This document shows, piece by piece, positions 1 through 64,000 of a stretch of DNA of 64,000 bases. The notes under the pieces were generated by a model. The model did not search any database, was not told the DNA's origin, and saw nothing but the letters and a program-made list of their open reading frames with translations. Numbering within the stretch: position 1 is the first letter of the stretch; each line of letters starts with the position of its first letter. The stretch is from contig JBBRLQ010000020.1 in the NCBI GenBank assembly GCA_038231275.1, forward strand, positions 32,001 to 96,000. The letters are read 5' to 3'. Source of the stretch: Polyangiales bacterium (GTDB taxonomy: Bacteria; Myxococcota_A; Polyangia; Polyangiales; Polyangiaceae). Made by a program: the position numbers and the translations under genes.

Positions 1-8
1 CGCACGCG

Positions 9-1709
9 TCATCGCCACACCCGCGGCGTCACGTTGAGCGCGCGTGCGATCTTCGCGGCCCGCGCGTCATCTCCCTGCACCAGCCGAAATCGCCACACGA
101 CCGCCTCGTCGCCGTGCGCGGTCTCGTCGAGGAACGTCACGTCCCCCGCCGACGCGGTGATCTTCGCCGCCGTGTGCACGGACGCCTGGTCCTTGACGAC
201 GTACCAGCCGCCTCCGAGTCCCAACAGACCATCGGAGAGCGCGAGCTGAAAGTGCTCGAATTTCAGCCCATCCCTCTTCACGTGGACCGGCGCGTCCATG
301 AGGCCGGGCGTGTACACGACGTCGCCCATCACGCCCGGGAACGTCACCGCGAAGCTCCCGTCGGCGTCCTTTCCGGCGGGCGCTCGCGCCACGATCTCGA
401 AGTGCCCGTCCTCGACCTTGGTCGCGGTCACCGACGCGCCACGATCGCCGCCGTCGGCGGTGACCGCGATCGGCAAGGGGACACCGCCGCCAGGATCGGA
501 CGGTGGCGATCCCGAAGCCGCCGATCCATCCGCCGCATCGATCCATGCGCCACCTGCGATGCCGAGCTGCGCCTTGCCCTTGCCGATCACCTCGCGCGCG
601 ATGCGGAGCGCTTCGGTCGCGTGGGCGATGCCGTACTCGACCTCGCCGCGGAACGGGTTGATGCCGCTCGCGTCGCTCACCTCTCCAAGTGCGAGGAGCC
701 GCCACGCGTCGCCTATCTCCGGCGCGACGAGGCCCGCCCGCTTCGCCAGCGCCTCGGCGATCGTGATCTCGCGCTGCGCGAGCGCTTGGAGAGAGCGCAC
801 GTCGTTGTCGCGCTCGTCACGGAAGAAGACGCCACGCCCACCGAGCCACTTGTGGATCCCGTCGGTCGAATTCGGCTGCCACGTTCCATCGAGGAGCGGC
901 GGCGCGACGGGCGGCGAGGCGAGGATCCCGCGCAGCGCCTTCACGTAGCTCGAGACGGTCGTGATCGCGTACCCGTTCGCCTCGAGGCGGGCGAGCTTCG
1001 TCTCGTAGTCGCGCACGGCCTTCGCCGATTTTACGAAAATCGATGGGAAATACGGGTTGATTCCTCCCGTCGCGAGCAGCTCGCCGTCGTCGACGAACGA
1101 CCAGGTGACGTCGACCGTGTCGGCGCCGATCGTCTTCTTGAGATCGCGCGACGTGATCATCGATCGATCGCCGAACGCGTAGAGAGGCTCGGGCTCGGCG
1201 TCTCCGAGCTCGTAGGAGAAGAGGTTCTTCGGCCACACGAGGACGTCCTGTCCGTTGGCCTTCATCGCCGCAGCCATCCCGACGCCGGCCTGCCCTTCCT
1301 GACAGAACACGGCACCCGAGCGCGGGACGTGGTTGTCGAGAAAGACGCTGGCGTTTCGCGCGGCGCTTCGATCGAACGCGGCGCGCGGGAACGCGAGGAA
1401 CAGCTGATCGGAGTAGTGGAAGCTCATGACCTCGAGCTGTCCGCGGCCGGTCAACGTCTGGAGCTTCGCGAGCACGCTGGGATGACGTGCCGCGATCACC
1501 TCCAGCATGTACCCCTGCATCTCGACGTCGTGCCCCCAGGCCGGGTGGGCCAGGAAGAGATCGAGGACCGGCTCGAAGCTCTCCACGATGATCTGATCTT
1601 CGACCTGCTCGGCGGTGCGATCGTCCGCGGGGACGCCGAAGCCGGTCATTCCGCCGGCGACGTACTGCACGTTGAAATGCAAGACCGCGAGGGCCACCTT
1701 CAGGTTCAT
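9..1709 (-). CDS. Glycoside hydrolase family 57-like protein
   Basis: N-terminal LHFNVQY, then YMLEVIAARHPSVLAKLQTLTGRGQLEV. GAVFCQEG and VDDGE occupy the positions of the GH57 nucleophile Glu and acid/base Asp. ATG at 1709 chosen over the ORF start at 1745. Confidence 0.6.
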   Translation of the reverse strand: MNLKVALAVLHFNVQYVAGGMTGFGVPADDRTAEQVEDQIIVESFEPVLDLFLAHPAWGHDVEMQGYMLEVIAARHPSVLAKLQTLTGRGQLEVMSFHYSDQLFLAFPRAAFDRSAARNASVFLDNHVPRSGAVFCQEGQAGVGMAAAMKANGQDVLVWPKNLFSYELGDAEPEPLYAFGDRSMITSRDLKKTIGADTVDVTWSFVDDGELLATGGINPYFPSIFVKSAKAVRDYETKLARLEANGYAITTVSSYVKALRGILASPPVAPPLLDGTWQPNSTDGIHKWLGGRGVFFRDERDNDVRSLQALAQREITIAEALAKRAGLVAPEIGDAWRLLALGEVSDASGINPFRGEVEYGIAHATEALRIAREVIGKGKAQLGIAGGAWIDAADGSAASGSPPSDPGGGVPLPIAVTADGGDRGASVTATKVEDGHFEIVARAPAGKDADGSFAVTFPGVMGDVVYTPGLMDAPVHVKRDGLKFEHFQLALSDGLLGLGGGWYVVKDQASVHTAAKITASAGDVTFLDETAHGDEAVVWRFRLVQGDDARAAKIARALNVTPRVWR

Positions 1710-1802
1710 GGGCGGACGATACCTCGCGTCCGAGGACACCCACAAATCGTCCCGGACAGCCTCGGTGACGCAACTTCATCGAGAAATCGCGGACCGGCGA
1801 GC

Positions 1803-1818
1803 TGGCACGACGCTCGCT
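1803..1818 (+). promoter_or_regulatory. sigma54-type -24/-12 promoter
   Basis: TGGCACGACGCTCGCT (GG-N10-GC), about 30 nt upstream of the ATG at 1848. Confidence 0.55.
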
Positions 1819-1847
1819 CTCGGCCCTCCTCGAAGGAGTGCCCCGTC

Positions 1848-2648
1848 ATGGACCGTTCTCGTCTCGCCCTCGCCGCCCTCGTCGCCCTCGCGATCGTCGC
1901 CCTCTTCGCGTTGGCCACCTCTCTCGCCGCCTGCATGGGGACGGACGGCGGTCCGCCCTCCGGCGCCGGACCTGCGTTCGCCTCCGATGCATCGACCGAT
2001 GCCGATGGCGCAAAGGTCGACGCAGCGCCTCCGTCCGAGGACGACCGCGGCGAAGGATACGTGCACGCGCGCGGCTGCGTGAGGTGTCACCAGTCCACCG
2101 ACTCGGCCGACGGCGTCCTCTCGGGCAGCAGCACCCCACGCCCCGGCGCGCTCGCGTATCCGAAGAACCTGACGCCCGACTCGGAGACCGGGATCGGCGA
2201 CTGGAGCGATCGCCTCATTTTACGGGCGATCCGTGAAGGAGTCGACGCCGACGGCGCGCTCCTCTGCGCCACGATGCCGCGCTACGCCGAGATGGACGAC
2301 GACGAAGGGGCGGCGATCGTGGCGTACCTTCGTGCGCTCGCGCCGGTCCATCACGTCATTCCCGAGAGCAGGTGCGGCGGCGATCGCGGCGAGGCCGACG
2401 CAGGCGCGAACGACGCGGCGAGCGTCGACGCCGCGGCCGATGCGCCGGATTCTTCTGACGCCGGGAGCGATGCCGGGCACGACGCCGGCCCCGTGGTCTG
2501 CGTCGGCCTCGCCGGCCCCGGCACCAAGGCCTCGTGTCATGCGTGCGGCACGCGACCCTGCCAGGCCAACGGCTGCTACGGCGGCTGGGTCTGCGACACG
2601 CGCACCAACCTCTGCCAAACGTTCCCCATCGGGTGCACGGTCCTGTGA
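1848..2648 (+). CDS. c-type cytochrome lipoprotein with Cys-rich C-terminal tail
   Basis: GAAGGAG RBS; signal peptide with lipobox LAAC; heme motif CVRCH; AYPKNLTPDSETGIGDWS and MP axial-ligand segment typical of dehydrogenase-associated cytochromes c. Confidence 0.8.
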   Translation: MDRSRLALAALVALAIVALFALATSLAACMGTDGGPPSGAGPAFASDASTDADGAKVDAAPPSEDDRGEGYVHARGCVRCHQSTDSADGVLSGSSTPRPGALAYPKNLTPDSETGIGDWSDRLILRAIREGVDADGALLCATMPRYAEMDDDEGAAIVAYLRALAPVHHVIPESRCGGDRGEADAGANDAASVDAAADAPDSSDAGSDAGHDAGPVVCVGLAGPGTKASCHACGTRPCQANGCYGGWVCDTRTNLCQTFPIGCTVL

Positions 2649-2651
2649 TCG

Positions 2652-3437
2652 TCAACCTCCGCTGATCACCCTCACGGTCGTCGGCACCGCGCGCTGCGGC
2701 GCTGCGACGCCGTAGTACGGAACGTCGACGACGACCGTGTATTTCCCGCCCCACAGCGGTCGCGGCGCCGTCTTGGGGACGATGCGATGGCCGGCGTCGT
2801 CCTCGAACGGCGGATACGGCGCGGGGATCGCCAGCGCGAGCCACACGAACGAGTGCGTGAGCGTCGCCTGCGGCGCGAGCACGATGCGGTAGAGGCGCGA
2901 GGGCGGAGGCGCCGCCGGCGGTACGAGGCGCAACTGGTCGACGTTGATCTCGCGCGCGTCGAGCGTCTTCATCGCGAAGCGCGCCTTGAAGCCTTCGGAC
3001 TGCACGCCCCGCGGCGGCGAGAGGCCGGTGAGGAGCGTCCAATCGTAGTGTGCGCCCGATCCCGGCGGCTCCCCTTCCAGGACGAGCACGACCGGTCGCT
3101 TTCCGGTATTCGCGATCGACAGGCGCAGGTTGATCTGCCCGCCGCCAATCGTCTCGCGCGCGTCGGGCGTGAGCGTCGCGACGAGGACGCGGAGCGACGC
3201 CAGCGTCTCTTGCGGATCGGCGCTCGGCACGATGCACGTCTCGTCAGACTCCACGCCCGCGATCGCACCCGCGCGACGGCAGCCGGGGCCGAGCCCGTCG
3301 TTCTGCTCGCTTTTGTCGGAGCGCGCGACCGAGCCAACGTCAGAGCCCGCGTCGGTGGCCCGCGCCTCCCGAGGCGGGTCGCACCCGAGGCCGGCCGCGA
3401 GGAAGATCGCCGCCCCGGCTCTTCCCCGCCGCGCCAA
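2652..3437 (-). CDS. Hypothetical lipoprotein
   Basis: Lipobox-like AGLGC after a hydrophobic stretch; follows the 3447 gene with a 9-nt gap. Confidence 0.6.
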   Translation of the reverse strand: MARRGRAGAAIFLAAGLGCDPPREARATDAGSDVGSVARSDKSEQNDGLGPGCRRAGAIAGVESDETCIVPSADPQETLASLRVLVATLTPDARETIGGGQINLRLSIANTGKRPVVLVLEGEPPGSGAHYDWTLLTGLSPPRGVQSEGFKARFAMKTLDAREINVDQLRLVPPAAPPPSRLYRIVLAPQATLTHSFVWLALAIPAPYPPFEDDAGHRIVPKTAPRPLWGGKYTVVVDVPYYGVAAPQRAVPTTVRVISGG

Positions 3438-3446
3438 CCCCCTCCC

Positions 3447-4121
3447 CTACTTTCCGCCGTAGAAGACGAAGCGGCCACCCAGGAGCGCGCCGTGTCGCTC
3501 GATCGAGCGCGAAGTGGTCACGTCGTATTCGAGCGCCGGCCCTGTCGCGAGGTGTCCGCCCAAGAGCTTCACGAGCGACCACTCGTAGAAGACCCCGGCG
3601 CCGATGAACGACTGCGCGCCATCTGCGTCGGGATAGTTCCCGGGGACCTTCACGTGGAGCGTCGTCGCGCCGATCCCGAGCTGCGTGAAGACGCCGAGAT
3701 CGGCAAGCGCCGGGACGAGGCGAAGAAGCGGGAAGGCCTCGACGCGAAATCCGCCGCCGCCGCCCGACGATCGCCACGTGGAGCTCTGGTACGTGCCGCC
3801 GCCGAACCACAGCCCGAAATTGACGTAGTCGGTGAGCGCGCCCATCACGAAGAAGGAGCCGCCGCTGCCCGTCATCAAATCGCTCGACGAGTAGAACGCG
3901 GGATCGCCTATTTTCGTCGCGCCGTTGGGATAGCCGCTCGATCCCGCGACGCCGAAGCCGCCGCTCATTCCGAGGACGACACCGGCGCGTCGATCGTTGG
4001 GCGCGTCGAGCGACGTCGCGGGCTCCTCGGCGGCGTTCGCGACGCGCGGCACGAGCGTTACCGCCGGCGCCACGGGTACGAGCACGACGATCGCGAGGCC
4101 GAGGAACCGCTTCACGTGCAC
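3447..4121 (-). CDS. Putative outer-membrane beta-barrel protein
   Basis: Signal peptide (..ANA/AEE); Gly- and aromatic-rich alternating beta strands; C-terminal GGRFVFY. Confidence 0.6.
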   Translation of the reverse strand: MHVKRFLGLAIVVLVPVAPAVTLVPRVANAAEEPATSLDAPNDRRAGVVLGMSGGFGVAGSSGYPNGATKIGDPAFYSSSDLMTGSGGSFFVMGALTDYVNFGLWFGGGTYQSSTWRSSGGGGGFRVEAFPLLRLVPALADLGVFTQLGIGATTLHVKVPGNYPDADGAQSFIGAGVFYEWSLVKLLGGHLATGPALEYDVTTSRSIERHGALLGGRFVFYGGK

Positions 4122-4142
4122 GAGGTTACCGCAAAACCTCGC

Positions 4143-4580
4143 TCAGCCAACGGCCTTGCCGGCGAGCTCGACGCCCCCTTCGAGGCACATGAGGCGAACG
4201 CGCCCCGTCGACAGCGTCTTTCCGTCGGCGTCGGTGACGACGGCCTCCCACACCTGCGTGCGCCGGCCGCGCGTCACGGGGCGCGCCGTCACGCGAATGA
4301 GCCCTTCGCGCGCGGCGCGGATGAACGACGTCGCGTTCTCGAGCCCGACGACCGACATGCCGCGCGCCATCGCGTGAACGGCGGCGCCGGTCGAGCACGC
4401 GGCCTCGATGATCCCGCAATGGAGACCGCCGTGGACGATGCCGTACGGTTGGAGGTGCTGGGGGCCGACGGTCAGCTCACCGACGACGAGCTCCTCGGTG
4501 GCCGTCTTCAGGGTGAGGCCCATCGCCGTGTTCCAGCCGCCGAGCTGCTGGTTCAACATCGCCGCAAGGTCTTCGCTCAT
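4143..4580 (-). CDS. PaaI-family hotdog thioesterase
   Basis: HLQPYGIVHGG..IIEAACS motif; SFIRAA and RGRRTQVW segments; ATG at 4580. Confidence 0.85.
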   Translation of the reverse strand: MSEDLAAMLNQQLGGWNTAMGLTLKTATEELVVGELTVGPQHLQPYGIVHGGLHCGIIEAACSTGAAVHAMARGMSVVGLENATSFIRAAREGLIRVTARPVTRGRRTQVWEAVVTDADGKTLSTGRVRLMCLEGGVELAGKAVG

Positions 4581-4650
4581 CGACGCCAACGTTAGCGCAT
4601 GCGCCCGCGAGGGTCGACGACGGCCTGTCGACGTTCTATACCGGGAAACC

Positions 4651-5907
4651 ATGACCGAACGGGATCCCGCGCTCCAGGCCTCCGATCCGGAAATTGCGAA
4701 GCTCATCGCCGACGAGAATCGCCGCGAGCACGAGACGATGCGCCTCATCGCGAGCGAGAACTACGCGTCGCGCGCGGTCATGGAGGCGACCGGCTCGGTC
4801 CTTACGAACAAGTACTCCGAGGGGTACGCGAAGAAGCGCTACTACGAGGGGCAGCAGGTCATCGACCAGGTCGAGGAGCTCGCGATCGCGCGCCTCAAGA
4901 AGCTCTTCGGCGCCGAGCACGTGAACGTGCAGCCGTACTCCGGTAGCCCCGCGAACCTCGCCGTGTACCTGGCGTTCTGTAAGGCGGGCGACACGATCAT
5001 GGGCCTCGGCCTCCCCGCCGGCGGTCACCTCACGCACGGCTGGCCGGTGTCGATCACCGGCAAATACTTCAAGAGCGTCCCCTACGGCGTGAAGAAGGAC
5101 GATCACCGCATCGACATGGACGAGGTGCGCAAGCTCGCCAAGGAGCACCAGCCCAAGCTCCTCTGGTGCGGCACCACCGCGTACCCGCGCACGATCGACT
5201 GGCAGGCGTTTCGCTCGATCGCCGACGAGATCGGCGCCGTCCTCGCCGCGGACATCGCGCACATCTCCGGGCTCGTGTGCGGCGGCGCCCACCCTTCGCC
5301 GGTCGGCATCGCGGATGTCGTCACGTCGACGACCCACAAGACGTTCCGCGGCCCGCGCGGCGGGATGATCTTCTGCAAGGCGCAGCACGCGTCGGCCATC
5401 GACAAGGCCGTTTTCCCGGGCCTCCAGGGCGGTCCGCACAACCACACGACCGCCGGCATCGCCGTCGCCGCGAACGAGGCGCTCCAGCCGAGCTTCAAGA
5501 CGTACGCGCAGGCCATCGTCGACAACGCGCGCACGCTCGCGACCGAGCTCACGGCGCGTGACTTCAAGCTCACGACCGGCGGAACCGACAACCACTTGAT
5601 GGTCGTCGATCTCACGAACAAGAACGTGTCCGGCAAGATCGCCGCGCAGGCGCTCGACAAGGCCGGCATCGTGCTCAACTACAACTCCGTCCCCTTCGAC
5701 CCGCGAAAGCCGTTCGACCCGTCGGGCGTGCGCCTCGGCACCCCCGCCGTCACGTCGCGCGGAATGGGCAAGGACGAGATGAAGAAGCTCGCCGACTGGA
5801 TGGACCGCGTCGTCAAAGCGCCCACCGACGACGCGCAGCTCGCCAAGATCGCCGGCGAAGTGCGTGAGGTCTGCGCGCGCTTCCCCGCCCCCGGCTTGCG
5901 CATCTGA
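4651..5907 (+). CDS. glyA: Serine hydroxymethyltransferase
   Basis: LIASENY, NKYSEGY, GGHLTHG, TSTTHKTFRGPRGG (PLP Lys), VFPGLQGGP, SGVRLGTPA. Confidence 0.98.
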   Translation: MTERDPALQASDPEIAKLIADENRREHETMRLIASENYASRAVMEATGSVLTNKYSEGYAKKRYYEGQQVIDQVEELAIARLKKLFGAEHVNVQPYSGSPANLAVYLAFCKAGDTIMGLGLPAGGHLTHGWPVSITGKYFKSVPYGVKKDDHRIDMDEVRKLAKEHQPKLLWCGTTAYPRTIDWQAFRSIADEIGAVLAADIAHISGLVCGGAHPSPVGIADVVTSTTHKTFRGPRGGMIFCKAQHASAIDKAVFPGLQGGPHNHTTAGIAVAANEALQPSFKTYAQAIVDNARTLATELTARDFKLTTGGTDNHLMVVDLTNKNVSGKIAAQALDKAGIVLNYNSVPFDPRKPFDPSGVRLGTPAVTSRGMGKDEMKKLADWMDRVVKAPTDDAQLAKIAGEVREVCARFPAPGLRI

Positions 5908-5909
5908 TC

Positions 5910-6893
5910 GTGCACCGAGCCCGCGAACGGCTCGTCGCGACGCTGCTCACGCTGCTCCTCGGCGCACTCGCGGTGGGCTGCCCGGGCCGCCCGCCCGCGC
6001 CTCCGCGCCCGCCCGCGCCGAAGCCCGCGCCGCCACCGCCGATCCCCGACGAGGAAGACTTCGTCCCGCCCCACGTCGAATTCGAGCCAAAATGGCGGGG
6101 CGCGAGCTTCGCGCCGTACCTCGTTCCGAAGATCGATTTCGCGAAGACGGGCGGCGCGGTCGACGTGATGTTCCAGTTCCACGCCGGAATGATGAGCGAG
6201 AAGGACTGGCGCGCCGCGGGTCTGCCGGCCGTCGTGATCAGCGCGGCGTTCGGAATGGGCAGCGGTCCCTACGAGGAGGCGCTCCGCGATCCCGCGCGCT
6301 TCGGCCGATGGATCGACGAGGTCCTCGGCAAGCTCGGACGCTCCGTCGGCACCTCCCTCCACTTGCGGCGCCTCGGCGTCGTCTCCTTCTCGGCCGGCTT
6401 CGGCGCGGTCGGCAAGCTCCTCCGCCAGGGCTACGCCGACAAGCTCGACGCGCTCATCCTCCTCGACAGCATCCACACGCCGTACACGAAGGAGAAGAAG
6501 CCCGACGTGCACGGCCTCGCTCCGTTCATCGAGTTCGCGGCGCTGGCGAAGGACAAGAAGAAGGTGTTCGTCATGACGCACTCGTCGATTCGCCCGTACG
6601 ACTACGCGAGCAGCACGGAGTCCGCGCTCGCCGTCCTCGACGCGGTCGGCGTGACCACGACGCCATTGTCGGGCAAGAACGCGCACGGCATGGAGCAGAC
6701 GTACCGCGCCGACGCAGGCGCCTTGCACGCGTTCGGCTTCAAGGGCGAGGCGGCGAAGGATCACATGGATCACCTCGGCCTCGTCGCCGACATGGTACGA
6801 ACGTACGTCGCGAAGAGGTGGGCGCGCATGGACGCCGTCGACCAACGAAGCGCCGACGCAAACCTCGACACGGAAGGAAGAGACCCTCGATGA
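5910..6893 (+). CDS. Lipoprotein with alpha/beta-hydrolase-like fold
   Basis: Lipobox AVGC, Pro-rich linker, VSFSAG nucleophile-elbow-like motif, LLDSIH, C-terminal DHMDH. Confidence 0.6.
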   Translation: MHRARERLVATLLTLLLGALAVGCPGRPPAPPRPPAPKPAPPPPIPDEEDFVPPHVEFEPKWRGASFAPYLVPKIDFAKTGGAVDVMFQFHAGMMSEKDWRAAGLPAVVISAAFGMGSGPYEEALRDPARFGRWIDEVLGKLGRSVGTSLHLRRLGVVSFSAGFGAVGKLLRQGYADKLDALILLDSIHTPYTKEKKPDVHGLAPFIEFAALAKDKKKVFVMTHSSIRPYDYASSTESALAVLDAVGVTTTPLSGKNAHGMEQTYRADAGALHAFGFKGEAAKDHMDHLGLVADMVRTYVAKRWARMDAVDQRSADANLDTEGRDPR

Positions 6894-7447
6894 GCCAACC
6901 GCCGAACTATCCGTATCCGCCGGGAACGCAGGGGCAACCGAAGAAGGGCGGGATGGGGATCGTCGCGATCATCCTGCTCGTGGTGCTCGGCGCCGTGGTG
7001 GTCATCGGGGGCATCCTCGCGGTGCTCGCGATCTACGGCACGCGCAAATACATCAGCGCGGCGAAGCAGACCGAGGCCAGGTCCGCGCTCTCGCAAATCG
7101 GATCGCTCTCGAAGGCGGCGTTCGCGCGCGACGGTAAGATCTGCCCCTCGGCCAGCAAGCCCGTCCCGTTCGCCGGCGTCCCGAAGGCGGCGAAGTACCA
7201 GTCGATGCCCGCGGACTGGGAGGCCGACAAGGCGGCGAACGCCGGCTTTGCGTGCCTCGGCTTCGAGATGTCGATGCCGCAGTACTACCAGTACGACTAC
7301 AAGGCGACGGCGACCGGCTTCACGGCGACGGCGCGCGGCGATCTCGACGGCGACGGCGTCACGAGCGAGCTCTCGCTCGAAGGCAAGATCGTCAGCGGCA
7401 ACCTCGAGGTGGCGCCGGTGCTCAAGGAGACGAACGCGGCCGAGTGA
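6890..7447 (+). CDS. Type IV pilin-like membrane protein without a prepilin cleavage site
   Basis: GILAVLAIYGTRKYISAAKQTEARSALSQI resembles the pilin alpha1 helix; FTATARGDLDGDG resembles the deltaproteobacterial pilin C-terminus; ATGA overlap with the upstream gene. Confidence 0.7.
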   Translation: MSQPPNYPYPPGTQGQPKKGGMGIVAIILLVVLGAVVVIGGILAVLAIYGTRKYISAAKQTEARSALSQIGSLSKAAFARDGKICPSASKPVPFAGVPKAAKYQSMPADWEADKAANAGFACLGFEMSMPQYYQYDYKATATGFTATARGDLDGDGVTSELSLEGKIVSGNLEVAPVLKETNAAE

Positions 7448-7489
7448 CACGCCACCACGCCGGTCTCGGCGCTCGGCGGTTCTTGGTGC

Positions 7490-7843
7490 TCAGCGCCGCT
7501 TGATGAACTTCCCGCGCGCTTCGGGGTGCTCGTTCTCGAAGGCTTGCAGGCTCTCCTGGGTGATCTCCACCTCGAGGTCGCCGTCCTTCTCGATCTTGGA
7601 CTGACACCCGAGGCGCGACGAGGCGCGCACGTCGAAGGCCTTGTCGAGGATGTCGTTCTCCTCGTCTTCCATCTCGCTCAAGAGCTCCGAGCCTTTGTGC
7701 ACGTAGACGTGGCACGTCGAGCACGCGCAGACGCCGCCGCACGCGTAGCCCTCCGGCGCGCCGACTTTTTGCGCGGCCTCGAGGATCGACGAGCCGACGG
7801 GAGCCTCGGCCTCGCCGTAGCCGATGAACTTGATGCGCGCCAT
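7490..7843 (-). CDS. fdx: ISC-type [2Fe-2S] ferredoxin
   Basis: ACGGVCACSTCH...SRLGCQ; last gene of the isc operon; TGATG overlap with hscA. Confidence 0.93.
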   Translation of the reverse strand: MARIKFIGYGEAEAPVGSSILEAAQKVGAPEGYACGGVCACSTCHVYVHKGSELLSEMEDEENDILDKAFDVRASSRLGCQSKIEKDGDLEVEITQESLQAFENEHPEARGKFIKRR

Positions 7844-9672
7844 CAGCCCGACACCTCGGTCGCGACGTCGTCGACCTTGCGACCTTCGAACGCCTTGGCG
7901 ATCGCGCGGTTCATGCGGCGCGTCGCGAACTCTTTGCTCGCGAGATCGAGCGCCTCGATGGCCGAGTGCATCTTCGCAGGCTCCGCGCCGCGCGCCGCTT
8001 CTTCCGCGTCGCGAATGGCGGCCTCGATGTGTGCGCGCTCGCCCGCCACGAGGAGGGCCTGGTCGGTGTCGATCGCCTTCTTGGTCGCGGCGACGATGCG
8101 GTGCGCTTCCATGCGTTCCTCGGCGACGCGGCGCGCGAGGAGGTCCTCTTCGCCGTGGTCGAGGGCGTCCATGAGCATCTTCTCCACCGCCTCGTCGTCG
8201 AGACCGTAGGACGGTTTCACGGCGACGGTCTGCTCGATGCCGGTCGTCACCTCTTTGGCGTGCACGGAGAGGAGGCCGTCGGCGTCGACCTTGAGCTCCA
8301 CTTCGAGCTTGGCCATCCCGGCGGCCATCGGCGGGATGCCCTTCAGCGTGAAACGGGCGAGGCTGCGGCAATCGGCCACTAGCTCACGCTCGCCCTGCAC
8401 GACGTGGATCTCGAAGCCGGTCTGCTTGTCCTCTTGCGTCGTGTAGGTTGCGCGCGCGCCGGTGGGGATGGTCGTGTTGCGCGGGAGGATCTTGTCGACG
8501 ATGCCGCCGCCGACCTCGATGCCCAGCGAGAGCGGGAGCACGTCGAGGAGGAGCACGTCGTCGTTCGAGCTGCCCGCGAGCAAATCCGCTTGTACGGCAG
8601 CGCCGAGCGCGACGACCTTGTCGGGATCGATGTCGGCGAGCGGAGCCTTGCCGAAGAGCTTCTCTACATAGGCGCGCACCGCCGGCACGCGCGTCGAGCC
8701 GCCGACGAGGATGACGCCATCGAGCTGCGCAGGCTTGATTCCAGCGTCTTTCAGCGCACGACGGCACGCTACGCCGGTGCGCTCGAGGAGCGGGTGCACA
8801 AGCTCATCGAAGCGGGCGCGCGTGAGCGTCACGCCCTCCACCTCGACCGCCTGCGCGCCAGTGAGCGTGTGCTTCATCTGGCGTGCGAGATCGAGCGCCG
8901 CGCGGATCTCGGAGGGCGAGCCCCCCTTCGCCCCGAGCACTTGCTCGGCCACCGCGCGATCCATGTCGTCCCCACCGAGCGCGCTGTCGCCACCCGTCGA
9001 CTTCACCTGAAAGACGCCGTCCTCGAGGAGGAGGATCGTCACGTCGAACGTCCCTCCGCCGAGATCGTAGACGCAGAAGAGGCCGTTCTTCTTCTTCTCG
9101 AGCCCGTACGCGAGCGCCGCGGCCGTCGGCTCGTTCAGGAGACGGAGCACGTCGAGGCCGGCGAGGCGCCCGGCGTCTTTGGTGGCCTGGCGCTGCGCGT
9201 CGTCGAAATACGCGGGCACCGTGATGACGACACCGCCGACGTTCGTGAGCTCGTCCTCCGCCCGGCGCTTCAGGGCGCGCAGAATGTCCGCGCTCACCTC
9301 GACCGGCGTGACGTCGCGCCCTCGCACCCGAAAGCGCACGACGTTGGGCTCGCCCGGCTTCGTCTCCGCGAACTCGTACGGCCCCAGGCGCCGCGTCTCC
9401 GGATCGTCGGCGCCGCGGCCCATGAAGCGCTTCACGCTGACGATCGTCTCACGCGGCTCCATCGCGGCGCGCGCAGCGGCGAGTCGTCCGACGGTCACCT
9501 CTCCCTTGGGCCCGTAGTTGACGACGCTCGGCACCAAGAAGTCCTGATCGCAGTCGGCGATCGCGGATGGGTGCTCGTTCTGGACGAACGCGACGAGCGA
9601 GTTGGTGGTGCCCAGATCGATGCCGATCGGCTTCGGGGGGGCCTTGGGGTCATAGATCTCAAGCAGCGCCAT
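7843..9672 (-). CDS. hscA: Fe-S assembly Hsp70 chaperone HscA
   Basis: GIDLGTTNS, TVPAYFDDAQRQATKDAG, DLGGGTFD, VVALGAAVQADLL; lies between hscB and fdx. Confidence 0.95.
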   Translation of the reverse strand: MALLEIYDPKAPPKPIGIDLGTTNSLVAFVQNEHPSAIADCDQDFLVPSVVNYGPKGEVTVGRLAAARAAMEPRETIVSVKRFMGRGADDPETRRLGPYEFAETKPGEPNVVRFRVRGRDVTPVEVSADILRALKRRAEDELTNVGGVVITVPAYFDDAQRQATKDAGRLAGLDVLRLLNEPTAAALAYGLEKKKNGLFCVYDLGGGTFDVTILLLEDGVFQVKSTGGDSALGGDDMDRAVAEQVLGAKGGSPSEIRAALDLARQMKHTLTGAQAVEVEGVTLTRARFDELVHPLLERTGVACRRALKDAGIKPAQLDGVILVGGSTRVPAVRAYVEKLFGKAPLADIDPDKVVALGAAVQADLLAGSSNDDVLLLDVLPLSLGIEVGGGIVDKILPRNTTIPTGARATYTTQEDKQTGFEIHVVQGERELVADCRSLARFTLKGIPPMAAGMAKLEVELKVDADGLLSVHAKEVTTGIEQTVAVKPSYGLDDEAVEKMLMDALDHGEEDLLARRVAEERMEAHRIVAATKKAIDTDQALLVAGERAHIEAAIRDAEEAARGAEPAKMHSAIEALDLASKEFATRRMNRAIAKAFEGRKVDDVATEVSG

Positions 9673-10186
9673 TTACAATCTCGTCCTCGATGGCGCTCAC
9701 CTCGTCGAGGAAGCGCCGATAAAACCTGAGCTCGCCCAGCTTCTGGACGAGCGACGTGTCGGCTCCCTTTCGGAAGCCCTCCGACAGCGCGCGATCCGCT
9801 TCCTCGACGCGCGCCTCGATCGCCCGCGCGAGCGCGTTCACGCGATTCATGTCGCGCGCCGCCTTTGCCTCGGCGAGCGCCTCGCGTTGATCCATCATGT
9901 CCATCAAGAGCGCCGCCGACGGCTTCGGCTCCGCGCGCTCGCCCACGGCGATCCCCGCGAGCTCGAACAGCGCCTCCGCGCGCTTCACCGGATCGCGCAC
10001 GATGCGCCAGGCCTCGTTGACCTCCACCGCCTTGGACAGCGCCATGCGACGCTCCCCTGCCCCGCTCCCCACGAACTTGTCGGGATGGAGCGTGCGTGAC
10101 AGCTCGCGGTGCGTCTTCTCGAGCGACGCGAGATTCACGTCGAACGAAGCGCCGAGTCCCAACACCGCGAAGGGGTTCACGGTCAC
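9659..10186 (-). CDS. hscB: Fe-S co-chaperone HscB
   Basis: J-domain with HPD; NEAWRIVRDPVKRAE; helical C-domain ending ELRFYRRF. Confidence 0.92.
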   Translation of the reverse strand: MTVNPFAVLGLGASFDVNLASLEKTHRELSRTLHPDKFVGSGAGERRMALSKAVEVNEAWRIVRDPVKRAEALFELAGIAVGERAEPKPSAALLMDMMDQREALAEAKAARDMNRVNALARAIEARVEEADRALSEGFRKGADTSLVQKLGELRFYRRFLDEVSAIEDEIVNGAA

Positions 10187-10605
10187 ACCGTGAAGCTGTG
10201 ACCGCAGCCGCAGTTGGACTTCTCGTGGGGGTTACGCCACTTGAAGCCCTGCTGCATCAGCGTCTGCTCCCAATCGAGCACGGCGCCGCTGAGGTAGATG
10301 AGGCTCTTCGGATCGCAGATGACGCGCACCGGCGTGCCGTCTTGCGCGACGTAGTCGTAGACGCGATCTTTCGCGTGCGGCGGCCCGTCGTGGAACTGAA
10401 TCACGTAGCTGAACCCCGAGCAGCCGCCCCCCTTGATGCCGACGCGCAGCGTCGTATCGGTCGCGCCTCGCTTCTGGATCTGCTTTTTGACGGCCTCGAC
10501 CGCGGCGGGCGACACCGAGATGTCACGCGTCTTGGAGAGGCTCTCCGGCGGCTTCGATTCGGCCGTCGTGGTCTCGGGGGCGGTGGCGACTTCGCTCGAC
10601 ATCAT
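10183..10605 (-). CDS. iscA: A-type Fe-S carrier IscA (HesB family)
   Basis: LRVGIKGGGCSGFSY and NP..KSNCGCGHSF. Confidence 0.92.
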   Translation of the reverse strand: MMSSEVATAPETTTAESKPPESLSKTRDISVSPAAVEAVKKQIQKRGATDTTLRVGIKGGGCSGFSYVIQFHDGPPHAKDRVYDYVAQDGTPVRVICDPKSLIYLSGAVLDWEQTLMQQGFKWRNPHEKSNCGCGHSFTV

Positions 10606-10617
10606 CACGGTGCCTCT

Positions 10618-11022
10618 CTACTGAGCCTTCACCGCGCGCTTGGCGGCCTGCTTGGCGCGATAGTCGGCGATGGCGCTCTTGATCGCGTCTTCGGCGAGGA
10701 CCGAGCAGTGGATCTTGACGGGGGGGAGGTTCAGCTCGGTGACGATGTCGCTGTTTTTGATCGTCTCCGCCTCGTCGACCGTCTTGCCCTTGATCCACTC
10801 GGTGGCGAGCGACGAGCTGGCGATGGCGGAGCCGCAGCCGAACGTCTTGAACTTGGCGTCCTGGATGATCCCGTCGTCGGTCACCCTGATTTGGAGGCGC
10901 ATCACGTCCCCGCACGCCGGCGCGCCGACGAGCCCGGTGCCAACGCTCGGATCGTCCTTGTCGAGCGTTCCAACATTTCGCGGGTTTTCCGCGTGATCGA
11001 TGACTTTTTCGCTGTACGCCAT
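10618..11022 (-). CDS. iscU: Fe-S scaffold IscU
   Basis: GAPACGDVMRLQI, FKTFGCGSAIASSS, LPPVKIHCS (HscA-binding motif). Confidence 0.98.
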   Translation of the reverse strand: MAYSEKVIDHAENPRNVGTLDKDDPSVGTGLVGAPACGDVMRLQIRVTDDGIIQDAKFKTFGCGSAIASSSLATEWIKGKTVDEAETIKNSDIVTELNLPPVKIHCSVLAEDAIKSAIADYRAKQAAKRAVKAQ

Positions 11023-11073
11023 TTTCTAGTTCCTCATTCCAGCGCGTTTCGAAAATTTTCCCGGGGGGGGAGC

Positions 11074-11101
11074 TCGAGGGAGGGTCCCGACCCTCTCTCG
11101 A
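11074..11101. other. Intergenic stem-loop between iscS and iscU
   Basis: TCGAGGGAGGGTC-CC-GACCCTCTCTCGA: 13-nt arms with one mismatch, starting just after the iscS stop. Confidence 0.55.
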
Positions 11102-11107
11102 ACCTGA

Positions 11108-12340
11108 TCAGTGCGCGGTCCACTGGACCGACTTCAAATCGATGCCTTCTTTGTGCATCTCGTAGAGAGGGCTCATGTCCCGCAGGTGCTTGACCTTGGA
11201 GATGACGAGGTCGGCCACGTAGTCGACCTCGTCATCGGTGTTGAAGCGGCCGAGGCCGAAGCGGATGCTCGAGTGCGCGAGCTCGTCGCCGACGCCGAGG
11301 GCGCGGAGGACGTAGCTCGGCTCGAGGCTGGCGCTCGTGCAGGCCGAGCCGCTCGAGACGGCGACGTCCTTGATCGCCATCATCATCGCCTCGCCTTCGA
11401 CGAAGTTGAACGAGATGTTCAAGTTGCCGGGGAGGCGGTGCTCCATCGATCCGTTGATGTACGTCTCGTCGATCTTCGCCTGGATGCGCGTGCGGAGGCG
11501 CTCGCGGAGGCGGAAGATGTTCTCGTTGTCGGCCTTGCCTTCGGTGCGCATGATTTCGGCGGCCTTGCCGAAGCCGACGATGCCCGGAACGTTGAGCGTG
11601 CCCGAGCGCATCCCGCGCTCGTGGCCGCCGCCATCCATCTGAGCGACGAGGCGAACGCGCGGCTTGCTCCGCCGCACGTAGAGCGCGCCGACGCCCTTGG
11701 GCCCGTACATCTTGTGCGCGGTGATGGATGCGAGATCGACGTTCATCTTCTGCACGTCGAACGGCACCTTGCCGACCGCCTGCACGGCGTCCGAGTGGAG
11801 GAGCACGCCCTTCTCGCGGGTGATCTTGCCGATCTCCTCCAGGGGCTGCACGGTGCCGATCTCGTTGTTGGCGGCCATGATGCTGACGAGGATCGTCTTG
11901 TCGGTGATCGCCTTCTTCACGTCATCGGGATCGACGCGGCCGTCGGTGCCGACGCCGAGGTACGTCACCGTGAAGCCCTCCTTTTCGAGGCGCTTGCACG
12001 TGTCGAGGATCGCCTTGTGCTCGGTGACCGTCGTGATGAGGTGGTTGCCCTTGTCCTTGTAGAACTCGGCGACGCCCTTGAGCGCGAGGTTGTCGGATTC
12101 GGTGGCGCCGCTCGTCCAGACGATCTCTTTGTCGCTCTGCGCGTTGATCAGCTTGGCGACGCGGTCGCGCGCGTACTCGGTCGCTTCCTCTGCCGTCCAT
12201 CCGAAGACGTGGCTGCGGCTTGCCGCGTTGCCGAACTTGCCGCTCGCGAGCTGGAAATACGGGATCATCTCGTCGAGCACGCGCGGGTCGACCGGCGTAG
12301 TCGAGTGGTAATCCATGAAGATGGGGAGCTTCGGCATCAT
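11108..12340 (-). CDS. iscS: Cysteine desulfurase IscS
   Basis: [34 protein letters not shown] (PLP Lys), SSGSACTS (catalytic Cys). Confidence 0.98.
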
Positions 12341-12919
12341 CTAATCGTCCTTGGCGGCGGGCTTGGTGCCCGCGACGTGGAATCCGGCCACGAGCTCGGG
12401 GACGTGCTCGCGGCAATCGTGGAGATCGCACGAGCGGCACGCGTGGAGCAGGCGCTCCGGATCGCACGTGTCGCACGTGTCGAGGTAAACGAGGCTCGCT
12501 TGAAGCTCGCGCTCGAGGTCCTGCATGCGCCGGATCTGCTCGCGCGCGTCGGCGAGCTTCTTCCGGTAGACGTCGCGCATCTTGACCATCATCCGAGGCG
12601 CGCTCTGGGACTGCTCCCAGTCGCGAACGACCGTCTGAATGTCGGTCAGGCTGAAGCCCATCTCTTGAAGGCGGTGAATCCAGCGGATGCGAACGAGCGC
12701 GTCCCGACCGTACAGTCGGTATCGGCCCTTGGAGCGGGCGGCCGGCCGCAGGAGCTCGAGCTCTTCGTACAGGTGGATGGCGCGAACGGTTTTCCCGCAT
12801 TTCGTTGCGAGATCGCCGATTTGCATGAGCTGATCATCCTCGAGATCCGGCGTCGACGGCACCGCGGCAGGGACCGGCGGCTCAATCGTGCGGAGGATGG
12901 GGAGGCGGATGTTGCTCAT
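12341..12919 (-). CDS. MerR-family transcriptional regulator with C-terminal Cys cluster
   Basis: MQIGDLATKCGKTVRAIHLYEELELL..RSKGRYRLY HTH; GFSLTDI; coiled coil; CDTC..CRSCDLHDC. Its stop codon directly abuts the iscS ATG. Confidence 0.9.
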   Translation of the reverse strand: MSNIRLPILRTIEPPVPAAVPSTPDLEDDQLMQIGDLATKCGKTVRAIHLYEELELLRPAARSKGRYRLYGRDALVRIRWIHRLQEMGFSLTDIQTVVRDWEQSQSAPRMMVKMRDVYRKKLADAREQIRRMQDLERELQASLVYLDTCDTCDPERLLHACRSCDLHDCREHVPELVAGFHVAGTKPAAKDD

Positions 12920-12930
12920 TGGTATGACCC

Positions 12931-12992
12931 ATACGTCTTACGTTAAGGATCGACTTGAGGGAACATGTACGGTCGAGGGAGCCCCTCGTCAA
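12931..12992 (-). promoter_or_regulatory. sigma70-type promoter and candidate operators of the merR-isc operon
   Basis: -35 TTGACG (12987-12992); -10 TACATG (17-nt spacer) or CATGTT (19-nt spacer); inverted repeat CGAGGG-N3-CCCTCG at 12974-12988. Confidence 0.55.
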
Positions 12993-13138
12993 GCGAAAAA
13001 CCCGGCGGTTCCGCGGAGGTCGGCCTTACGATCGGCCTTCCGTAACGACGAAGAAATCCAGCTTGAGCGGCCAAACGGGCGCTTGGGGCACGGACCTCGC
13101 AAGCTCCTCCTCTCTTAAGGAAGAAGGAGCGAAGGTGG

Positions 13139-16100
13139 ATGGCGAAGCGCGGCTCAAACGCGCAGATTCGAGTCGGCGTGGCGGATGATCGAGAGCCCAC
13201 CTGGGTGTCCGGTGATCCGGACGACACCCGTCCGACGACGCAATTCCCCGTCGCCCGCGACAGCTCGCTCGACGACGCCGAGGTCGCGCAGCACTTGCCG
13301 CTGCCGAACGCCAGCTCGGGCGAGGTGATGGTCGTGCCCGAGCCCGAGTCGCTCCGCGATCTCGAGACGCTCGTGGCGATGGAGAACGCCGACACGGTCG
13401 CCCGCACGGGCCCGCGCCAGGGGTCGCAGAGCGGCTTCGTCACCGGCGACGAAGAGACGCGCTTGCGCGTGACCGGACGGTGGGAGGAGCTCCTCGAGCT
13501 GTACCTCCAGAAGCTCGAGGCGACCGAGGCGCCGAAAGGCAAGGCGGACATCTTCAAGCGCATCGCCGAGGTGTTCGATCAGCGCCTCGCCGATCCGGAG
13601 CAGGCGATCGACGCGCTCGTGGAGGCGCTGACGCTCGATCCGTTCGACTACGACGCCGTCGACATGATCGAGGCGCTCGCGCGGCGCACGAACAAGTGGT
13701 CGCCGCTCGTCGTCGCGGTCGACGACGTAATGAAGAAGTGCTCCGATCGCGAGCGGCAAGCCAAGCTCTGCGAGCACTTGATCCGCTGGTACTCGGTGGA
13801 GAAAGGCGCGCCGGAGCTCGCCGAGCAATACAAGGAGCGGATCCGGCGGCTCGACCCGAAGCACCCCCTCGTGCAGCTGGAGCTCGCGGCGGGCTACAAG
13901 GATCAGGGCAACTGCGCCCTCGCGAAGGACGCGTTCACGCGCGCGCTCGACGGGCTGCGGCGCAAAGACCGCGTCCCCGTCTACGTGGCGCTTGGGGACC
14001 TGTACGAGTTCTACCTGAGCGACGTGAACGAGGCGCAGAAGGCCTACGACGCGGCGCTCGAGATCGCGCCGGAAACGCTCGACGCTCTCGGAGGGCTGGA
14101 GCGCATCTATCGCGCGCAGGAGAAGTATCGCGAGCTCGAGGGCGTCCTCGAGAAACAGGGAGAGAGCGCGGCGGCGTCGAGCGAGGATCGCGCGCAAGCG
14201 CTCATGCGATTGGCGCTCCTGCACGAGCGGCATTTCTTGAGGTACGACGCGGCAGCGCGGACGCTCGGCGTCGTGCTCGATCTCGATCCGCGGCGCGACG
14301 AGGCGCTGGAGGCGCTCGAGCGCTGCCAGATCGCGCTGCGGGCGTGGGCCGACGTCATCGCCACGCTCGACCGGCGCGCCAACCTCGCGCGCGATCCGGC
14401 GCAGCGCGCGGTCCTGCTCGGGCGCATGGCGGAGGTGCAGGAAAGCAAGCTCTGCGATCTCGAGGCGGCGAGCGACGCCTACGAGCGGATGACCGCGGCG
14501 GACGGTAACGCGAGCGCGCCGCTCACCGAGCTCGCGCGCCTCGCCGAGAAGCGGCAGGACTGGGGGGCCACGGCGGCCTACCGCGCGCGCCTCGCGCAGC
14601 TCGCGCCCGACGCGAACCAGGCGGCGCAGATGCTCGTCCAGATCGGCGACATGCTCTCGGCGCCGGGTCGCGACCCGGACCGCGCGCGGCACTACTACGA
14701 GCGCGCGCTCGGGATGACGCCCGGACACGTCGGCGCCTGGGAGGCGCTACAGCGCGACGCCGAACGACAGGAAGATCCGTCGCGCGTCGCCTACTGCCTC
14801 GAGCAGCGCGCGGGACTCACGGACTCGCCGCGCGCGCGGGCCCAGCTCCTCGTCGAGCTCGCGCGCGTCAAGAAGCAGATCGGGTCGGAGAGCGGGGCCT
14901 ACAGCGCGTACCAGGACGCCGTCGCCGCCGATCCCACGAACGAGACGGCCGCGGCCGCCGTACTGCCCGCGCTCGCGAAGGAGTCGCGTTGGCCCGAAGC
15001 GGCGCCGCTCTGCGAGCTGCTCGTCAACGCGGCGACGCGCGACGGCGATCACGAGCGCGCGTTCAGTCTGCTCCGCCTCGCGTCGCGCATCGCGACGAAG
15101 ATGGACAACCTGGAGCGCGCGGTCATCGCGGCGCTCGCGGCGTACGAGCTCGATCGACGCGCGCCGGAGGGGCAGTCCGATTTGCTGGTCGTGTGCGAGC
15201 TCGCCAAGGACAACCCCGCCGTGCTCGCCCGCGCGAAGAGTGCGATCGCGGAGATCGGTGAGAACGCCGCCGCGCTAGGTGCCGGCTCCCTCGTCCACCT
15301 CGCCGCCGTCGAGCGCGCGCTGGGCGACGACGCGCGCGCGCTCGACACGTTGTCGCACGCGCTCGCCAAGGAGGCCGAGCACGTCCAGGCGCTCGCCGCC
15401 GCCAGCGAGATTTACGCGGCGCGCGGCGATTTCGAGCACGCCGCCGCCTTCAAGAAGCGCCTCGCCGAGGCCGCCGCCGACGACGCCTCCCGCTACGCGC
15501 TCCTCGTGGAAGCGGGCGAGACGTGGACCCATCGCGCCAAGAACCTCCCGATGGCCGCCCTCGCCTTCGAGGACGCGCTGATCCTGAAGCCGAAGGACTC
15601 GTGGCTCCTCCACACGCTCCTCTGGGTGTACGGCGAGCTGTCGTGCTGGGAGAAGCTCGTGGAGACGCTGCGCGCGATCGTCGAATTGGATCGCGACCCG
15701 GTGAAGAAGGCCAAGGGGGTCTTCACCATGGCGCAGGTGATGCGCGACAAGATCGACGATCCGTACCGCGCGGCGGAGCTCTTCGAGGAGACGATCGCGG
15801 TCGATCCGACGCGCCTCGACGCGTTCGAACGCGTCGTGCGCATCTACACCGAGCTCAAGGACTGGGCGGCGCTCGAAAAATCGTACCGGCGCATGATCCA
15901 CCGGACGAGTGACGACGAGGTGGAGCTACGGCACGCACTCTTCCATCAGCTCGGGCTCATCTACCGCGATCGCATCGGCAACGCCGACGGCGCGCTCGAC
16001 GCGTTCCGAGCCGCCGGCGCGCTCAAGCCGAGCGACGAGAACCGCAAGATCGTCTCCGAGCTCTACGTGGTCGCCGGGCGCATCGACGACGCGCTCCGGG

Positions 16101-17110
16101 AGACGCGCGCGGCGCTCGAGGCCGAGCCGTCGAGCGTGGGCCTCTACACGACGCTCTACGATCTGTTCCTGCGCGCGCGCACGTTCGACAAGGCCTGGTG
16201 CGCGATCAACGTGCTCGCCCACATGGGCCCGCTGTCGACCGAGCAGCGCAAATTCCACGACGACTACCCGCCGGTCGCGCTGTCGTACGTGCCGGGGATG
16301 ATCACGCCGGTCGCGTGGCGCTCGCACATCCTGCACAAAGAGCTCGATCCGACGCTGACCGCGATCTTCTCGGTGATGGCGCAGGCGACGGCGCGCGCTC
16401 GAGCGGCGATGATCCCGCCTGCGCAGCGCGCGACGGCGTTCGGCGAGCCGATGCGCCCCGACCACTCCTACAACGCGGGGGCGCTGCTCGACGCGGTCAC
16501 CCACGCGGCGGCAATCTTGAGCGTGCCGGTCCCCAGCGTCTTCGCGCGGAGAGGGCCTCCGCAGCCGCTCGCGATCGCGGCGTCCTCGGTGCCGGCGCTC
16601 GTTTCGTCGTGCGAGGCGCTGGACTCGATGTCGCACGAGGCGATCGCGTTCCTGGTCGGCAAGCGCCTCGCGGATCTTCGTCCCGAGCTGTTCGGGCGCG
16701 CGATGTTCCCGACGGTGTCGGAGATGACGGCAGCCCTCGCCTCCGCCGTCCGTATCGTCAAGGGCGAGATGTCGTCCGATCCGGCGATCGCGCGCGCCGA
16801 TCGCGAGCTGGCGACGCTGATGAGCCCCGACGAGCGCGCGACGCTGCAAGGCGCGGTGATGCGCGCGACGTCGACGAACGCGAGGCTGGACGTGAAGCAG
16901 TGGTCGCGGCTCGCCGATTTGACGAGCTCGCGCGTGGGGCTGCTCCTGTGCGGCCACGTCGAGTACGCGCGACGCGCCATGCTCCAGGACGGCCAGAGCG
17001 CCTGCGATCTGCCGCCGCGTGCGCGTGTCCAACAGATGTGCCTCTTCGCCGTCAGCAGCGAGTTCGCCGAGCTTCGCGCGGCGATTGGCGTCGACGTGGC
17101 AGCAACGTAG
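13139..17110 (+). CDS. Large tetratricopeptide-repeat protein (myxobacterial type)
   Basis: 1323 aa of repeated helical units (A..AY..AL...P....AL..LERIY); AGGAG RBS upstream. Confidence 0.88.
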   Translation: MAKRGSNAQIRVGVADDREPTWVSGDPDDTRPTTQFPVARDSSLDDAEVAQHLPLPNASSGEVMVVPEPESLRDLETLVAMENADTVARTGPRQGSQSGFVTGDEETRLRVTGRWEELLELYLQKLEATEAPKGKADIFKRIAEVFDQRLADPEQAIDALVEALTLDPFDYDAVDMIEALARRTNKWSPLVVAVDDVMKKCSDRERQAKLCEHLIRWYSVEKGAPELAEQYKERIRRLDPKHPLVQLELAAGYKDQGNCALAKDAFTRALDGLRRKDRVPVYVALGDLYEFYLSDVNEAQKAYDAALEIAPETLDALGGLERIYRAQEKYRELEGVLEKQGESAAASSEDRAQALMRLALLHERHFLRYDAAARTLGVVLDLDPRRDEALEALERCQIALRAWADVIATLDRRANLARDPAQRAVLLGRMAEVQESKLCDLEAASDAYERMTAADGNASAPLTELARLAEKRQDWGATAAYRARLAQLAPDANQAAQMLVQIGDMLSAPGRDPDRARHYYERALGMTPGHVGAWEALQRDAERQEDPSRVAYCLEQRAGLTDSPRARAQLLVELARVKKQIGSESGAYSAYQDAVAADPTNETAAAAVLPALAKESRWPEAAPLCELLVNAATRDGDHERAFSLLRLASRIATKMDNLERAVIAALAAYELDRRAPEGQSDLLVVCELAKDNPAVLARAKSAIAEIGENAAALGAGSLVHLAAVERALGDDARALDTLSHALAKEAEHVQALAAASEIYAARGDFEHAAAFKKRLAEAAADDASRYALLVEAGETWTHRAKNLPMAALAFEDALILKPKDSWLLHTLLWVYGELSCWEKLVETLRAIVELDRDPVKKAKGVFTMAQVMRDKIDDPYRAAELFEETIAVDPTRLDAFERVVRIYTELKDWAALEKSYRRMIHRTSDDEVELRHALFHQLGLIYRDRIGNADGALDAFRAAGALKPSDENRKIVSELYVVAGRIDDALRETRAALEAEPSSVGLYTTLYDLFLRARTFDKAWCAINVLAHMGPLSTEQRKFHDDYPPVALSYVPGMITPVAWRSHILHKELDPTLTAIFSVMAQATARARAAMIPPAQRATAFGEPMRPDHSYNAGALLDAVTHAAAILSVPVPSVFARRGPPQPLAIAASSVPALVSSCEALDSMSHEAIAFLVGKRLADLRPELFGRAMFPTVSEMTAALASAVRIVKGEMSSDPAIARADRELATLMSPDERATLQGAVMRATSTNARLDVKQWSRLADLTSSRVGLLLCGHVEYARRAMLQDGQSACDLPPRARVQQMCLFAVSSEFAELRAAIGVDVAAT

Positions 17111-17404
17111 ACGTCCTCGCTCACTCGAGCCTGAGCTCGAGGGTGTCGTCGTCGAGGAGCGACGTCTCTCCTTGATGCGCGCCGTTCCATTCCCGAGCGA
17201 GCAGCGGCGCGACGACCTGTGGGAACGGCGGGATGGGAGTGGCCCTCGCAGAGCAAATCTAATGATGCAGTCAATCGTGTTTCCACATCGCGAAAAAGCG
17301 ACGGGGAGGTTAGGCAGAGTTTTTACGATGTCATTTCAGGTACCTGCGAAAATAGTTCGAACCGCATCTGTCAAACGGAACGTCTGTCTATTATATTGGA
17401 GGAC

Positions 17405-17707
17405 ATGAAGATCGCGTGGATTGGGGGATTGGATCGCAACGAGCGGGCCCTCGAGGAGATCGCGGCGACGGCCGGCCATCGCCTCTTCTTCCATTGCGGG
17501 GACGTGCGCGGGCGCGGGGCCGAGGAGCTCAGAGGCCTGGTAAAGCGCGCCGACGTCGTGGTCGTGGTCACGTCGGTGAACAGCCACGGCGGCGTGCTGT
17601 TCGCGAAGAAGTTCGCGCGGCAGGCGGGGCGACCGGTCGTCATCACGCGCAGCGGCAGCTCGTCGACGCTGGAGCAGCTCCTCGGCGAGATGTCGCGCGT
17701 CGCGTGA
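17405..17707 (+). CDS. DUF2325-family protein
   Basis: GGAGG RBS; MKIAWIGG...RADVVVVVTSVNSH..AKK.A...G.PVV pattern. Confidence 0.75.
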   Translation: MKIAWIGGLDRNERALEEIAATAGHRLFFHCGDVRGRGAEELRGLVKRADVVVVVTSVNSHGGVLFAKKFARQAGRPVVITRSGSSSTLEQLLGEMSRVA

Positions 17708-17725
17708 AGGTGGCATAGTCGCCCC

Positions 17726-18049
17726 ATGGACGAGGCCCGTTACCAGCAGCTCGCCGACGTCGCCCTCGGTCGCATCGAGCGCGCGCTCGGCGATCACGAT
17801 CCCGACGAGGTGGACTGCGAGCTCGCCGGAGACGTCCTATCGCTGACGTTCAAGGGCGGGAAGAAATGCGTCGTCAACACGCAGCGCCCGACCCGGCAGA
17901 TCTGGGTCGCCGCCAACGCGCGCGCGTGGCACTTCTCGTACGACGAAGCGACGGGCGCGTGGCTCGACGACAAGGACCGCGCCGTCGAGCTCTTCGGCCA
18001 GATCGCCCGCATCGTGAAGGACGCCGCGGGGGCGACTGTCTCGGTGTGA
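17726..18049 (+). CDS. cyaY: Frataxin-like iron donor CyaY
   Basis: MDEARYQQLAD..L..IE, DVLSLTF, VVNTQRPTRQIWVA, WHFSYD. Confidence 0.93.
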   Translation: MDEARYQQLADVALGRIERALGDHDPDEVDCELAGDVLSLTFKGGKKCVVNTQRPTRQIWVAANARAWHFSYDEATGAWLDDKDRAVELFGQIARIVKDAAGATVSV

Positions 18050-18079
18050 CGTCGCGGCCCCCCTGACGGCGGCGAGTGG

Positions 18080-18463
18080 CTAGTTGAGCGTGTACGGCAG
18101 CGCCAGCGCGAACGCCGCGATCGTCGCGTCGAAGCTGGAGCCGTCGGTGCGCTGCATTTGGTAGGTGCCGCGCATCTCACCGCGCGGGGTCTGCAGAACG
18201 CAGCCGCTCGTGTACTCGAAATCCTCGCCGGGCCGGAGCAGCGGCTGCTGGCCCACGACGCCAGGTCCGCGCACCTCTTCGAGCTTGCCGGCCGCGTCGG
18301 TGATGATCCAGTGACGGCTCCGCAGCTGCGCGCTCGCGGTCCCCTCGTTCGCGATCTTCACCGTGTAGGCGAAGACGTAGCGCTTGGCCATCGGCGCCGA
18401 TTGTTCGGGCACGTACACGGCCTGCACCGATACGCGAATGCCGTTGGTGATCGCCGTCGACAC
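18080..18463 (-). CDS. apaG: ApaG protein
   Basis: YVFAYTVKIANEG..AQLRSRHWIITD..EVRGPGVVGQQP.L.PG..FEYTSG; GTG start at 18463. Confidence 0.95.
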   Translation of the reverse strand: MSTAITNGIRVSVQAVYVPEQSAPMAKRYVFAYTVKIANEGTASAQLRSRHWIITDAAGKLEEVRGPGVVGQQPLLRPGEDFEYTSGCVLQTPRGEMRGTYQMQRTDGSSFDATIAAFALALPYTLN

Positions 18464-18495
18464 CGCCTTACCCTTTTCACGCATCTCCTCTTGTT

Positions 18496-19512
18496 TCAAG
18501 AGCGAACCTCCTTCGTCTCGCGCACGGGAGATGCGCGCATGTGGCTTTCCAAGAACTCGTGTGTCTTCTTCCACTTCAGGCGTGCGGCCGGACGCCAGAC
18601 CATCGCATCGTAGCCGTGGATCTCGCCGGGTTGCACGAGGAGCTCGCACGATGATCCGATTCGATCGAGGGCGGCCTTCAGCCTGCGCGCGTGGGGAAGG
18701 AGCGGATCTTTGGTGCCGGCGTTGGTGAAGAACGCCGGCATCGGGCGTGTGGGGCGGAAGCCGTTCTCGAGGAGAAGCAGCGGGCTCGACAGAGGATTTT
18801 TGCGCACGCCGCCGTGCACGTCGTGACCGACGTAGAACACCGCCGCGTCGCTGAGCATGTCGCGCGCCCAGAACGCCATCTTGGGGTGGAGGCGGTAGCG
18901 ATCGACGTCGGTGAGATCGAGGAACGGGTACGTCGACACGACCGCGCGGAGGGGCAGGTCGGCGTCGTAGATCGCACGCGCGAACGGCTCGGGGCGGCGC
19001 GTCGCGTGGGCGATCGCCAGCGCGGTGACGAGGTTGCCGCCTGCGCTCTCGCCCGCGATCGCCAGGCGCGCCTCATCGCCGCCGTACTCGGCGCACCGCT
19101 CGCGCACCCACAAGAGGGCAGCGCACGCGTCCTCGAGGGGCGCGGGGTAGAGGTGCCGCGGTCCGAGGCGGTAGTTGATGTTGAAGACGAGGTACCCGCG
19201 CCGCGCGTAGGCGAGCGCCATCACGCGGTGCGTGTCTTTCGACAACATCGAGAAGCCCCCGCCGTGGACGTACATGACGACGGGCATGGGGCGCCCGGCC
19301 TGCGCCGGGATGTACACGTCGAGGCGATGGGCGGCATCCCCGGGATCGGCGTAGGCAACGTCGTGATGAACGACCACGTCGTGCCGAGTAGGGTGGGCGT
19401 CGGGGAGCGCGTAACGCACGCGCGCGAAGGCATGCGCCGCCTGGTTCACTACGGCCGCTTGAACGGCGCCGCGCGTCGCGCTGAGGCGCTGACGGATGGA
19501 GGGTCCTGCCAT
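18496..19512 (-). CDS. HSL-family alpha/beta hydrolase (esterase/lipase)
   Basis: HGGGF oxyanion motif, GESAG nucleophile, DPL and HGY catalytic residues. Confidence 0.92.
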   Translation of the reverse strand: MAGPSIRQRLSATRGAVQAAVVNQAAHAFARVRYALPDAHPTRHDVVVHHDVAYADPGDAAHRLDVYIPAQAGRPMPVVMYVHGGGFSMLSKDTHRVMALAYARRGYLVFNINYRLGPRHLYPAPLEDACAALLWVRERCAEYGGDEARLAIAGESAGGNLVTALAIAHATRRPEPFARAIYDADLPLRAVVSTYPFLDLTDVDRYRLHPKMAFWARDMLSDAAVFYVGHDVHGGVRKNPLSSPLLLLENGFRPTRPMPAFFTNAGTKDPLLPHARRLKAALDRIGSSCELLVQPGEIHGYDAMVWRPAARLKWKKTHEFLESHMRASPVRETKEVRS

Positions 19513-19569
19513 TGCCAGCGTTCAGTCTCGCACTCTTTACGGACCCATTCCACCCTACAATCGCCCCCC

Positions 19570-21234
19570 ATGGCCCGATCCCCCCGTCTCTCCGGCGCGG
19601 CGCTCAAGCACGTCGCGCGGCTCGTGCGTAGTCGCTTCGGTGCGATCACGCTGCCGCGAATTTTGCGCGCCGAGCTCAAGGTCAACGAGCTGGCTGCGCT
19701 CCCTCACGACGCGCGCGGCGTCCTGCCGCTGCACAATGGGCCTCTTCAAGCGCGGCCGCCGCGCGAGGCGCACGACGCGAAGCTGGCTCTGCCGGAGCGC
19801 GCATGGAGCGGGACGAGCGAGTCGTACGTCAGCGCGTACGCGAAGTCGGAGACGAGCCCCACCGAGGTCGTGGATCGCGCGCTCGCGCTCGCGCGGGAGC
19901 TCGCCGCCAGGACACCGACGATGGCGCCGCTCTACATCGCGGCCGACGAGGACGCGCGGAGAGAAGCGGCGGCGGCGACCGAGCGATACCGAGCCGGCAA
20001 CACCAAAGGACCGCTCGACGGCGTGCCGTGCGTCATCAAAGAAGAGATGGCGATCCGGGGGATGCCCTGGAGCTTCGGCACGCACCTGTACGACGGCGCG
20101 AAGGCGAAGAAGGACTCCACGGTCGTCGCGCGCCTCCGTGAAGCGGGCGCGATCGTGATCGGCATGACGGCGATGACCGAATTCGGGATGACGCCGACCG
20201 GGATCAACCCCAAGCGCCCGATGCCGCGCAACCCACACGCGACCGACTGCGTCGCGGGCGGATCGTCGACGGGGACCGGCGTGTCGGTGGCGACCGGGCT
20301 CGTTCCTTTCGGGCTCGGCGCCGACGGCGGCGGATCGATCCGAATCCCCGCGGCGCTCACCGGCGTCTTCGGAATCAAGCCGACGTGGGGCCTCCTCTCG
20401 CGCGAGGGTGCCTCGGGCGGGACCGTCGCGCACCTCGGCCCGCTCGCGACGAGCGCGCTCGATCTCGCGCGCGTCCTCGAGGTCACCGGCGGTCCCGATC
20501 CGGCGGACGACGAGACGCGCTGGCAGCCGCCGCTCGCCGCCGGCCGTCTCACGCGCGCGATCGGGCGCGGAGTACGCGGCCTCCGCATCGGGATCGAGGA
20601 GAGCGAGTGGAGCGCGGCGGAGGACGTCGTCGGGCACGCTGGCCGCGAGGCGCTTCGCGCGCTGGAGAAGGAAGGGGCGATCCTCGTCCCCGTGAAGATC
20701 TCGATGGCCCGCTACGCGGCGCCGATCGGCTACGTCAGCATCGCGGTGGAGGCGCGCGCGACCCTGCGCGCAGAGTGGCGCGATCACGCCGACGAGCTCA
20801 CCCCCGATCTGCAAATCACCTTCGCCACGCTCGACACGCTCACCGCCCCCGAGCTCCTCGACGCGCAGCGCCTTCGCATGGGCCTGCGGCGCGAGGTGGC
20901 CGGCGTCCTCGGCGACGTCGATCTGCTCGCGCTGCCGACCACGGCGTGCACCGCGCCGCGCGTGACCGACGCCGAGTTCGCGGGAGGAATGCTCGACGCG
21001 CAGGTGATCGAAGGGCTCTGCCGGTTCTCGTTCCTCGGCAACCTCACCGGGCTCCCGGCGGGGACGGCGCCGGTCGGGCGCGACGCGGACGGTCGGCCGA
21101 TCGGCCTCCAGCTCGTCGGCGACGCGTGGGACGAAGCGACGGTGATCGCGGCGCTTGCCCACCTCGAGCGGATCGGCGCCGCGCGCGTGGTGAGGCCGGG
21201 CGTCGCGGTGGACGTCCTGGAACGGCGCGCGTGA
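19570..21234 (+). CDS. Amidase-signature family enzyme
   Basis: GPLDGVPCVIKE, GGSSTG, GADGGGSIRIPAALTGVFGIKPT. Confidence 0.92.
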   Translation: MARSPRLSGAALKHVARLVRSRFGAITLPRILRAELKVNELAALPHDARGVLPLHNGPLQARPPREAHDAKLALPERAWSGTSESYVSAYAKSETSPTEVVDRALALARELAARTPTMAPLYIAADEDARREAAAATERYRAGNTKGPLDGVPCVIKEEMAIRGMPWSFGTHLYDGAKAKKDSTVVARLREAGAIVIGMTAMTEFGMTPTGINPKRPMPRNPHATDCVAGGSSTGTGVSVATGLVPFGLGADGGGSIRIPAALTGVFGIKPTWGLLSREGASGGTVAHLGPLATSALDLARVLEVTGGPDPADDETRWQPPLAAGRLTRAIGRGVRGLRIGIEESEWSAAEDVVGHAGREALRALEKEGAILVPVKISMARYAAPIGYVSIAVEARATLRAEWRDHADELTPDLQITFATLDTLTAPELLDAQRLRMGLRREVAGVLGDVDLLALPTTACTAPRVTDAEFAGGMLDAQVIEGLCRFSFLGNLTGLPAGTAPVGRDADGRPIGLQLVGDAWDEATVIAALAHLERIGAARVVRPGVAVDVLERRA

Positions 21235-22016
21235 GCTGGGATCCCGCGCAATACGAGCGCTTCCGCGACGAGCGCAGCCAGCCGTTCTTCGATCTGCTCG
21301 GGTGCGTCGAGGCGTCCGACGGCATGCGCGCCGTGGATCTTGGCTGCGGCACCGGCGATCTCACGCGCGTCCTCCACGAGCGCCTGCGCTGCACGAGCAC
21401 CGTCGGCTACGACAACTCGAAGGAGATGCTCGACGCCGCCGCTGCACGCGGGGCTCTCGCCGCCGGGCTCTCGTTCGAGGAGGCCGACATCGCGGACCTC
21501 GCGCTCGCGCCAGGCAGCGTCGATCTCGTGCTCGCCAACGCGTCGCTCCACTGGCTGCCCGATCACGAGGCCCTCCTCGCGCGCCTCGCCGGCTGGCTCT
21601 CGGCGGAGGGACAGCTCGCGGTGCAGGTTCCGGCGAACCACGACTACGTGACCCACACGCTCGCGCGGGAGCTCGCCGCACGCGCGAGGTTCGCAGGTCC
21701 ACTGGGCGGGTTCATTCCGCCGCAGCACGTTCGTACCCCTACCGAATACGCCGCGCTCCTCCATGGCATCGGGTTTCGCCCGATGCGGGTCTCGCTGAAC
21801 GTCTACTCCCACCTCTTGCCGTCGCGCGACGGTGTCTTCGAGTGGGTTCGTGGCACCACCCTCACCGGGCTCAAGTCCCGAATGACGCCCGATCTCTACG
21901 CGACCTTCGAGGCCGAGTACCGCGCGGAGCTCCTCAGGCGCTTGCCGGACGACCGACCCTTCTTCTTCCCATTTCAACGCATTTTGATGTGGGGAAGAAG
22001 GGCGACGGCGGGCTAA
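21231..22016 (+). CDS. tam: Trans-aconitate 2-methyltransferase-like SAM methyltransferase
   Basis: WDPAQYERFRDERSQPFFDLL, DLGCGTG, NASLHWLPDH, LAVQVP; GTGA overlap with the amidase. Confidence 0.85.
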   Translation: MSWDPAQYERFRDERSQPFFDLLGCVEASDGMRAVDLGCGTGDLTRVLHERLRCTSTVGYDNSKEMLDAAAARGALAAGLSFEEADIADLALAPGSVDLVLANASLHWLPDHEALLARLAGWLSAEGQLAVQVPANHDYVTHTLARELAARARFAGPLGGFIPPQHVRTPTEYAALLHGIGFRPMRVSLNVYSHLLPSRDGVFEWVRGTTLTGLKSRMTPDLYATFEAEYRAELLRRLPDDRPFFFPFQRILMWGRRATAG

Positions 22017-22080
22017 ATCGGGCCGCATGGATGCGACGGCCGATCTAGTCTCGTCGCGTGAAAGAAGGATCGCGCCGGCG

Positions 22081-22710
22081 ATGAACGTTCTGATTGCCGA
22101 TGACCACGCGCTCCTCCGTCGAGGCTTGCGGCAAATCCTCACGCAGGAGATGCCCGGGGCGCGGTTCACCGAGGCGAGCAACGGCGAGCAGGTAATGGCG
22201 AAGCTCGCGGAGCGGCCGGTGGACATCCTCCTGCTCGACATCTCGATGCCCGGCAAAAATGGCATCGAGCTCCTGCGGGAGGTCCGTCGCAAATACCCCG
22301 ATTGCCCGGTGCTCGTCCTCAGCGTGCACGCGGAGCGGCTGTATGCGGTGCGCGCGCTGAAGGCCGGCGCGTCCGGATACCTCACCAAGGACGTCGCGCC
22401 CGACGGTCTCGTCGAGGCGATCCAGAAAATTCGAAAGGGCGGGCGTTACGTCAGTGCGGCGCTCGCCGAGCTGCTCGCCGCCGACGACGCGTCGACCGAC
22501 GACCGACCGCTCCACGAGAAACTGTCCAACCGCGAGGACGCGATCTTCCGTCGCCTCGCGGCAGGGCAGACCGTCGGCCAGATCGCGAAGACGATGGCGC
22601 TGAGCGTGAAGACGGTGAGCACGTACCGCACGCGCGTCCTCGACAAGCTGCAGATGACGACGAACGCCGCGCTGATGCGCTACGCCATCGATCAGAAGCT
22701 CGTGGAATGA
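22081..22710 (+). CDS. NarL/LuxR-family response regulator
   Basis: VLIADDH, LLLDISMPG, GASGYLTK, LSNRE..LSVKTVSTYR. Confidence 0.93.
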   Translation: MNVLIADDHALLRRGLRQILTQEMPGARFTEASNGEQVMAKLAERPVDILLLDISMPGKNGIELLREVRRKYPDCPVLVLSVHAERLYAVRALKAGASGYLTKDVAPDGLVEAIQKIRKGGRYVSAALAELLAADDASTDDRPLHEKLSNREDAIFRRLAAGQTVGQIAKTMALSVKTVSTYRTRVLDKLQMTTNAALMRYAIDQKLVE

Positions 22711-23396
22711 GCGCCGTGACGACTACGGAGGACGCCGAACGGGAGCTCGCAGAGCTGCGCGCTCTCCACGCGCGCGCGCAGGCCGCTCGGGAGGACGACG
22801 CGACGCGCATCGCCCGCGAGCTCCATGACGGGCTTGGGCAGACCTTGACGGCGCTTACGCTCGACATCGGTTGGCTGCGGGAGCGCGTCGCCGAGGACGT
22901 GCGGCTTCACCTCGACGAGATGGCCGACCTCGTGAAGGGGGCGCTCGCGTCGACCCGCCGGCTCGCCGGAGCGCTTCGCCCGACGGTTCTAGAAGATCTC
23001 GGCCTCGGTGCGGGCCTCGAAGGGCTCGTCGAGGAGTGGAGTAGCCGGACGGACATCGCGTGCCGAACCGACCTACGCGCGGAGGGCCTGGTGTTCGGGC
23101 GTCGCACGTCGATCGCCATCTTTCGCGTCCTCGAAGAGGCGCTCTCCAACGTAGCCCATCACGCGGCCGCGACCTCCGTAACGATCTCGTTCGCACATGA
23201 CCGCGAGGCGGCGACGTTGATCGTCTCGGACGACGGTTGCGGCTTCTCCATGATCGAGGCTCGCGCGAAGGGCGCGCTGGGCCTTCGCGCGATGCGTGAG
23301 CGGATGGCCGCGCTGGGTGGCGCGCTGGACGTCACGTCCGCGCCTGGCCAAGGCACGCGCATCGTGGCGCGCGTACCCGTCGACGAGCCCGCGTAG
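22707..23396 (+). CDS. HisKA_3 histidine kinase with no sensor domain
   Basis: IARELHDGLGQ, EEALSNVAHHA, DDGCGF, LGLRAMRER; ATGA overlap with the response regulator. Confidence 0.9.
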   Translation: MSAVTTTEDAERELAELRALHARAQAAREDDATRIARELHDGLGQTLTALTLDIGWLRERVAEDVRLHLDEMADLVKGALASTRRLAGALRPTVLEDLGLGAGLEGLVEEWSSRTDIACRTDLRAEGLVFGRRTSIAIFRVLEEALSNVAHHAAATSVTISFAHDREAATLIVSDDGCGFSMIEARAKGALGLRAMRERMAALGGALDVTSAPGQGTRIVARVPVDEPA

Positions 23397-23411
23397 ACGA
23401 GAGCGGTCGGG

Positions 23412-23681
23412 CTACCGCGCCGCCGCGATCGCGCTTGCAGGCGAAGGTTGCGGCGAGGGTTGCGGCGTCGGGGACGCTGTGGCGTTCGCGACCTTCTGCG
23501 CGTTCGCTTGCGCCATGACGGCGGCCTGGAGCGCGCTGAACGGGACCTTGGCCACCGTCGTGGAGTCGAGGTGCGAATGCATCGCGCCCACTCCCCATGC
23601 TCCGGCGGAGAACGCACCGACGCCGCCGATGAGGCCGAAGCAGCCGACGGCGATAGCCCTGCGGATCGTTTGCGCCTTCAT
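23412..23681 (-). CDS. Small exported or membrane hypothetical protein
   Basis: Hydrophobic N-terminus, Pro/Ser-rich tail; sigma54-like promoter immediately upstream. Confidence 0.5.
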   Translation of the reverse strand: MKAQTIRRAIAVGCFGLIGGVGAFSAGAWGVGAMHSHLDSTTVAKVPFSALQAAVMAQANAQKVANATASPTPQPSPQPSPASAIAAAR

Positions 23682-23694
23682 GGCGTTCTTGCAG

Positions 23695-23710
23695 AGCAAG
23701 CTTCGAACCA
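23695..23710 (-). promoter_or_regulatory. sigma54-type promoter
   Basis: TGGTTCGAAGCTTGCT (GG-N10-GC) on the minus strand. Confidence 0.55.
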
Positions 23711-23834
23711 GGACACCGGGATCATGCCCCGACCCCGAAACCTGCCGAAATCACGTGCGTGGCGCCGCGTTTTCTGTGGCGATCGTGCGCTTCCGTGCGG
23801 GTCTGCTGCCGCACCCGTGGCCGAAATGGCTCCG

Positions 23835-25079
23835 CTACGGCTTGTCCGCAATCGCCGCGAGGATGGGCTCGAGGATGGCGTCGTGCGTCTCGAAGCGCGC
23901 GTCGACGGCGAGGGTCGCGGGATCGAATTTGCCGAGCGGATCCTGGCCGAACCGCACGACGACGAGATCGAGGCCCGGCAGGACGTCGACGAATTGGTTG
24001 CCGAAGCCGCGCGCGGCGAACAAATCCTTCGGCGCGAAGGGGACCATGAGCCCCTTCCATGCGGTGCCCATCGCGTCGACGGCGGGCGTGTCGGCGTTGA
24101 GCCAGAAGAGGAAGCCGTATGCGCGGTTCATGTCCTGCGACGGCGTTCGCGTCGCGGCGACGTGCGCGGCGGAGACGACCTGCTCCGTCCCCCACGTTCC
24201 GCCGTGCAAGTAGAGGTACCCGAGCCGCGCGTGATCGCGGCACGACGCCAAGACGTTCGCATACGCGGTCGGGTTGCCCGACGGATCATGCTTCCAGCTC
24301 GCGTCCGCGCCGATCGGAGACCAAAGGTGGAGGTGTGCGTACTCTTCGATCGTCCGACCCGTCGCCGCGCGGAAGACGCGCTCGAGCACCTGCACGGTAC
24401 CGTTGTCGTACGTCCAGCGGGTGCCGGGAGGCGCGGCGAGCGGCCTGTCGATCGCGAAGGTCGTGCCGTCCGTGGCCAAGGTCGCGAGGCTCACGTAGTC
24501 CTCGAAGACGTCCCACTTGAGGCCCGACGTCATGCTCACGAGGTGGCGGAGCGTGATCGCCTCGCGATCGGTGCCTCGCCACTCCGGGACGAGCTCGGCG
24601 ACGGACTGATCGAGGCTCGCAAGATCTCCGCGATCGATCGCGATCCCGACGAGCGCGCTGGCGTACGACTTCGCGATCGACCACGACGGATCCTTCGAGC
24701 TCCGATCGCGTCCGTTCCAGTAGCGCTCGTAGACGAGGACGCCGTGCCGAATGACCAAGAGGCAATGGGACTGCCGGGCCTCCGCGATGGCGGCGGCGGC
24801 GTCGAGGGCGGCGGTGCTCATGCCCTGCTGCTCGGGGACGCCGGTGGTCCAGTCGGGGATCGGGTACGGCACGGTCCGGCCCGCATCGGCGGCGGCGTCT
24901 GCGGCGGTCGTTGGCGACGGCCGCGCGGCGCCACCCTCGGCGGAACCGTCGGGGCTCGGCGGCGCCGGCGACACCTCGGGCGGCGGAGGCTCGGCGCGCG
25001 CCGACGTGGCGCAGCCGGCCGCGGCGACGCAGGCGGCGACGAAGACCGGCGCGAGGGCGAATGGCGGCGTGCGGGTCAC
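23835..25079 (-). CDS. Serine hydrolase lipoprotein (class C beta-lactamase/NylB-like family)
   Basis: Lipobox AAGC; SIAK (SxxK), YDN (YxN), ARGFGNQ. Confidence 0.88.
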   Translation of the reverse strand: MTRTPPFALAPVFVAACVAAAGCATSARAEPPPPEVSPAPPSPDGSAEGGAARPSPTTAADAAADAGRTVPYPIPDWTTGVPEQQGMSTAALDAAAAIAEARQSHCLLVIRHGVLVYERYWNGRDRSSKDPSWSIAKSYASALVGIAIDRGDLASLDQSVAELVPEWRGTDREAITLRHLVSMTSGLKWDVFEDYVSLATLATDGTTFAIDRPLAAPPGTRWTYDNGTVQVLERVFRAATGRTIEEYAHLHLWSPIGADASWKHDPSGNPTAYANVLASCRDHARLGYLYLHGGTWGTEQVVSAAHVAATRTPSQDMNRAYGFLFWLNADTPAVDAMGTAWKGLMVPFAPKDLFAARGFGNQFVDVLPGLDLVVVRFGQDPLGKFDPATLAVDARFETHDAILEPILAAIADKP

Positions 25080-25176
25080 GGAGAGAGACGCTAGCAAGTC
25101 GTCCGGAGGTCGCCTCTCACGGGGGCGCCAATCGCTGATTTGCGCGCGCCAATCGCGCCCGTAAGCTCACCGCATC

Positions 25177-25992
25177 GTGCACGGTGGACTACGCGGAACG
25201 ACGGTCGAGGAGCTGCGGCGCGATCCCGTGGGGCGCTACGTGAGCAGCGCGACGTTCGCACACTTCTGCGCGCACGCGGGCCTTTGGGGGATCCTCCTGT
25301 GGGGACGACCCGATCGCGATGAGGCCCAGAAGCTGGGACGATCCCTCGTCCTCGAGCTGGCCCCGCCGGCGGTACCCCACGCGTCGATCGTCGACGCCAG
25401 CCGCCTCCAGGGCGGCGACGACACGGCGTTCGGCGCACTGGAGCGCTACGTGACGCGCCATGGAGCGCTCCTGAAGGAGTGGGTGACGCGCCTCGCGATC
25501 GTGCGATCGAAAGGCCTGGGGGGCGCCATCGTCGCGGGCGCGCGCGAGGTGTTGTCCCTTCCGTATCCGGTCCGCGTGTTCGACGACGCGTCCGCCGCGC
25601 TCGGGTGGCTCGGCGAGGCGGCTCCCGCCAACGTCGCCGCAGCGCTCGACGCGCTCTACGCCGAGGCGTCGGGGACCCCGGTCTTGCTCGGCGAGCTGCG
25701 CGCGCTGCTCGACGCGAATCTCCGAGGCCTCGAGCTCGCAGAGGCCGCGCGAACGCTCGGAATGTCGGATCGCTCACTGCAGCGAAGGCTGCGTGAGTCG
25801 GCCACGACGTTCCAGGGAGAGATGATCGACGCGCGCGTCCGCAAGGCAAAGGCGCTGCTCGTCGGCGACGCGCCCTTGACCACGATCGCGCTCGAGGCAG
25901 GGTGCGCCTCGCTCCAGCACTTCAACACGCTGTTCCGAAAGCGCACCGGGCGATTGCCCAGCGCGTGGCGTCAAGAAAAGCGGAAGAGGTAG
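25177..25992 (+). CDS. AraC-family transcriptional regulator
   Basis: AARTLGMSDRSLQRRL..IALEAGCASLQHFNTLFRKRTGRLPSAWR. Confidence 0.9.
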   Translation: MHGGLRGTTVEELRRDPVGRYVSSATFAHFCAHAGLWGILLWGRPDRDEAQKLGRSLVLELAPPAVPHASIVDASRLQGGDDTAFGALERYVTRHGALLKEWVTRLAIVRSKGLGGAIVAGAREVLSLPYPVRVFDDASAALGWLGEAAPANVAAALDALYAEASGTPVLLGELRALLDANLRGLELAEAARTLGMSDRSLQRRLRESATTFQGEMIDARVRKAKALLVGDAPLTTIALEAGCASLQHFNTLFRKRTGRLPSAWRQEKRKR

Positions 25993-25995
25993 CCG

Positions 25996-27747
25996 ATGGA
26001 GCTGTCCCACAAGGCGAAGGAGCGGCTCGCGAGTCCGAACGTCGGACGGTGGGCGGTCCTCCTCGGCGTCGTGCTGCTGTCACCGTCGCTCGTCGGCGGG
26101 CTCGTCCTCGACGACGACTTCCATCGCGCGCGCGTCCTCGGGGCCGACGTCATCCCCATCTCGCGCCTCGACCTGTTCGATTTCTGCAACGGGCCGGCGG
26201 CGGTGCGCGCGTTGCGGGACCTCGGTCTCTTGCCTTGGTTCGCGACGCCCGATCTCAAGCTCGCGTTCTTTCGGCCGCTCGCGTCAGTCCTCCACTATGT
26301 GGAGTACACGTGCTGGCCCGAATGGCCGGTCCTGATGCACGCGCACAGCCTGGCGTGGTACGCGCTCGCGGTCGCGCTCGCGGCGCGCCTCTACGCGCGG
26401 CTGGTTCGACCGGCGTGGGCGGCGGGGCTCGCGGCGATCTTCTACGCAGTCGCGCCCGGTCACGGGCTGCCGGCGGCGTGGATCGCGAACCGCAACGCAG
26501 TGATCGCGACCGCGCTGGGCCTCGCTGCGCTCCTCGCGCACGATCGGTGGCGCCGGCATGGGCAGCGCGCGGCCGCGGCGATCGGACCGGCGTGCTTCGC
26601 GTTCGCGCTCCTCGCGGGCGAGACGGCGATCGGAGTCTTCGGCTACGTGATCGCCTACGCGTTTTCGCTCGACCGAAGCTCGAGAGGCGCGAGGGCCCTG
26701 GCGGTCGCGCCGTACGCCGCCGTGCTCGTGGTGTGGCAGGTCGCGTACCGGGCGCTGGGGTACGGCGTGCACGGCTCGGCCGTCTACCTCGACGTCGCGC
26801 ACGACACGGGCGAGTTCGCGCGCCACTTCGGTCCGCACGCCGTCGCGCTGCTCCTCGGCGCGCTCGCATTTCCACCGGCGGACGTGTGGGCGGCCGCGCC
26901 GCCGGCCGGAAGGTGGGCGCTCACGGCGGCTGGCGTCGCGTTCCTGGTGTGGTTCTGCCGCGCCGTCGCACCTCTCGTGCGCCACGATCGGGCCGCGCGC
27001 TTCTGGGCGCTCGGCGCGGTTCTCGCGGTGGTTCCGGCGTGCAGCGCGATGCCGTCGAATCGAATGCTCCTTCTCGTGGACCTCGGCGCGCTGGGTCTCG
27101 TCGCGCAGCTCTTGGCCGCCCGCGCCTCGCAGCGCGCGCTGGGGCGGCTGATGATGGTCGTGCACTTGGTCGTCGCTCCACTCCTGTTGCCGGTCATCGC
27201 GATGGTTCCGTTCGCGGTGCGGGCCTACCTACGGGCGGGGACACGCGAGCTCGACGTTCGTGCGTGGTCGCCGGCAGAGACCGTCGTCATGGTGAACGCC
27301 CCGAACCTGCTCCTCCCCTTCTATGGGGTAACGGCCAAGCGACTCGTCAGCGCCGGCCGCCCGACGCTCACGCGGGTGCTCGCGTCGGGCAGCGAGCCCG
27401 TTCGCGTGAGCCGCCCCGACGCGCAGACCCTCTTCGTCCGCGTGGAGCACGGCTTCCTGAGCGAGCTCTCGACCGGCATCGTACGGGCGCGCGCGCTGGA
27501 GCTCGGCGAGACCGCGTCGCTCCATGGCCTCGTCGTCGACGTGACCGCGCTCGATCGCGAGGGCCTCGCCGTCGAGGCGCGGTTTCGGTTCGATCGTCCC
27601 CTCGACGACCCGTCGTTCCGCTGGCTCGCGTGGACCGGCGCGACGCTCGTGGAGATCTCGCTCCCCGAGGTCGGCGCCGCCGCGACGTTCGGCGACGGAG
27701 CTCCTACCCGCGCGGTCCCGACGGGCGGCTCGCCACGAGATCGGTGA
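25996..27747 (+). CDS. Polytopic membrane protein, possibly a GT-C glycosyltransferase
   Basis: About 10 hydrophobic segments; LDDD and FFRPL after the first TM helix; WIANRN. Confidence 0.65.
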   Translation: MELSHKAKERLASPNVGRWAVLLGVVLLSPSLVGGLVLDDDFHRARVLGADVIPISRLDLFDFCNGPAAVRALRDLGLLPWFATPDLKLAFFRPLASVLHYVEYTCWPEWPVLMHAHSLAWYALAVALAARLYARLVRPAWAAGLAAIFYAVAPGHGLPAAWIANRNAVIATALGLAALLAHDRWRRHGQRAAAAIGPACFAFALLAGETAIGVFGYVIAYAFSLDRSSRGARALAVAPYAAVLVVWQVAYRALGYGVHGSAVYLDVAHDTGEFARHFGPHAVALLLGALAFPPADVWAAAPPAGRWALTAAGVAFLVWFCRAVAPLVRHDRAARFWALGAVLAVVPACSAMPSNRMLLLVDLGALGLVAQLLAARASQRALGRLMMVVHLVVAPLLLPVIAMVPFAVRAYLRAGTRELDVRAWSPAETVVMVNAPNLLLPFYGVTAKRLVSAGRPTLTRVLASGSEPVRVSRPDAQTLFVRVEHGFLSELSTGIVRARALELGETASLHGLVVDVTALDREGLAVEARFRFDRPLDDPSFRWLAWTGATLVEISLPEVGAAATFGDGAPTRAVPTGGSPRDR

Positions 27748-29857
27748 TCGTCCGAACGAGAAGATCGGGCTCCACCGGCTTGGTGAGGTGCACGTTGAAC
27801 CCGGCGACCAGGGCGCGCGTGCGATCGTCGGAGCGCGCATACGCGGTGAGGGCGATCGCGGGGATCGCCTTGATGACCTCGGACGGCGACGTTCGAACTG
27901 CGCGGATGAGGGTGTGGCCGTCGGCGTCGGGCATCCCGATGTCGGAGACCATCACGTCACGGTGAAACGGCTCGAGCGCGGCGATCGCTTCGGCGACGCT
28001 CGCGACGGTCTGAACCTCCGCGCCGCACATCTCCAACAGCACGCCGAGCATCTCGCGGGCGTCGGGCTCGTCGTCGACCACGAGGACACGCACCCCGTGG
28101 AGCGCGTGAGGGAGCGACGGGCTCTCGGAGGGCTTCGTCGCGGTGACGGTCTTCACGCCGAGGCTCGCCGATACCAGCGCCCCGACCGGAAGGCGCACCA
28201 CGAACGTCGCGCCGTGGCCGAGCCCGGCGCTCCGTGCGTCGATGACACCGCCGTGCAGCTCGACGAGGTGCTTTGCGATCGACAGGCCGATGCCCAAGCC
28301 TCCGTGTACGCGCGCGGTCGTCGTGTCGGACTGCCGGAAGCTGTCGAATACTTGCGGCAAGAACGCGGGCGAAATCCCCTCGCCGCTGTCCTCCACCACC
28401 AGCTCGAAATCGGACTCCACGCGACGGAGCACGACGCTGACCGTGCCGCCCTTCGGGGTGAATTTGACCGCGTTGGTGACCAGGTTCCACACGACCTGTT
28501 GCAGGCGCTCGCCGTCGCCGCGCATCACAGTGTCGCCGGCTTCGAGATCGACCTTGAGCGTGATGCGTTTGGCCTCGACGGCGGGCCGAATCCCCTCGAG
28601 CGCCATCTCGACCGTGTTCGCGAGATCGACCTGCGATAACGTCACGCGCATCTTTCCGCTGATGATGCGGCTGATGTCGAGCAGATCGGCCACGAGCTGG
28701 TTCTGCGCGCGCGCGTTGCGCTCGATGACCTCGACGGCGTGCTCGCGCTTTGCAAGGTTGAGCGAACCGCTGCGGAGGAGGCGGCTCCAGCCGAGGATGG
28801 CGTTGAGCGGCGTCCGCAGCTCGTGAGAGACCATCGCGACGAACTCGTCCTTGGCGCGGGTCGCCGCCTCGACCCGCGAGCGCTCCTTCTGCGACAGATC
28901 GTAGAGGCGCGCGTTGTCGATCGCGACGGCCGCGCGACGCGCGAGCTCTCCCGCGAGCACCAAGTCGGATTCGGCGTAGTGGCGCTGCGAGTCGCTGTAC
29001 GCGAGGACGAGGGCGCCGAAGGTCGTCTCCTGCACGCGCAGCGGAAGCACCATCCACGAGCACGACTGGATCTGACGAAGCAGCGCGCGATGCTCGTCGT
29101 TCTGCGCGCTCGTCGCCACGGAATCAGGGTCCACGTGCGTGACGATGAGCGGCTCGCCCATACGAATCACCCGGGGGTGCCCGTCCGGCGAGTCGGAGGG
29201 GACGGGAAAGCGCCGATAGAGCTCCCGTAGGAGCGGGATCTTCGCGGGATCGACGTGCGCGATCGGCATCTCGTCGATGCTTGCCCCCTCGAGGTGCACC
29301 GCGCACCAATCCGCGAGCCGCGGAACGAGGAGGCGCGTCAGCCTGGCGAGCGTCGACGTGTAGTCGAGCGACGAGGTGAGGAGCTGCCCCGCCTCCGCCA
29401 GGAACGCGAGGCTCGCGCGCTCGCTATTCAGCTCTCCATCACGATGGCGCGCGTACTCCGCCGCGGCCTCCGCGACGCCCACGTTGAGGCACTTGGAGAG
29501 GACGTCGACCTCGTCGAGCGTGACGGTCGCCTCCATCTCTTTCGCGACCTCGACGATGACGTGCCGCAAGACTCCGTACTCGCGGACGACCCCCTCGAGG
29601 TCGTACCCGAGGCTCCATCGCTGCGCGCCGTGCTGGCGTGCGGTCGGGCTGTCGTCGCCAGCGTCTTGGCTCGGCCGCACCGTGCGCTCCGGGGTGAGCT
29701 CCTCGACGATCTCGTCGAGGAAGATCGGGATGTGATCGACGAGGAGCGACCGCGTGACGCCGGGAGGCGACAACGCCCCTCGCTGCACCTGCGCGACGAA
29801 TCGCCGGACGATGGCGTCGCGGTGATCGAGCATCAGCTGTCGAAGCGTAACGGACAT
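27704..29857 (-). CDS. Hybrid sensor kinase (RsbRD_N-like, GAF, HisKA, HATPase, REC)
   Basis: HGAQRWSLGYDLEGVVREY; GAF (VPRLADWC); SHELRTPL; NAVKFT; GGLGIGL; VLVVDDE..SDIGMP. Confidence 0.93.
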   Translation of the reverse strand: MSVTLRQLMLDHRDAIVRRFVAQVQRGALSPPGVTRSLLVDHIPIFLDEIVEELTPERTVRPSQDAGDDSPTARQHGAQRWSLGYDLEGVVREYGVLRHVIVEVAKEMEATVTLDEVDVLSKCLNVGVAEAAAEYARHRDGELNSERASLAFLAEAGQLLTSSLDYTSTLARLTRLLVPRLADWCAVHLEGASIDEMPIAHVDPAKIPLLRELYRRFPVPSDSPDGHPRVIRMGEPLIVTHVDPDSVATSAQNDEHRALLRQIQSCSWMVLPLRVQETTFGALVLAYSDSQRHYAESDLVLAGELARRAAVAIDNARLYDLSQKERSRVEAATRAKDEFVAMVSHELRTPLNAILGWSRLLRSGSLNLAKREHAVEVIERNARAQNQLVADLLDISRIISGKMRVTLSQVDLANTVEMALEGIRPAVEAKRITLKVDLEAGDTVMRGDGERLQQVVWNLVTNAVKFTPKGGTVSVVLRRVESDFELVVEDSGEGISPAFLPQVFDSFRQSDTTTARVHGGLGIGLSIAKHLVELHGGVIDARSAGLGHGATFVVRLPVGALVSASLGVKTVTATKPSESPSLPHALHGVRVLVVDDEPDAREMLGVLLEMCGAEVQTVASVAEAIAALEPFHRDVMVSDIGMPDADGHTLIRAVRTSPSEVIKAIPAIALTAYARSDDRTRALVAGFNVHLTKPVEPDLLVRTITDLVASRPSGPRG

Positions 29858-29875
29858 CCATTCCCTTTATCGTCG

Positions 29876-30100
29876 TCAGGGCCGTCGCCGTCGACCCTTT
29901 CCGGCAGGCTCGGGTCGCAATAGGAGCTCGAGCTTGCAACGCGTTGCGCCAAGCGCATGCTTGAGAAGGAGGCGTACGACGTCGGCCCGGGTGACCTCGA
30001 GCCCTTGTATACGAATCTGCTTCGCGCATTCTTCTACCTGGTCGACCAGGGTTTCTGGAAGTCGAAATGAGAACTGTTTCCACGCTTCGGTCTGGCTCAT
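29876..30100 (-). CDS. Ribbon-helix-helix DNA-binding protein
   Basis: QFSFRLPETLVDQVEECA..TRADVVRLLL is a strand-helix-helix RHH pattern; GGAGAG upstream. Confidence 0.7.
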   Translation of the reverse strand: MSQTEAWKQFSFRLPETLVDQVEECAKQIRIQGLEVTRADVVRLLLKHALGATRCKLELLLRPEPAGKGRRRRP

Positions 30101-30126
30101 GAGATCACTCTCCTAGCGTAGGTGCA

Positions 30127-30153
30127 AGAATGGGTGACATCGTCACCCATTCT
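30127..30153. promoter_or_regulatory. Perfect inverted repeat (candidate RHH operator)
   Basis: AGAATGGGTGAC-ATC-GTCACCCATTCT: perfect 12-nt arms. Confidence 0.65.
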
Positions 30154-30159
30154 GATCAT

Positions 30160-30175
30160 TGCAGCGACGATGCCA
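30160..30175 (-). promoter_or_regulatory. sigma54-type promoter for the RHH-kinase genes
   Basis: TGGCATCGTCGCTGCA (GG-N10-GC). Confidence 0.55.
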
Positions 30176-30294
30176 CTCCTCGATGAGCCGCAAAGCACCG
30201 AAGCATGGGCGCCACTGCGGCGAACGCGTCACACTCGCGCAAAGTCGCCACAAGCAGCGCACGGGTCGAGGGCTTCCGCGAGGAGCGCGACCAC

Positions 30295-30309
30295 TGGCAC
30301 GGTCGCTGC
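30295..30309 (+). promoter_or_regulatory. sigma54-type promoter
   Basis: TGGCACGGTCGCTGC (GG-N10-GC), 15 nt before the ATG at 30325. Confidence 0.55.
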
Positions 30310-30324
30310 GTAGCCAGAGAGCCG

Positions 30325-30801
30325 ATGAGGTCCACCGTCGCGGTCTTGATTGGCGTGGTCTGCCTGGTCGCGTGCGCGGCGACGCCGGAGCTCGACTACG
30401 GAGACGGCAGGGTCGAGCCGAGCATCCTGCACGCCGGTGATGGCGGAGACGGGCGAGACGATGCGGGGCGGGTCGGCGAGGCCGGCACTCCAACGACAGG
30501 AGTGGATGCGTCCGGCGCGGGCGGCGGCGACTCGGGCGGAACGCGTCCCCCTCCACCGCCGATCGATTCTGGTCACGATCCCGGAGCCGATGCCGCGGCG
30601 CCGGCCTGTCCACTCGTCGTGGCGCGGGGTGTCGACTGCTGCGCTTCGCCCACGGGCCCGCGCACCTGCGTCGGTCAGGCGTGCCTGCATTGCGCGGACT
30701 GCTTGCAATCCGGGTACAAAGCGAGCGAGTTTTGCTGCGCCAAGATGAAAAGCGACGAGAAGTACAAGGGGGTTTATTGTGCCGCTTCCTCAGGATGCTG
30801 A
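30325..30801 (+). CDS. Cys-rich lipoprotein
   Basis: Lipobox LVAC; Gly/Asp low-complexity linker; Cys-rich C-terminus. Confidence 0.7.
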   Translation: MRSTVAVLIGVVCLVACAATPELDYGDGRVEPSILHAGDGGDGRDDAGRVGEAGTPTTGVDASGAGGGDSGGTRPPPPPIDSGHDPGADAAAPACPLVVARGVDCCASPTGPRTCVGQACLHCADCLQSGYKASEFCCAKMKSDEKYKGVYCAASSGC

Positions 30802-31993
30802 CACGAGCCCCAGATCCGCGTCGACCACCGGGGCGGCGCGTGGCTCGTCCGATGCCGCGACCCGCGACACGCGGCCCATCGTCGTCGAGACCGCGGTGGA
30901 GGTCGCGCACGATGAGCGGAGCGCCCTCGGGTGGACTGCGCTCGCAGCCGTCGCGGCGATCGCGTGGATCGTCGCTCCAATCGGGATAGGCATTCTCCTA
31001 GGGACGCTCTTGGCGTTCATGGTCCAACCCGTGTTCGAGCGCCTGAAGCCGCGGCTCGGCGGCCGCGGGTCGGCGATGGCGACGGTCCTCGGCTCCACGC
31101 TGGCGCTCGGAGGAACGATCGCGGGACTTGCTTGGTTGTTCGTGGCGCGCGGTGCGGTCCTCATGCGCGAGCTCATCGCGTCGCTCGGTCCCGACGGGCG
31201 AGGAGGAGTGGATCTGAACGCGACGGGGCAGATCTTGGCGAAGCTCGGTCTTTCGGTGCCCGAGTTCACGGCGCGGATGCGCGCGCTCGCCGAGATGGCC
31301 GCCGTGCGCGCAGAGGGCTTCGCGGAGGACCTGCTCGCGACGACTGCCAGCGCGATGCTCGCCCTCTTCTTCTCGATGCTATCGCTGCACTACATCCTCC
31401 GGAACTGGCTGTCGGTCGCCCGACTCGCCGAGGAGACCTTCCCGCTGAGGCCGGACTACACCGCCGAGCTCTTCGCCGAGTTCCGCCGCGTCGGGCGCAC
31501 GAGCCTCTTCGGAACGATCGTCACCGGTCTCGCGCAGGGCGCCTTCGCGACGCTCGGGTTCTGGATCACCGGAGTGCGCGAGCCGCTCTTCTTCGGCGCC
31601 GCCACGGCGCTAGCGTCGTTGATCCCGGCTGTCGGGACGATGATCGTGTGGGTTCCAGCGGGCATCATCCTCGTCGCAGCGGGCCACCCTGCGCGCGGCG
31701 CGATCGAGCTCGCGTGGGGCGTGGTCATGGTCATCGGCGTGCCGGACTACGTGCTGCGCCCCCGGCTCATCGGCGGCGAGAGCGAGATCCCGTCGATCCT
31801 GACTTTCGCGGCACTCTTCGGCGGCGTCGAGGTCTTTGGCCTCAAGGGTCTCATCGTCGGACCGGTGGTGATGGCCGTGGCGATCGCGGTGCTGCGCCTC
31901 TACGCGAGTGAGGCAAGAAAGCGCCGCGCCGCGTTTCGTTCGCGCGCGCGCAACCAGCCCGCCGCAGGTGTGGCGGGTTCGCCGCCCACCTGA
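30779..31993 (+). CDS. AI-2E family transporter (start uncertain, possibly GTG at 30896)
   Basis: Multiple TM segments; LIPAVGT..VWVP, DYVLRP.LIG, GGVEVFGLKGLIVGP. Confidence 0.88.
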   Translation: MPLPQDADTSPRSASTTGAARGSSDAATRDTRPIVVETAVEVAHDERSALGWTALAAVAAIAWIVAPIGIGILLGTLLAFMVQPVFERLKPRLGGRGSAMATVLGSTLALGGTIAGLAWLFVARGAVLMRELIASLGPDGRGGVDLNATGQILAKLGLSVPEFTARMRALAEMAAVRAEGFAEDLLATTASAMLALFFSMLSLHYILRNWLSVARLAEETFPLRPDYTAELFAEFRRVGRTSLFGTIVTGLAQGAFATLGFWITGVREPLFFGAATALASLIPAVGTMIVWVPAGIILVAAGHPARGAIELAWGVVMVIGVPDYVLRPRLIGGESEIPSILTFAALFGGVEVFGLKGLIVGPVVMAVAIAVLRLYASEARKRRAAFRSRARNQPAAGVAGSPPT

Positions 31994-32036
31994 CGCCTCT
32001 TGCGCGGCAACCCGCGAGAGTGCACGCGCACGAGCT

Positions 32037-32053
32037 GGGCATTCGCCGTGCAA
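32037..32053 (+). promoter_or_regulatory. Possible sigma54-type promoter
   Basis: GGGCATTCGCCGTGCAA (GG-N10-GC) upstream of the ATG at 32075. Confidence 0.4.
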
Positions 32054-32074
32054 TGCGATCGCGCGGGGCTCAAC

Positions 32075-32809
32075 ATGAGATTCTTGAAGATCGGTTCCGC
32101 TCTCGTGCCCATCCTCGGGCTCGGCTTCGTCGTCGCGTGCAGCTCGAGCAAAGGCTCGTCGTCGGCGAGCGCGCCGAGCACTGCGGGCGATGCGGGCGTC
32201 GCGTCGGGCGACTCGGCCGCGCCGGGCGATCCGCCGACCGCGAGCGCCGCCGTGTGCGGGGCGCTGATCGCGTTCGATCAGCGGTGCTCGGACACCGCCG
32301 AGATGCGCTCGAAGGCGTGCGGCGACGGCCGCAAGACCACGTGCGACGCGTGGACCAATACGATGGGCTCCGCCTACCGCGCCGCGGTTACCGCTTGCTA
32401 CACCGGAACGGTCGGATGCAACGACATCGACGCTTGCATGAGCGAGAAGCTCACGCCGACTCAGCCGACCGCGGCCATGCTGAAGGTTCGCGACGACTAC
32501 TGCGCGACGTGCGGCACCGAAGTGGGCGCCAGCTGCCACGACGACTTTTACAAGATCTCGAAGGACGAGGGGAACGGCGACGGCTTCCTCGTGCTCCAGG
32601 TGAGCGACGCGGTCGCCGCCGCCATCGACGCGAAGTGCACCGGCTCCGCGCTTCATCCCGCCGACCTCGGCGCCACCACCTGCCGCGACGGCTTCCTGTA
32701 TTGCGCCACGAACGAGCAGCAAAATGCAGGGCCGGGGCTCCCCGACTCTTGTTTCGCTCCGGCGCCGCCCGACGACGGTGGCACCACCGACGACGGCGGC
32801 ACGGACTGA
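32075..32809 (+). CDS. Cys-rich lipoprotein
   Basis: Lipobox VVAC-SSS; more than 12 Cys. Confidence 0.75.
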   Translation: MRFLKIGSALVPILGLGFVVACSSSKGSSSASAPSTAGDAGVASGDSAAPGDPPTASAAVCGALIAFDQRCSDTAEMRSKACGDGRKTTCDAWTNTMGSAYRAAVTACYTGTVGCNDIDACMSEKLTPTQPTAAMLKVRDDYCATCGTEVGASCHDDFYKISKDEGNGDGFLVLQVSDAVAAAIDAKCTGSALHPADLGATTCRDGFLYCATNEQQNAGPGLPDSCFAPAPPDDGGTTDDGGTD

Positions 32810-33090
32810 CAAAGTGCTCGCGGCCTTCAAGGAGGCGGAGCGGGCGCGAGTAGCTGCGCCGGGATCGCAGGCGATGGCCGAACCAGGCCTGCCTCGCGAA
32901 CCGGCGTTGTTTTCGTGCGCCTGGGCACTACGGTCTTATTTAAATTAAATACACGTCGAGGACCTGGCGGAGCGCGCTGCGCTTCCCGCATCAGGTCCTC
33001 GATCGCATCGCCTCGTGCTCGCTCTTTCGTCGCGGAGGCCTGTCCGCGACGAGATGAGTCTTCGACGTCCGTCCTTCGACGCGCGACGGT

Positions 33091-33417
33091 TCACGCGTCC
33101 GAGATACGCTCACGCTCGGTCTCGGGGCCGGCCGCCTCGAGCTGCTCTTCCGACGACTCGGCCTCGGGCACCGGCGGCGGCGGAGCGCTGCTCTTCTTGG
33201 TTCGAGGGCGATGCGGCGCGAGGCCGCCCTTGCGTCCCGCGACGCGCGCCTTCTCGGAGGTGAACTCGTGGGCAGTTCCGGCGCTGTGCGCCGCCTTTCC
33301 GCCCAGACTGGCGATCGCGCGAACGCGGTCGGCGTCCATCACGGCGAAGCCGCGGCGCGCGCGCGGGCGCGGTGCGGGGGGCTTGGCGCCCGTTTGATCG
33401 TTCGTGGTGTCTTCCAT
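33091..33417 (-). CDS. KGG-motif general stress protein
   Basis: RGFAVMD..RVRAIASLGGKAAH..AHEFTSEKARVAGRKGG. Confidence 0.85.
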   Translation of the reverse strand: MEDTTNDQTGAKPPAPRPRARRGFAVMDADRVRAIASLGGKAAHSAGTAHEFTSEKARVAGRKGGLAPHRPRTKKSSAPPPPVPEAESSEEQLEAAGPETERERISDA

Positions 33418-33785
33418 CGGCGAATGGTGCGCGTTGCTGTTCACGTCGGTCCTCTCTTTCTCTCGTTGTCGCTCGTGGCGTGTGGTCGCATGCGCGTCCG
33501 TCGTGGGCCTTCCCGCGTGAGTGCGCGAAACCATCCATCAGCACGACGCGTACCAAGCCGCGACGCGCCTCGAAATTCGGCGCCCGCCGCCCGACGTCCC
33601 CCTGTTCGGCGGCAAAAGCCCATGCGCGAGGCATCCTTTGATGTGGCGACGTTGCGCATGCGTGGCGTCCTGCCACATTGGCTGGCGCCCTCCGAATCGG
33701 GGCGACGAGCAGGTGACGTCGAATCACTTCGACGACGTCACGTATCCGTTTGCGTCCGCCCGCAATCGTGATCAAAGTAGGCCGG

Positions 33786-34211
33786 ATGGCGACGACGTCT
33801 GGGGTTCGTTCGCGGCGCCGGCGCATTCTCCTTGCCGAGGACAACCGCGACGAGCGCCAGATGTACGCGTCACGCATGCGAGAGGCGGGCTGGGACGTCG
33901 ACGAGATCGAGTCTGGCGCCGGCGCCCTCGAAGCGGCGGTCGCGGGCATGCCCGACGTCGTGATCACGGATCTGACCATGCCTGGAGTGGACGGCGCCGA
34001 AGCGACGCGACTCCTCAAGACGGACTCGCGCACCCGGCACATCCCGGTCGTCGTGCTCTCGGGCTTCCCCGAGCGGTCTTATGAGGCGTACCGCGCTGGT
34101 TGCCACACGTTCCTCAGCAAGCCGTGCCTCGTCGAGACCTTGCTCGAGATCATGGATGCGATGGGCCGCGAGGAGGCCCCGTCATCGCCGTCGCCTACGG
34201 GCGGCGGCTGA
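33786..34211 (+). CDS. Single-domain response regulator
   Basis: ILLAEDN, VVITDLTMPG, FLSKP. Confidence 0.88.
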   Translation: MATTSGVRSRRRRILLAEDNRDERQMYASRMREAGWDVDEIESGAGALEAAVAGMPDVVITDLTMPGVDGAEATRLLKTDSRTRHIPVVVLSGFPERSYEAYRAGCHTFLSKPCLVETLLEIMDAMGREEAPSSPSPTGGG

Positions 34212-34334
34212 TCGCGCGAGCCACATTTGCGCCACGACGCGCGCTTCTGCACCGCGCACCGCGCCGCCGTCGATGGCAAGCTCGGGGGATGCAACGAGCT
34301 CGTCCGAGGGCCCGCTTCTTGAAAGGCGGCCTTC

Positions 34335-34967
34335 ATGGACTCGACGAACGGCCTTTGTAGTCTGAGAGACGGCGTCGACGCGCTGGTCATGAGCGCCGCG
34401 TGGCGTCCCGCCGCGCTCGACGTCTTGCGCGGCGCACGTGAGGGGTGGACGCCCGCGGATCTCGCACGCTGGCTCCTGGGACCGTACACGCACGCTACGT
34501 CGCATGTACCGCGCGACGCAGACGACGGGCTCGCGGAGACCACACCTCCGCGCGGCGTCGACACCCGCCGAGTGTCCGAGGTCTTGTCGTCTTCGGCGAG
34601 CGACGTGGTGGACGCACTCGAGTGCGTGCGCTCACGCGGGACCGTGGAGTTCGTCCGGGCGGCGATCGACCAGGGCGCGATCGTCCCCACGTGGGACGGG
34701 TTCTGGCTCCCGATCGACAAGCCGCGCATGCTCCTGAGCGATCGCGTCTTGTCGCTCTTCGCCGCCGACTACCTCCTGCGTCCTCGCGACTACGTCACCG
34801 ATCTCGAGATCTGCGCGAAGTGCCGCGGCGTCGTGTTCGATCGCGCGGCGCGCCAGGCTGGCCTTTGCGGCGCGCATCGCATCCACGACCTCGTCGAAGT
34901 TCTTCGGCCCGCGAGCCGGCCTCCCCCGCCTCATTCGTACGCCGCGGCGGCTCACCGGATCTCGTAG
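34335..34967 (+). CDS. Hypothetical protein with C-terminal putative Zn finger
   Basis: CAKC..CGAH spacing; protein-like composition. Confidence 0.55.
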   Translation: MDSTNGLCSLRDGVDALVMSAAWRPAALDVLRGAREGWTPADLARWLLGPYTHATSHVPRDADDGLAETTPPRGVDTRRVSEVLSSSASDVVDALECVRSRGTVEFVRAAIDQGAIVPTWDGFWLPIDKPRMLLSDRVLSLFAADYLLRPRDYVTDLEICAKCRGVVFDRAARQAGLCGAHRIHDLVEVLRPASRPPPPHSYAAAAHRIS

Positions 34968-35227
34968 CGCTTTTCGACCGTAAGCTCGACCGGCTCCGGA
35001 TCGGGCGCGCTCGGATCGACCGGCACTGGCTCGTCGGCGCGCGGCGTGAAGCGCGTATCGCCGTACTTCGGAGGTGCGGCGCCCGCGTCGCCGATCTCCG
35101 CGCTCGACACCATCGTCTGCGACGGGGCGCCAGGGTCGGGGGCAAGCGGACCCGGGCCAGGCCAAGGCGCGCTCTTGCAAGCGACAGGGCCCAGCGTGAG
35201 AACGGCGACGACGATGAGCTGACGCAT
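34952..35227 (-). CDS. Small lipoprotein
   Basis: MRQLIVVAVLTLGPVAC lipobox; Pro-rich. Confidence 0.55.
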   Translation of the reverse strand: MRQLIVVAVLTLGPVACKSAPWPGPGPLAPDPGAPSQTMVSSAEIGDAGAAPPKYGDTRFTPRADEPVPVDPSAPDPEPVELTVEKRYEIR

Positions 35228-35270
35228 ACGACTCACCACAGCAAAGGTCATGCGCGCCGAACGCTCGCGC

Positions 35271-36419
35271 TCACGTCAGCAGGGCTCTCGCGATCACGAG
35301 GCGCTGCACCTCACTCGTCCCTTCGTAGATCATCGTGACGCGCACGTCGCGGAGGTGACGCTCTGCGGCGAACTCGCGGATGTAGCCGTAGCCGCCGTGG
35401 ATCTGGACTGCCATGTTCGCGATGCGGTTGGCGGCCTCCGTCGCGAAGACTTTGCTCATCGACGCTTCGCGCGAGAAGACGCGCTTGTTCTCTTTGAGCC
35501 ACGCCGCCCTCATGCAGAGCAGGTGCGCCGCGTCGAGCTGCGTGCGCATATCGGCGAGCTTCCACTGGATGGCCTGGAACTCGGCGATGGCCTTTCCGAA
35601 CTGCTTCCGATCGCGTGCATACTGCACGCTCTCCTCGAGCGCCGCGCGCGCGATGCCGATCGCCTGCGCGCTGATGCCGATTCGCCCGCCGTCGAGCGCC
35701 ATCATCGCGATCTTGAAGCCGCCGTGAAGCTGACCGAGGAGCGCGTCCTCCGGGACTCTGCAGCCGTCGAAGGTGAGCGGCACCGTGTTCGAGCCGCGGA
35801 TCCCCATCTTGTCCTCGGCGCGTCCGACCTTGAGGCCTGGCGTGCCGCCCTCGACGAGGAAGCACGAGATGCCGCGCGTTCCGGGGTGCGTGTCCTTCGG
35901 GGCGGTGCGCGCCCACACGACCATGACGCCCGCGTGGGCGCCGCTCGTGATCCACTGCTTGGTGCCGTCGATGACCCACGCGTCGCCGTCCTTGCGTGCG
36001 ACGGTGCCCATGCCGCCGGGATCGCTCCCCGCGTCCGACTCGGAGAGCGCGAATGCGCCCGCGATCCACTCTCCGCTCGCGAGCTTGGGGCAGCAGCGCT
36101 GCTTCTGCGCGTCGGTGCCGAACGCGGCAATGACCTCGCCGACCATGTTCGTGACGGCCATCGTCACCGCCGTCGACGCGCACGCCCGCGCGACCTCCTG
36201 CATCGCGAGCGCGTAGGACACCACGCCGGCGCCGGAGCCTCCGACCTCCTCCGGCACGTTCACCGCCATGAGACCGAGGTCGGCGAGGCCCTTCAGGATC
36301 TCTCGAGGAAATCGCTCCTTTTCGTCGATCTCGCGGGCCACCGGCGCGATGACGCGCGTGGCGAACTCGCGGGCGGTGTCCTGAACGAGCTTCTGCGTTT
36401 CGCTGAGAGAGAGGTCCAT
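35271..36419 (-). CDS. Acyl-CoA dehydrogenase
   Basis: FALSESDAGSD, GTKQWITSG, LDGGRIGI, QIHGGYGY, IYEGTSEVQR. Confidence 0.96.
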   Translation of the reverse strand: MDLSLSETQKLVQDTAREFATRVIAPVAREIDEKERFPREILKGLADLGLMAVNVPEEVGGSGAGVVSYALAMQEVARACASTAVTMAVTNMVGEVIAAFGTDAQKQRCCPKLASGEWIAGAFALSESDAGSDPGGMGTVARKDGDAWVIDGTKQWITSGAHAGVMVVWARTAPKDTHPGTRGISCFLVEGGTPGLKVGRAEDKMGIRGSNTVPLTFDGCRVPEDALLGQLHGGFKIAMMALDGGRIGISAQAIGIARAALEESVQYARDRKQFGKAIAEFQAIQWKLADMRTQLDAAHLLCMRAAWLKENKRVFSREASMSKVFATEAANRIANMAVQIHGGYGYIREFAAERHLRDVRVTMIYEGTSEVQRLVIARALLT

Positions 36420-36423
36420 GGGA

Positions 36424-37131
36424 TCAGATCCTGAACTCCACTTTGGCGCCCCAGCTGCCGGGGCTCGGCATCTTCCACCCCTTCACTTCACCCACGATGC
36501 AGTCGACCTTGTCGGACGCCTCCTTGGACGGGGCCGAGACGCCGACCGCTTGGACCTTGCCGTCTTTGTGGTGCGGCGCGACGTAGAGGGTGACGTGGAA
36601 CGTGGCCTTCACGCTCCCTTTGCACTTGTGCAGATCCTTTTCGTTCTTCCCGAGGATCGCGGCGATCTTGTCGGTGGGCCACGACGCGGGCGCGCGCCCT
36701 TCCGGATCGAAGCCGAGCGAGTTGCGGACTTCGGCGTCGCCTCCGTCGGGCTTCGGCCACTTGGTGGCGGTGACGACGTCGAGCATGCATTTTTCGGTGT
36801 CACGGTCGCCGAGGTTCGAGTCTTCGAGGAACGTCCATTTGACGCCACCGTCGGGGCCGACGCGAACGAAGAACTTCACGTCGCCGTGCAGGTACTCGAC
36901 GCGCTCTAGACCGGCTTTGCGGCAGCTCTCGAAATCGCCGTGGAGGCGGTTCCACGTCTTTTGGACCTCTGCCGGATCGATCGATCCGAGCTCTTGAGCG
37001 ACCGCCAGCTTCGGACGCTCGGGCTCGCGCGCGGTGATGGGCTCGGGGTCGGGCTGCTTCGCTTCGAGCTTCTCGCCGCCGCACGACGCGATGGCGAGCG
37101 GCGCCATGAGGAGCGCGGCGTACGGCTTCAT
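36424..37131 (-). CDS. Lipoprotein with tandem TonB-C/AgmX-PglI-like domains
   Basis: Lipobox IASC; two repeats of C..G.V.F.V..DG.V..C..WPKP / WKMPSP. Confidence 0.65.
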   Translation of the reverse strand: MKPYAALLMAPLAIASCGGEKLEAKQPDPEPITAREPERPKLAVAQELGSIDPAEVQKTWNRLHGDFESCRKAGLERVEYLHGDVKFFVRVGPDGGVKWTFLEDSNLGDRDTEKCMLDVVTATKWPKPDGGDAEVRNSLGFDPEGRAPASWPTDKIAAILGKNEKDLHKCKGSVKATFHVTLYVAPHHKDGKVQAVGVSAPSKEASDKVDCIVGEVKGWKMPSPGSWGAKVEFRI

Positions 37132-37135
37132 CGCG

Positions 37136-38278
37136 TCAGCCCTTGAGGACGCTGGCGGCGATGACGATGCGCTGAATCTCGCTCGTTCCCTCGTAGATCT
37201 CGGTGATGCGCGCGTCGCGGTAGTGGCGCTCGACGGGGAACTCCGACGAGTAGCCGTAGCCGCCGTGGATCTGGATGGCCTTGTGCGCCACGCGCGTCGC
37301 CATCTCGCTCGCGAAGAGCTTCGCCTCGGCGGACTCCATCGTGTGGCGCGTCTTCTTGTCCTTCATCGTGGCCGCGCGCCACGTGAGGAGGCGCGCCGCG
37401 TCGAGCTCGGTCGCCATGTCGGAGAGCATGAACTGGATCGCCTGGTGCTGCGCGATCGGGACGCCGAAGCTCTTTCGCTCCTTTGCGTAGCCGACGCTGG
37501 TGCCGAGCGCCGCCTTCGCGATGCCGAGCGCTTGGCTCGCAATGCCGATGCGCCCGCCGTCGAGCGTCGCCATCGCGACCTTGAAGCCTTCACCCACGTT
37601 GCCGACCACCGCGCTCTCGGGGAGCTCGCAGCCCTCGAAGAACACCGTGCACGAGTGCGCGGCGTGGATTCCCAGCTTGTGGTCGCGCGGGTTCTGCGTG
37701 AAGCCCGGCGTGCCCTTGGGAATGAGGAAGGCGGTGTGCTTGATCTTCGGTCCCGAGCGATCGGTGACGGCGAACAGCAGGATGTAGTCGGCGTGGGGGC
37801 CGTTGGTGATCCAGTTCTTGGCGCCGTTGATGACCCAACCGCCGCTCGTCTTCTCGGCGCTCGTGGCCATCGTCTGGGCGTCGGAGCCGCTCATCGGCTC
37901 GGTGAGGCCGAAACAGCCGAGCTTCTTTCCGCTCGCGCACTCGGTGAGCGCCTCCTTCTTCTGCGCGTCGGTGCCGAACTTGAGGAGGGGGTCGCAGAAG
38001 AGCGAGTTGTTGACGCTCATGATGACGCCGCATGAGGCGCACGCGGCGCTGATCTCCTCCATCGCGAGGGCGTAGGAGAGCGTGTCCATCCCGGCGCCGC
38101 CGTACTCGGTGGGCACGGCCATTCCGAGGAAGCCGAGCTCCCCCATCTGCTTCACGATTTCGGCGGGCCAGCGGCCGTTCTTGTCGAGCTCGGCGGCCTT
38201 GGGCGCGACCTCGCGGGCCGCGAAATCACGGGCGGTCTGCTGGATGAGGCGCTGCTCCTCGGTGAAGTCGAAGTCCAT
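37136..38278 (-). CDS. Acyl-CoA dehydrogenase (short-chain type)
   Basis: FGLTEPMSGSD, GAKNWITNG, LDGGRIGIA, QIHGGYGY, IYEGTSEIQR. Confidence 0.96.
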   Translation of the reverse strand: MDFDFTEEQRLIQQTARDFAAREVAPKAAELDKNGRWPAEIVKQMGELGFLGMAVPTEYGGAGMDTLSYALAMEEISAACASCGVIMSVNNSLFCDPLLKFGTDAQKKEALTECASGKKLGCFGLTEPMSGSDAQTMATSAEKTSGGWVINGAKNWITNGPHADYILLFAVTDRSGPKIKHTAFLIPKGTPGFTQNPRDHKLGIHAAHSCTVFFEGCELPESAVVGNVGEGFKVAMATLDGGRIGIASQALGIAKAALGTSVGYAKERKSFGVPIAQHQAIQFMLSDMATELDAARLLTWRAATMKDKKTRHTMESAEAKLFASEMATRVAHKAIQIHGGYGYSSEFPVERHYRDARITEIYEGTSEIQRIVIAASVLKG

Positions 38279-38327
38279 TGGAAGGACAGTAGTACCCGCG
38301 CGACGCAGTTGGAAGCGTCAGGTGCCT

Positions 38328-39110
38328 TCAGGGAGGCGCGATTTCGACGAGGCCGGGGACCTCTGCTGCGCGATCACGAAGGCGAGGCTTGGGGCGCACC
38401 GCGACCGGAATTTTCGACTCGCGGAGCATCGCCACGTCGAACGCGTTGTCGCCGAACGCGGCGTAGAGCGTGCGCTCGCCGACGGCGCGGCGGATCGCGG
38501 CGACCTTGCCGTGGCCGTAGGGGATGGGGCGCTCGACAGCCGCGAGCATGCGATCGCCGTCGAAGCGGGACGTGGCGGCGAGAACGTGCGACGCGTCGAC
38601 GCCCGCGCATCGCACCGCTTCTTCGACGACCGCACGCGGCGAGGCGCTCACGACGAGCACCTCCACGCCGCTCGCGCGCGCCCACGCGAGCGTCTCGGTC
38701 ACCTCGGGGTGGAGGCGCGCCGTGAGGCCGACCGCGCCGATCACATCGCGCGCGAACGACGCGACCTCGTCACGCATCCAGCCGGCGAAGGCCCACGTCA
38801 TCATCTCGCACACGAGCTCTTCGGGGTACGTGTGCGCGAGGTACGCGTCGTAGATGCGTCGCGCGATCTCTTGCGCGGTGCCGCCGTCGTCCACGCCGTG
38901 CGCCTTTGCGTCGACGCGGAGCTGCGCGTGCGCGGGCGCGAGGAACGGCCCCTTCGCGACGAGCGCGTGGAACAGATCTTCGCCCACGTCCCCGCTCCAC
39001 AGCGTGCCGTCGCCGTCGCATGCGAGCACGCCGCCCGGAGACACGTCGCGCGCCTCGGCGATCCGGCGCTGCACGTCGCTCCTCGTTTGCGTCTCCACGG
39101 GCGGCAGCAT
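38328..39110 (-). CDS. HAD-superfamily hydrolase
   Basis: DGDGTLW (motif I), VVSAS (II), GK (III), GDNAFD (IV). Confidence 0.88.
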   Translation of the reverse strand: MLPPVETQTRSDVQRRIAEARDVSPGGVLACDGDGTLWSGDVGEDLFHALVAKGPFLAPAHAQLRVDAKAHGVDDGGTAQEIARRIYDAYLAHTYPEELVCEMMTWAFAGWMRDEVASFARDVIGAVGLTARLHPEVTETLAWARASGVEVLVVSASPRAVVEEAVRCAGVDASHVLAATSRFDGDRMLAAVERPIPYGHGKVAAIRRAVGERTLYAAFGDNAFDVAMLRESKIPVAVRPKPRLRDRAAEVPGLVEIAPP

Positions 39111-39113
39111 ACC

Positions 39114-40166
39114 TCAGGGGACGGGCAGCTGGTTCACCGGAAGGGGCGGCTCGTCCTCGCCGCGCACGTGGAGCCGAAGTCGGCCGACCTCGGGCCCGTC
39201 AGTCGTGTCACCCTTGACGCTCTTGTCCGGCTTGTCCGGCTTGTCCGCCTTGTCCGCCTTGTCCGGCGCGTCGACGAGCGCGAGGCGCGCGGAGAGCTCG
39301 AAATCCCCCTTCGCGTCGAGCGGACAGCGCACGGGCAAAGGAACGGTCTGGCTGGTGCCGGGCGCGATCGAGCGCGCGTCGAGCTTCGTGGTGAGCGCAT
39401 CGCGCGCGCACGAGAACGGCGCGCCTTTGGACGTGATCGAGAGGACGACCCGCGCCGCGCCGAGCGCGAGGGGCTGTGCGCCGACGTTGGCGAAAAGGAG
39501 GCTCACGTGGTGGTCGCCGTGCTTCCACGCGCCAGGGGACAGCGCCTTGGTCTCGTTCTCGCCGATGAGGGCGACCTGCAGCGCCGGGCGATTCGGGAAG
39601 GCACGCGGTGCCCACGGCGCCGCGCCAGTCACCTCAAACGTGAAGGTGCCGATCGCATCGTCGTGACCTTCTTCACCCTCGCCGAATCGTGCCGCCACCG
39701 CGACGTCGTAGCGCCCCAGCGCCGGCATCGTGCAATCGATGTCGCGCTCGTAGGCGAAGCTCTGGCCCGGCGCGAGCTCCGGCGGCTCGGTGACCTTCAC
39801 CGCACCACCGACGTGCGGCGCACACACGAACGAGACGCCGTCGCGCCGCGTGTGGAACGACACACGCAGATCGGCGACCTTGGCCGGGCGCTCGCTCGTG
39901 TTGGTCAGCGTCACGCGCACGCGCCGCGCGCCTGGACCACCCGCCCCCTGGAGCCAGGCGGCCGTCGACGGAGCGGCGAGCTCCGCGGAGAGCTCGGGCC
40001 GCGACGCGAGCGCGTTTTTCGCGGACGGCGCTTTCGGCGCTTCCTCGACGACGGGCCGCAGCGGCGCGGCAAGAGGCTCGCGATCGACGGTGCCGCCCCC
40101 GCACCCCGCGACGACGACGGACGCGGCGGCGAGCGCACGCGCGCGAGATTCGGCGAAGTGGATCAC
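39114..40166 (-). CDS. Hypothetical lipoprotein with two Ig-like beta domains
   Basis: Lipobox VAGC; duplicated V.LTN..LAPGQS / L.FAN..IAPGTS units. Confidence 0.6.
   Translation of the reverse strand: MIHFAESRARALAAASVVVAGCGGGTVDREPLAAPLRPVVEEAPKAPSAKNALASRPELSAELAAPSTAAWLQGAGGPGARRVRVTLTNTSERPAKVADLRVSFHTRRDGVSFVCAPHVGGAVKVTEPPELAPGQSFAYERDIDCTMPALGRYDVAVAARFGEGEEGHDDAIGTFTFEVTGAAPWAPRAFPNRPALQVALIGENETKALSPGAWKHGDHHVSLLFANVGAQPLALGAARVVLSITSKGAPFSCARDALTTKLDARSIAPGTSQTVPLPVRCPLDAKGDFELSARLALVDAPDKADKADKPDKPDKSVKGDTTDGPEVGRLRLHVRGEDEPPLPVNQLPVP
39222..39266. repeat. 9-bp tandem repeat, five copies (DKA/DKP peptide)
   Basis: CTTGTCCG(G/C) x5, in frame within the 39114-40166 gene. Confidence 0.85.
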
Positions 40167-40200
40167 GCGCCTACGATACCAGCCATTTCGTCCCTCGCGG

Positions 40201-40875
40201 TCAACCCGCTTCGCTGCCGCGCGCCATCCCCGCCGTCATCATCACGCGGAACGCCCGCATCACGTTCGCGACGTGCTGCTCGAGTTGCAGGGCTGCGCCG
40301 GGCTGCTTCATCTGGAGGGGGCCGTCGAGGAGCAAGCTCGCGAGGCCGTGCGACATCGCCCAGCACATCGAGATGAGCGCCTGCTCCTTGCCCTCCCACC
40401 CCTTCCCCTTGCCGACGTACTTCTGTACGACGCCGACGAGCTCCGCGAAGGCCTCCTCGGCCCGGCAGTGCGCCTCCGGGAATTTTTCCATCTCGACGAG
40501 CTCGCGTCGGAACATGATCCGGAAGTGCGCCGGGAAGGCGAGCGCGAACGCGACGTACGCGTTGCCGCAGCGCTCCAGCTGCTCGCCCACGTCCGCGGCG
40601 GGCGGCGTCTGCGCGGCGCGCATGCGCGTCTGGAGCTCGCGAAATCCCTCTTCGCAGATCGCCGCGAGGATCGCCGCGCGGTCTTCGAAGTGGTGGTAGG
40701 GCGCTTGATGGCTGACGCCGGCGCGGCGCGCGACCTCGCGCATGCTGAGCGATCCGAGCCCTTGCTCGTCGATCAGCGCGACGCTCGCGCGGAGGATGCG
40801 CGCGCGCAGATCCTGTTCATCGGCCGGAGGTCTCTCCGCGGAGCGGGCCGCGGTCGCACGAAGGTTGCGAGCCAT
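40201..40875 (-). CDS. TetR-family regulator
   Basis: LSMREVARRAGVSHQAPYHHF HTH; WAMSHG C-terminal motif; divergent from the RND operon. Confidence 0.93.
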   Translation of the reverse strand: MARNLRATAARSAERPPADEQDLRARILRASVALIDEQGLGSLSMREVARRAGVSHQAPYHHFEDRAAILAAICEEGFRELQTRMRAAQTPPAADVGEQLERCGNAYVAFALAFPAHFRIMFRRELVEMEKFPEAHCRAEEAFAELVGVVQKYVGKGKGWEGKEQALISMCWAMSHGLASLLLDGPLQMKQPGAALQLEQHVANVMRAFRVMMTAGMARGSEAG

Positions 40876-40900
40876 TCTTCATGGCACTGTGGCCCTCCGA

Positions 40901-40974
40901 CTTGACACCGTCAAGGCCACACCGTAGACACTGTCAATGGACACTGTCACGTGACGCCGTCACCTGACACCGTC
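40901..40974. promoter_or_regulatory. Array of palindromic TetR operator-like sites
   Basis: CTTGAC-ACC-GTCAAG at 40901-40915, plus GAC-N3-GTC cores at 40927, 40940, 40953 and 40966 (13-bp period). Confidence 0.75.
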
Positions 40975-40995
40975 CGGTGACCGGTTGGAGGAGCG

Positions 40996-42072
40996 ATGCC
41001 CACCTTTATCTCGAAATCATTCGTGTTGTTCGGGGCCGCGGCGCTGGCGTCCGTGGCGATCGCGGGCTGCGGGAAGGCGATTCCAGACGCGGCCGCAGAG
41101 CCCGCGCAGAAGGCGACGCGGATCGATGCGCGTCCGGTGCCGGTGTCGCTCGCCACCGTGCAGCGAGGGCCCATCGACCGGCCGCTCCACGCCGGCGGAA
41201 TTCTGAAGCAGAAGAGCGAGCTCGACCTCGCCTTCACCGTCGGCGGCGTCCTCTCGGGCCTCTTCGTCGACGAAGGTGCGCGTGTTCACCGCGGGCAGGT
41301 GCTCGCGCAGCTGGACGCGACCGAGGTCGGGGCGGCGACGGCGCAGGCGCGCGAGGCGGTGGCCAAGGCCGATCGCGATCTGTCGCGTGTGAGGAGCCTG
41401 CACGGGACAGGCGCGCTGCCGCTCGTCGATCTCCAGAACGCAGAGACCGGCGCCGCCGTCGCGCGCGCGCAGCTCGCCGCGGCCGACTTCGCGCAACGCC
41501 ACGCCGTCATCGTCGCGCCAGACGACGGGCTGATCGATCAACGGATGGCCGAGAAGGGCGAGGTCCTCTCGCCCGGTCGCGCCGTCTTCCGGATGAGCGG
41601 CCGCTCGAAAGGCGCGGTGGTCCGTGTGGCGCTCACCGACAGAGACGCGCTCGGTCTCGTCGTCGGACAGCCCGCGGAGGTCCAGCTCGACGCGGCGCCC
41701 GACGCGCTCCTGGCGGCAAAGATCTCGACGCTCGCGACCGTCGCGTCGCCGGCGACCGGAACGTTCGACGTCGAAGTGAAGCTCGACACGGCGCCGGAGC
41801 GTCTTCTGTCCGGGATGACTGCGAAGGTCACGATCCCGAGAACGCAGACCCCACACGCCACGGTGCCGCTCGCGAGCCTCGTTCGCGCGGACGGCAAGTC
41901 CGCGTTCGTATACGTCGTCGACTCGGGTCATGCGAGGCGCGCTCCCGTCGAGCTCGCGTTCATGATCGGAGATCGCGCGGCCCTGTCGGCGGGCCTCGAC
42001 GGGGTCGATCACGTCGTGGGCGCGGGAGCCGCGCTCCTCGAAGACGGCTCCTCGGTCGAGGTTCGACCCTGA
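40996..42072 (+). CDS. RND efflux periplasmic adaptor (MFP) lipoprotein
   Basis: GGAGGA RBS; lipobox IAGC; VDEGARVHRGQVLAQLD and IVAPDDG lipoyl halves; TGTFDVEV. Confidence 0.93.
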   Translation: MPTFISKSFVLFGAAALASVAIAGCGKAIPDAAAEPAQKATRIDARPVPVSLATVQRGPIDRPLHAGGILKQKSELDLAFTVGGVLSGLFVDEGARVHRGQVLAQLDATEVGAATAQAREAVAKADRDLSRVRSLHGTGALPLVDLQNAETGAAVARAQLAAADFAQRHAVIVAPDDGLIDQRMAEKGEVLSPGRAVFRMSGRSKGAVVRVALTDRDALGLVVGQPAEVQLDAAPDALLAAKISTLATVASPATGTFDVEVKLDTAPERLLSGMTAKVTIPRTQTPHATVPLASLVRADGKSAFVYVVDSGHARRAPVELAFMIGDRAALSAGLDGVDHVVGAGAALLEDGSSVEVRP

Positions 42073-42114
42073 GCATTCCCCGGTAAAACGGCTCGAAACG
42101 CAAACGGAGAAGGC

Positions 42115-45100
42115 ATGTCGATATCGGAGTTCGCCGTCCGCCGGTGGCAGTTCACGCTCGTCGTCTTCGTGGCGCTCATCGCGCTCGGGGTGCAGGCGCT
42201 CGTCACCATTCCGAAGGCCGAAGATCCCACCTTCCCCTTCGCGAACTTCGTCGTCGTCGCGGTCCTCCCCGGCGCGACGCCCGAGGACCTCGAGCGCCTC
42301 GTCGTCGATCCGATCGAGACGAAGCTAAAGGCGCTCGACGACGTGAAGAAGCTGACCAGCGAGATGCAAGACGGCCTCGCGGTCCTCCAGCTCGAGTTTC
42401 GCGCGGGGGTCGATCCGGATCGCAAGCGCGACGAGGTCCTTCGCGAGACGACGGCGCTGCGGCCCACGCTCCCGGCGGAGCTCGTGCGCCTCGACGTGAA
42501 GCAGTTCAATGCGGCCAAGGTGAACATCCGGGAGGTCGCGCTGGTCGCGAAGGACGTGCCGTTCGAAACGCTCGAGCGGCTCTCGCGCGCGTTGAAGCGC
42601 CGCCTCGAGGGAGTGCCGGGGGCCGGCGACGTCGAGGTCGCGGGGCTTCCTCACCAAGAGGTGCAGGTCGCGCTCGATCTCGAACGCATGCGCGCGCTCG
42701 GCGTTTCGCCCAACGAGGTACTCAACGCGATCGGGGCCGATGGCGCCAACGTGCCCGCGGGCAACGTCGAGGCCGGCGCGCGGCGCTTCAGCGTGAAGAC
42801 CGGGGGCGATTACCGTTCGGTGGCCGAGGTCCGCGCCACGCTCCTCCGCGCGCCCGGGAATTCGCAGCTCATGGTGGCCGACGTCGCGACCGTGGAGCTC
42901 CGCGACGCCGAGGCGGTGCAGCTCGCGCGCTTCGACGGGCAGCGCGCGGTGCTCCTCGCCGTCGCGCAGCGCGACAACCAAAACGTGTTCGACGTCATGC
43001 GCCTCATCGAGGCCGAGCTCGACGCCTTCGAGAAGACCTTGCCGCCCAACGTGCACCTCGCGCGCGGCTTCGACCAATCGAAGAACGTCGGGCATCGCCT
43101 CGGCGGATTCTCGCGCGACATGCTCCTCGCGATCGGGCTGGTCCTGATCACGCTCCTCCCCCTGGGCGGGCGCGCGGCGGCGGTGGTGATGGTATCGATC
43201 CCGCTGTCGCTCTCGCTGGGTCTCTTCCTCTTGAAGGCGACCGGGTTCTCGATCAACCAGCTGTCGATCGTCGGCTTCGTCATCGCGCTGGGGCTCCTCG
43301 TCGACGACTCGGTGGTCGTCGTCGAGAACGTGACGCGGCACCTGCGCGAGGGTCTGTCTCCGACCGACGCGTCGATCAAGGCGACCAAGCAAATCATGGT
43401 GTCGGTCCTCGGGTGCACCGCGACGCTCATCTTCGCGTTCTTGCCGCTCCTCGCCCTCCCCGGCACCGCAGGCCTCTTCATCCGCAGCATGCCGGTCGCG
43501 GTCGTCTTCACGATCGGCGCGTCGCTCCTCGTGTCGCTGACGATCGTGCCGTTCCTCTCGAGCCTGCTCCTCAAGAGCGGCGGCGAGCACGGCAACGTCT
43601 TTTACCGCGGGATGATGTGGGTCGTGGAAGGCTCGTACCGCCGCGTCCTCGAGCGCGCGATCGTGCGGCCCAAGACCACCGTGCTCTTCGCCGCGCTCCT
43701 CTTCGCGGGCGCGCTCGCGCTGGTCCCGAAGATCGGCTTCAGCCTGTTTCCCAAGGCGGGCACTCCCCAGTTCCTCGTGACCGTCGAGGCGCCCGAGGGC
43801 GCGAGCCTCCTCGAGGCCGACCGCGGGGCGCGCTTCGTCGAGGAGGTGCTGCGCAAGCACGCGGCGGTGAAGAACGTCGCCGTCAGCGTCGGCAAGGGGC
43901 ACCCACAGATTTATTACAACGTGGTCCCCGCCAACGAGAAGGCAAACATCGCCGACGTCTTCGCGGAGACGACGCTGCCCACGCAGGTCGAGCGTGAGCA
44001 GCTCTTCGAGGGATCCGTGCGGAGCTCGCCGGGTATGCGGGCGCGCGGCTCGAGCTGAAAGAGTTCGAGAATGGTCCGCCGCTCGAGGCACCGATCGCGA
44101 TCCGCCTCCTCGGCGACGACGAGTCCGCGCTCGAGGCGGCGGCGTTGCGCGTCGAGGCGATCGTGAAGGACGTGCCGGGGACGCGCGACGTGCGAAACCC
44201 AAGCCGCGATCGGAGGAGCGATCTGCGAGTGAAGGTGGATCGCGAGCGCGCGGCGGTCCTGGGCGTCGCCGATCCCGACATCGATCGCGCAGTGCGAATG
44301 GCGGTCGGCGGCGTGGTCGCAGCCAAGTACCGGCGCGCCGAGGCCGACGAGGCCGACGACGTGCGCGTGACGTTGCCGCGCGCCCTCGCCGGCGGCCCCG
44401 AGGGCGGCGCGCGCCCCGGTCTCGAAGTGCTCGAAGGCCTGATCGTCCCCACCGCCAAGGGCGCGCCCGTCCTGCTCGCGCAGATCGCCGAGCTCACGTT
44501 CGAGCCGTCGCCGACGCGCCTCCGTCACTACGGAAAGGAGCGCAGCGTCACCGTGACGTCGCAGGTCGCGCCGGGATTCAACACCGACAAGCTCACGCAG
44601 GCCGTCGTCGCGAAGGTCGCGCTCGAGAAGCTACCCGCGGGCGTGCGTTTCACGCCGGGCGGCGAGCTCGAGAATCGGCAGGAGAGCTTCGGCGGCCTCG
44701 GCACCGCGATCATGGTCGCGATCTTCGGCGTCATCGCGATCCTCGTCCTCGAGTTTCGTACGTTCAAGGGAACGCTGATCGTCGCGTCGGTCATCCCCCT
44801 CGGCGTCATCGGCGGCCTCGGCGCGCTCTTCTTGAGCGGCAACACGCTGTCGTTCACCGCGACGGTCGGCTTCGTCGCGCTCATGGGCATCGAGGTGAAA
44901 AATTCGATCCTGCTCGTCGACTTCACGAACCACCTGCGCGAAGAGGGCGTCCCGCTCGACGAGGCGATCCGGCGCGCGGGCGAGACGCGCTTCGTGCCCA
45001 TCCTCCTCACGACGCTCACCGCCATCGGCGGCCTCCTTCCGCTGGTCCTCGAGCACTCGCCCCTCTATTCGCCGCTGGCGCTCGTGATTCTCGGCGGCCT

Positions 45101-45257
45101 CGTGAGTTCCACCCTCCTCGCGCGCATCGTCACGCCGGTGCTCTACAAGCTGCTCCCGCCGGGGATCGAAACGAAAGCTTCGAAGGACGCGCGCGGAAAG
45201 GTATGGTCCCGGCATCCAAGGGCTGGGGGAATTCGGAGACGATTGGAAAATGCGTAA
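42115..45257 (+). pseudogene. RND efflux permease (AcrB/CusA family), split by a frameshift near 44010-44013
   Basis: GLLVDDSVVVVEN in the N-terminal part; KNSILLVDF and RFVPILLT in the C-terminal part. The reading continues ..EQLFE / IRAELAGYAGARLELKEFENGPP after a one-base shift in GAGGGATC. Confidence 0.85.
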
Positions 45258-46833
45258 AATCTCGCTCGCTTCGGTCATCAGTGCGGTCAGTGCGGTCGTC
45301 CTCCTCGCCCCCGGGATCGCCGGAGCCCAGCCCGGCCCGGCCCCCGCGCAGCCTGCGCGACCGGGTCAGCTCACGCCGCCGTCCGCCGCGGCCGCGGCAC
45401 CCCCGACCGCCGGGGTAACCGGCGCGACCACGGCGCCCGAAGCTACGCCGGTCGATCTGATGCACATCGAAGCCTCGGGGCTCACCGCCGATCAGGTCGG
45501 CGCGCGCGCCGCCGTGACGAGCTTCCAGGCGAAGGCACAAGAGGCGACGCTGAAAGGTGCCGCCGAGCGCATCGACCAGGCGTGGGCGAGCTTCTTGCCG
45601 CGGCTGGCGGTGCTCGGGCGTTACACGCGCCTCAGCGACTTCACGCCGCCCCCGTTCTTCACGAGCTCGCCCCTTGCGTCCGTCTCCACCACGGCTCCGG
45701 GATCGCCGACCGGGACGCCGATCCAACCGGGCTCCACCCTTCTCGCCGTGACGGCGCCGACCCTGTCGATCCCGCTCGTTCTGAACCAGTGGCTCCTCCA
45801 GGGCACAATCACGGTTCCCATCACCGACTATTTCCTGCGCATCAACCAAAACTTCACCGCGACGACCCATCAGCGCGACGCCATTCGCCTCGACGCGATC
45901 GCCGCGCGGACCAGATCTGCGGCCGACGGAAAAGTTGCATTCTACACGTGGCTGCGCGCGCGCGGCGCGGCGGTCGTGGCGGCGCAGGCGCTGAACGACC
46001 AGAAAACGCACCTCACCGACGCGAAGAACCAGTTCGCGGTGGGCAACGCGTCGCGCGCGGACGTGCTGCGCGCGGAGACGGCGGTCGCGGCCGCGGAGCT
46101 CCAGGTCGAGCGTTCGAACAACCTCTCCGATCTCTCGGAGAAGCAGGTGCGGCAGGCGATGCATTTGCCGGAGGCGCAGACGATCGCTCCGGGGGAGAGC
46201 CTCGACAACGCACCGCCGCCCGTCATCCAGGGCAACCTCGTCGCGCTCACGCAGGAGGCCCTGGCCTCGCGCGTCGAGGTGAAGAGCATCGACTTCAACG
46301 CCGCCGCCGCGCGCGAGCAGGCCAAGGTCGCCAACGCGGGCAAATATCCTACCGTCAGCGCCTTCGGCGACGCGATCCTCGCGAACCCCAACCCGCGCCG
46401 CTTCCCCGCGACGAACGAGTGGTTCCCGACCTGGGACGTCGGCGTTCAGGCCACCTGGTCGCCGAACGACTTCATCGTCGCCGGGTCCGCGGTCACCGAC
46501 GCCGAGTCGCGCGCGTCCGCCGCAGAGGCCAACAAGCAGATCATCCGCGACGGGATCGAGATCGAGGTGATGCAGTCGTGGCAGGCGATCCGCGAGCAAG
46601 AGGTCGCGCTCGAGTCGACGAAGCGTCAGCTCGCGAGCGCCACCGAGGCGTACCGCGTCGCGCGTGAGCTGTTCAACAACGGCCGCGCCACCAGCACCAC
46701 GCTCACCGACGCCGAGACCGAGCTCACGCGCGCGCGCCTCGACGCGCTCAACGCCACGGTCGACGCACGCATCGCCCGCGTCCGCCTCGAGCACGCGCTC
46801 GGTCGCGACCAGAAGCTCGCCGCGCAGCCGTAG
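45250..46833 (+). CDS. TolC-family outer membrane efflux protein
   Basis: Signal peptide; two OEP repeats (ASFLPRL, GKYPTVS, FNNGRATSTTLTDAE). Confidence 0.9.
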   Translation: MRKISLASVISAVSAVVLLAPGIAGAQPGPAPAQPARPGQLTPPSAAAAAPPTAGVTGATTAPEATPVDLMHIEASGLTADQVGARAAVTSFQAKAQEATLKGAAERIDQAWASFLPRLAVLGRYTRLSDFTPPPFFTSSPLASVSTTAPGSPTGTPIQPGSTLLAVTAPTLSIPLVLNQWLLQGTITVPITDYFLRINQNFTATTHQRDAIRLDAIAARTRSAADGKVAFYTWLRARGAAVVAAQALNDQKTHLTDAKNQFAVGNASRADVLRAETAVAAAELQVERSNNLSDLSEKQVRQAMHLPEAQTIAPGESLDNAPPPVIQGNLVALTQEALASRVEVKSIDFNAAAAREQAKVANAGKYPTVSAFGDAILANPNPRRFPATNEWFPTWDVGVQATWSPNDFIVAGSAVTDAESRASAAEANKQIIRDGIEIEVMQSWQAIREQEVALESTKRQLASATEAYRVARELFNNGRATSTTLTDAETELTRARLDALNATVDARIARVRLEHALGRDQKLAAQP

Positions 46834-46839
46834 AGGCCT

Positions 46840-47961
46840 TCACTTCATCGTCGGACACGTCGCGTCACGACGGAACTCGTGCCCGATGTGCGCGAGCGCG
46901 GCCGTGTGCAGGATATGGACGGAGTGCTGGAGAAAATCCAGGTTGGTGCGCGGCGACGTCCCCCACCCGGGCGGGAAGTTGCGCGTGAGCGGATCGTATT
47001 TGCCGGTCGCCGGATCCTGCTTGCCGGCAAAGAGCATCGTGATGTCGTCCACGGCCAGAGCGGGCTCGCCGTCATCCATGATCACCGTATTGGGGCTCGG
47101 CGCGAGGAACATCGTGAGGAGACCAAACTCGCCGACGCTGCCGACGAGGTTGTTCTGCGTCGCGATGTGGACGAGGTCCTGGAGGAGCTGCGTGATCTGG
47201 CTCGAGCTGGAGCTGCCGCCTTCGAGCACGTCCTTCGTGGCGGAGAAGCCGTGGTCGGTGAAGTCGACGAGATCTCTGCCGAGGAGGCTCACGAGCGTCC
47301 AACCGTCGACGACGGCGTTGGGATCGCACGCGACGTTCTGCGCGACGAATTTTCCGAGCTCCGAGCGACGCACGACGAGCGCGCCGTTGGCGGCGACCTC
47401 CGCGTGACCGCCGGAGCCCTTCTCGAGGATGAGGCGATCGAGGTTCGACGCGTCGAGGCGGCCGGAATTTTTGGCGTGCGGGTTGCCCATCAAGATGAAG
47501 CTGTGCGCCGCGTGCGCGCCTTGCGTGGTCGGAAAGTCGAGGCTGAACATCCCGTCGGGCGCCTCCGTTCCGTCCGGCGCCTTGTGGTGGTTGCCGCGCG
47601 CGACGACGCGAAAGCCGAGGCTCAGATCTCCGCCGCCGGTGTCGCCGACGGCGCCGATGCTGCCGTCCCCGACGATGCGCGCGAACGGCGACTGCTTCGT
47701 CCCGAACGTGAGGAGCTTCTTCAGCGCGAGCGCCGTCCCCACGAAAGGACACGTCGTCTTCTTCGAGACCATCTCCCTCCGCTCGTCGTCGTTCAACGTG
47801 AGCGGCGTCCGCGCGGCGGCGTTCGAGATCGCCTCGGTCCCCTGCTCCGCGCTCCCGTCGGCGGCGGAGCAACCGACCATCGCGGCTGCGCCCATGGAAG
47901 AGGAAAGAGCGAGGAGCGCAGGGAGGAGCACACGGAAGCATTTCTTGGTGGAGGGGATCAT
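46840..47961 (-). CDS. Lipoprotein, possibly heme-thiolate peroxidase/peroxygenase-like
   Basis: Lipobox MVGC; TCPFVG, AHAAHS, GEFGLL and FPPGW motifs. Confidence 0.55.
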   Translation of the reverse strand: MIPSTKKCFRVLLPALLALSSSMGAAAMVGCSAADGSAEQGTEAISNAAARTPLTLNDDERREMVSKKTTCPFVGTALALKKLLTFGTKQSPFARIVGDGSIGAVGDTGGGDLSLGFRVVARGNHHKAPDGTEAPDGMFSLDFPTTQGAHAAHSFILMGNPHAKNSGRLDASNLDRLILEKGSGGHAEVAANGALVVRRSELGKFVAQNVACDPNAVVDGWTLVSLLGRDLVDFTDHGFSATKDVLEGGSSSSSQITQLLQDLVHIATQNNLVGSVGEFGLLTMFLAPSPNTVIMDDGEPALAVDDITMLFAGKQDPATGKYDPLTRNFPPGWGTSPRTNLDFLQHSVHILHTAALAHIGHEFRRDATCPTMK

Positions 47962-48022
47962 GACGACCTCGGCTCGATTTCGTGGAAGGACGGGCCGCCC
48001 GACGTGGCCCGGCTCCCATGTT

Positions 48023-48038
48023 TGCAAGTGAGATACCG
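48023..48038 (-). promoter_or_regulatory. Possible sigma54 promoter with an upstream AT-rich tract
   Basis: CGGTATCTCACTTGCA (GG-N10-GC); very AT-rich 48064-48098 lies upstream. Confidence 0.45.
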
Positions 48039-48217
48039 TTTCGTATGTAGAGCGTGTGCGCGATTCTATATGATTGTTATTACTTTATATTTAACAACCC
48101 TAGCGTAACCGCCTGCCGCTCCCAACACCCCCCGATTGGGGAAACAAGATCCACCTACATGGTCCTACGCCGCCTCACCTTTCGGTGCGGGACTGCGTTG
48201 GTATGCTCGCGGTCGAG

Positions 48218-50140
48218 ATGACGGACCCGAAGCGCGATGACGGGGGGCAGGACCGCGCGCTCGCCGAGCACTGGCCTGCGATCCTCGAAGCGCTCCATCT
48301 CGCGAAGATCGGCGTGTGCGTCACGACCATCGAAGCCGGCGTTTCGCGCAACGTGGTGGTGAGCGACGTCGCGGTCGAAATCCTGGGCCACCCGCGAGAG
48401 GCGCTCCTCTCGGGATCGGCGTTCGATTTCATCGTGCCGTCCGAACGGGAGCGGCTGCGCGAGCGACGCGACCGACGCCTGAGCGGCGAGGCGCTCGATC
48501 CCGTGATCGACACGGTCATCGTGGGCGCCGACGGCACCGAGCGGCCCATCACATTCGTCTTGACCGACGTGTCGATCGACGGTGCCCCGGCGCGCGTCTC
48601 GCTGTTCTGGGACATCTCGGCGCGGCGGGATGCGGAGATCGCGCTGCGCTCCAAAGAGGCGCGGCTGCGGCGGCTCTTCGAGTCCGCGCCCGACGGCATC
48701 GTGGTCTCGCGAGAGGGCGTCGTCCTCGAGGCGAACCCCGCGGCGGCGAACATGCTCGGCTTCGCCGCCGCCGAGGAGATGATTGGGACCTCCCTACGCG
48801 CCGTGCTGTCGCCGGTGGACCGCACGGTGATGGCCCAGCGCGTCGCGGCCGCACGCGAGGGGCAGCGATTGGCGCCACACGTGTACGAGGCGCGTCGGCG
48901 CGACGGCGCGCGAATCACTGCCGAGATTACGTCGGTGCCCTACGAGCACGACGGAAAGCCCGCGGTCATGGGCTTCGCGCGCGACGTGACCGAGCGCCTG
49001 CGCCTCCAGGAGCAGCTCATGCAGAGCGAGCGCCTCGCCGCGCTGGGGACACTCGCGGCCGGCGTCGCCCACGAGATCAACAATCCGCTGACCGTGATGG
49101 TGCTGGGCATCCAGGCGCTCGACGCGCGCCTCAAGCGAGCGCTCGCGCGAACGCAGCCAGAGGAGCAGCGCGACCTCTCCGAGCTCATCTCCGAGCTTCG
49201 CGACAGCGTGGATCGCGTGGCCGGCATCGTCGGCGAGCTGCGTACCTTTGGCCGATCCGACGAGCACCCGCCTCGCCCCACCGACATCGCCGCGGTGCTG
49301 GCCTCCGCGGAGCGACTCGCCGCGCACCGCATCCGTCCGGGCGCCGAGGTGTGGCCGCGCTACGACCGCATCCCACTCGTGATGGGGCACGCGCGGCGCC
49401 TCGAGCAGGTGTTCGTCAACCTCCTCTTCAACGCCGCGCAGGCGATGCCCGAGGGACGGCCCGGCAATCGCATCGATCTCCGTGCGAGTGTCGCGGAGGA
49501 CGGGCGCGTGGTGATCGAGGTCACCGACAACGGCACCGGCATGCCCTCCGAGGTGCGGAGCCGCGCGTTCGATCCTTTCTTCACGACCAAGGTCGTGGGC
49601 GAAGGGACCGGGCTCGGTCTATCGATCAGCCACGGCATCGTGACCCGGCTCGGCGGAGAGATCACCATCGAGAGTGAGGTGGGAAAGGGCACCACGGTGC
49701 GCGTGCACCTCCTGGCGGCGACCGCCGGAGAGACAGCGCTCGCGCCGGAGACTTCGCGTCGACGGCCTCTCCCGCGCCTGCGCATGCTCGTCATCGACGA
49801 CGAGCCCGCCCTCGTGTCGTCGCTGCGCGCGCTGCTGACCGACGAGCACGAGATCGTGACGGCGGTGACGGGGAGCGACGCGTGCGTGCTGCTCGACCAG
49901 GGCCCCGCCTTCGACGTCGTGCTCTGTGACCTCATGATGCCGGGAATGACGGGGATGGATGTCCATGCGCGCATGACGGACACGCGGCCCGAGGTGCTTC
50001 CGCGCTTCCTCTTCATGACCGGCGAAGCGTTCACGCCGCGCGCCACGCAGTTCGTCGCGTCGGTGCCGAACAAGGTCCTCCGCAAGCCGTTCTCGATCGA
50101 GGAGCTCATGACGGCCCTCGGCGATCTCGTCGCTTCCTAG
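48218..50140 (+). CDS. Hybrid sensor kinase (PAS, PAS, HisKA, HATPase, REC)
   Basis: LFESAPDGI..EANPAA PAS; AHEINNPL; FDPFFTTK..GTGLGL; LVIDDE..CDLMMP. Confidence 0.93.
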   Translation: MTDPKRDDGGQDRALAEHWPAILEALHLAKIGVCVTTIEAGVSRNVVVSDVAVEILGHPREALLSGSAFDFIVPSERERLRERRDRRLSGEALDPVIDTVIVGADGTERPITFVLTDVSIDGAPARVSLFWDISARRDAEIALRSKEARLRRLFESAPDGIVVSREGVVLEANPAAANMLGFAAAEEMIGTSLRAVLSPVDRTVMAQRVAAAREGQRLAPHVYEARRRDGARITAEITSVPYEHDGKPAVMGFARDVTERLRLQEQLMQSERLAALGTLAAGVAHEINNPLTVMVLGIQALDARLKRALARTQPEEQRDLSELISELRDSVDRVAGIVGELRTFGRSDEHPPRPTDIAAVLASAERLAAHRIRPGAEVWPRYDRIPLVMGHARRLEQVFVNLLFNAAQAMPEGRPGNRIDLRASVAEDGRVVIEVTDNGTGMPSEVRSRAFDPFFTTKVVGEGTGLGLSISHGIVTRLGGEITIESEVGKGTTVRVHLLAATAGETALAPETSRRRPLPRLRMLVIDDEPALVSSLRALLTDEHEIVTAVTGSDACVLLDQGPAFDVVLCDLMMPGMTGMDVHARMTDTRPEVLPRFLFMTGEAFTPRATQFVASVPNKVLRKPFSIEELMTALGDLVAS

Positions 50141-50296
50141 AGCAAGCGTCGTTACTACGTAACGCTTGCTCTAGCCTTCAGGTGGATCGCTCCAGTCGTT
50201 TGCCCGCCACGGTCAAACGACTTCCGCTTTAGTCCTCGCGCGACGGACGCGGCACGTTTCGGCCATTGTTCTCCTCGACGGGGGGAGGAGGATGCC

Positions 50297-52390
50297 ATGG
50301 GACGCCGCGTGCGTTTCTGCGTGGGTGCGTCGGTCTGCGTTGCGGTCGCGATCCTGGGGGCGTGCGTCACGCGCCCGACGGTGTCGAGCAAGCCGAGCAC
50401 GAAGGACGTCGTTCAAATCCCGATCTTGTCGAAGAGGATCTCGAAGATCGATCTCCTCTTCGCGATCGACAACTCCGCATCGATGGGGGACAAGCAGACG
50501 CTCCTCCGAGATGCCGTTCCGGATCTGATCACGCGGCTCCTGGTGCCGCTGTGCGTCGACCCCGACGTGCCTACGACCGTCCTCGGCGCGTCGGTGAACG
50601 GCGCCTGCGACAAGGGGGAGATCGAGTTTCCGCCGCTCACCGATCTTCACGTCGGCGTGGTGAGCTCGTCGCTCGGCGGCCTCGGGTCGGGCGCGTGCGC
50701 TGCGGCGTTCCACGATCCGACGCTCCCGCAGGCCGAGTGGCACAACGACGATCAAGGGCACTTGATCGCGCGAAGCGGCGCGGGCGCGGCGGGCGCGAGG
50801 GCGCTCTTGGCATGGACGCCGGCGGCCGGTGAGCCGAGCACGTTCATCGCGGCGTTCCAGGACCGCGTCAGCGGCGTCGGCGAGTATGGCTGCGGCTTCG
50901 AAGCGCAAGAAGAGAGCTGGTACCGCTTCCTCGTCCAGCCTGATCCCTACGCGACCATCGACACGTCGTCGGGACGCGCCGTCTTCGCCGGCGTCGACGA
51001 GGAGCTGCTCAAGGAGCGGCGCGATTTCTTGCGACCGGACTCGCTCGTCGCGATCGTGCAAATCACCGACGAGAACGAATCGACCGTCGATCCGCGCTCG
51101 CTCGGGGGACGAGGGTTCCGGATGCTCGATCCGGACGGAGGCTCGGCCCCGCGCGCGACGGCGGCGTGCGCGAAAGATCCGAACCTCCCGGCGTGCAGCT
51201 CGTGCGGGTCCGACGAGAACGCCGGGCTACCCGAGTGCGCGACGCGGACCGCGGGCGACGACGTCCCGAACGTGCGCTTTTTCCACATGAAGCAGAGATT
51301 CGGAGTGGACCCGATGTACCCGGTGGCCCGGTACACGCGCGGCCTCGGCGTGGCGCCCGACGCGACGGGGGCGGCGCTCGACGTGCCCAATCGCGCCGGC
51401 ACGAGCTGCACCAATCCGCTCTTCGCGGCGACGCTTCCCAGTGGCGCGAAGGACGATCTCTGCGCGCTCGCGCGAGGCCCACGCGCTCCTGGTCTCGTCT
51501 TCTACGCGGCGATCACCGGCGTCCCGAGAGACCTCCTGCCCGCGACCGGCGTGCCGTCGGTGGACGACTGGACCAAAATGCTCGGCGCGGATCCGCTCCG
51601 GTACGACTTCACGGGCGCCGATCCGCGGATGCTCGAGTCGATCGCCGTGAGGCCGGGCGTGGCCGGCGATCGCGACACCGGTGGTCAAGACTTGCAGTAT
51701 GCATGCACCTTCCCCCTCGCCAAGGCACGCGCGTGCGATGCGAATGACATCGCGTGCGACTGCAAGAACGGCGGCCCCCTCTGCGACCCTGCGAACGGCG
51801 CCGTGCAGGTGCGCGCGAAGGCGTACCCCGGCGTGCGGCACCTCCTCCTCGCGCGCTCGCTCGGACAGAACGGCGTCGTGGCGTCGATCTGTCCGGACGA
51901 CACCACCGACGCGTCGGTGGAGAACGCCCGCTTCGGGTACCGGCCCGCGATGCGATCGATCGCCGAGCGACTCGGCGCAATCCTCGCGGCCCAGTGCCTC
52001 CCGAGGCCGCCGCGCGCCGACGCCTCCGGTCGGGTGCCGTGCTTGGTGCTCGAGGCGATGACCGGCGACGCGATCGGCGACGACGCGTGCGACAGGCCTG
52101 CGCAAGGGCTCACGCGCGCCGATCCCGCCGTGCTCGCCGCGTTTCGTCGCGAGCACGCCGCGGCGCACGAGGATCTCTCGACGGTCGCGCTCTGCGAGAA
52201 GACCCAGCTCGTGGAAGCGGGTGGGGCGCGATGCAGCGACGATCCTCGCGCAGGGTGGTGCTATGCACGCGGGCCTGAGGCCCTCCGCGCGACACGCCAG
52301 AAGTGCCCGGAGGCGATCGTGTTCTCGCGGACGGGACAGCCCGCGTCGGGCCACACGGTCTACCTCCAATGCATCGAGCAAGCGGACTGA
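50297..52390 (+). CDS. Cys-rich VWA-like lipoprotein (myxobacterial family)
   Basis: Lipobox LGAC; MIDAS-like DLLFAIDNSASM; VQITDENE; many Cys. Confidence 0.75.
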   Translation: MGRRVRFCVGASVCVAVAILGACVTRPTVSSKPSTKDVVQIPILSKRISKIDLLFAIDNSASMGDKQTLLRDAVPDLITRLLVPLCVDPDVPTTVLGASVNGACDKGEIEFPPLTDLHVGVVSSSLGGLGSGACAAAFHDPTLPQAEWHNDDQGHLIARSGAGAAGARALLAWTPAAGEPSTFIAAFQDRVSGVGEYGCGFEAQEESWYRFLVQPDPYATIDTSSGRAVFAGVDEELLKERRDFLRPDSLVAIVQITDENESTVDPRSLGGRGFRMLDPDGGSAPRATAACAKDPNLPACSSCGSDENAGLPECATRTAGDDVPNVRFFHMKQRFGVDPMYPVARYTRGLGVAPDATGAALDVPNRAGTSCTNPLFAATLPSGAKDDLCALARGPRAPGLVFYAAITGVPRDLLPATGVPSVDDWTKMLGADPLRYDFTGADPRMLESIAVRPGVAGDRDTGGQDLQYACTFPLAKARACDANDIACDCKNGGPLCDPANGAVQVRAKAYPGVRHLLLARSLGQNGVVASICPDDTTDASVENARFGYRPAMRSIAERLGAILAAQCLPRPPRADASGRVPCLVLEAMTGDAIGDDACDRPAQGLTRADPAVLAAFRREHAAAHEDLSTVALCEKTQLVEAGGARCSDDPRAGWCYARGPEALRATRQKCPEAIVFSRTGQPASGHTVYLQCIEQAD

Positions 52391-52415
52391 GCAGAAGTCG
52401 TTTGAGCGGCGCCGC

Positions 52416-53345
52416 TCACGGGCACGTGCCGACGACCCTGCCCATCCACGTCATCCCAGTGAACGGCCCTTCCCATTTCCCGCCGGGCGCGCCCGTGTAC
52501 TCGCGCACGTTGACGCCCTTCTGCGATATCGAGCAGGACATCGATCCGAACGCGCCGGGGGCTTGGTACATGAAGTACTTGTGCTGCGCGACGAGCCGCA
52601 GCGGCGGGAAGATCTCCGCGCCGCGCCAGGTTTGCGTCGCGCTCGCGCCGTCGAGATCGCCCTGGAAGAGCACGGCCCCGGGCTTGTCGCACGCGGCGTC
52701 GCTGTCGAGGATCGCGACCTTGCCCGGCGTCGTGAAGAGCTCGATGCGCGACGCCGCGACGTCGATTTGCGGAACGTACTCGAATGCCGCGCCGCTCCCG
52801 CCGCAGTTGGTCGCGGGAGGCGAGGTGATGTTCACGCCTTCGCCGCACGCGCCGTAGGAGCTCGTCGCTTGAGGAGACGGATCGCCGGTAAAGGAGCAGG
52901 AGCCCGCGTTGACGATGCACGCGTTCGTGACGTGCCATCGGCCCCCGCCGCCAGCGATCGCCTGGCAGACCGCGGTGCCCACGCCGTTCAGACAAGGAAA
53001 CGTACGACCCTCGCCGATGCGGCTGGGGTTGCTAGGCCCACAGCATCCCCCGCCGCCAGTGCCGCACGTCGCGCCCTCGACCGGATCGGGCTCGGGACCG
53101 CCATAGCAACCAGGCGCCGCGCAGGACCACGTCCCTGATCGGCACGAGCAGAACGAGCACCCGTACGTACACTGGAGCCCCTCGGCGGAGCAACCTCCGG
53201 CCGCCGGGGTCGCGGGGCAGCCGGCGGAGTTGCCGTCGGAGCCGCCGTCCGCCGCGTCGCTCCCGACGCCGACGACCGAGCCACCGCACGACGCCAAAAC
53301 CGGGAGGAGCAGCGGCGCAGAGAAGAGGAGGGCCAGGAGGCGCAT
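52416..53345 (-). CDS. Cys/Gly-rich lipoprotein
   Basis: Lipobox LASC; many Cys in the N-terminal half; beta-rich C-terminal domain. Confidence 0.7.
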   Translation of the reverse strand: MRLLALLFSAPLLLPVLASCGGSVVGVGSDAADGGSDGNSAGCPATPAAGGCSAEGLQCTYGCSFCSCRSGTWSCAAPGCYGGPEPDPVEGATCGTGGGGCCGPSNPSRIGEGRTFPCLNGVGTAVCQAIAGGGGRWHVTNACIVNAGSCSFTGDPSPQATSSYGACGEGVNITSPPATNCGGSGAAFEYVPQIDVAASRIELFTTPGKVAILDSDAACDKPGAVLFQGDLDGASATQTWRGAEIFPPLRLVAQHKYFMYQAPGAFGSMSCSISQKGVNVREYTGAPGGKWEGPFTGMTWMGRVVGTCP

Positions 53346-53358
53346 GCCGCTCCCAAGG

Positions 53359-53373
53359 GCAAGCGCCGTTCCA
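53359..53373 (-). promoter_or_regulatory. sigma54-type promoter
   Basis: TGGAACGGCGCTTGC, near consensus, 13 nt before the ATG at 53345. Confidence 0.65.
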
Positions 53374-53458
53374 GCAGTGTTCTAGCCGCGATCAGCCTGC
53401 TTATTCGCTATTTTGCGTCGTCAGCGCTGTGTCGACGTGTGCCGGGGCGGCTCTGCGG

Positions 53459-54340
53459 TCAGGCCGCGCGCTTCTCGGGCATCGGCGCACGCGCGAGGTG
53501 AACGTCCATCTGCGGGAACGCGATCACGATCCTCTTCTCGCGGAACGCGCGCAGGATGCTCTCGCGAAGCATCGAGCAGTGTCGTCGATGGCCCCACGGA
53601 TCGTGCATCCAGACCGAGACCTCGTAGACGAGCGCGGAGTCGGCGAAGGCGTTCAAGAGCACCAGCGGCGCGTACTCGAGATCGCCCCCTTTGTGCGTCT
53701 TCGCGACCTCTTCGAGGGTCGCGCGGACGAGGGCGGGATCCGAGTCGTAGGCGACGCCGACCGAGACGGCGACGCGGATGAGCGAGTCGTGCAGCGTGAG
53801 GTTTTTGATTGGCTGCTGCACGAGCACGCCGTTGGGGACGAGGATGTCCTCCTCGAAGAGCGTGCGTACTCGGGTCGCCCGGATGCCGAGGTTCATCACG
53901 CGGCAATACTGGCCGTCGATCTCGATGATGTCGTCGATCTTGATCGACTGCTCGACGAGCAAAATGATGCCCGACACGAAGTTCACGGCGACGCCCTGGA
54001 GCGCGAGGCCGATGCCCACGGCGAAGACGGCGGTGGCGGCGATGACGGCGCGAAGATCGATGCCGGCGGTCTCGAGGGCGACGATGACGGCGACGACCAT
54101 GAGGACGTAGCCGATGAGGCGCTCGATCGAGCGCATGCGACGCCCCTCGGCGATCCCGCGTCGTACGAGCGCGCGGTGCATGACGTACCGGAGGACGCGC
54201 GACGCGCCGAACGCGCAGGCGAGGATGAGTCCGATCGCCAGGAGCGTCGCGGGCGTGACCGGACGACCACCCAGCTCGAAGAGCCTGAACCCAAGGACTT
54301 CCCACACCATGCCCTTCACGATCGGGATCGTCGCACCCAT
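53459..54340 (-). CDS. mscS: Small-conductance mechanosensitive channel
   Basis: VGIGLALQ..NFVSGIILL; RATRVRT..ILVPN; VGVAYDSD; IAFPQMDVH. Confidence 0.9.
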   Translation of the reverse strand: MGATIPIVKGMVWEVLGFRLFELGGRPVTPATLLAIGLILACAFGASRVLRYVMHRALVRRGIAEGRRMRSIERLIGYVLMVVAVIVALETAGIDLRAVIAATAVFAVGIGLALQGVAVNFVSGIILLVEQSIKIDDIIEIDGQYCRVMNLGIRATRVRTLFEEDILVPNGVLVQQPIKNLTLHDSLIRVAVSVGVAYDSDPALVRATLEEVAKTHKGGDLEYAPLVLLNAFADSALVYEVSVWMHDPWGHRRHCSMLRESILRAFREKRIVIAFPQMDVHLARAPMPEKRAA

Positions 54341-54424
54341 GGGCGGCGCGGCTCAAATTCCTGGAGATCCGACGCCCACGCACGCCCCTCGCTTGGGGCC
54401 GCTGGGCACGATATAAACGCGCAC

Positions 54425-55372
54425 ATGGCGCGCAGGCCCGTAGCGATCATCGGTGGAGGCTCATGGGGGCTGGCGCTCGCGGCTGCGGCGTCGCGCACGG
54501 GGGAGACGATGCTCCACTCGCGCCGGGCGCTCAACGGCAGCCTCCCCAAGGGCGTGACGCAGGCCCGGGATTTTCGGGAGATCGGCAAGGAGGCGCGCAC
54601 CATCCTGCTCGCCGTGCCGTCCGAGATCGCGCGCGTCGTGCTCCGCGAGCTCGGCGATCACCTCGACGGGCGTCACTTCGTCGTCCATGGCGTCCGCGGC
54701 CTCGCCGGCAACTCCATGACGCGAATCAGCGAGGTCGTCCGCGAAGAGACCCCGGTTCGCCGCGTCGGCGCGGTCGGCGGCCCTGCGCTCGCGGAGGATC
54801 TGCTCGCCGGACGGCCGAGCGTGATGGTCTGCGGCTCGCATTTCCCCGAGGTGAGCACGGCGCTCCGCGAGGCGCTGGGCTGCAACACGCTGCGCCTCTA
54901 CACGACCGACGATCTCGTCGGGCTCGAGTGGGCGAGCGCGCTCGTGGGCTGCCTCGCGATCGGCGTCGGCTACGCGCAGGCGCTGGGCCTGAGCCCGGGG
55001 CTCGTCGCCGCGTACATCTCGCGATCGGTCACCGAGGCGTCGAAGATCGCGGCCGCGGCAGGGGGCGACGAGCGAACCCTCCTCGGGCTCGCCGGCTACG
55101 GCGACTTGCTCGCGTGCGCGGGGCAGACCGAGCGCCCCGAGGTCCTCGTCGGCCGTGCGCTCGCGCAGGGCACCCCGCTCGTCGAGGCGATGCGCGGGAT
55201 CAAGACGCGGATCGAGGCCGTCGACCTCATCCCGCGCGTCGCGGCGTTCGCGGAGTCGAGCAAGGTCAGCTGCCCGATCTTCCATTCGCTGCGCGACGGC
55301 GTGCTCGCCGCGAAGGCCACCGAGGACATCGTCCAGACGCTGATGACCGCGCCGATCGAAGATCGCGGCTGA
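54425..55372 (+). CDS. gpsA: NAD(P)H-dependent glycerol-3-phosphate dehydrogenase-like protein with degenerate active site
   Basis: IIGGGSWG Rossmann motif, LAVPS, GPALA, GLAGYGDL; the catalytic KN and SRN motifs are absent. Confidence 0.75.
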   Translation: MARRPVAIIGGGSWGLALAAAASRTGETMLHSRRALNGSLPKGVTQARDFREIGKEARTILLAVPSEIARVVLRELGDHLDGRHFVVHGVRGLAGNSMTRISEVVREETPVRRVGAVGGPALAEDLLAGRPSVMVCGSHFPEVSTALREALGCNTLRLYTTDDLVGLEWASALVGCLAIGVGYAQALGLSPGLVAAYISRSVTEASKIAAAAGGDERTLLGLAGYGDLLACAGQTERPEVLVGRALAQGTPLVEAMRGIKTRIEAVDLIPRVAAFAESSKVSCPIFHSLRDGVLAAKATEDIVQTLMTAPIEDRG

Positions 55373-55395
55373 TCTCCGGCCGCGCGCCCCATCCC

Positions 55396-58300
55396 ATGCG
55401 TCCCGTCACGCTCCGCACGCGCATCCTCGTCCGCGAGCTCGCCAGCGGCGAGGTGCTGGCCATCCCGGTCTGCGATCCCGCGCACGCCAGCTTCGGCGGC
55501 GAAGAGGACGCGCTGCTCGAGCAGTCGATGTTCCTCTCCGAGCACCTCGCGCGCGCGAGGCCGGAGACCGTCGCGCGCTTCGCCATACCGGAGGGCACAC
55601 GTTTGCATATTACACGCGTCCTCGTCCCCCGCGAGGAGCTGCCGCACGCCGTCGCGGTCACCCAGCCGATCGAAATCCCGAGTGTCGTCATCCCGTCCAC
55701 CGCGCGCGCGAAGAGCGACGCATGGGTGGTGATCGTGCCGCTCGACTACACGTTCTTCGTCCCCGCGGGCGAGGACCTGGACGAGGCCGTGAAGAGCGAG
55801 GTGCTCCGCCTCGTCGCCGCGGAGGAGGCGGGCGCGACGCACTACCTCGGCCTCTTGCCGGGCGTTCACGATCGCCTCGAGCCGCTCGACGTGAGGATCG
55901 ATCGCTCGTCCGACGGACCGGCGGGGCGCGCGGCGTCCCATCGCAAGGCGATCGCGCAGCGCGAGAAGCGCAAGCACGCGGTGCTCGTCCTCGAGTCGGT
56001 CGCGACGCCGCTGCATCAAGACGAGGCGCGCGCGCGGCCGATGCTCGGACGCGACGCCGACGCCAAGCTCCTCGCGGGCATTCTGGGCGGCGACGAGCGG
56101 CAGAGCGTGGTCCTGGTCGGCGAGCCGAAGGTCGGCAAGACGGCGCTCTTTCGCGCGTGGCTCGCCGCCGAAGTGGAGGCCGGACGTCCGCGCCTCGTGT
56201 ACGCGACGAGCGGCGCGCAGCTCATCGCGGGAATGAGCGGCCTCGGGCAGTGGCAAGAGCGCGTTCGCCGCGTGATGGACGCCGCGCACACGCTCGACGC
56301 CATCCTCTACTTCGACGATCTCGCCGATCTCTTCAGCGAGCGGGCGCACGGGATCGATCTCGGCGGCGCGATGAAGCCGTGGTTGGAGGAGGGCAGAGTG
56401 CGCCTCGTCGGCGAGCTCGCCAAAGATCGCGCGGAGGTGGTCGAGAGCCGCCACGTCGGCTTCTTCTCGTGCACCAGCCGCATTCGCCTCGAGCCGATGT
56501 CTCCGGTGCAGGCCCTCGTGGCCCTCCGCGCGCACGCCGCGGCCGACGGCAAGCACGAGCCGCACGCCGTTCAGGTCGCCGACGACGCGCTCGTCGCGAT
56601 TTGCGATCTCGCCGAGCGGTACCTCCCCTACGAAGCGTTCCCCGGAAAGGCGGCGCGCTTGTACGACGATCTGCGCGCGAGCCAAGAGCTCGGGAGGAGC
56701 CGCGCAGAGGGTGCACCGGCGCCCCGACTCTCGGCCGGCGACGTGTTCGATTGGTTCAGCGTGCGCACCGGCGTGCCGCCGTTCCTCCTCCGCGACGACG
56801 CGGCGCTCCGGCAGGAGTGGATCGCCGCGCATTTCGATCGACGCTTGATCGGGCAAGATGACGCGAAGGCGCGCGTGCGAGGCACCATCGCCGTCGTGAA
56901 GGCGGGGCTCCAGCCCGCGGGAAAGCCGCTCGCGACGTTCCTCTTCGTGGGCCCCACCGGCGTCGGCAAGACGGAGCTCGCGCGCGCGACGGCGGAGCTG
57001 CTCTTCGGCCACGCCGATCGCCTGGTTCGCTTCGACATGAGCGAGTACACCGACCCGTGGGCGGCCGAGCGCCTGATCCGCGGCACCGAGCGCGGCGACG
57101 GTCTCCTCACGCGAAAAGTGCGCGAGCAGCCGTTCTCGGTCGTGCTCCTCGACGAGATCGAGAAGGCCCACCCCGCGGTGTTCGATCTGCTCCTCCAGGT
57201 GTGCGGCGAAGGGCGCCTCACCGACGGGCGCGGAAAGACCGCGTACTTTCACAACACGATCCTCATCATGACGAGCAACCTCGGCGCCGCGCACCGCAGA
57301 GGCGCGGTCGGCTTCGAGGGGACCGGCGCGTCCGACGACGGGTACTACGTGAAGGAGGTCGAGAAGACGTTCCGGCCGGAGATGGTCAACCGGATTGATC
57401 GCATCGTCGCGTTCCGGACCCTCACGCGCGACGAGATCCGCGCGGTCACGCGCCTCACGGTGGAGCGCGTGCGCACGCGGCGCGGGCTCGCCCAGGGCGC
57501 TTTGGAGCTCGTCGTCTCCGACGCCGCCCTCGCGCACCTCGCGGAGCGCGGCTTCAGCGACGCGTACGGCGCGCGGGCGCTGCGGAGGCACGTCGAGGAT
57601 CACCTCACCACCCCGGTCGCGCGCCTCCTCACGAGCCTGACCCACGGCGGCGGCCGCGACATCGTCGACGTGCGAACGGCCGACGAGCCCGAGTACGAAG
57701 GCACCTCGAACCTCGTCACGCGCGCGTCGTCGGGCGGCCTCGTCTTCTCGCTCCTCGGCAAGCCGCGCGGCCTCACGGCGCCGATGACCAGCGTCTGGGC
57801 CCTCTCCGAATTGCGGCGCGAGCTCCAGAAGTACATGCGCCTCGACCGCGTGACCGAGCTCAAGGCGCAGCTCGAGTTCGTGATCGCGCAGCTCAGCTAC
57901 GGGGAGCCGGGGAAGAAGAAGAAGGGGTCGGAGCTCGCGCGCGCCGGCTCGGAGGTCGGCCGCCTCTCCTCCGAGCACCACAAGCTCCACGAGGTGTGGT
58001 CGGCGCTCGAGGGCGCGTACACGGATCTCCAGAGCGCCGAGGAGCTGGGCTTCGCGGCCTTCTTCGCGGGCGAGCGCTTCGACGCGCTCCTCGAGGAGGC
58101 GCACGCGATCAAGGCGCGCTTCCGCGCGGGGCTCCTCCAGGCGCTCACGTGCCGCGATCCGAAGCGCTTCGGCGTGACGCTGCTCCTCCAGGAGCTCGAC
58201 GACGGCCGCGCGTTCGACGCCTGGCTCGCGCCGCTCCTCGACGCGTGCGACGCGCGAGGCTGGGAGCTGGAGCTTCACGTCGACGCGAACACCAAGGAGG

Positions 58301-58929
58301 ATCGCGCGGGGACCAAGTGGCCCGAAGCGCGCCGCTGGGGTCCGCCGCGAACCGCCAAGGCGTTCAAGGACGTGCTCGGGGATCGGGGTCGAACCTTCAA
58401 GAACGTGCTCCTCCGGGCGCGCGGGCCGAGCGTCGGCATCCTCCTGGGACTGGAGGGCGGCCTCCATCGCTTCCACGACGTGCACCCCGACGTCCGCCCC
58501 TGCCACATGCTCGCGATGCGCATCGCCTTTCGCGCGACGCTCAAGGACGACGACTGGCTCTCGCCGACGATCGCGCCGCCTCTACCCGCCGCCGCCGATC
58601 ACGCGCGCCGACAACAACCCACGCGCGAGGTGCTCGCCAACGAAGGGGTCGTCCACGTCTTCGCCAAGCGCGCGGTCCTCAAGATCCCGCTCGCCGACTA
58701 CTGGTCCCGCTTCGACGAGATCGCGCTCGAGCACCTGCTTCTCTTCGAGACGCGCGACGATCTCGATCGCGACGTGACCCTCGCCGCCATCTTCGAAGAC
58801 GAGTGGGACGACGTCACGGAGCTCGTTCGCCAAGGGCACCTCATCGAGGCGAACAAGCGGTACCGCGAACGCGCGGGAGTCGGGCTCAAGGAGGCGAAGG
58901 ACTACGTCGACTCGCTGAGGGGCAGCTGA
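55396..58929 (+). CDS. ClpA/ClpC-like double AAA+ ATPase with release-factor-like and L7/L12-like C-terminal regions (paralog 1)
   Basis: D1 GEPKVGKT, FPGKA; D2 GPTGVGKTEL, RFDMSEY, LLDEIEKAHP, GRLTD, IMTSNLG; C-terminal LGLEGGLHRF and GVGLKEAKDYVD. Confidence 0.88.
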   Translation: MRPVTLRTRILVRELASGEVLAIPVCDPAHASFGGEEDALLEQSMFLSEHLARARPETVARFAIPEGTRLHITRVLVPREELPHAVAVTQPIEIPSVVIPSTARAKSDAWVVIVPLDYTFFVPAGEDLDEAVKSEVLRLVAAEEAGATHYLGLLPGVHDRLEPLDVRIDRSSDGPAGRAASHRKAIAQREKRKHAVLVLESVATPLHQDEARARPMLGRDADAKLLAGILGGDERQSVVLVGEPKVGKTALFRAWLAAEVEAGRPRLVYATSGAQLIAGMSGLGQWQERVRRVMDAAHTLDAILYFDDLADLFSERAHGIDLGGAMKPWLEEGRVRLVGELAKDRAEVVESRHVGFFSCTSRIRLEPMSPVQALVALRAHAAADGKHEPHAVQVADDALVAICDLAERYLPYEAFPGKAARLYDDLRASQELGRSRAEGAPAPRLSAGDVFDWFSVRTGVPPFLLRDDAALRQEWIAAHFDRRLIGQDDAKARVRGTIAVVKAGLQPAGKPLATFLFVGPTGVGKTELARATAELLFGHADRLVRFDMSEYTDPWAAERLIRGTERGDGLLTRKVREQPFSVVLLDEIEKAHPAVFDLLLQVCGEGRLTDGRGKTAYFHNTILIMTSNLGAAHRRGAVGFEGTGASDDGYYVKEVEKTFRPEMVNRIDRIVAFRTLTRDEIRAVTRLTVERVRTRRGLAQGALELVVSDAALAHLAERGFSDAYGARALRRHVEDHLTTPVARLLTSLTHGGGRDIVDVRTADEPEYEGTSNLVTRASSGGLVFSLLGKPRGLTAPMTSVWALSELRRELQKYMRLDRVTELKAQLEFVIAQLSYGEPGKKKKGSELARAGSEVGRLSSEHHKLHEVWSALEGAYTDLQSAEELGFAAFFAGERFDALLEEAHAIKARFRAGLLQALTCRDPKRFGVTLLLQELDDGRAFDAWLAPLLDACDARGWELELHVDANTKEDRAGTKWPEARRWGPPRTAKAFKDVLGDRGRTFKNVLLRARGPSVGILLGLEGGLHRFHDVHPDVRPCHMLAMRIAFRATLKDDDWLSPTIAPPLPAAADHARRQQPTREVLANEGVVHVFAKRAVLKIPLADYWSRFDEIALEHLLLFETRDDLDRDVTLAAIFEDEWDDVTELVRQGHLIEANKRYRERAGVGLKEAKDYVDSLRGS

Positions 58930-58931
58930 CG

Positions 58932-61900
58932 ATGCACGTCACCGTCCCGGTCTATCAGAAGCGCGCAGGCCAGAACCTGGAGTGGATCACGCTCGGCCTC
59001 GGCACGCACACCAAGACGCGGGCCGGCACCAACGCGCAGAAAATCCAGGAGAAGCTCACCGACGATCTGCGCCGCGCCGCCGAGGGGGCTCCACCGCGCG
59101 ATCTCCCGTCGTTCCAGCTCAAACGCGGGACTCGCCTCGAGCGCGTGCGCGTCGAGCTCGTGTTGAAGAGCGAGGGACAGAAGCGGAAGCCCTCCGGTCT
59201 CGTCCCGGTGATCGTCGAGCCGCGCGAGGCCGGCGACGGCGCGCGCTTCGTCATCGCGTACCACCCGGCGCGTCAAAGCGAGTGGTTCCCCGTCCGCGAG
59301 GGACAGACGCTGGCCGAGCAAGCCAAGGCGTTCTTCCAAAAGGCGTGGGCGGGCCTCGACGACGAGGCGCTCGGCCTCCTCTGGTCGAACGGCCGCGATC
59401 TGCTGAAAATTCTAGCGTTCTCCTTTCGCCCGCGATCGCTGCTCGACGAGCTGCCCGACAAGAAGAAAGGCATCTGGGACGATCTCGACGCGGATCCGGC
59501 GCGGCAGAAGCAGAAGAAGGCGCCGGCCGGCATGCAGGTCTTGCCGCGGCTCGGCGTCGATCTCACCGCGCGCGCCGAGACTCGCCGCGACCAGGCCAGG
59601 CCGCGCCCGCCCTACCGCGAGCAGCTCCAGAGCCTCCTCTCTGCGGCGAAGAAGCAGTCGACGCTGCTGGTCGGCGCGCACGGGGTCGGGAAATCGACGC
59701 TGCTCGATCAATGGATCTTGGATCTGATGGAGGCGGAGGACTTCCCGTCGCACCGGAACCTCGACCGCGTGACCCACGTGTGGTCGCTGGGCGGCAAGCA
59801 GCTCATCGCCGGGATGTCGTATGTCGGCGATTGGGAGAAGCGCTGCGTCGATTTGCTCGAGGACGTACGCGGTCGCAAGGTGGTCCTCATCGTCCACGAT
59901 TTGCACCTTTTCGGGCAGATCGGCCGCGCGCGGGACAGCGATCGCGCGCTCGCCGATTTCTTCCGCGGGCCGCTCGCGCGCGGGGAGATCGTCCTCGCCG
60001 GCGAGTGCACGGCCGAGCAGCTGCGGCGCCTCGAGGAGGACGCGCCGGCCTTCGCGGCGCTTTTCGCGCGCGTCTTCGTCCGCGAGGCGACGAGCGAGGA
60101 GACCTTCCGCATGATGGTCGGCACTGCGCGGCGGCTCGAGATGGAGAGGAACGTCACGTTCGACGCGTGGGCCTTCCAGACGATCCTCGAGCTCGGCGCC
60201 GCGCTCTTCCCGTCGCACGCGCTGCCGGGAAAGGCCATCGACATGCTCGAGCGCCTCGCCCACGAGCACGACGCGGAAGAAGGCGACGATGCGACCGACA
60301 TCGACGGCGATCTGGTCACCGATCACTTGACCGAGCGCACCGGCCTCCCGTACCGCCTGATCTCTCCGGGCGGCACGCTGAAGCAGAGCGACGTCGAGGC
60401 AGCGCTCGCGCTGAAGGTCATGGGGCAGCCCGAGGCGGTCGCGGCCGCCGCCGATGTCGTGGTGCGCGTGCGCGCAGGGCTCACGGATCCGAAGCGTCCT
60501 TACGCCGTTCATCTGTTCACGGGGCCGACGGGCACCGGCAAGACCGAGCTGGCGAAGGCGCTCGCCGAGTACCTGTACGGCGGGCCGTCGCGCCTCCTCC
60601 GGCTCGACATGAGCGAGTTCGGCTCCGCAGACGCCGTCGCGCGTCTCATCGGCGACGCGTGGACGCCGGACGGTCTCCTCACGAGCGCGATCAAAGAGCA
60701 GCCGTTCAGCGTAGTGCTCCTCGACGAGATCGAGAAGGCGCATCCCGCGGTGCACAACCTCCTCCTCCAGCTCTTCGACGAGGGCCGCCTCACCGACGCG
60801 GCGGGCAACGCGGTGAGCTTCCTCCAGTCGGTCGTGGTGATGACGTCGAACCTCGGCGCACGCACGCGGCCGCCGATGGGGTTCACGGAGGCGCCCGATC
60901 AAGTGATGCTCGAGATCGCGCGCGCGGTGCGCGAGTTCTTCCCGCCGGAGCTGTGGAACCGCATCGATCGCGTCGTGCCGTTCCGGCCGCTCTCGCGCGA
61001 GGTCGCGGTCGACGTGGCGCAGAAGGAGCTCGCGAAGCTCCTCGGCCGACGCGGACTCGCCGATCGCAACATCTTCGTCCACGCCAACCGCGCCGTGGTC
61101 GAGCGGGTCGCCGCCGACGCGTTCCGCCAAGAGGACGGGGCGCGCTCGCTGAAGCGCTTCCTCGAGGATCGCATCGGGTCGCGCCTCAGCGAAGAGATCG
61201 CGAAGGCCCCCAACGCGGCGCTCCAGGTCGTTCGCCTCTTCGACGGTGAGGACGGCTTCGTCCTCGAGCACGAGCCGCTCGTGGAGGCCGAGCCGTGCGG
61301 AGATCGTTTCGCGCTCGAGCCGCTCCTCGAGCTGCCCTTGGCGGACCTCCAGGCGCGCCTCCCGGAGCTGGTGACGAGCCTCGACGAGATCGAGAAGAGC
61401 CCGCGTTTCCTCGCGATCGAGCAGCAAATCATACGTCTCCTCGCCGCCCGGCGCGAGGGACGGGTCGACGCCGGCGACACGATCTTCGATCTGGATTGGA
61501 CGCGCGCGAGCCTGAAGGCGTTCCGCGACAAGATCGAGCGCCTGAGCGTCGCGTCGCGCGATCTCGGATACGAAGAGCTCGAGGCGCGGCAGTTCGGGAC
61601 GCAAGAGGTCGAGGTCGGCGGCGCGCTCGTGCGCATGCGCGTCCTCTCACGCCTCGGCGAGCGAGACTCGGCGCGCGCCATCACGCGGCGTGAGCTCCTC
61701 GAGTGCTTCGCGCAGGTGCAGTTCCTCGCGCGGGCGCTGGGGAAGGTGCATGACCCCACGCAGCACGCCGTGAAGGTGGAGGTGCTGCCGATCGGGAGCG
61801 CGGCGTCGCTCGCGAAGTGGCTCGCGGCAGCCTACGCGGGAAAGTGGGGGCAGCTCGCCGGCTACGCGACGCTCGCGCGCGGGACGGCGCTCGAGGGAAC

Positions 61901-62342
61901 CGACAAGCGCCACCTCGCCGTCGCGCTCGAGGCGAAGCCGGACCTCATCGTGCTGCGCATCCAGGGCATGTGCGTGCGCGACTTCGCGGAGCTCGAGACC
62001 GGCACCCACGTCTGGCAAGGCGCGACGACGGCCCCGGAGCTGGTGCGCGTGCGCGTGCTCACCGACGACGGTCGCCCGCTCGCCGATCACGTCGAGGAGC
62101 ACCGGCGGCGGCGCGACGCGTTCGAGAAGGCCGCGATCGCCCCGGGGCGCGAGGCCGAGAACCCGTCGCGCCTCCTCCCGATCGCACGCACGATCCGCTT
62201 CGATCCGCCGCGCGCCGGCCTGGCCCCGCTCGCGCTCGAGGATTTCGCGATGGGGCACGGCGGGACGTTCCACGTGAAGACGATCGCCGAGGCGCTCGGC
62301 ACGCTGTGGCTCCTTCGCATGACGCGGGAGGCGCGCGCATGA
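58932..62342 (+). CDS. ClpA/ClpC-like double AAA+ ATPase with release-factor-like C-terminal region (paralog 2)
   Basis: D1 GAHGVGKS, LPGKA; D2 GPTGTGKTEL, RLDMSEF, LLDEIEKAHP; C-terminal AELETGTHVW; starts 2 nt after paralog 1. Confidence 0.88.
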   Translation: MHVTVPVYQKRAGQNLEWITLGLGTHTKTRAGTNAQKIQEKLTDDLRRAAEGAPPRDLPSFQLKRGTRLERVRVELVLKSEGQKRKPSGLVPVIVEPREAGDGARFVIAYHPARQSEWFPVREGQTLAEQAKAFFQKAWAGLDDEALGLLWSNGRDLLKILAFSFRPRSLLDELPDKKKGIWDDLDADPARQKQKKAPAGMQVLPRLGVDLTARAETRRDQARPRPPYREQLQSLLSAAKKQSTLLVGAHGVGKSTLLDQWILDLMEAEDFPSHRNLDRVTHVWSLGGKQLIAGMSYVGDWEKRCVDLLEDVRGRKVVLIVHDLHLFGQIGRARDSDRALADFFRGPLARGEIVLAGECTAEQLRRLEEDAPAFAALFARVFVREATSEETFRMMVGTARRLEMERNVTFDAWAFQTILELGAALFPSHALPGKAIDMLERLAHEHDAEEGDDATDIDGDLVTDHLTERTGLPYRLISPGGTLKQSDVEAALALKVMGQPEAVAAAADVVVRVRAGLTDPKRPYAVHLFTGPTGTGKTELAKALAEYLYGGPSRLLRLDMSEFGSADAVARLIGDAWTPDGLLTSAIKEQPFSVVLLDEIEKAHPAVHNLLLQLFDEGRLTDAAGNAVSFLQSVVVMTSNLGARTRPPMGFTEAPDQVMLEIARAVREFFPPELWNRIDRVVPFRPLSREVAVDVAQKELAKLLGRRGLADRNIFVHANRAVVERVAADAFRQEDGARSLKRFLEDRIGSRLSEEIAKAPNAALQVVRLFDGEDGFVLEHEPLVEAEPCGDRFALEPLLELPLADLQARLPELVTSLDEIEKSPRFLAIEQQIIRLLAARREGRVDAGDTIFDLDWTRASLKAFRDKIERLSVASRDLGYEELEARQFGTQEVEVGGALVRMRVLSRLGERDSARAITRRELLECFAQVQFLARALGKVHDPTQHAVKVEVLPIGSAASLAKWLAAAYAGKWGQLAGYATLARGTALEGTDKRHLAVALEAKPDLIVLRIQGMCVRDFAELETGTHVWQGATTAPELVRVRVLTDDGRPLADHVEEHRRRRDAFEKAAIAPGREAENPSRLLPIARTIRFDPPRAGLAPLALEDFAMGHGGTFHVKTIAEALGTLWLLRMTREARA

Positions 62343-64000
62343 GCAAGAAGAGCCTTCGCGTGTATTTCGTCGACCACGGCGTCGAGAAGAAGTCCGGCAT
62401 GCTCCTCCGCGTGTGGGACAACTTCTTCGACCGCCCGCCGCCCGCCGCGTTCGGCGCGAGCGAAGCCGACATCCTGGAGCAGCTGGAGCAGCAGCTCGCC
62501 GAGCTCGAGGCAGAGACCGCGGGCGAGCTCGAGCGCTACCTGTGGGACGAGACCTTCGCGACGCGCGAGGTGCGCATCGTCGTGCACCCGCGCTCCTCGA
62601 TCAAGAAGCGCGCAGTCATCGGGAAGAAGGAGATCCCGATGACGCTGACGTATGCATACTGCAAGCTCCCGGGCGGAGGCTTCCGCGTGATGGTGCCGCG
62701 CTTCGGCGGGTGGTTCATCCTCGAGGATCTCGCGCTGGCCCCCGAGGTGCTGCGCCACGCGGTGTCGAGCTGGCTGCTCGGCGAGAACCCGCGCTGGGTC
62801 TACGACTTCCGTCACGAAGGCGAGGAGGTCGTTCGCGAGTGGGCGCCGGCGATCTTGAAGCGGACGCCACCGCGCGCGTCCACCGAGGCCGCGGGCGACG
62901 CGATGCCGACGACCGCGCAGGTCGCCGAAGAGCTCGTCGAGCGCGCGGCGAAGGGGAAGCTGCCGATGCCGGTCGGCGCGTCCCCGGAGCTCGCGCGCGC
63001 GACCAGCGATCTCGCGAAGCTGCCGCCGACGTCGATCCTCCTCGTGGGCCCCAGCGGCGTCGGCAAGACGGCGTGGGTGCGCCGCGCCGCGCATCTGTTC
63101 GTGACCTGGCGACGGCAGCCGAACAAGAAGGCGCCGCGCATCTGGGCGACGAGCGCGGACCGGATCATCGCGGGGATGGTCTACCTGGGCCAGTGGCAGG
63201 AGCGGTGCATCGCGCTGGTGCGCGAGCTGTCGCACGAGGGGGACTACCTCTACGTCGATCGCCTGGCGCCCCTCCTGCGGCCGCAGCCCGACGGCTCCAG
63301 CATCGCGGACTTCCTCGAGCCCGCGCTGGCGGCGGGCGAGCTCAGCCTCATTGCAGAGTGCACGGAATCGGAGCTCGAACGCATGCTCCGCGAGCGCCCG
63401 ACGCTGGTGGGTCGCTTCTCGCTCGTGCGCATCGCCGAACCGTCGCAAGAGGCGGTGCTGGAGCTCGTGGGCCTGTACGCGCAGAAGCGCGGCGGGACGG
63501 CGCTGCACGCGTCCAGCCTGAAGCGAATGGTTCGTCACCTCGCGTCGTTTCAGCGGTCGACCGCGTTTCCGGGAAAGGCGATTCGCTTCGTCGACTGGCT
63601 CGCGAAGGAAGGGGCGAACAAGACGCTCTATCCGCGCGACGTCTCCGAGGCCTTCTCGCGCTACTCGGGGCTCCCGCTGGAGCTGATCAGCGACGACTAC
63701 CCTGCCAGCGCCGAGGCCCTCGCCGGAGCGCTCAAGGCGCGCGTCGTCGGGCAGGACGAGGCGTGCGACGCGTGCGGACGAATGCTCGCGCGCTTCAAGG
63801 CGATGATGACCGATCCCGAGCGACCGACCGGGGCGCTGCTCTTCGTCGGCCCCACCGGCGTCGGAAAGACCGAGCTCGCCAAGCAGCTCGCGCGCACGAC
63901 GTTCGGCGACGCGAAGCGGATGATCCGCCTCGACATGAGCGAGTACATGCTGCGCGGCGCGGCGAATCGGCTGCTCGACACCTCCCCGGGCGTGCGGAGC
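62339..64000 (+). CDS. ClpA/ClpC-like double AAA+ ATPase (paralog 3, runs off the window end)
   Basis: Translated by hand from the ATGA overlap: MSKKSLRVYF..GPSGVGKT..IIAGMVYLGQWQER..FPGKA..VVGQDEA..GPTGVGKTEL..RLDMSEY. Absent from the ORF track because it has no stop in the window. Confidence 0.85.
   Translation, partial: MSKKSLRVYFVDHGVEKKSGMLLRVWDNFFDRPPPAAFGASEADILEQLEQQLAELEAETAGELERYLWDETFATREVRIVVHPRSSIKKRAVIGKKEIPMTLTYAYCKLPGGGFRVMVPRFGGWFILEDLALAPEVLRHAVSSWLLGENPRWVYDFRHEGEEVVREWAPAILKRTPPRASTEAAGDAMPTTAQVAEELVERAAKGKLPMPVGASPELARATSDLAKLPPTSILLVGPSGVGKTAWVRRAAHLFVTWRRQPNKKAPRIWATSADRIIAGMVYLGQWQERCIALVRELSHEGDYLYVDRLAPLLRPQPDGSSIADFLEPALAAGELSLIAECTESELERMLRERPTLVGRFSLVRIAEPSQEAVLELVGLYAQKRGGTALHASSLKRMVRHLASFQRSTAFPGKAIRFVDWLAKEGANKTLYPRDVSEAFSRYSGLPLELISDDYPASAEALAGALKARVVGQDEACDACGRMLARFKAMMTDPERPTGALLFVGPTGVGKTELAKQLARTTFGDAKRMIRLDMSEYMLRGAANRLLDTSPGVRS

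Follow-up and report, generated by a model that had tools for sequence, protein, structure and literature searches.

A conserved trio of Clp-like AAA+ genes in Myxococcota, two with release-factor-like C-terminal domains: a possible ribosome-directed unfoldase

We report that the 3' end of the window, i.e., the 64,000-nucleotide stretch of Polyangiales bacterium DNA analysed here, carries three tightly coupled genes for Clp-like AAA+ proteins, all on the forward strand. The first gene, g1 (55396..58929), encodes a protein of 1177 aa and is supported by its open frame, Pfam and NCBIfam matches and orthologues in 22 loci; g2 (58932..62342; 1136 aa) is supported by its open frame, Pfam, NCBIfam and motif conservation. 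At the g1/g2 junction (58927..58934, forward strand) a TGA stop is followed by a 2-nt gap (CG) and an ATG, while g2 and g3 share a 4-nt ATGA overlap (62339..62342). The frame of g3 (62339..64000) is open to the window end; translation of the whole contig gives a 759-aa protein with its stop 618 nt beyond the window (window-equivalent 64618, contig position C20:96618). This translation agrees with the first-pass annotation, which had described three consecutive genes of 1177 aa, 1136 aa and at least 554 codons joined in this way. What lies downstream of g3, a question raised there, is a fourth gene encoding a SWIM-like/SNF2 helicase (1161 aa), which shares 1 nt with the g3 stop (TGATG) and follows the trio both here and in the same genus. 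The earlier estimate of "at least three" genes thus holds for this genus, where four genes are coupled, but the conserved module comprises exactly three.

The three proteins share the domain order N-domain, degenerate D1 and active D2. In g1 and g2 a release-factor-like C-domain follows, with a short helical tail added in g1; unlike these two, g3 lacks a C-terminal extension. As noted in the first reading, each protein has two AAA modules: Pfam AAA_2 matches D2 (E 1e-41, 6e-39 and 2e-41 for g1, g2 and g3, respectively), as does ClpB_D2-small, and D1 and D2 align as one unbroken stretch, without an M-domain, to the NCBIfam ClpA model (g1 residues 187-752 are colinear with model positions 156-728). 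In g1 the D2 module and D2-small occupy 56923..57636, forward strand (AAA_2 at residues 510-669, ClpB_D2-small at 676-747). Clp_N was not among the Pfam families listed for g1, g2 and g3 at E<=0.01, in line with the first reading, which had recognised no Clp N-terminal repeat domain.

The two ATPase tiers differ in their motifs. The D1 Walker A (GEPKVGKT in g1, GAHGVGKS in g2, GPSGVGKT in g3) keeps GK[ST] in all three paralogues, while the Walker B glutamate (YFDDL, IVHDL and YVDRL, in the same order) and the RR arginine fingers are gone, and the D1 pore loop reads AGMSGLGQW, AGMSYVGDW and AGMVYLGQW (in g1, Walker A at residues 242-249 and pore loop at 278-286; 56119..56253, forward strand). 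D2 retains Walker A, the Walker B DE (LLDEIEKA in each protein), sensor-1 Asn and sensor-2 GAR in all three, which extends to g3 the intact Walker A and B that had been noted for g1 and g2; in g1 these lie at residues 519-526 (Walker A), 584-591 (Walker B), 626-630 (sensor-1, TSNLG) and 725-727 (GAR), with a VGF tripeptide at 638-640. A shorter loop stands in for the D2 GYVG in all three. The departures that the first-pass annotation had singled out (a D1 Walker B without Glu, the AGMxxxGxW pore loop, the missing GYVG) are conserved in 18-21 orthologues per paralogue, and can therefore be ascribed neither to chance nor to decay. Since catalytic residues are lost in D1 and kept in D2, the pattern fits a ring driven mainly by D2, as had been proposed. 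The pore residues are distributed unevenly: the D1 pore-loop Tyr is kept in g2 and invariant in g3, in g1 a Gly stands at the position of the Tyr in the genome's own ClpA and ClpB, and, of the three shortened D2 loops, that of g2 alone has an aromatic, with none in g1 or g3. A D2 loop without an aromatic is odd for a threading motor, so classical polypeptide translocation may not apply.

Public names of homologues ('ClpC' or 'AAA family ATPase') and a D2 approximately 35-40% identical to canonical Clp proteins would seem to suggest ordinary ClpA, ClpB or ClpC chaperones that have merely been duplicated. This reading is hardly credible and was rejected: it is contradicted by NCBIfam scores of 300-340 bits where the cut-offs stand at 993 (ClpA; the trio reaches a third of it) and 1232 (ClpB), which the genome's own ClpA and ClpB clear, as its ClpV clears its own; by the altered motifs, i.e., the dead D1 and the absence of GYVG, of an M-domain and of Clp_N among the Pfam families listed; and by phylogeny. 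In a FastTree phylogeny, midpoint-rooted and including many rows of odd composition, the orthologues of each paralogue form a monophyletic group (SH-like support 100), and the g1, g2 and g3 groups together make up one clade (support 100) outside ClpA, ClpB, ClpC-like, ClpK and ClpV, in keeping with the divergence from Clp families that the first reading had suspected. We interpret the trio as a self-contained module that some Myxococcota possess and that arose by ancient triplication. ClpA, the ATPase of the ClpAP protease, is one of the closest known systems, having two AAA+ modules without M-domain and full D2 ATPase motifs; the trio differs from it in having three obligate paralogues, an inactive D1, new N-domains and release-factor-like C-domains. 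ClpB/Hsp104 shares the Pfam D2 families, and the best PDB sequence matches of D2 are to ClpB (E 1e-91), but, unlike the trio, it has an M-domain and an active D1.

To examine linkage, 22 loci were fetched from other genomes using the g1 C-domain. In 17 of these the three genes follow one another on one strand as g1-g2-g3; of the other five, three are truncated by contig ends, a fourth shows a collapsed g1/g2 junction, and in the fifth g1 lies away from g2-g3. Spacing is -4 to +5 nt between g1 and g2 in 18/20 loci and -8 to +7 nt between g2 and g3 in 19/19, with the exact 4-nt overlap in 15/19. The paralogues are thus linked rather than singletons, although strict adjacency, on which the first-pass annotation had placed weight, is not universal because of the one genome with a separate g1.

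That same genome, the complete D2 motifs by which every paralogue could run its own ring, and the fact that Clp/Hsp100 proteins are usually homohexamers are what one would expect of three separate homohexamers acting in series or on different clients, with the genes linked for co-regulation only. We regard this as clearly unlikely: the fixed gene order and 4-nt overlaps persist across families although orthologues share only ~40-60% identity (45-63% in the core, compared to ~35% between paralogues), the same locus pairings recur in the g1, g2 and g3 subtrees, and the pore loops are complementary, such that a D2 ring of g1 or g3 only would have no aromatic pore residue. Linkage, gene coupling and shared tree pairings suggest that the three proteins most likely form a hetero-oligomer. 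A comparable design is known from Pex1/Pex6 and other AAA+ hetero-hexamers, where paralogous double-ring subunits have an inactive D1 tier and D2 drives the work, as would be the case for the trio; Pex1/Pex6 differ in being eukaryotic, in comprising two paralogues instead of three, in belonging to the classic AAA clade and not to Clp/Hsp100, and in having no release-factor module.

The unusual terminal domains to which the first reading had attributed substrate choice include two release-factor mimics. The C-terminal ~330 residues of g1 (aa ~797-1126; 57784..58773, forward strand) represent a complete class-I release-factor fold that is catalytically dead by motif. Specifically, the AF2 model (pLDDT 87) gave 31 Foldseek matches at E<=1e-3 (best E 1.7e-7), every row listed there being a release factor. 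In VIA it superposes on whole RF1/RF2 chains, with PrfH and mtRF1 as further relatives (Z 12-13.9, model 27-356 versus RF 4-365), in a list where unrelated helical proteins also appear, matching nothing but the helical part at Z values of up to 10.9. Alignment with hhalign to the genome's own RF1/RF2 is colinear (probability 91%, E 9e-7), and in a profile search against PDB sequences release factors made up 18 of the 19 matches listed, with weak E values (0.1-3.8) and colinear alignments. The module differs from RF1/RF2 in its fusion behind a Clp core and in its motifs: GGQ was found in 0/21 g1 and 0/15 g2 rows of the alignments, the PxT/SPF codon-reading motifs are absent at the places aligned to the genome's own release factors, and neither Pfam on the g1 protein nor a genome scan with Pfam RF-1 picked it up as a release factor. 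The GGQ-loop region is poorly conserved, and some 35 residues with a conserved W-P-x-x-R-R-W-G-P-P-R motif are inserted into the g1 domain. The domain matched only 266 of 1.84 billion representatives; in the long ones it lies behind a Clp core, at ~residues 700-1150. Judged from profile comparison, the 357-aa C-domain of g2 (61269..62339, forward strand) is homologous to the g1 module (alignments A2 versus A3, probability 92%, E 5e-7, 267 columns); its direct hhalign match to release factors is weak (probability 27%). In the ESM Atlas the top three clusters for the g2 C-domain were PCRF-domain proteins (0.84-0.87), a lead only.

Since two subunits end in a catalytically dead release-factor copy, ribosomes are the probable target of the ring. 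The fold could also serve a use unrelated to ribosomes, as an oligomerisation, adaptor- or substrate-binding platform of a heteromeric ClpA-like unfoldase for ClpP, i.e., a protease with a specialised role in the proteostasis or regulation of large-genome myxobacteria. Such a role would agree with the loss of the catalytic and codon-reading motifs, the variable GGQ-loop region, the tripeptide conserved at the ClpA VGF position (see below) and the flanks of the loci examined, where no conserved ribosome, tRNA or translation gene was found beside the trio. We consider it unlikely, given that g1 retains the whole four-domain release-factor architecture and not one subdomain, that neither g1 nor g2 has lost the module since the genes triplicated, and that the characterised proteins with this fold from our fold searches all act on the ribosome.

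The tripeptide, [VIL]-G-[FLI], is present in all three proteins at the site of VGF in the genome's own ClpA. Across orthologues, x-G-[FLIV] occurs <=22 residues past sensor-1 in 21/21 g1, 18/19 g2 and 19/19 g3 rows, one g3 row reading GGV. At this site the genome's own ClpB has QGL, while ClpV and the second ClpB-like gene have none, which separates the trio from ClpB. In ClpA, ClpC and ClpX the tripeptide loop is the ClpP docking site, and ClpP is encoded in the genome; judged from these motifs, the trio may couple to ClpP.

The explanation we favour, with confidence a little short of even, is a heteromeric unfoldase that is powered by D2, docks on ribosomes through its release-factor mimics and possibly feeds ClpP. 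Under this model g1, g2 and g3 would build one mixed double-ring machine of the ClpA type, without M-domain, in which the D1 tier would bind nucleotide without hydrolysis and serve assembly, and the D2 tier would be the motor. The mimics would bring the ring to the A-site/factor-binding face of the ribosome, with stalled or damaged ribosomes as the probable targets; the D2 motor would then pull on a ribosome-bound polypeptide, gripped mainly by the aromatics of g2 (in both tiers) and of g3 (in D1); and the tripeptide loops of the three subunits may link the ring to ClpP for degradation of the extracted polypeptide. As a working analogy only, Vms1-Cdc48 and Dom34/Pelota-ABCE1 (PMC6514570) pair a release-factor-fold protein with an ATPase and handle stalled ribosomes; the catalytic Gln is missing from Dom34, much as GGQ is from the trio modules. 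These systems use the unrelated archaeo-eukaryotic eRF1 fold and a separate ATPase, whereas the trio has a bacterial-type fold fused to its motor. The release-factor domain, the ClpA-like tripeptide and the SNF2 gene after g3 go beyond the first-pass annotation.

The trio was found in 10/41 relatives and in 15/401 genomes sampled from the phylum. This patchy spread counts against a core quality-control machine, which would be expected to be more widespread. Flanking genes vary from locus to locus and are mostly housekeeping-like; downstream genes at one locus (L094) encode a beta-CASP nuclease, a metallophosphoesterase and an EEP nuclease. Patchiness, together with such nucleic-acid enzymes downstream in some loci (those of L094, and the SNF2 helicase at this locus and elsewhere in the genus) and D2 matches to PADLOC DolB (79-89 bits, g1 and g2) and PDC-M37B, might point to a conflict or defence system in which the mimics would detect or inhibit translation when phages attack, with the AAA+ ring as the switch or effector. 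We find this very unlikely. The PADLOC matches are confined to the ClpB-like D2 core shared with Dodola DolB and PDC-M37B (profile positions ~132-279 of 375), the examined flanks, different at every locus, hold no partner gene or defence context, three upstream proteins tested gave no PADLOC match, and the pairings recurring when the three subtrees are compared with each other read as one co-inherited, unshuffled block.

Finally, the remaining terminal regions were compared. The g1 N-domain (~215 aa; 55396..56040, forward strand) is homologous to those of g2 (hhalign probability 94%, E 1e-7) and g3 (91%, E 1.3e-6). The 200-aa g3 N-domain (62339..62938, forward strand) is modelled as two alpha/beta subdomains (AF2, pLDDT 83); Foldseek gave no match to this model at E<=1e-3, and the best hits of a wide VIA search were HicB N-domains with Z 6.5, 5.9, 5.8 and 5.6, below the trust level of the tool, so the models hint weakly at a HicB/dsRBD-like N-domain. 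The C-terminal helical tail of g1 (58810..58926, forward strand) has a weak ribosomal L7/L12-CTD-like motif: residues 1138-1175 match NCBIfam PRK06771 with 24 bits, under its cut-off, and the tail is present in some orthologues only (3/9 rows of alignment A1). PF00542 is annotated, in precomputed records, on 12 of 120 listed g1 homologues.

Translation of the three coupled Clp-like AAA+ genes (g1, g2 and g3, together the trio) in the window genome (9.28 Mb, approximately 69% G+C, 164 contigs; the window is C20:32001-96000) bore out the frames proposed in the first-pass annotation, where g3 had been left open at the window end. The g1 (window 55396-58929, + strand) and g2 (58932-62342, + strand) genes are open frames of 1177 and 1136 aa, respectively, while g3 (+ strand, from 62339 past the window end) encodes 759 aa on the full contig, with its stop 618 nt beyond the window. 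The junctions were also as annotated, i.e. TGA, 2 nt and ATG between g1 and g2, and an ATGA overlap between g2 and g3. Upstream, gpsA ends 23 nt before g1. Promoter and terminator scans at the trio gave site counts not above those of shuffled sequence and are uninformative at 69% G+C; no + strand terminator was found between the trio genes in the scan.

Just past the window end g3 is followed by an SNF2 helicase gene (window-equivalent 64618-68103; positions 2619-6104 of the fetched locus L011), which answers the question raised earlier about what adjoins the third paralogue. According to G+C plotted by codon position, together with the context of the start codon, its ATG shares the A with the g3 stop (TGATG), a 1-nt overlap. 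The 1161-aa product carries SWIM-like, SNF2_assoc, SNF2-related and helicase-C domains (Pfam), and it missed the cut-offs of two NCBIfam helicase models, SCO1167/SCO6262 and "pilus expression-regulating Snf2". A secreted esterase-like gene is located further downstream.

The trio proteins are members of the Clp/Hsp100 class-I two-module AAA+ superfamily. Each has two GK[ST] P-loops, and the second AAA module (D2) matches Pfam AAA_2 (E 1e-41, 6e-39 and 2e-41 for g1, g2 and g3) followed by ClpB_D2-small (E 2e-13, 1e-8 and 1e-17, respectively). The two modules together (D1+D2) are colinear with the M-domain-less NCBIfam ClpA model (g1 residues 187-752 against model positions 156-728) and with PDB ClpA chains; in this single colinear stretch there is no M-domain between D1 and D2 of g1-g3. 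With about 300-340 bits the trio missed the NCBIfam equivalog cut-offs for ClpA (993), ClpB (1232) and ClpV (885), and the ClpA, ClpB and ClpV of the same genome score above their own. As noted from the sequence earlier, there is no recognisable Clp N-terminal repeat domain; the Pfam families listed for the trio (E≤0.01) do not include Clp_N.

Motifs were compared in an alignment of 21 g1, 19 g2 and 19 g3 sequences (window and related loci) together with ClpA, ClpB, a ClpB-like protein, ClpV and an odd fifth paralogue from the window genome. In D1 the P-loop GK[ST] is retained with three exceptions, all in g2. The first-pass annotation had described a D1 Walker B without the catalytic Glu, and this holds among the orthologues, where the "DE" position is [DE][DNEHS] for g1, x-D for g2 and [DG]-x for g3. 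Moreover, the RR Arg-finger motif found in D1 of the canonical proteins is missing in all three sets of orthologues. At the position of the D1 pore-loop Tyr, most g1 sequences have Gly, g2 mostly has Tyr (with some His/Arg) and in g3 the Tyr is invariant. In D2, Walker A and B, reported as intact in the first two paralogues, are conserved in g1 and g2 and also in g3, and the Asn of sensor-1, the NR[IL]D Arg and the GAR of sensor-2 are kept in all three. GYVG, the usual name of the canonical Clp D2 pore-loop motif with its conserved aromatic residue, had been reported missing, and the equivalent stretch is indeed four to five residues shorter in g1-g3. Within this shortened loop most g2 sequences have an aromatic residue (W, Y or F) and g1 and g3 have none.

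To place the trio relative to canonical Clps, as had been suggested, a tree was computed with FastTree from 94 sequences and 741 kept columns (SH-like support only, midpoint root, many sequences of unusual composition). It comprised 21 g1, 18 g2 and 18 g3 sequences, all five Clp-like proteins from the window genome and 32 of 35 canonical Clps from other phyla, labelled by NCBIfam as 13 ClpB, one ClpK and 18 that miss the ClpB cut-off ("ClpC-like"). The loci of these canonical sequences came from a search with whole g2, which was dominated by canonical Clps via the shared D2 motif, and were used as outgroups only. Broken or partial sequences were omitted (g2 and g3 of L097, both pieces of L101, g1 of L098 and an extra paralogue in L095; all fetched loci). 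g1, g2 and g3 each formed their own clade (support 100), and the trio formed one clade (support 100) that lies apart from all canonical sequences and is not nested among them; the branch between it and the 37 canonical sequences measures 0.26 + 0.73. Several locus pairs (e.g. L109/L111, L110/L112, L102/L108, L103/L106 and L094/L096) are repeated in all three subtrees, as predicted if a single ancient triplication was followed by inheritance of the three genes as one unit.

Homologues in public sources are named "AAA family ATPase" or "ClpC", and the trio could on that account be taken for ordinary Clp chaperones. By the cut-offs, the N-domain, the M-domain, the catalytic D1, GYVG and the position in the tree, the trio proteins are not ClpA, ClpB, ClpC or ClpV, and we give this reading hardly any credence. 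The fifth ClpA-like paralogue (approximately 900 aa; L005:577-3276, + strand, contig C1 of the window genome around 170331-173030) has an unexplained N-terminal region of approximately 300 residues and an IGF tripeptide, scores under all NCBIfam Clp cut-offs and falls outside the trio clade.

A search with the g1 C-terminal region outside the Clp core (C-domain) matched 10 of 41 close relatives, the window genome counted, one of these matches covering the last 38 residues only. With a profile of the domain, at least 15 of 401 genomes sampled from the phylum matched, 14 of which belong to the class of the window genome; with five candidates scored per genome this is a lower bound. The named g1 homologues belong to Myxococcota, namely to Sorangium, Chondromyces, Minicystis, Labilithrix, Pendulispora and Hyalangium.

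For gene order, 22 loci from other genomes were fetched and the domain pieces were placed by tblastn. The order g1-g2-g3 on one strand is present in 17 of these, and in all 17 each piece best matches its own orthologue. Three loci (L093, L098 and L099) are cut by contig ends, and in L101 the g1/g2 junction has collapsed, with the g2 C-domain and g3 still present. Adjacency of the paralogues, put forward earlier as a point to check, holds for most loci but not for L104, the sole locus from another class, where g1 stands apart from g2-g3 and is followed by unrelated genes. In the genome of L104 (G235) a cation-chloride cotransporter gene comes after g1 on contig C44, and g2-g3 lie at the very end of contig C47 (L118); either the adjacency of g1 has been broken or the DNA past the contig end holds a second g1. 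The distance from g1 to g2 is between -4 and +5 nt at 18/20 loci, and that from g2 to g3 between -8 and +7 nt at 19/19, with a 4-nt overlap in 15 (start codons were picked by script as those nearest to the aligned start). In L097 (contig C10 of genome G037), one of the 17 loci with the full order, g2 is frame-shifted into pieces of 823 and 505 aa and the g3 frame is without approximately 114 N-terminal residues, which may reflect decay of the module or sequencing error. L095 has an extra Clp-like frame (positions 2-1948), approximately 32-35% identical to the trio cores, at 2 kb upstream of its trio.

The neighbours of the trio vary by locus and include a TPR protein, a UvrA-like ATPase, VKOR-DsbA, an IF-2B-family isomerase, an amidase, Crp and histidine kinases; one set consists of a beta-CASP nuclease, a phosphoesterase and an EEP nuclease. 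Among the loci compared, the SNF2 helicase gene is found 3' of the trio in the window and in a same-genus genome (L092) only. Since the flanks vary and the helicase is restricted to these two genomes, the conserved unit is exactly three genes, and we rejected the helicase as a fourth core component.

The fixed gene order and the 4-nt overlaps suggest that g1, g2 and g3 are produced in stoichiometric amounts, and such co-production would favour one mixed ring. As the pore-loop aromatics are divided among the paralogues, a D2 ring of g1 alone or g3 alone would have none. Judged by these features of the genes, g1, g2 and g3 probably form a heteromer. Clp/Hsp100 machines are textbook homohexamers, and g1 lies apart from g2-g3 in the L104 genome, as might be expected of three separate homohexamers; weighed against the gene order and the loops this alternative appears improbable. 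In the mixed ring that we favour, a nucleotide-binding, inactive D1 tier would hold the ring together and D2 would do the work. A comparable division of labour, with an inactive tier and a working D2, is known for other double-ring AAA+ proteins such as Pex1/Pex6.

The C-domains of g1 and g2 show no likeness to each other in pairwise BLASTP, while hhalign identified them as homologous (prob 92%, E 5e-7, 267 columns). A profile of 21 g1 C-domains gave 19 weak matches to PDB sequences (E 0.1-8.4), of which 18 are the class-I peptide chain release factors (RFs) RF2 or RF1, all colinear. Modelling the 408 aa of the g1 C-domain with AlphaFold2 from a 21-row alignment gave a mean pLDDT of 87 and a pTM of 0.82. 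Using this model, Foldseek found 31 matches in PDB at E≤1e-3 (best 1.7e-7); the listed ones are all RF1, RF2 or mtRF1, with PrfH lower in the list. VIA-align placed model residues 27-356 over RF residues 4-365 (Z 12-13.9), and the alpha/beta core (about 151-353) superposes at approximately 3 Å across approximately 150 residues. Release factors fill rows 1-41 of the VIA list; below them come unrelated helical proteins (Z≤10.9) that match the helical part only. The g1 C-domain also matched the RF1, RF1-like and RF2 proteins of the same genome (hhalign prob 91%, E 9e-7, 236 columns). In its predicted structure, the g1 C-domain is a four-domain RF fold. For the g2 C-domain the direct match to RF is weak (hhalign prob 27%), and its profile gave nothing meaningful against PDB sequences; a protein-language-model search (Atlas) had PCRF-domain clusters as its top three matches (0.84-0.87), which is a lead only.

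The catalytic and decoding motifs of release factors are missing from these modules. GGQ was found in 0/21 g1 and 0/15 g2 C-domain sequences, and the loop aligned to it is P-rich and variable. RFs recognise stop codons by a tripeptide, PxT or SPF; in the hhalign comparison with the RFs of the same genome both this motif region and the GGQ loop face unrelated g1 sequence. Neither Pfam RF-1 (PF00472) nor PCRF (PF03462) was detected in g1 or g2 at E≤0.01, and the PF00472 scan of the window genome returned four other loci only. The genome carries three full-length release factors and, approximately 46 kb downstream of the trio on the same contig, an ArfB-like gene with a small RF-1 domain (144-aa frame, L117, G000:C20:142971-143351).

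Searching 1.84 billion representative proteins with the g1 C-domain profile gave 266 matches at E≤1e-3. Of the 150 matches listed, long proteins (about 1030-1220 aa, one of 1741) have the domain at about residues 700-1150, and short ones resemble fragments of genes. Within the reach of this search, the RF-like module is confined to the position behind this Clp core. In the g1 C-domain (window 57703-58926) the RF domain-2 sheet carries an insert of approximately 35 residues with a near-invariant W-P-x-x-R-R-W-G-P-P-R (around domain residues 206-216), for which no counterpart was seen in the RF alignment. At its very C-terminus g1 has approximately 40 residues that are similar to the L7/L12 helix-turn-helix (ribosomal protein, C-terminal domain), as indicated by 24 bits against a small NCBIfam family and by PF00542 flags on 12 of the 120 g1 homologues listed. 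This L7/L12-like tail is present in some orthologues only.

A whole four-domain RF shape that has been kept in two subunits since the triplication would most simply serve the ribosomal A site and factor-binding face, where the RF-like modules are proposed to bind; with GGQ lost, these putative binding modules could bind but not release peptide. We consider the chances that the modules target the trio to ribosomes to be about even. With the stop-codon tripeptide also absent, the RF fold might be used independently of ribosomes, which, given the shape retained, we regard as unlikely.

The N-terminal regions outside the Clp core (N-domains) show no likeness among the trio in pairwise BLASTP. At the profile level the g1 N-domain matched those of g2 (hhalign prob 94%) and g3 (prob 91%), with no significant match between the g2 and g3 N-domains. 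Foldseek with the g3 N-domain model (pLDDT 83) found nothing at E≤1e-3. A wide VIA search ranked HicB antitoxin N-domains best (Z 6.5, 5.9, 5.8 and 5.6, under the reliable level of the tool), followed by weak matches to dsRBDs and hibernation factors (Z approximately 4), and Atlas gave weak leads, with DUF1902 at rank 16 (score 0.78).

An x-G-[FLIV] tripeptide is present no more than 22 residues after the D2 sensor-1 in 21/21 g1, 18/19 g2 and 19/19 g3 sequences; the g2 sequence without it is a frame-shifted gene, and one g3 sequence has GGV. At the same place in the Clps of the window genome, ClpA has VGF and ClpB QGL, while ClpV and the second ClpB have none. We take the loop with the tripeptide after sensor-1 to be the site by which ClpA, ClpC and ClpX dock on ClpP, and a canonical clpP gene is present in the window genome. 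The tripeptide raises the possibility that the ring hands its pulled product to ClpP, and on this motif we would put coupling of the trio to ClpP at somewhat less than an even chance.

Taken as a whole chain, a mixed, D2-driven ring that is targeted to ribosomes by its RF mimics and coupled to ClpP falls just short of an even prospect in our assessment. A more specific version is less likely: the trio would plug into stalled or damaged ribosomes at the A site, would pull out a nascent chain, a ribosomal protein or a factor, or else pry the particle apart, and would hand the product to ClpP, thereby constituting the first heteromeric Clp/Hsp100 ring.

The PADLOC profile of DolB, the ATPase that goes with DolA in the Dodola defence system, matches g1 and g2, in the D2 core only, and a conflict or defence system was considered. 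The flanks do not support a defence island: PADLOC found no match in three upstream proteins, and the downstream proteins were scanned by Pfam only. We regard this reading as improbable. Upstream of gpsA there are open frames of 697 aa (50297-52390, + strand) and 309 aa (52416-53345, - strand), neither with a match in Pfam, NCBIfam or PADLOC, and a PAS/histidine-kinase/receiver hybrid is located at window 48185-50140.

Among eRF1 relatives, Dom34/Pelota binds without releasing peptide, according to PMC6514570. Eukaryotes pair RF-fold proteins with ATPases, as in Vms1-Cdc48 and Dom34-ABCE1, and the trio, if our proposal is true, would be a covalent Clp-based counterpart. Full-text literature searches turned up no account of a Clp-release-factor fusion, nor of a three-paralogue Clp operon, and "Clp" does not occur in the main text of the RF-family survey (PMC6514570). 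The trio would probably represent both the first heteromeric Clp ring and the first motor with built-in RF mimics. We know of no bacterial AAA+ unfoldase in which an RF mimic is built in as a ribosome address. If the trio forms one ring, with a dead D1 tier and pore-loop aromatics on some subunits only, it would offer a bacterial model for the division of labour among paralogous subunits of a double-ring motor. If the RF arms bind ribosomes, they would define a new branch of ribosome rescue and quality control, or of ribosome dismantling, and would be the second catalytically dead RF fold recruited for targeting, after Dom34. The claim is directly testable because cultivated Sorangium, Chondromyces, Minicystis, Pendulispora and Hyalangium have g1 homologues.

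The family may be wider than our searches reached, given an apparent second, far more divergent set with the same size pattern in the genome that also carries the separated g1 (L119, G235:C13:31000-47000). A 1105-aa and a 1092-aa gene lie on one strand with 4 nt between them, and a 771-aa gene converges on them from the opposite side. The first C-domain of this set resembles that of g1 weakly (hhalign prob 55%), and its third N-domain resembles that of g3 (prob 93%).
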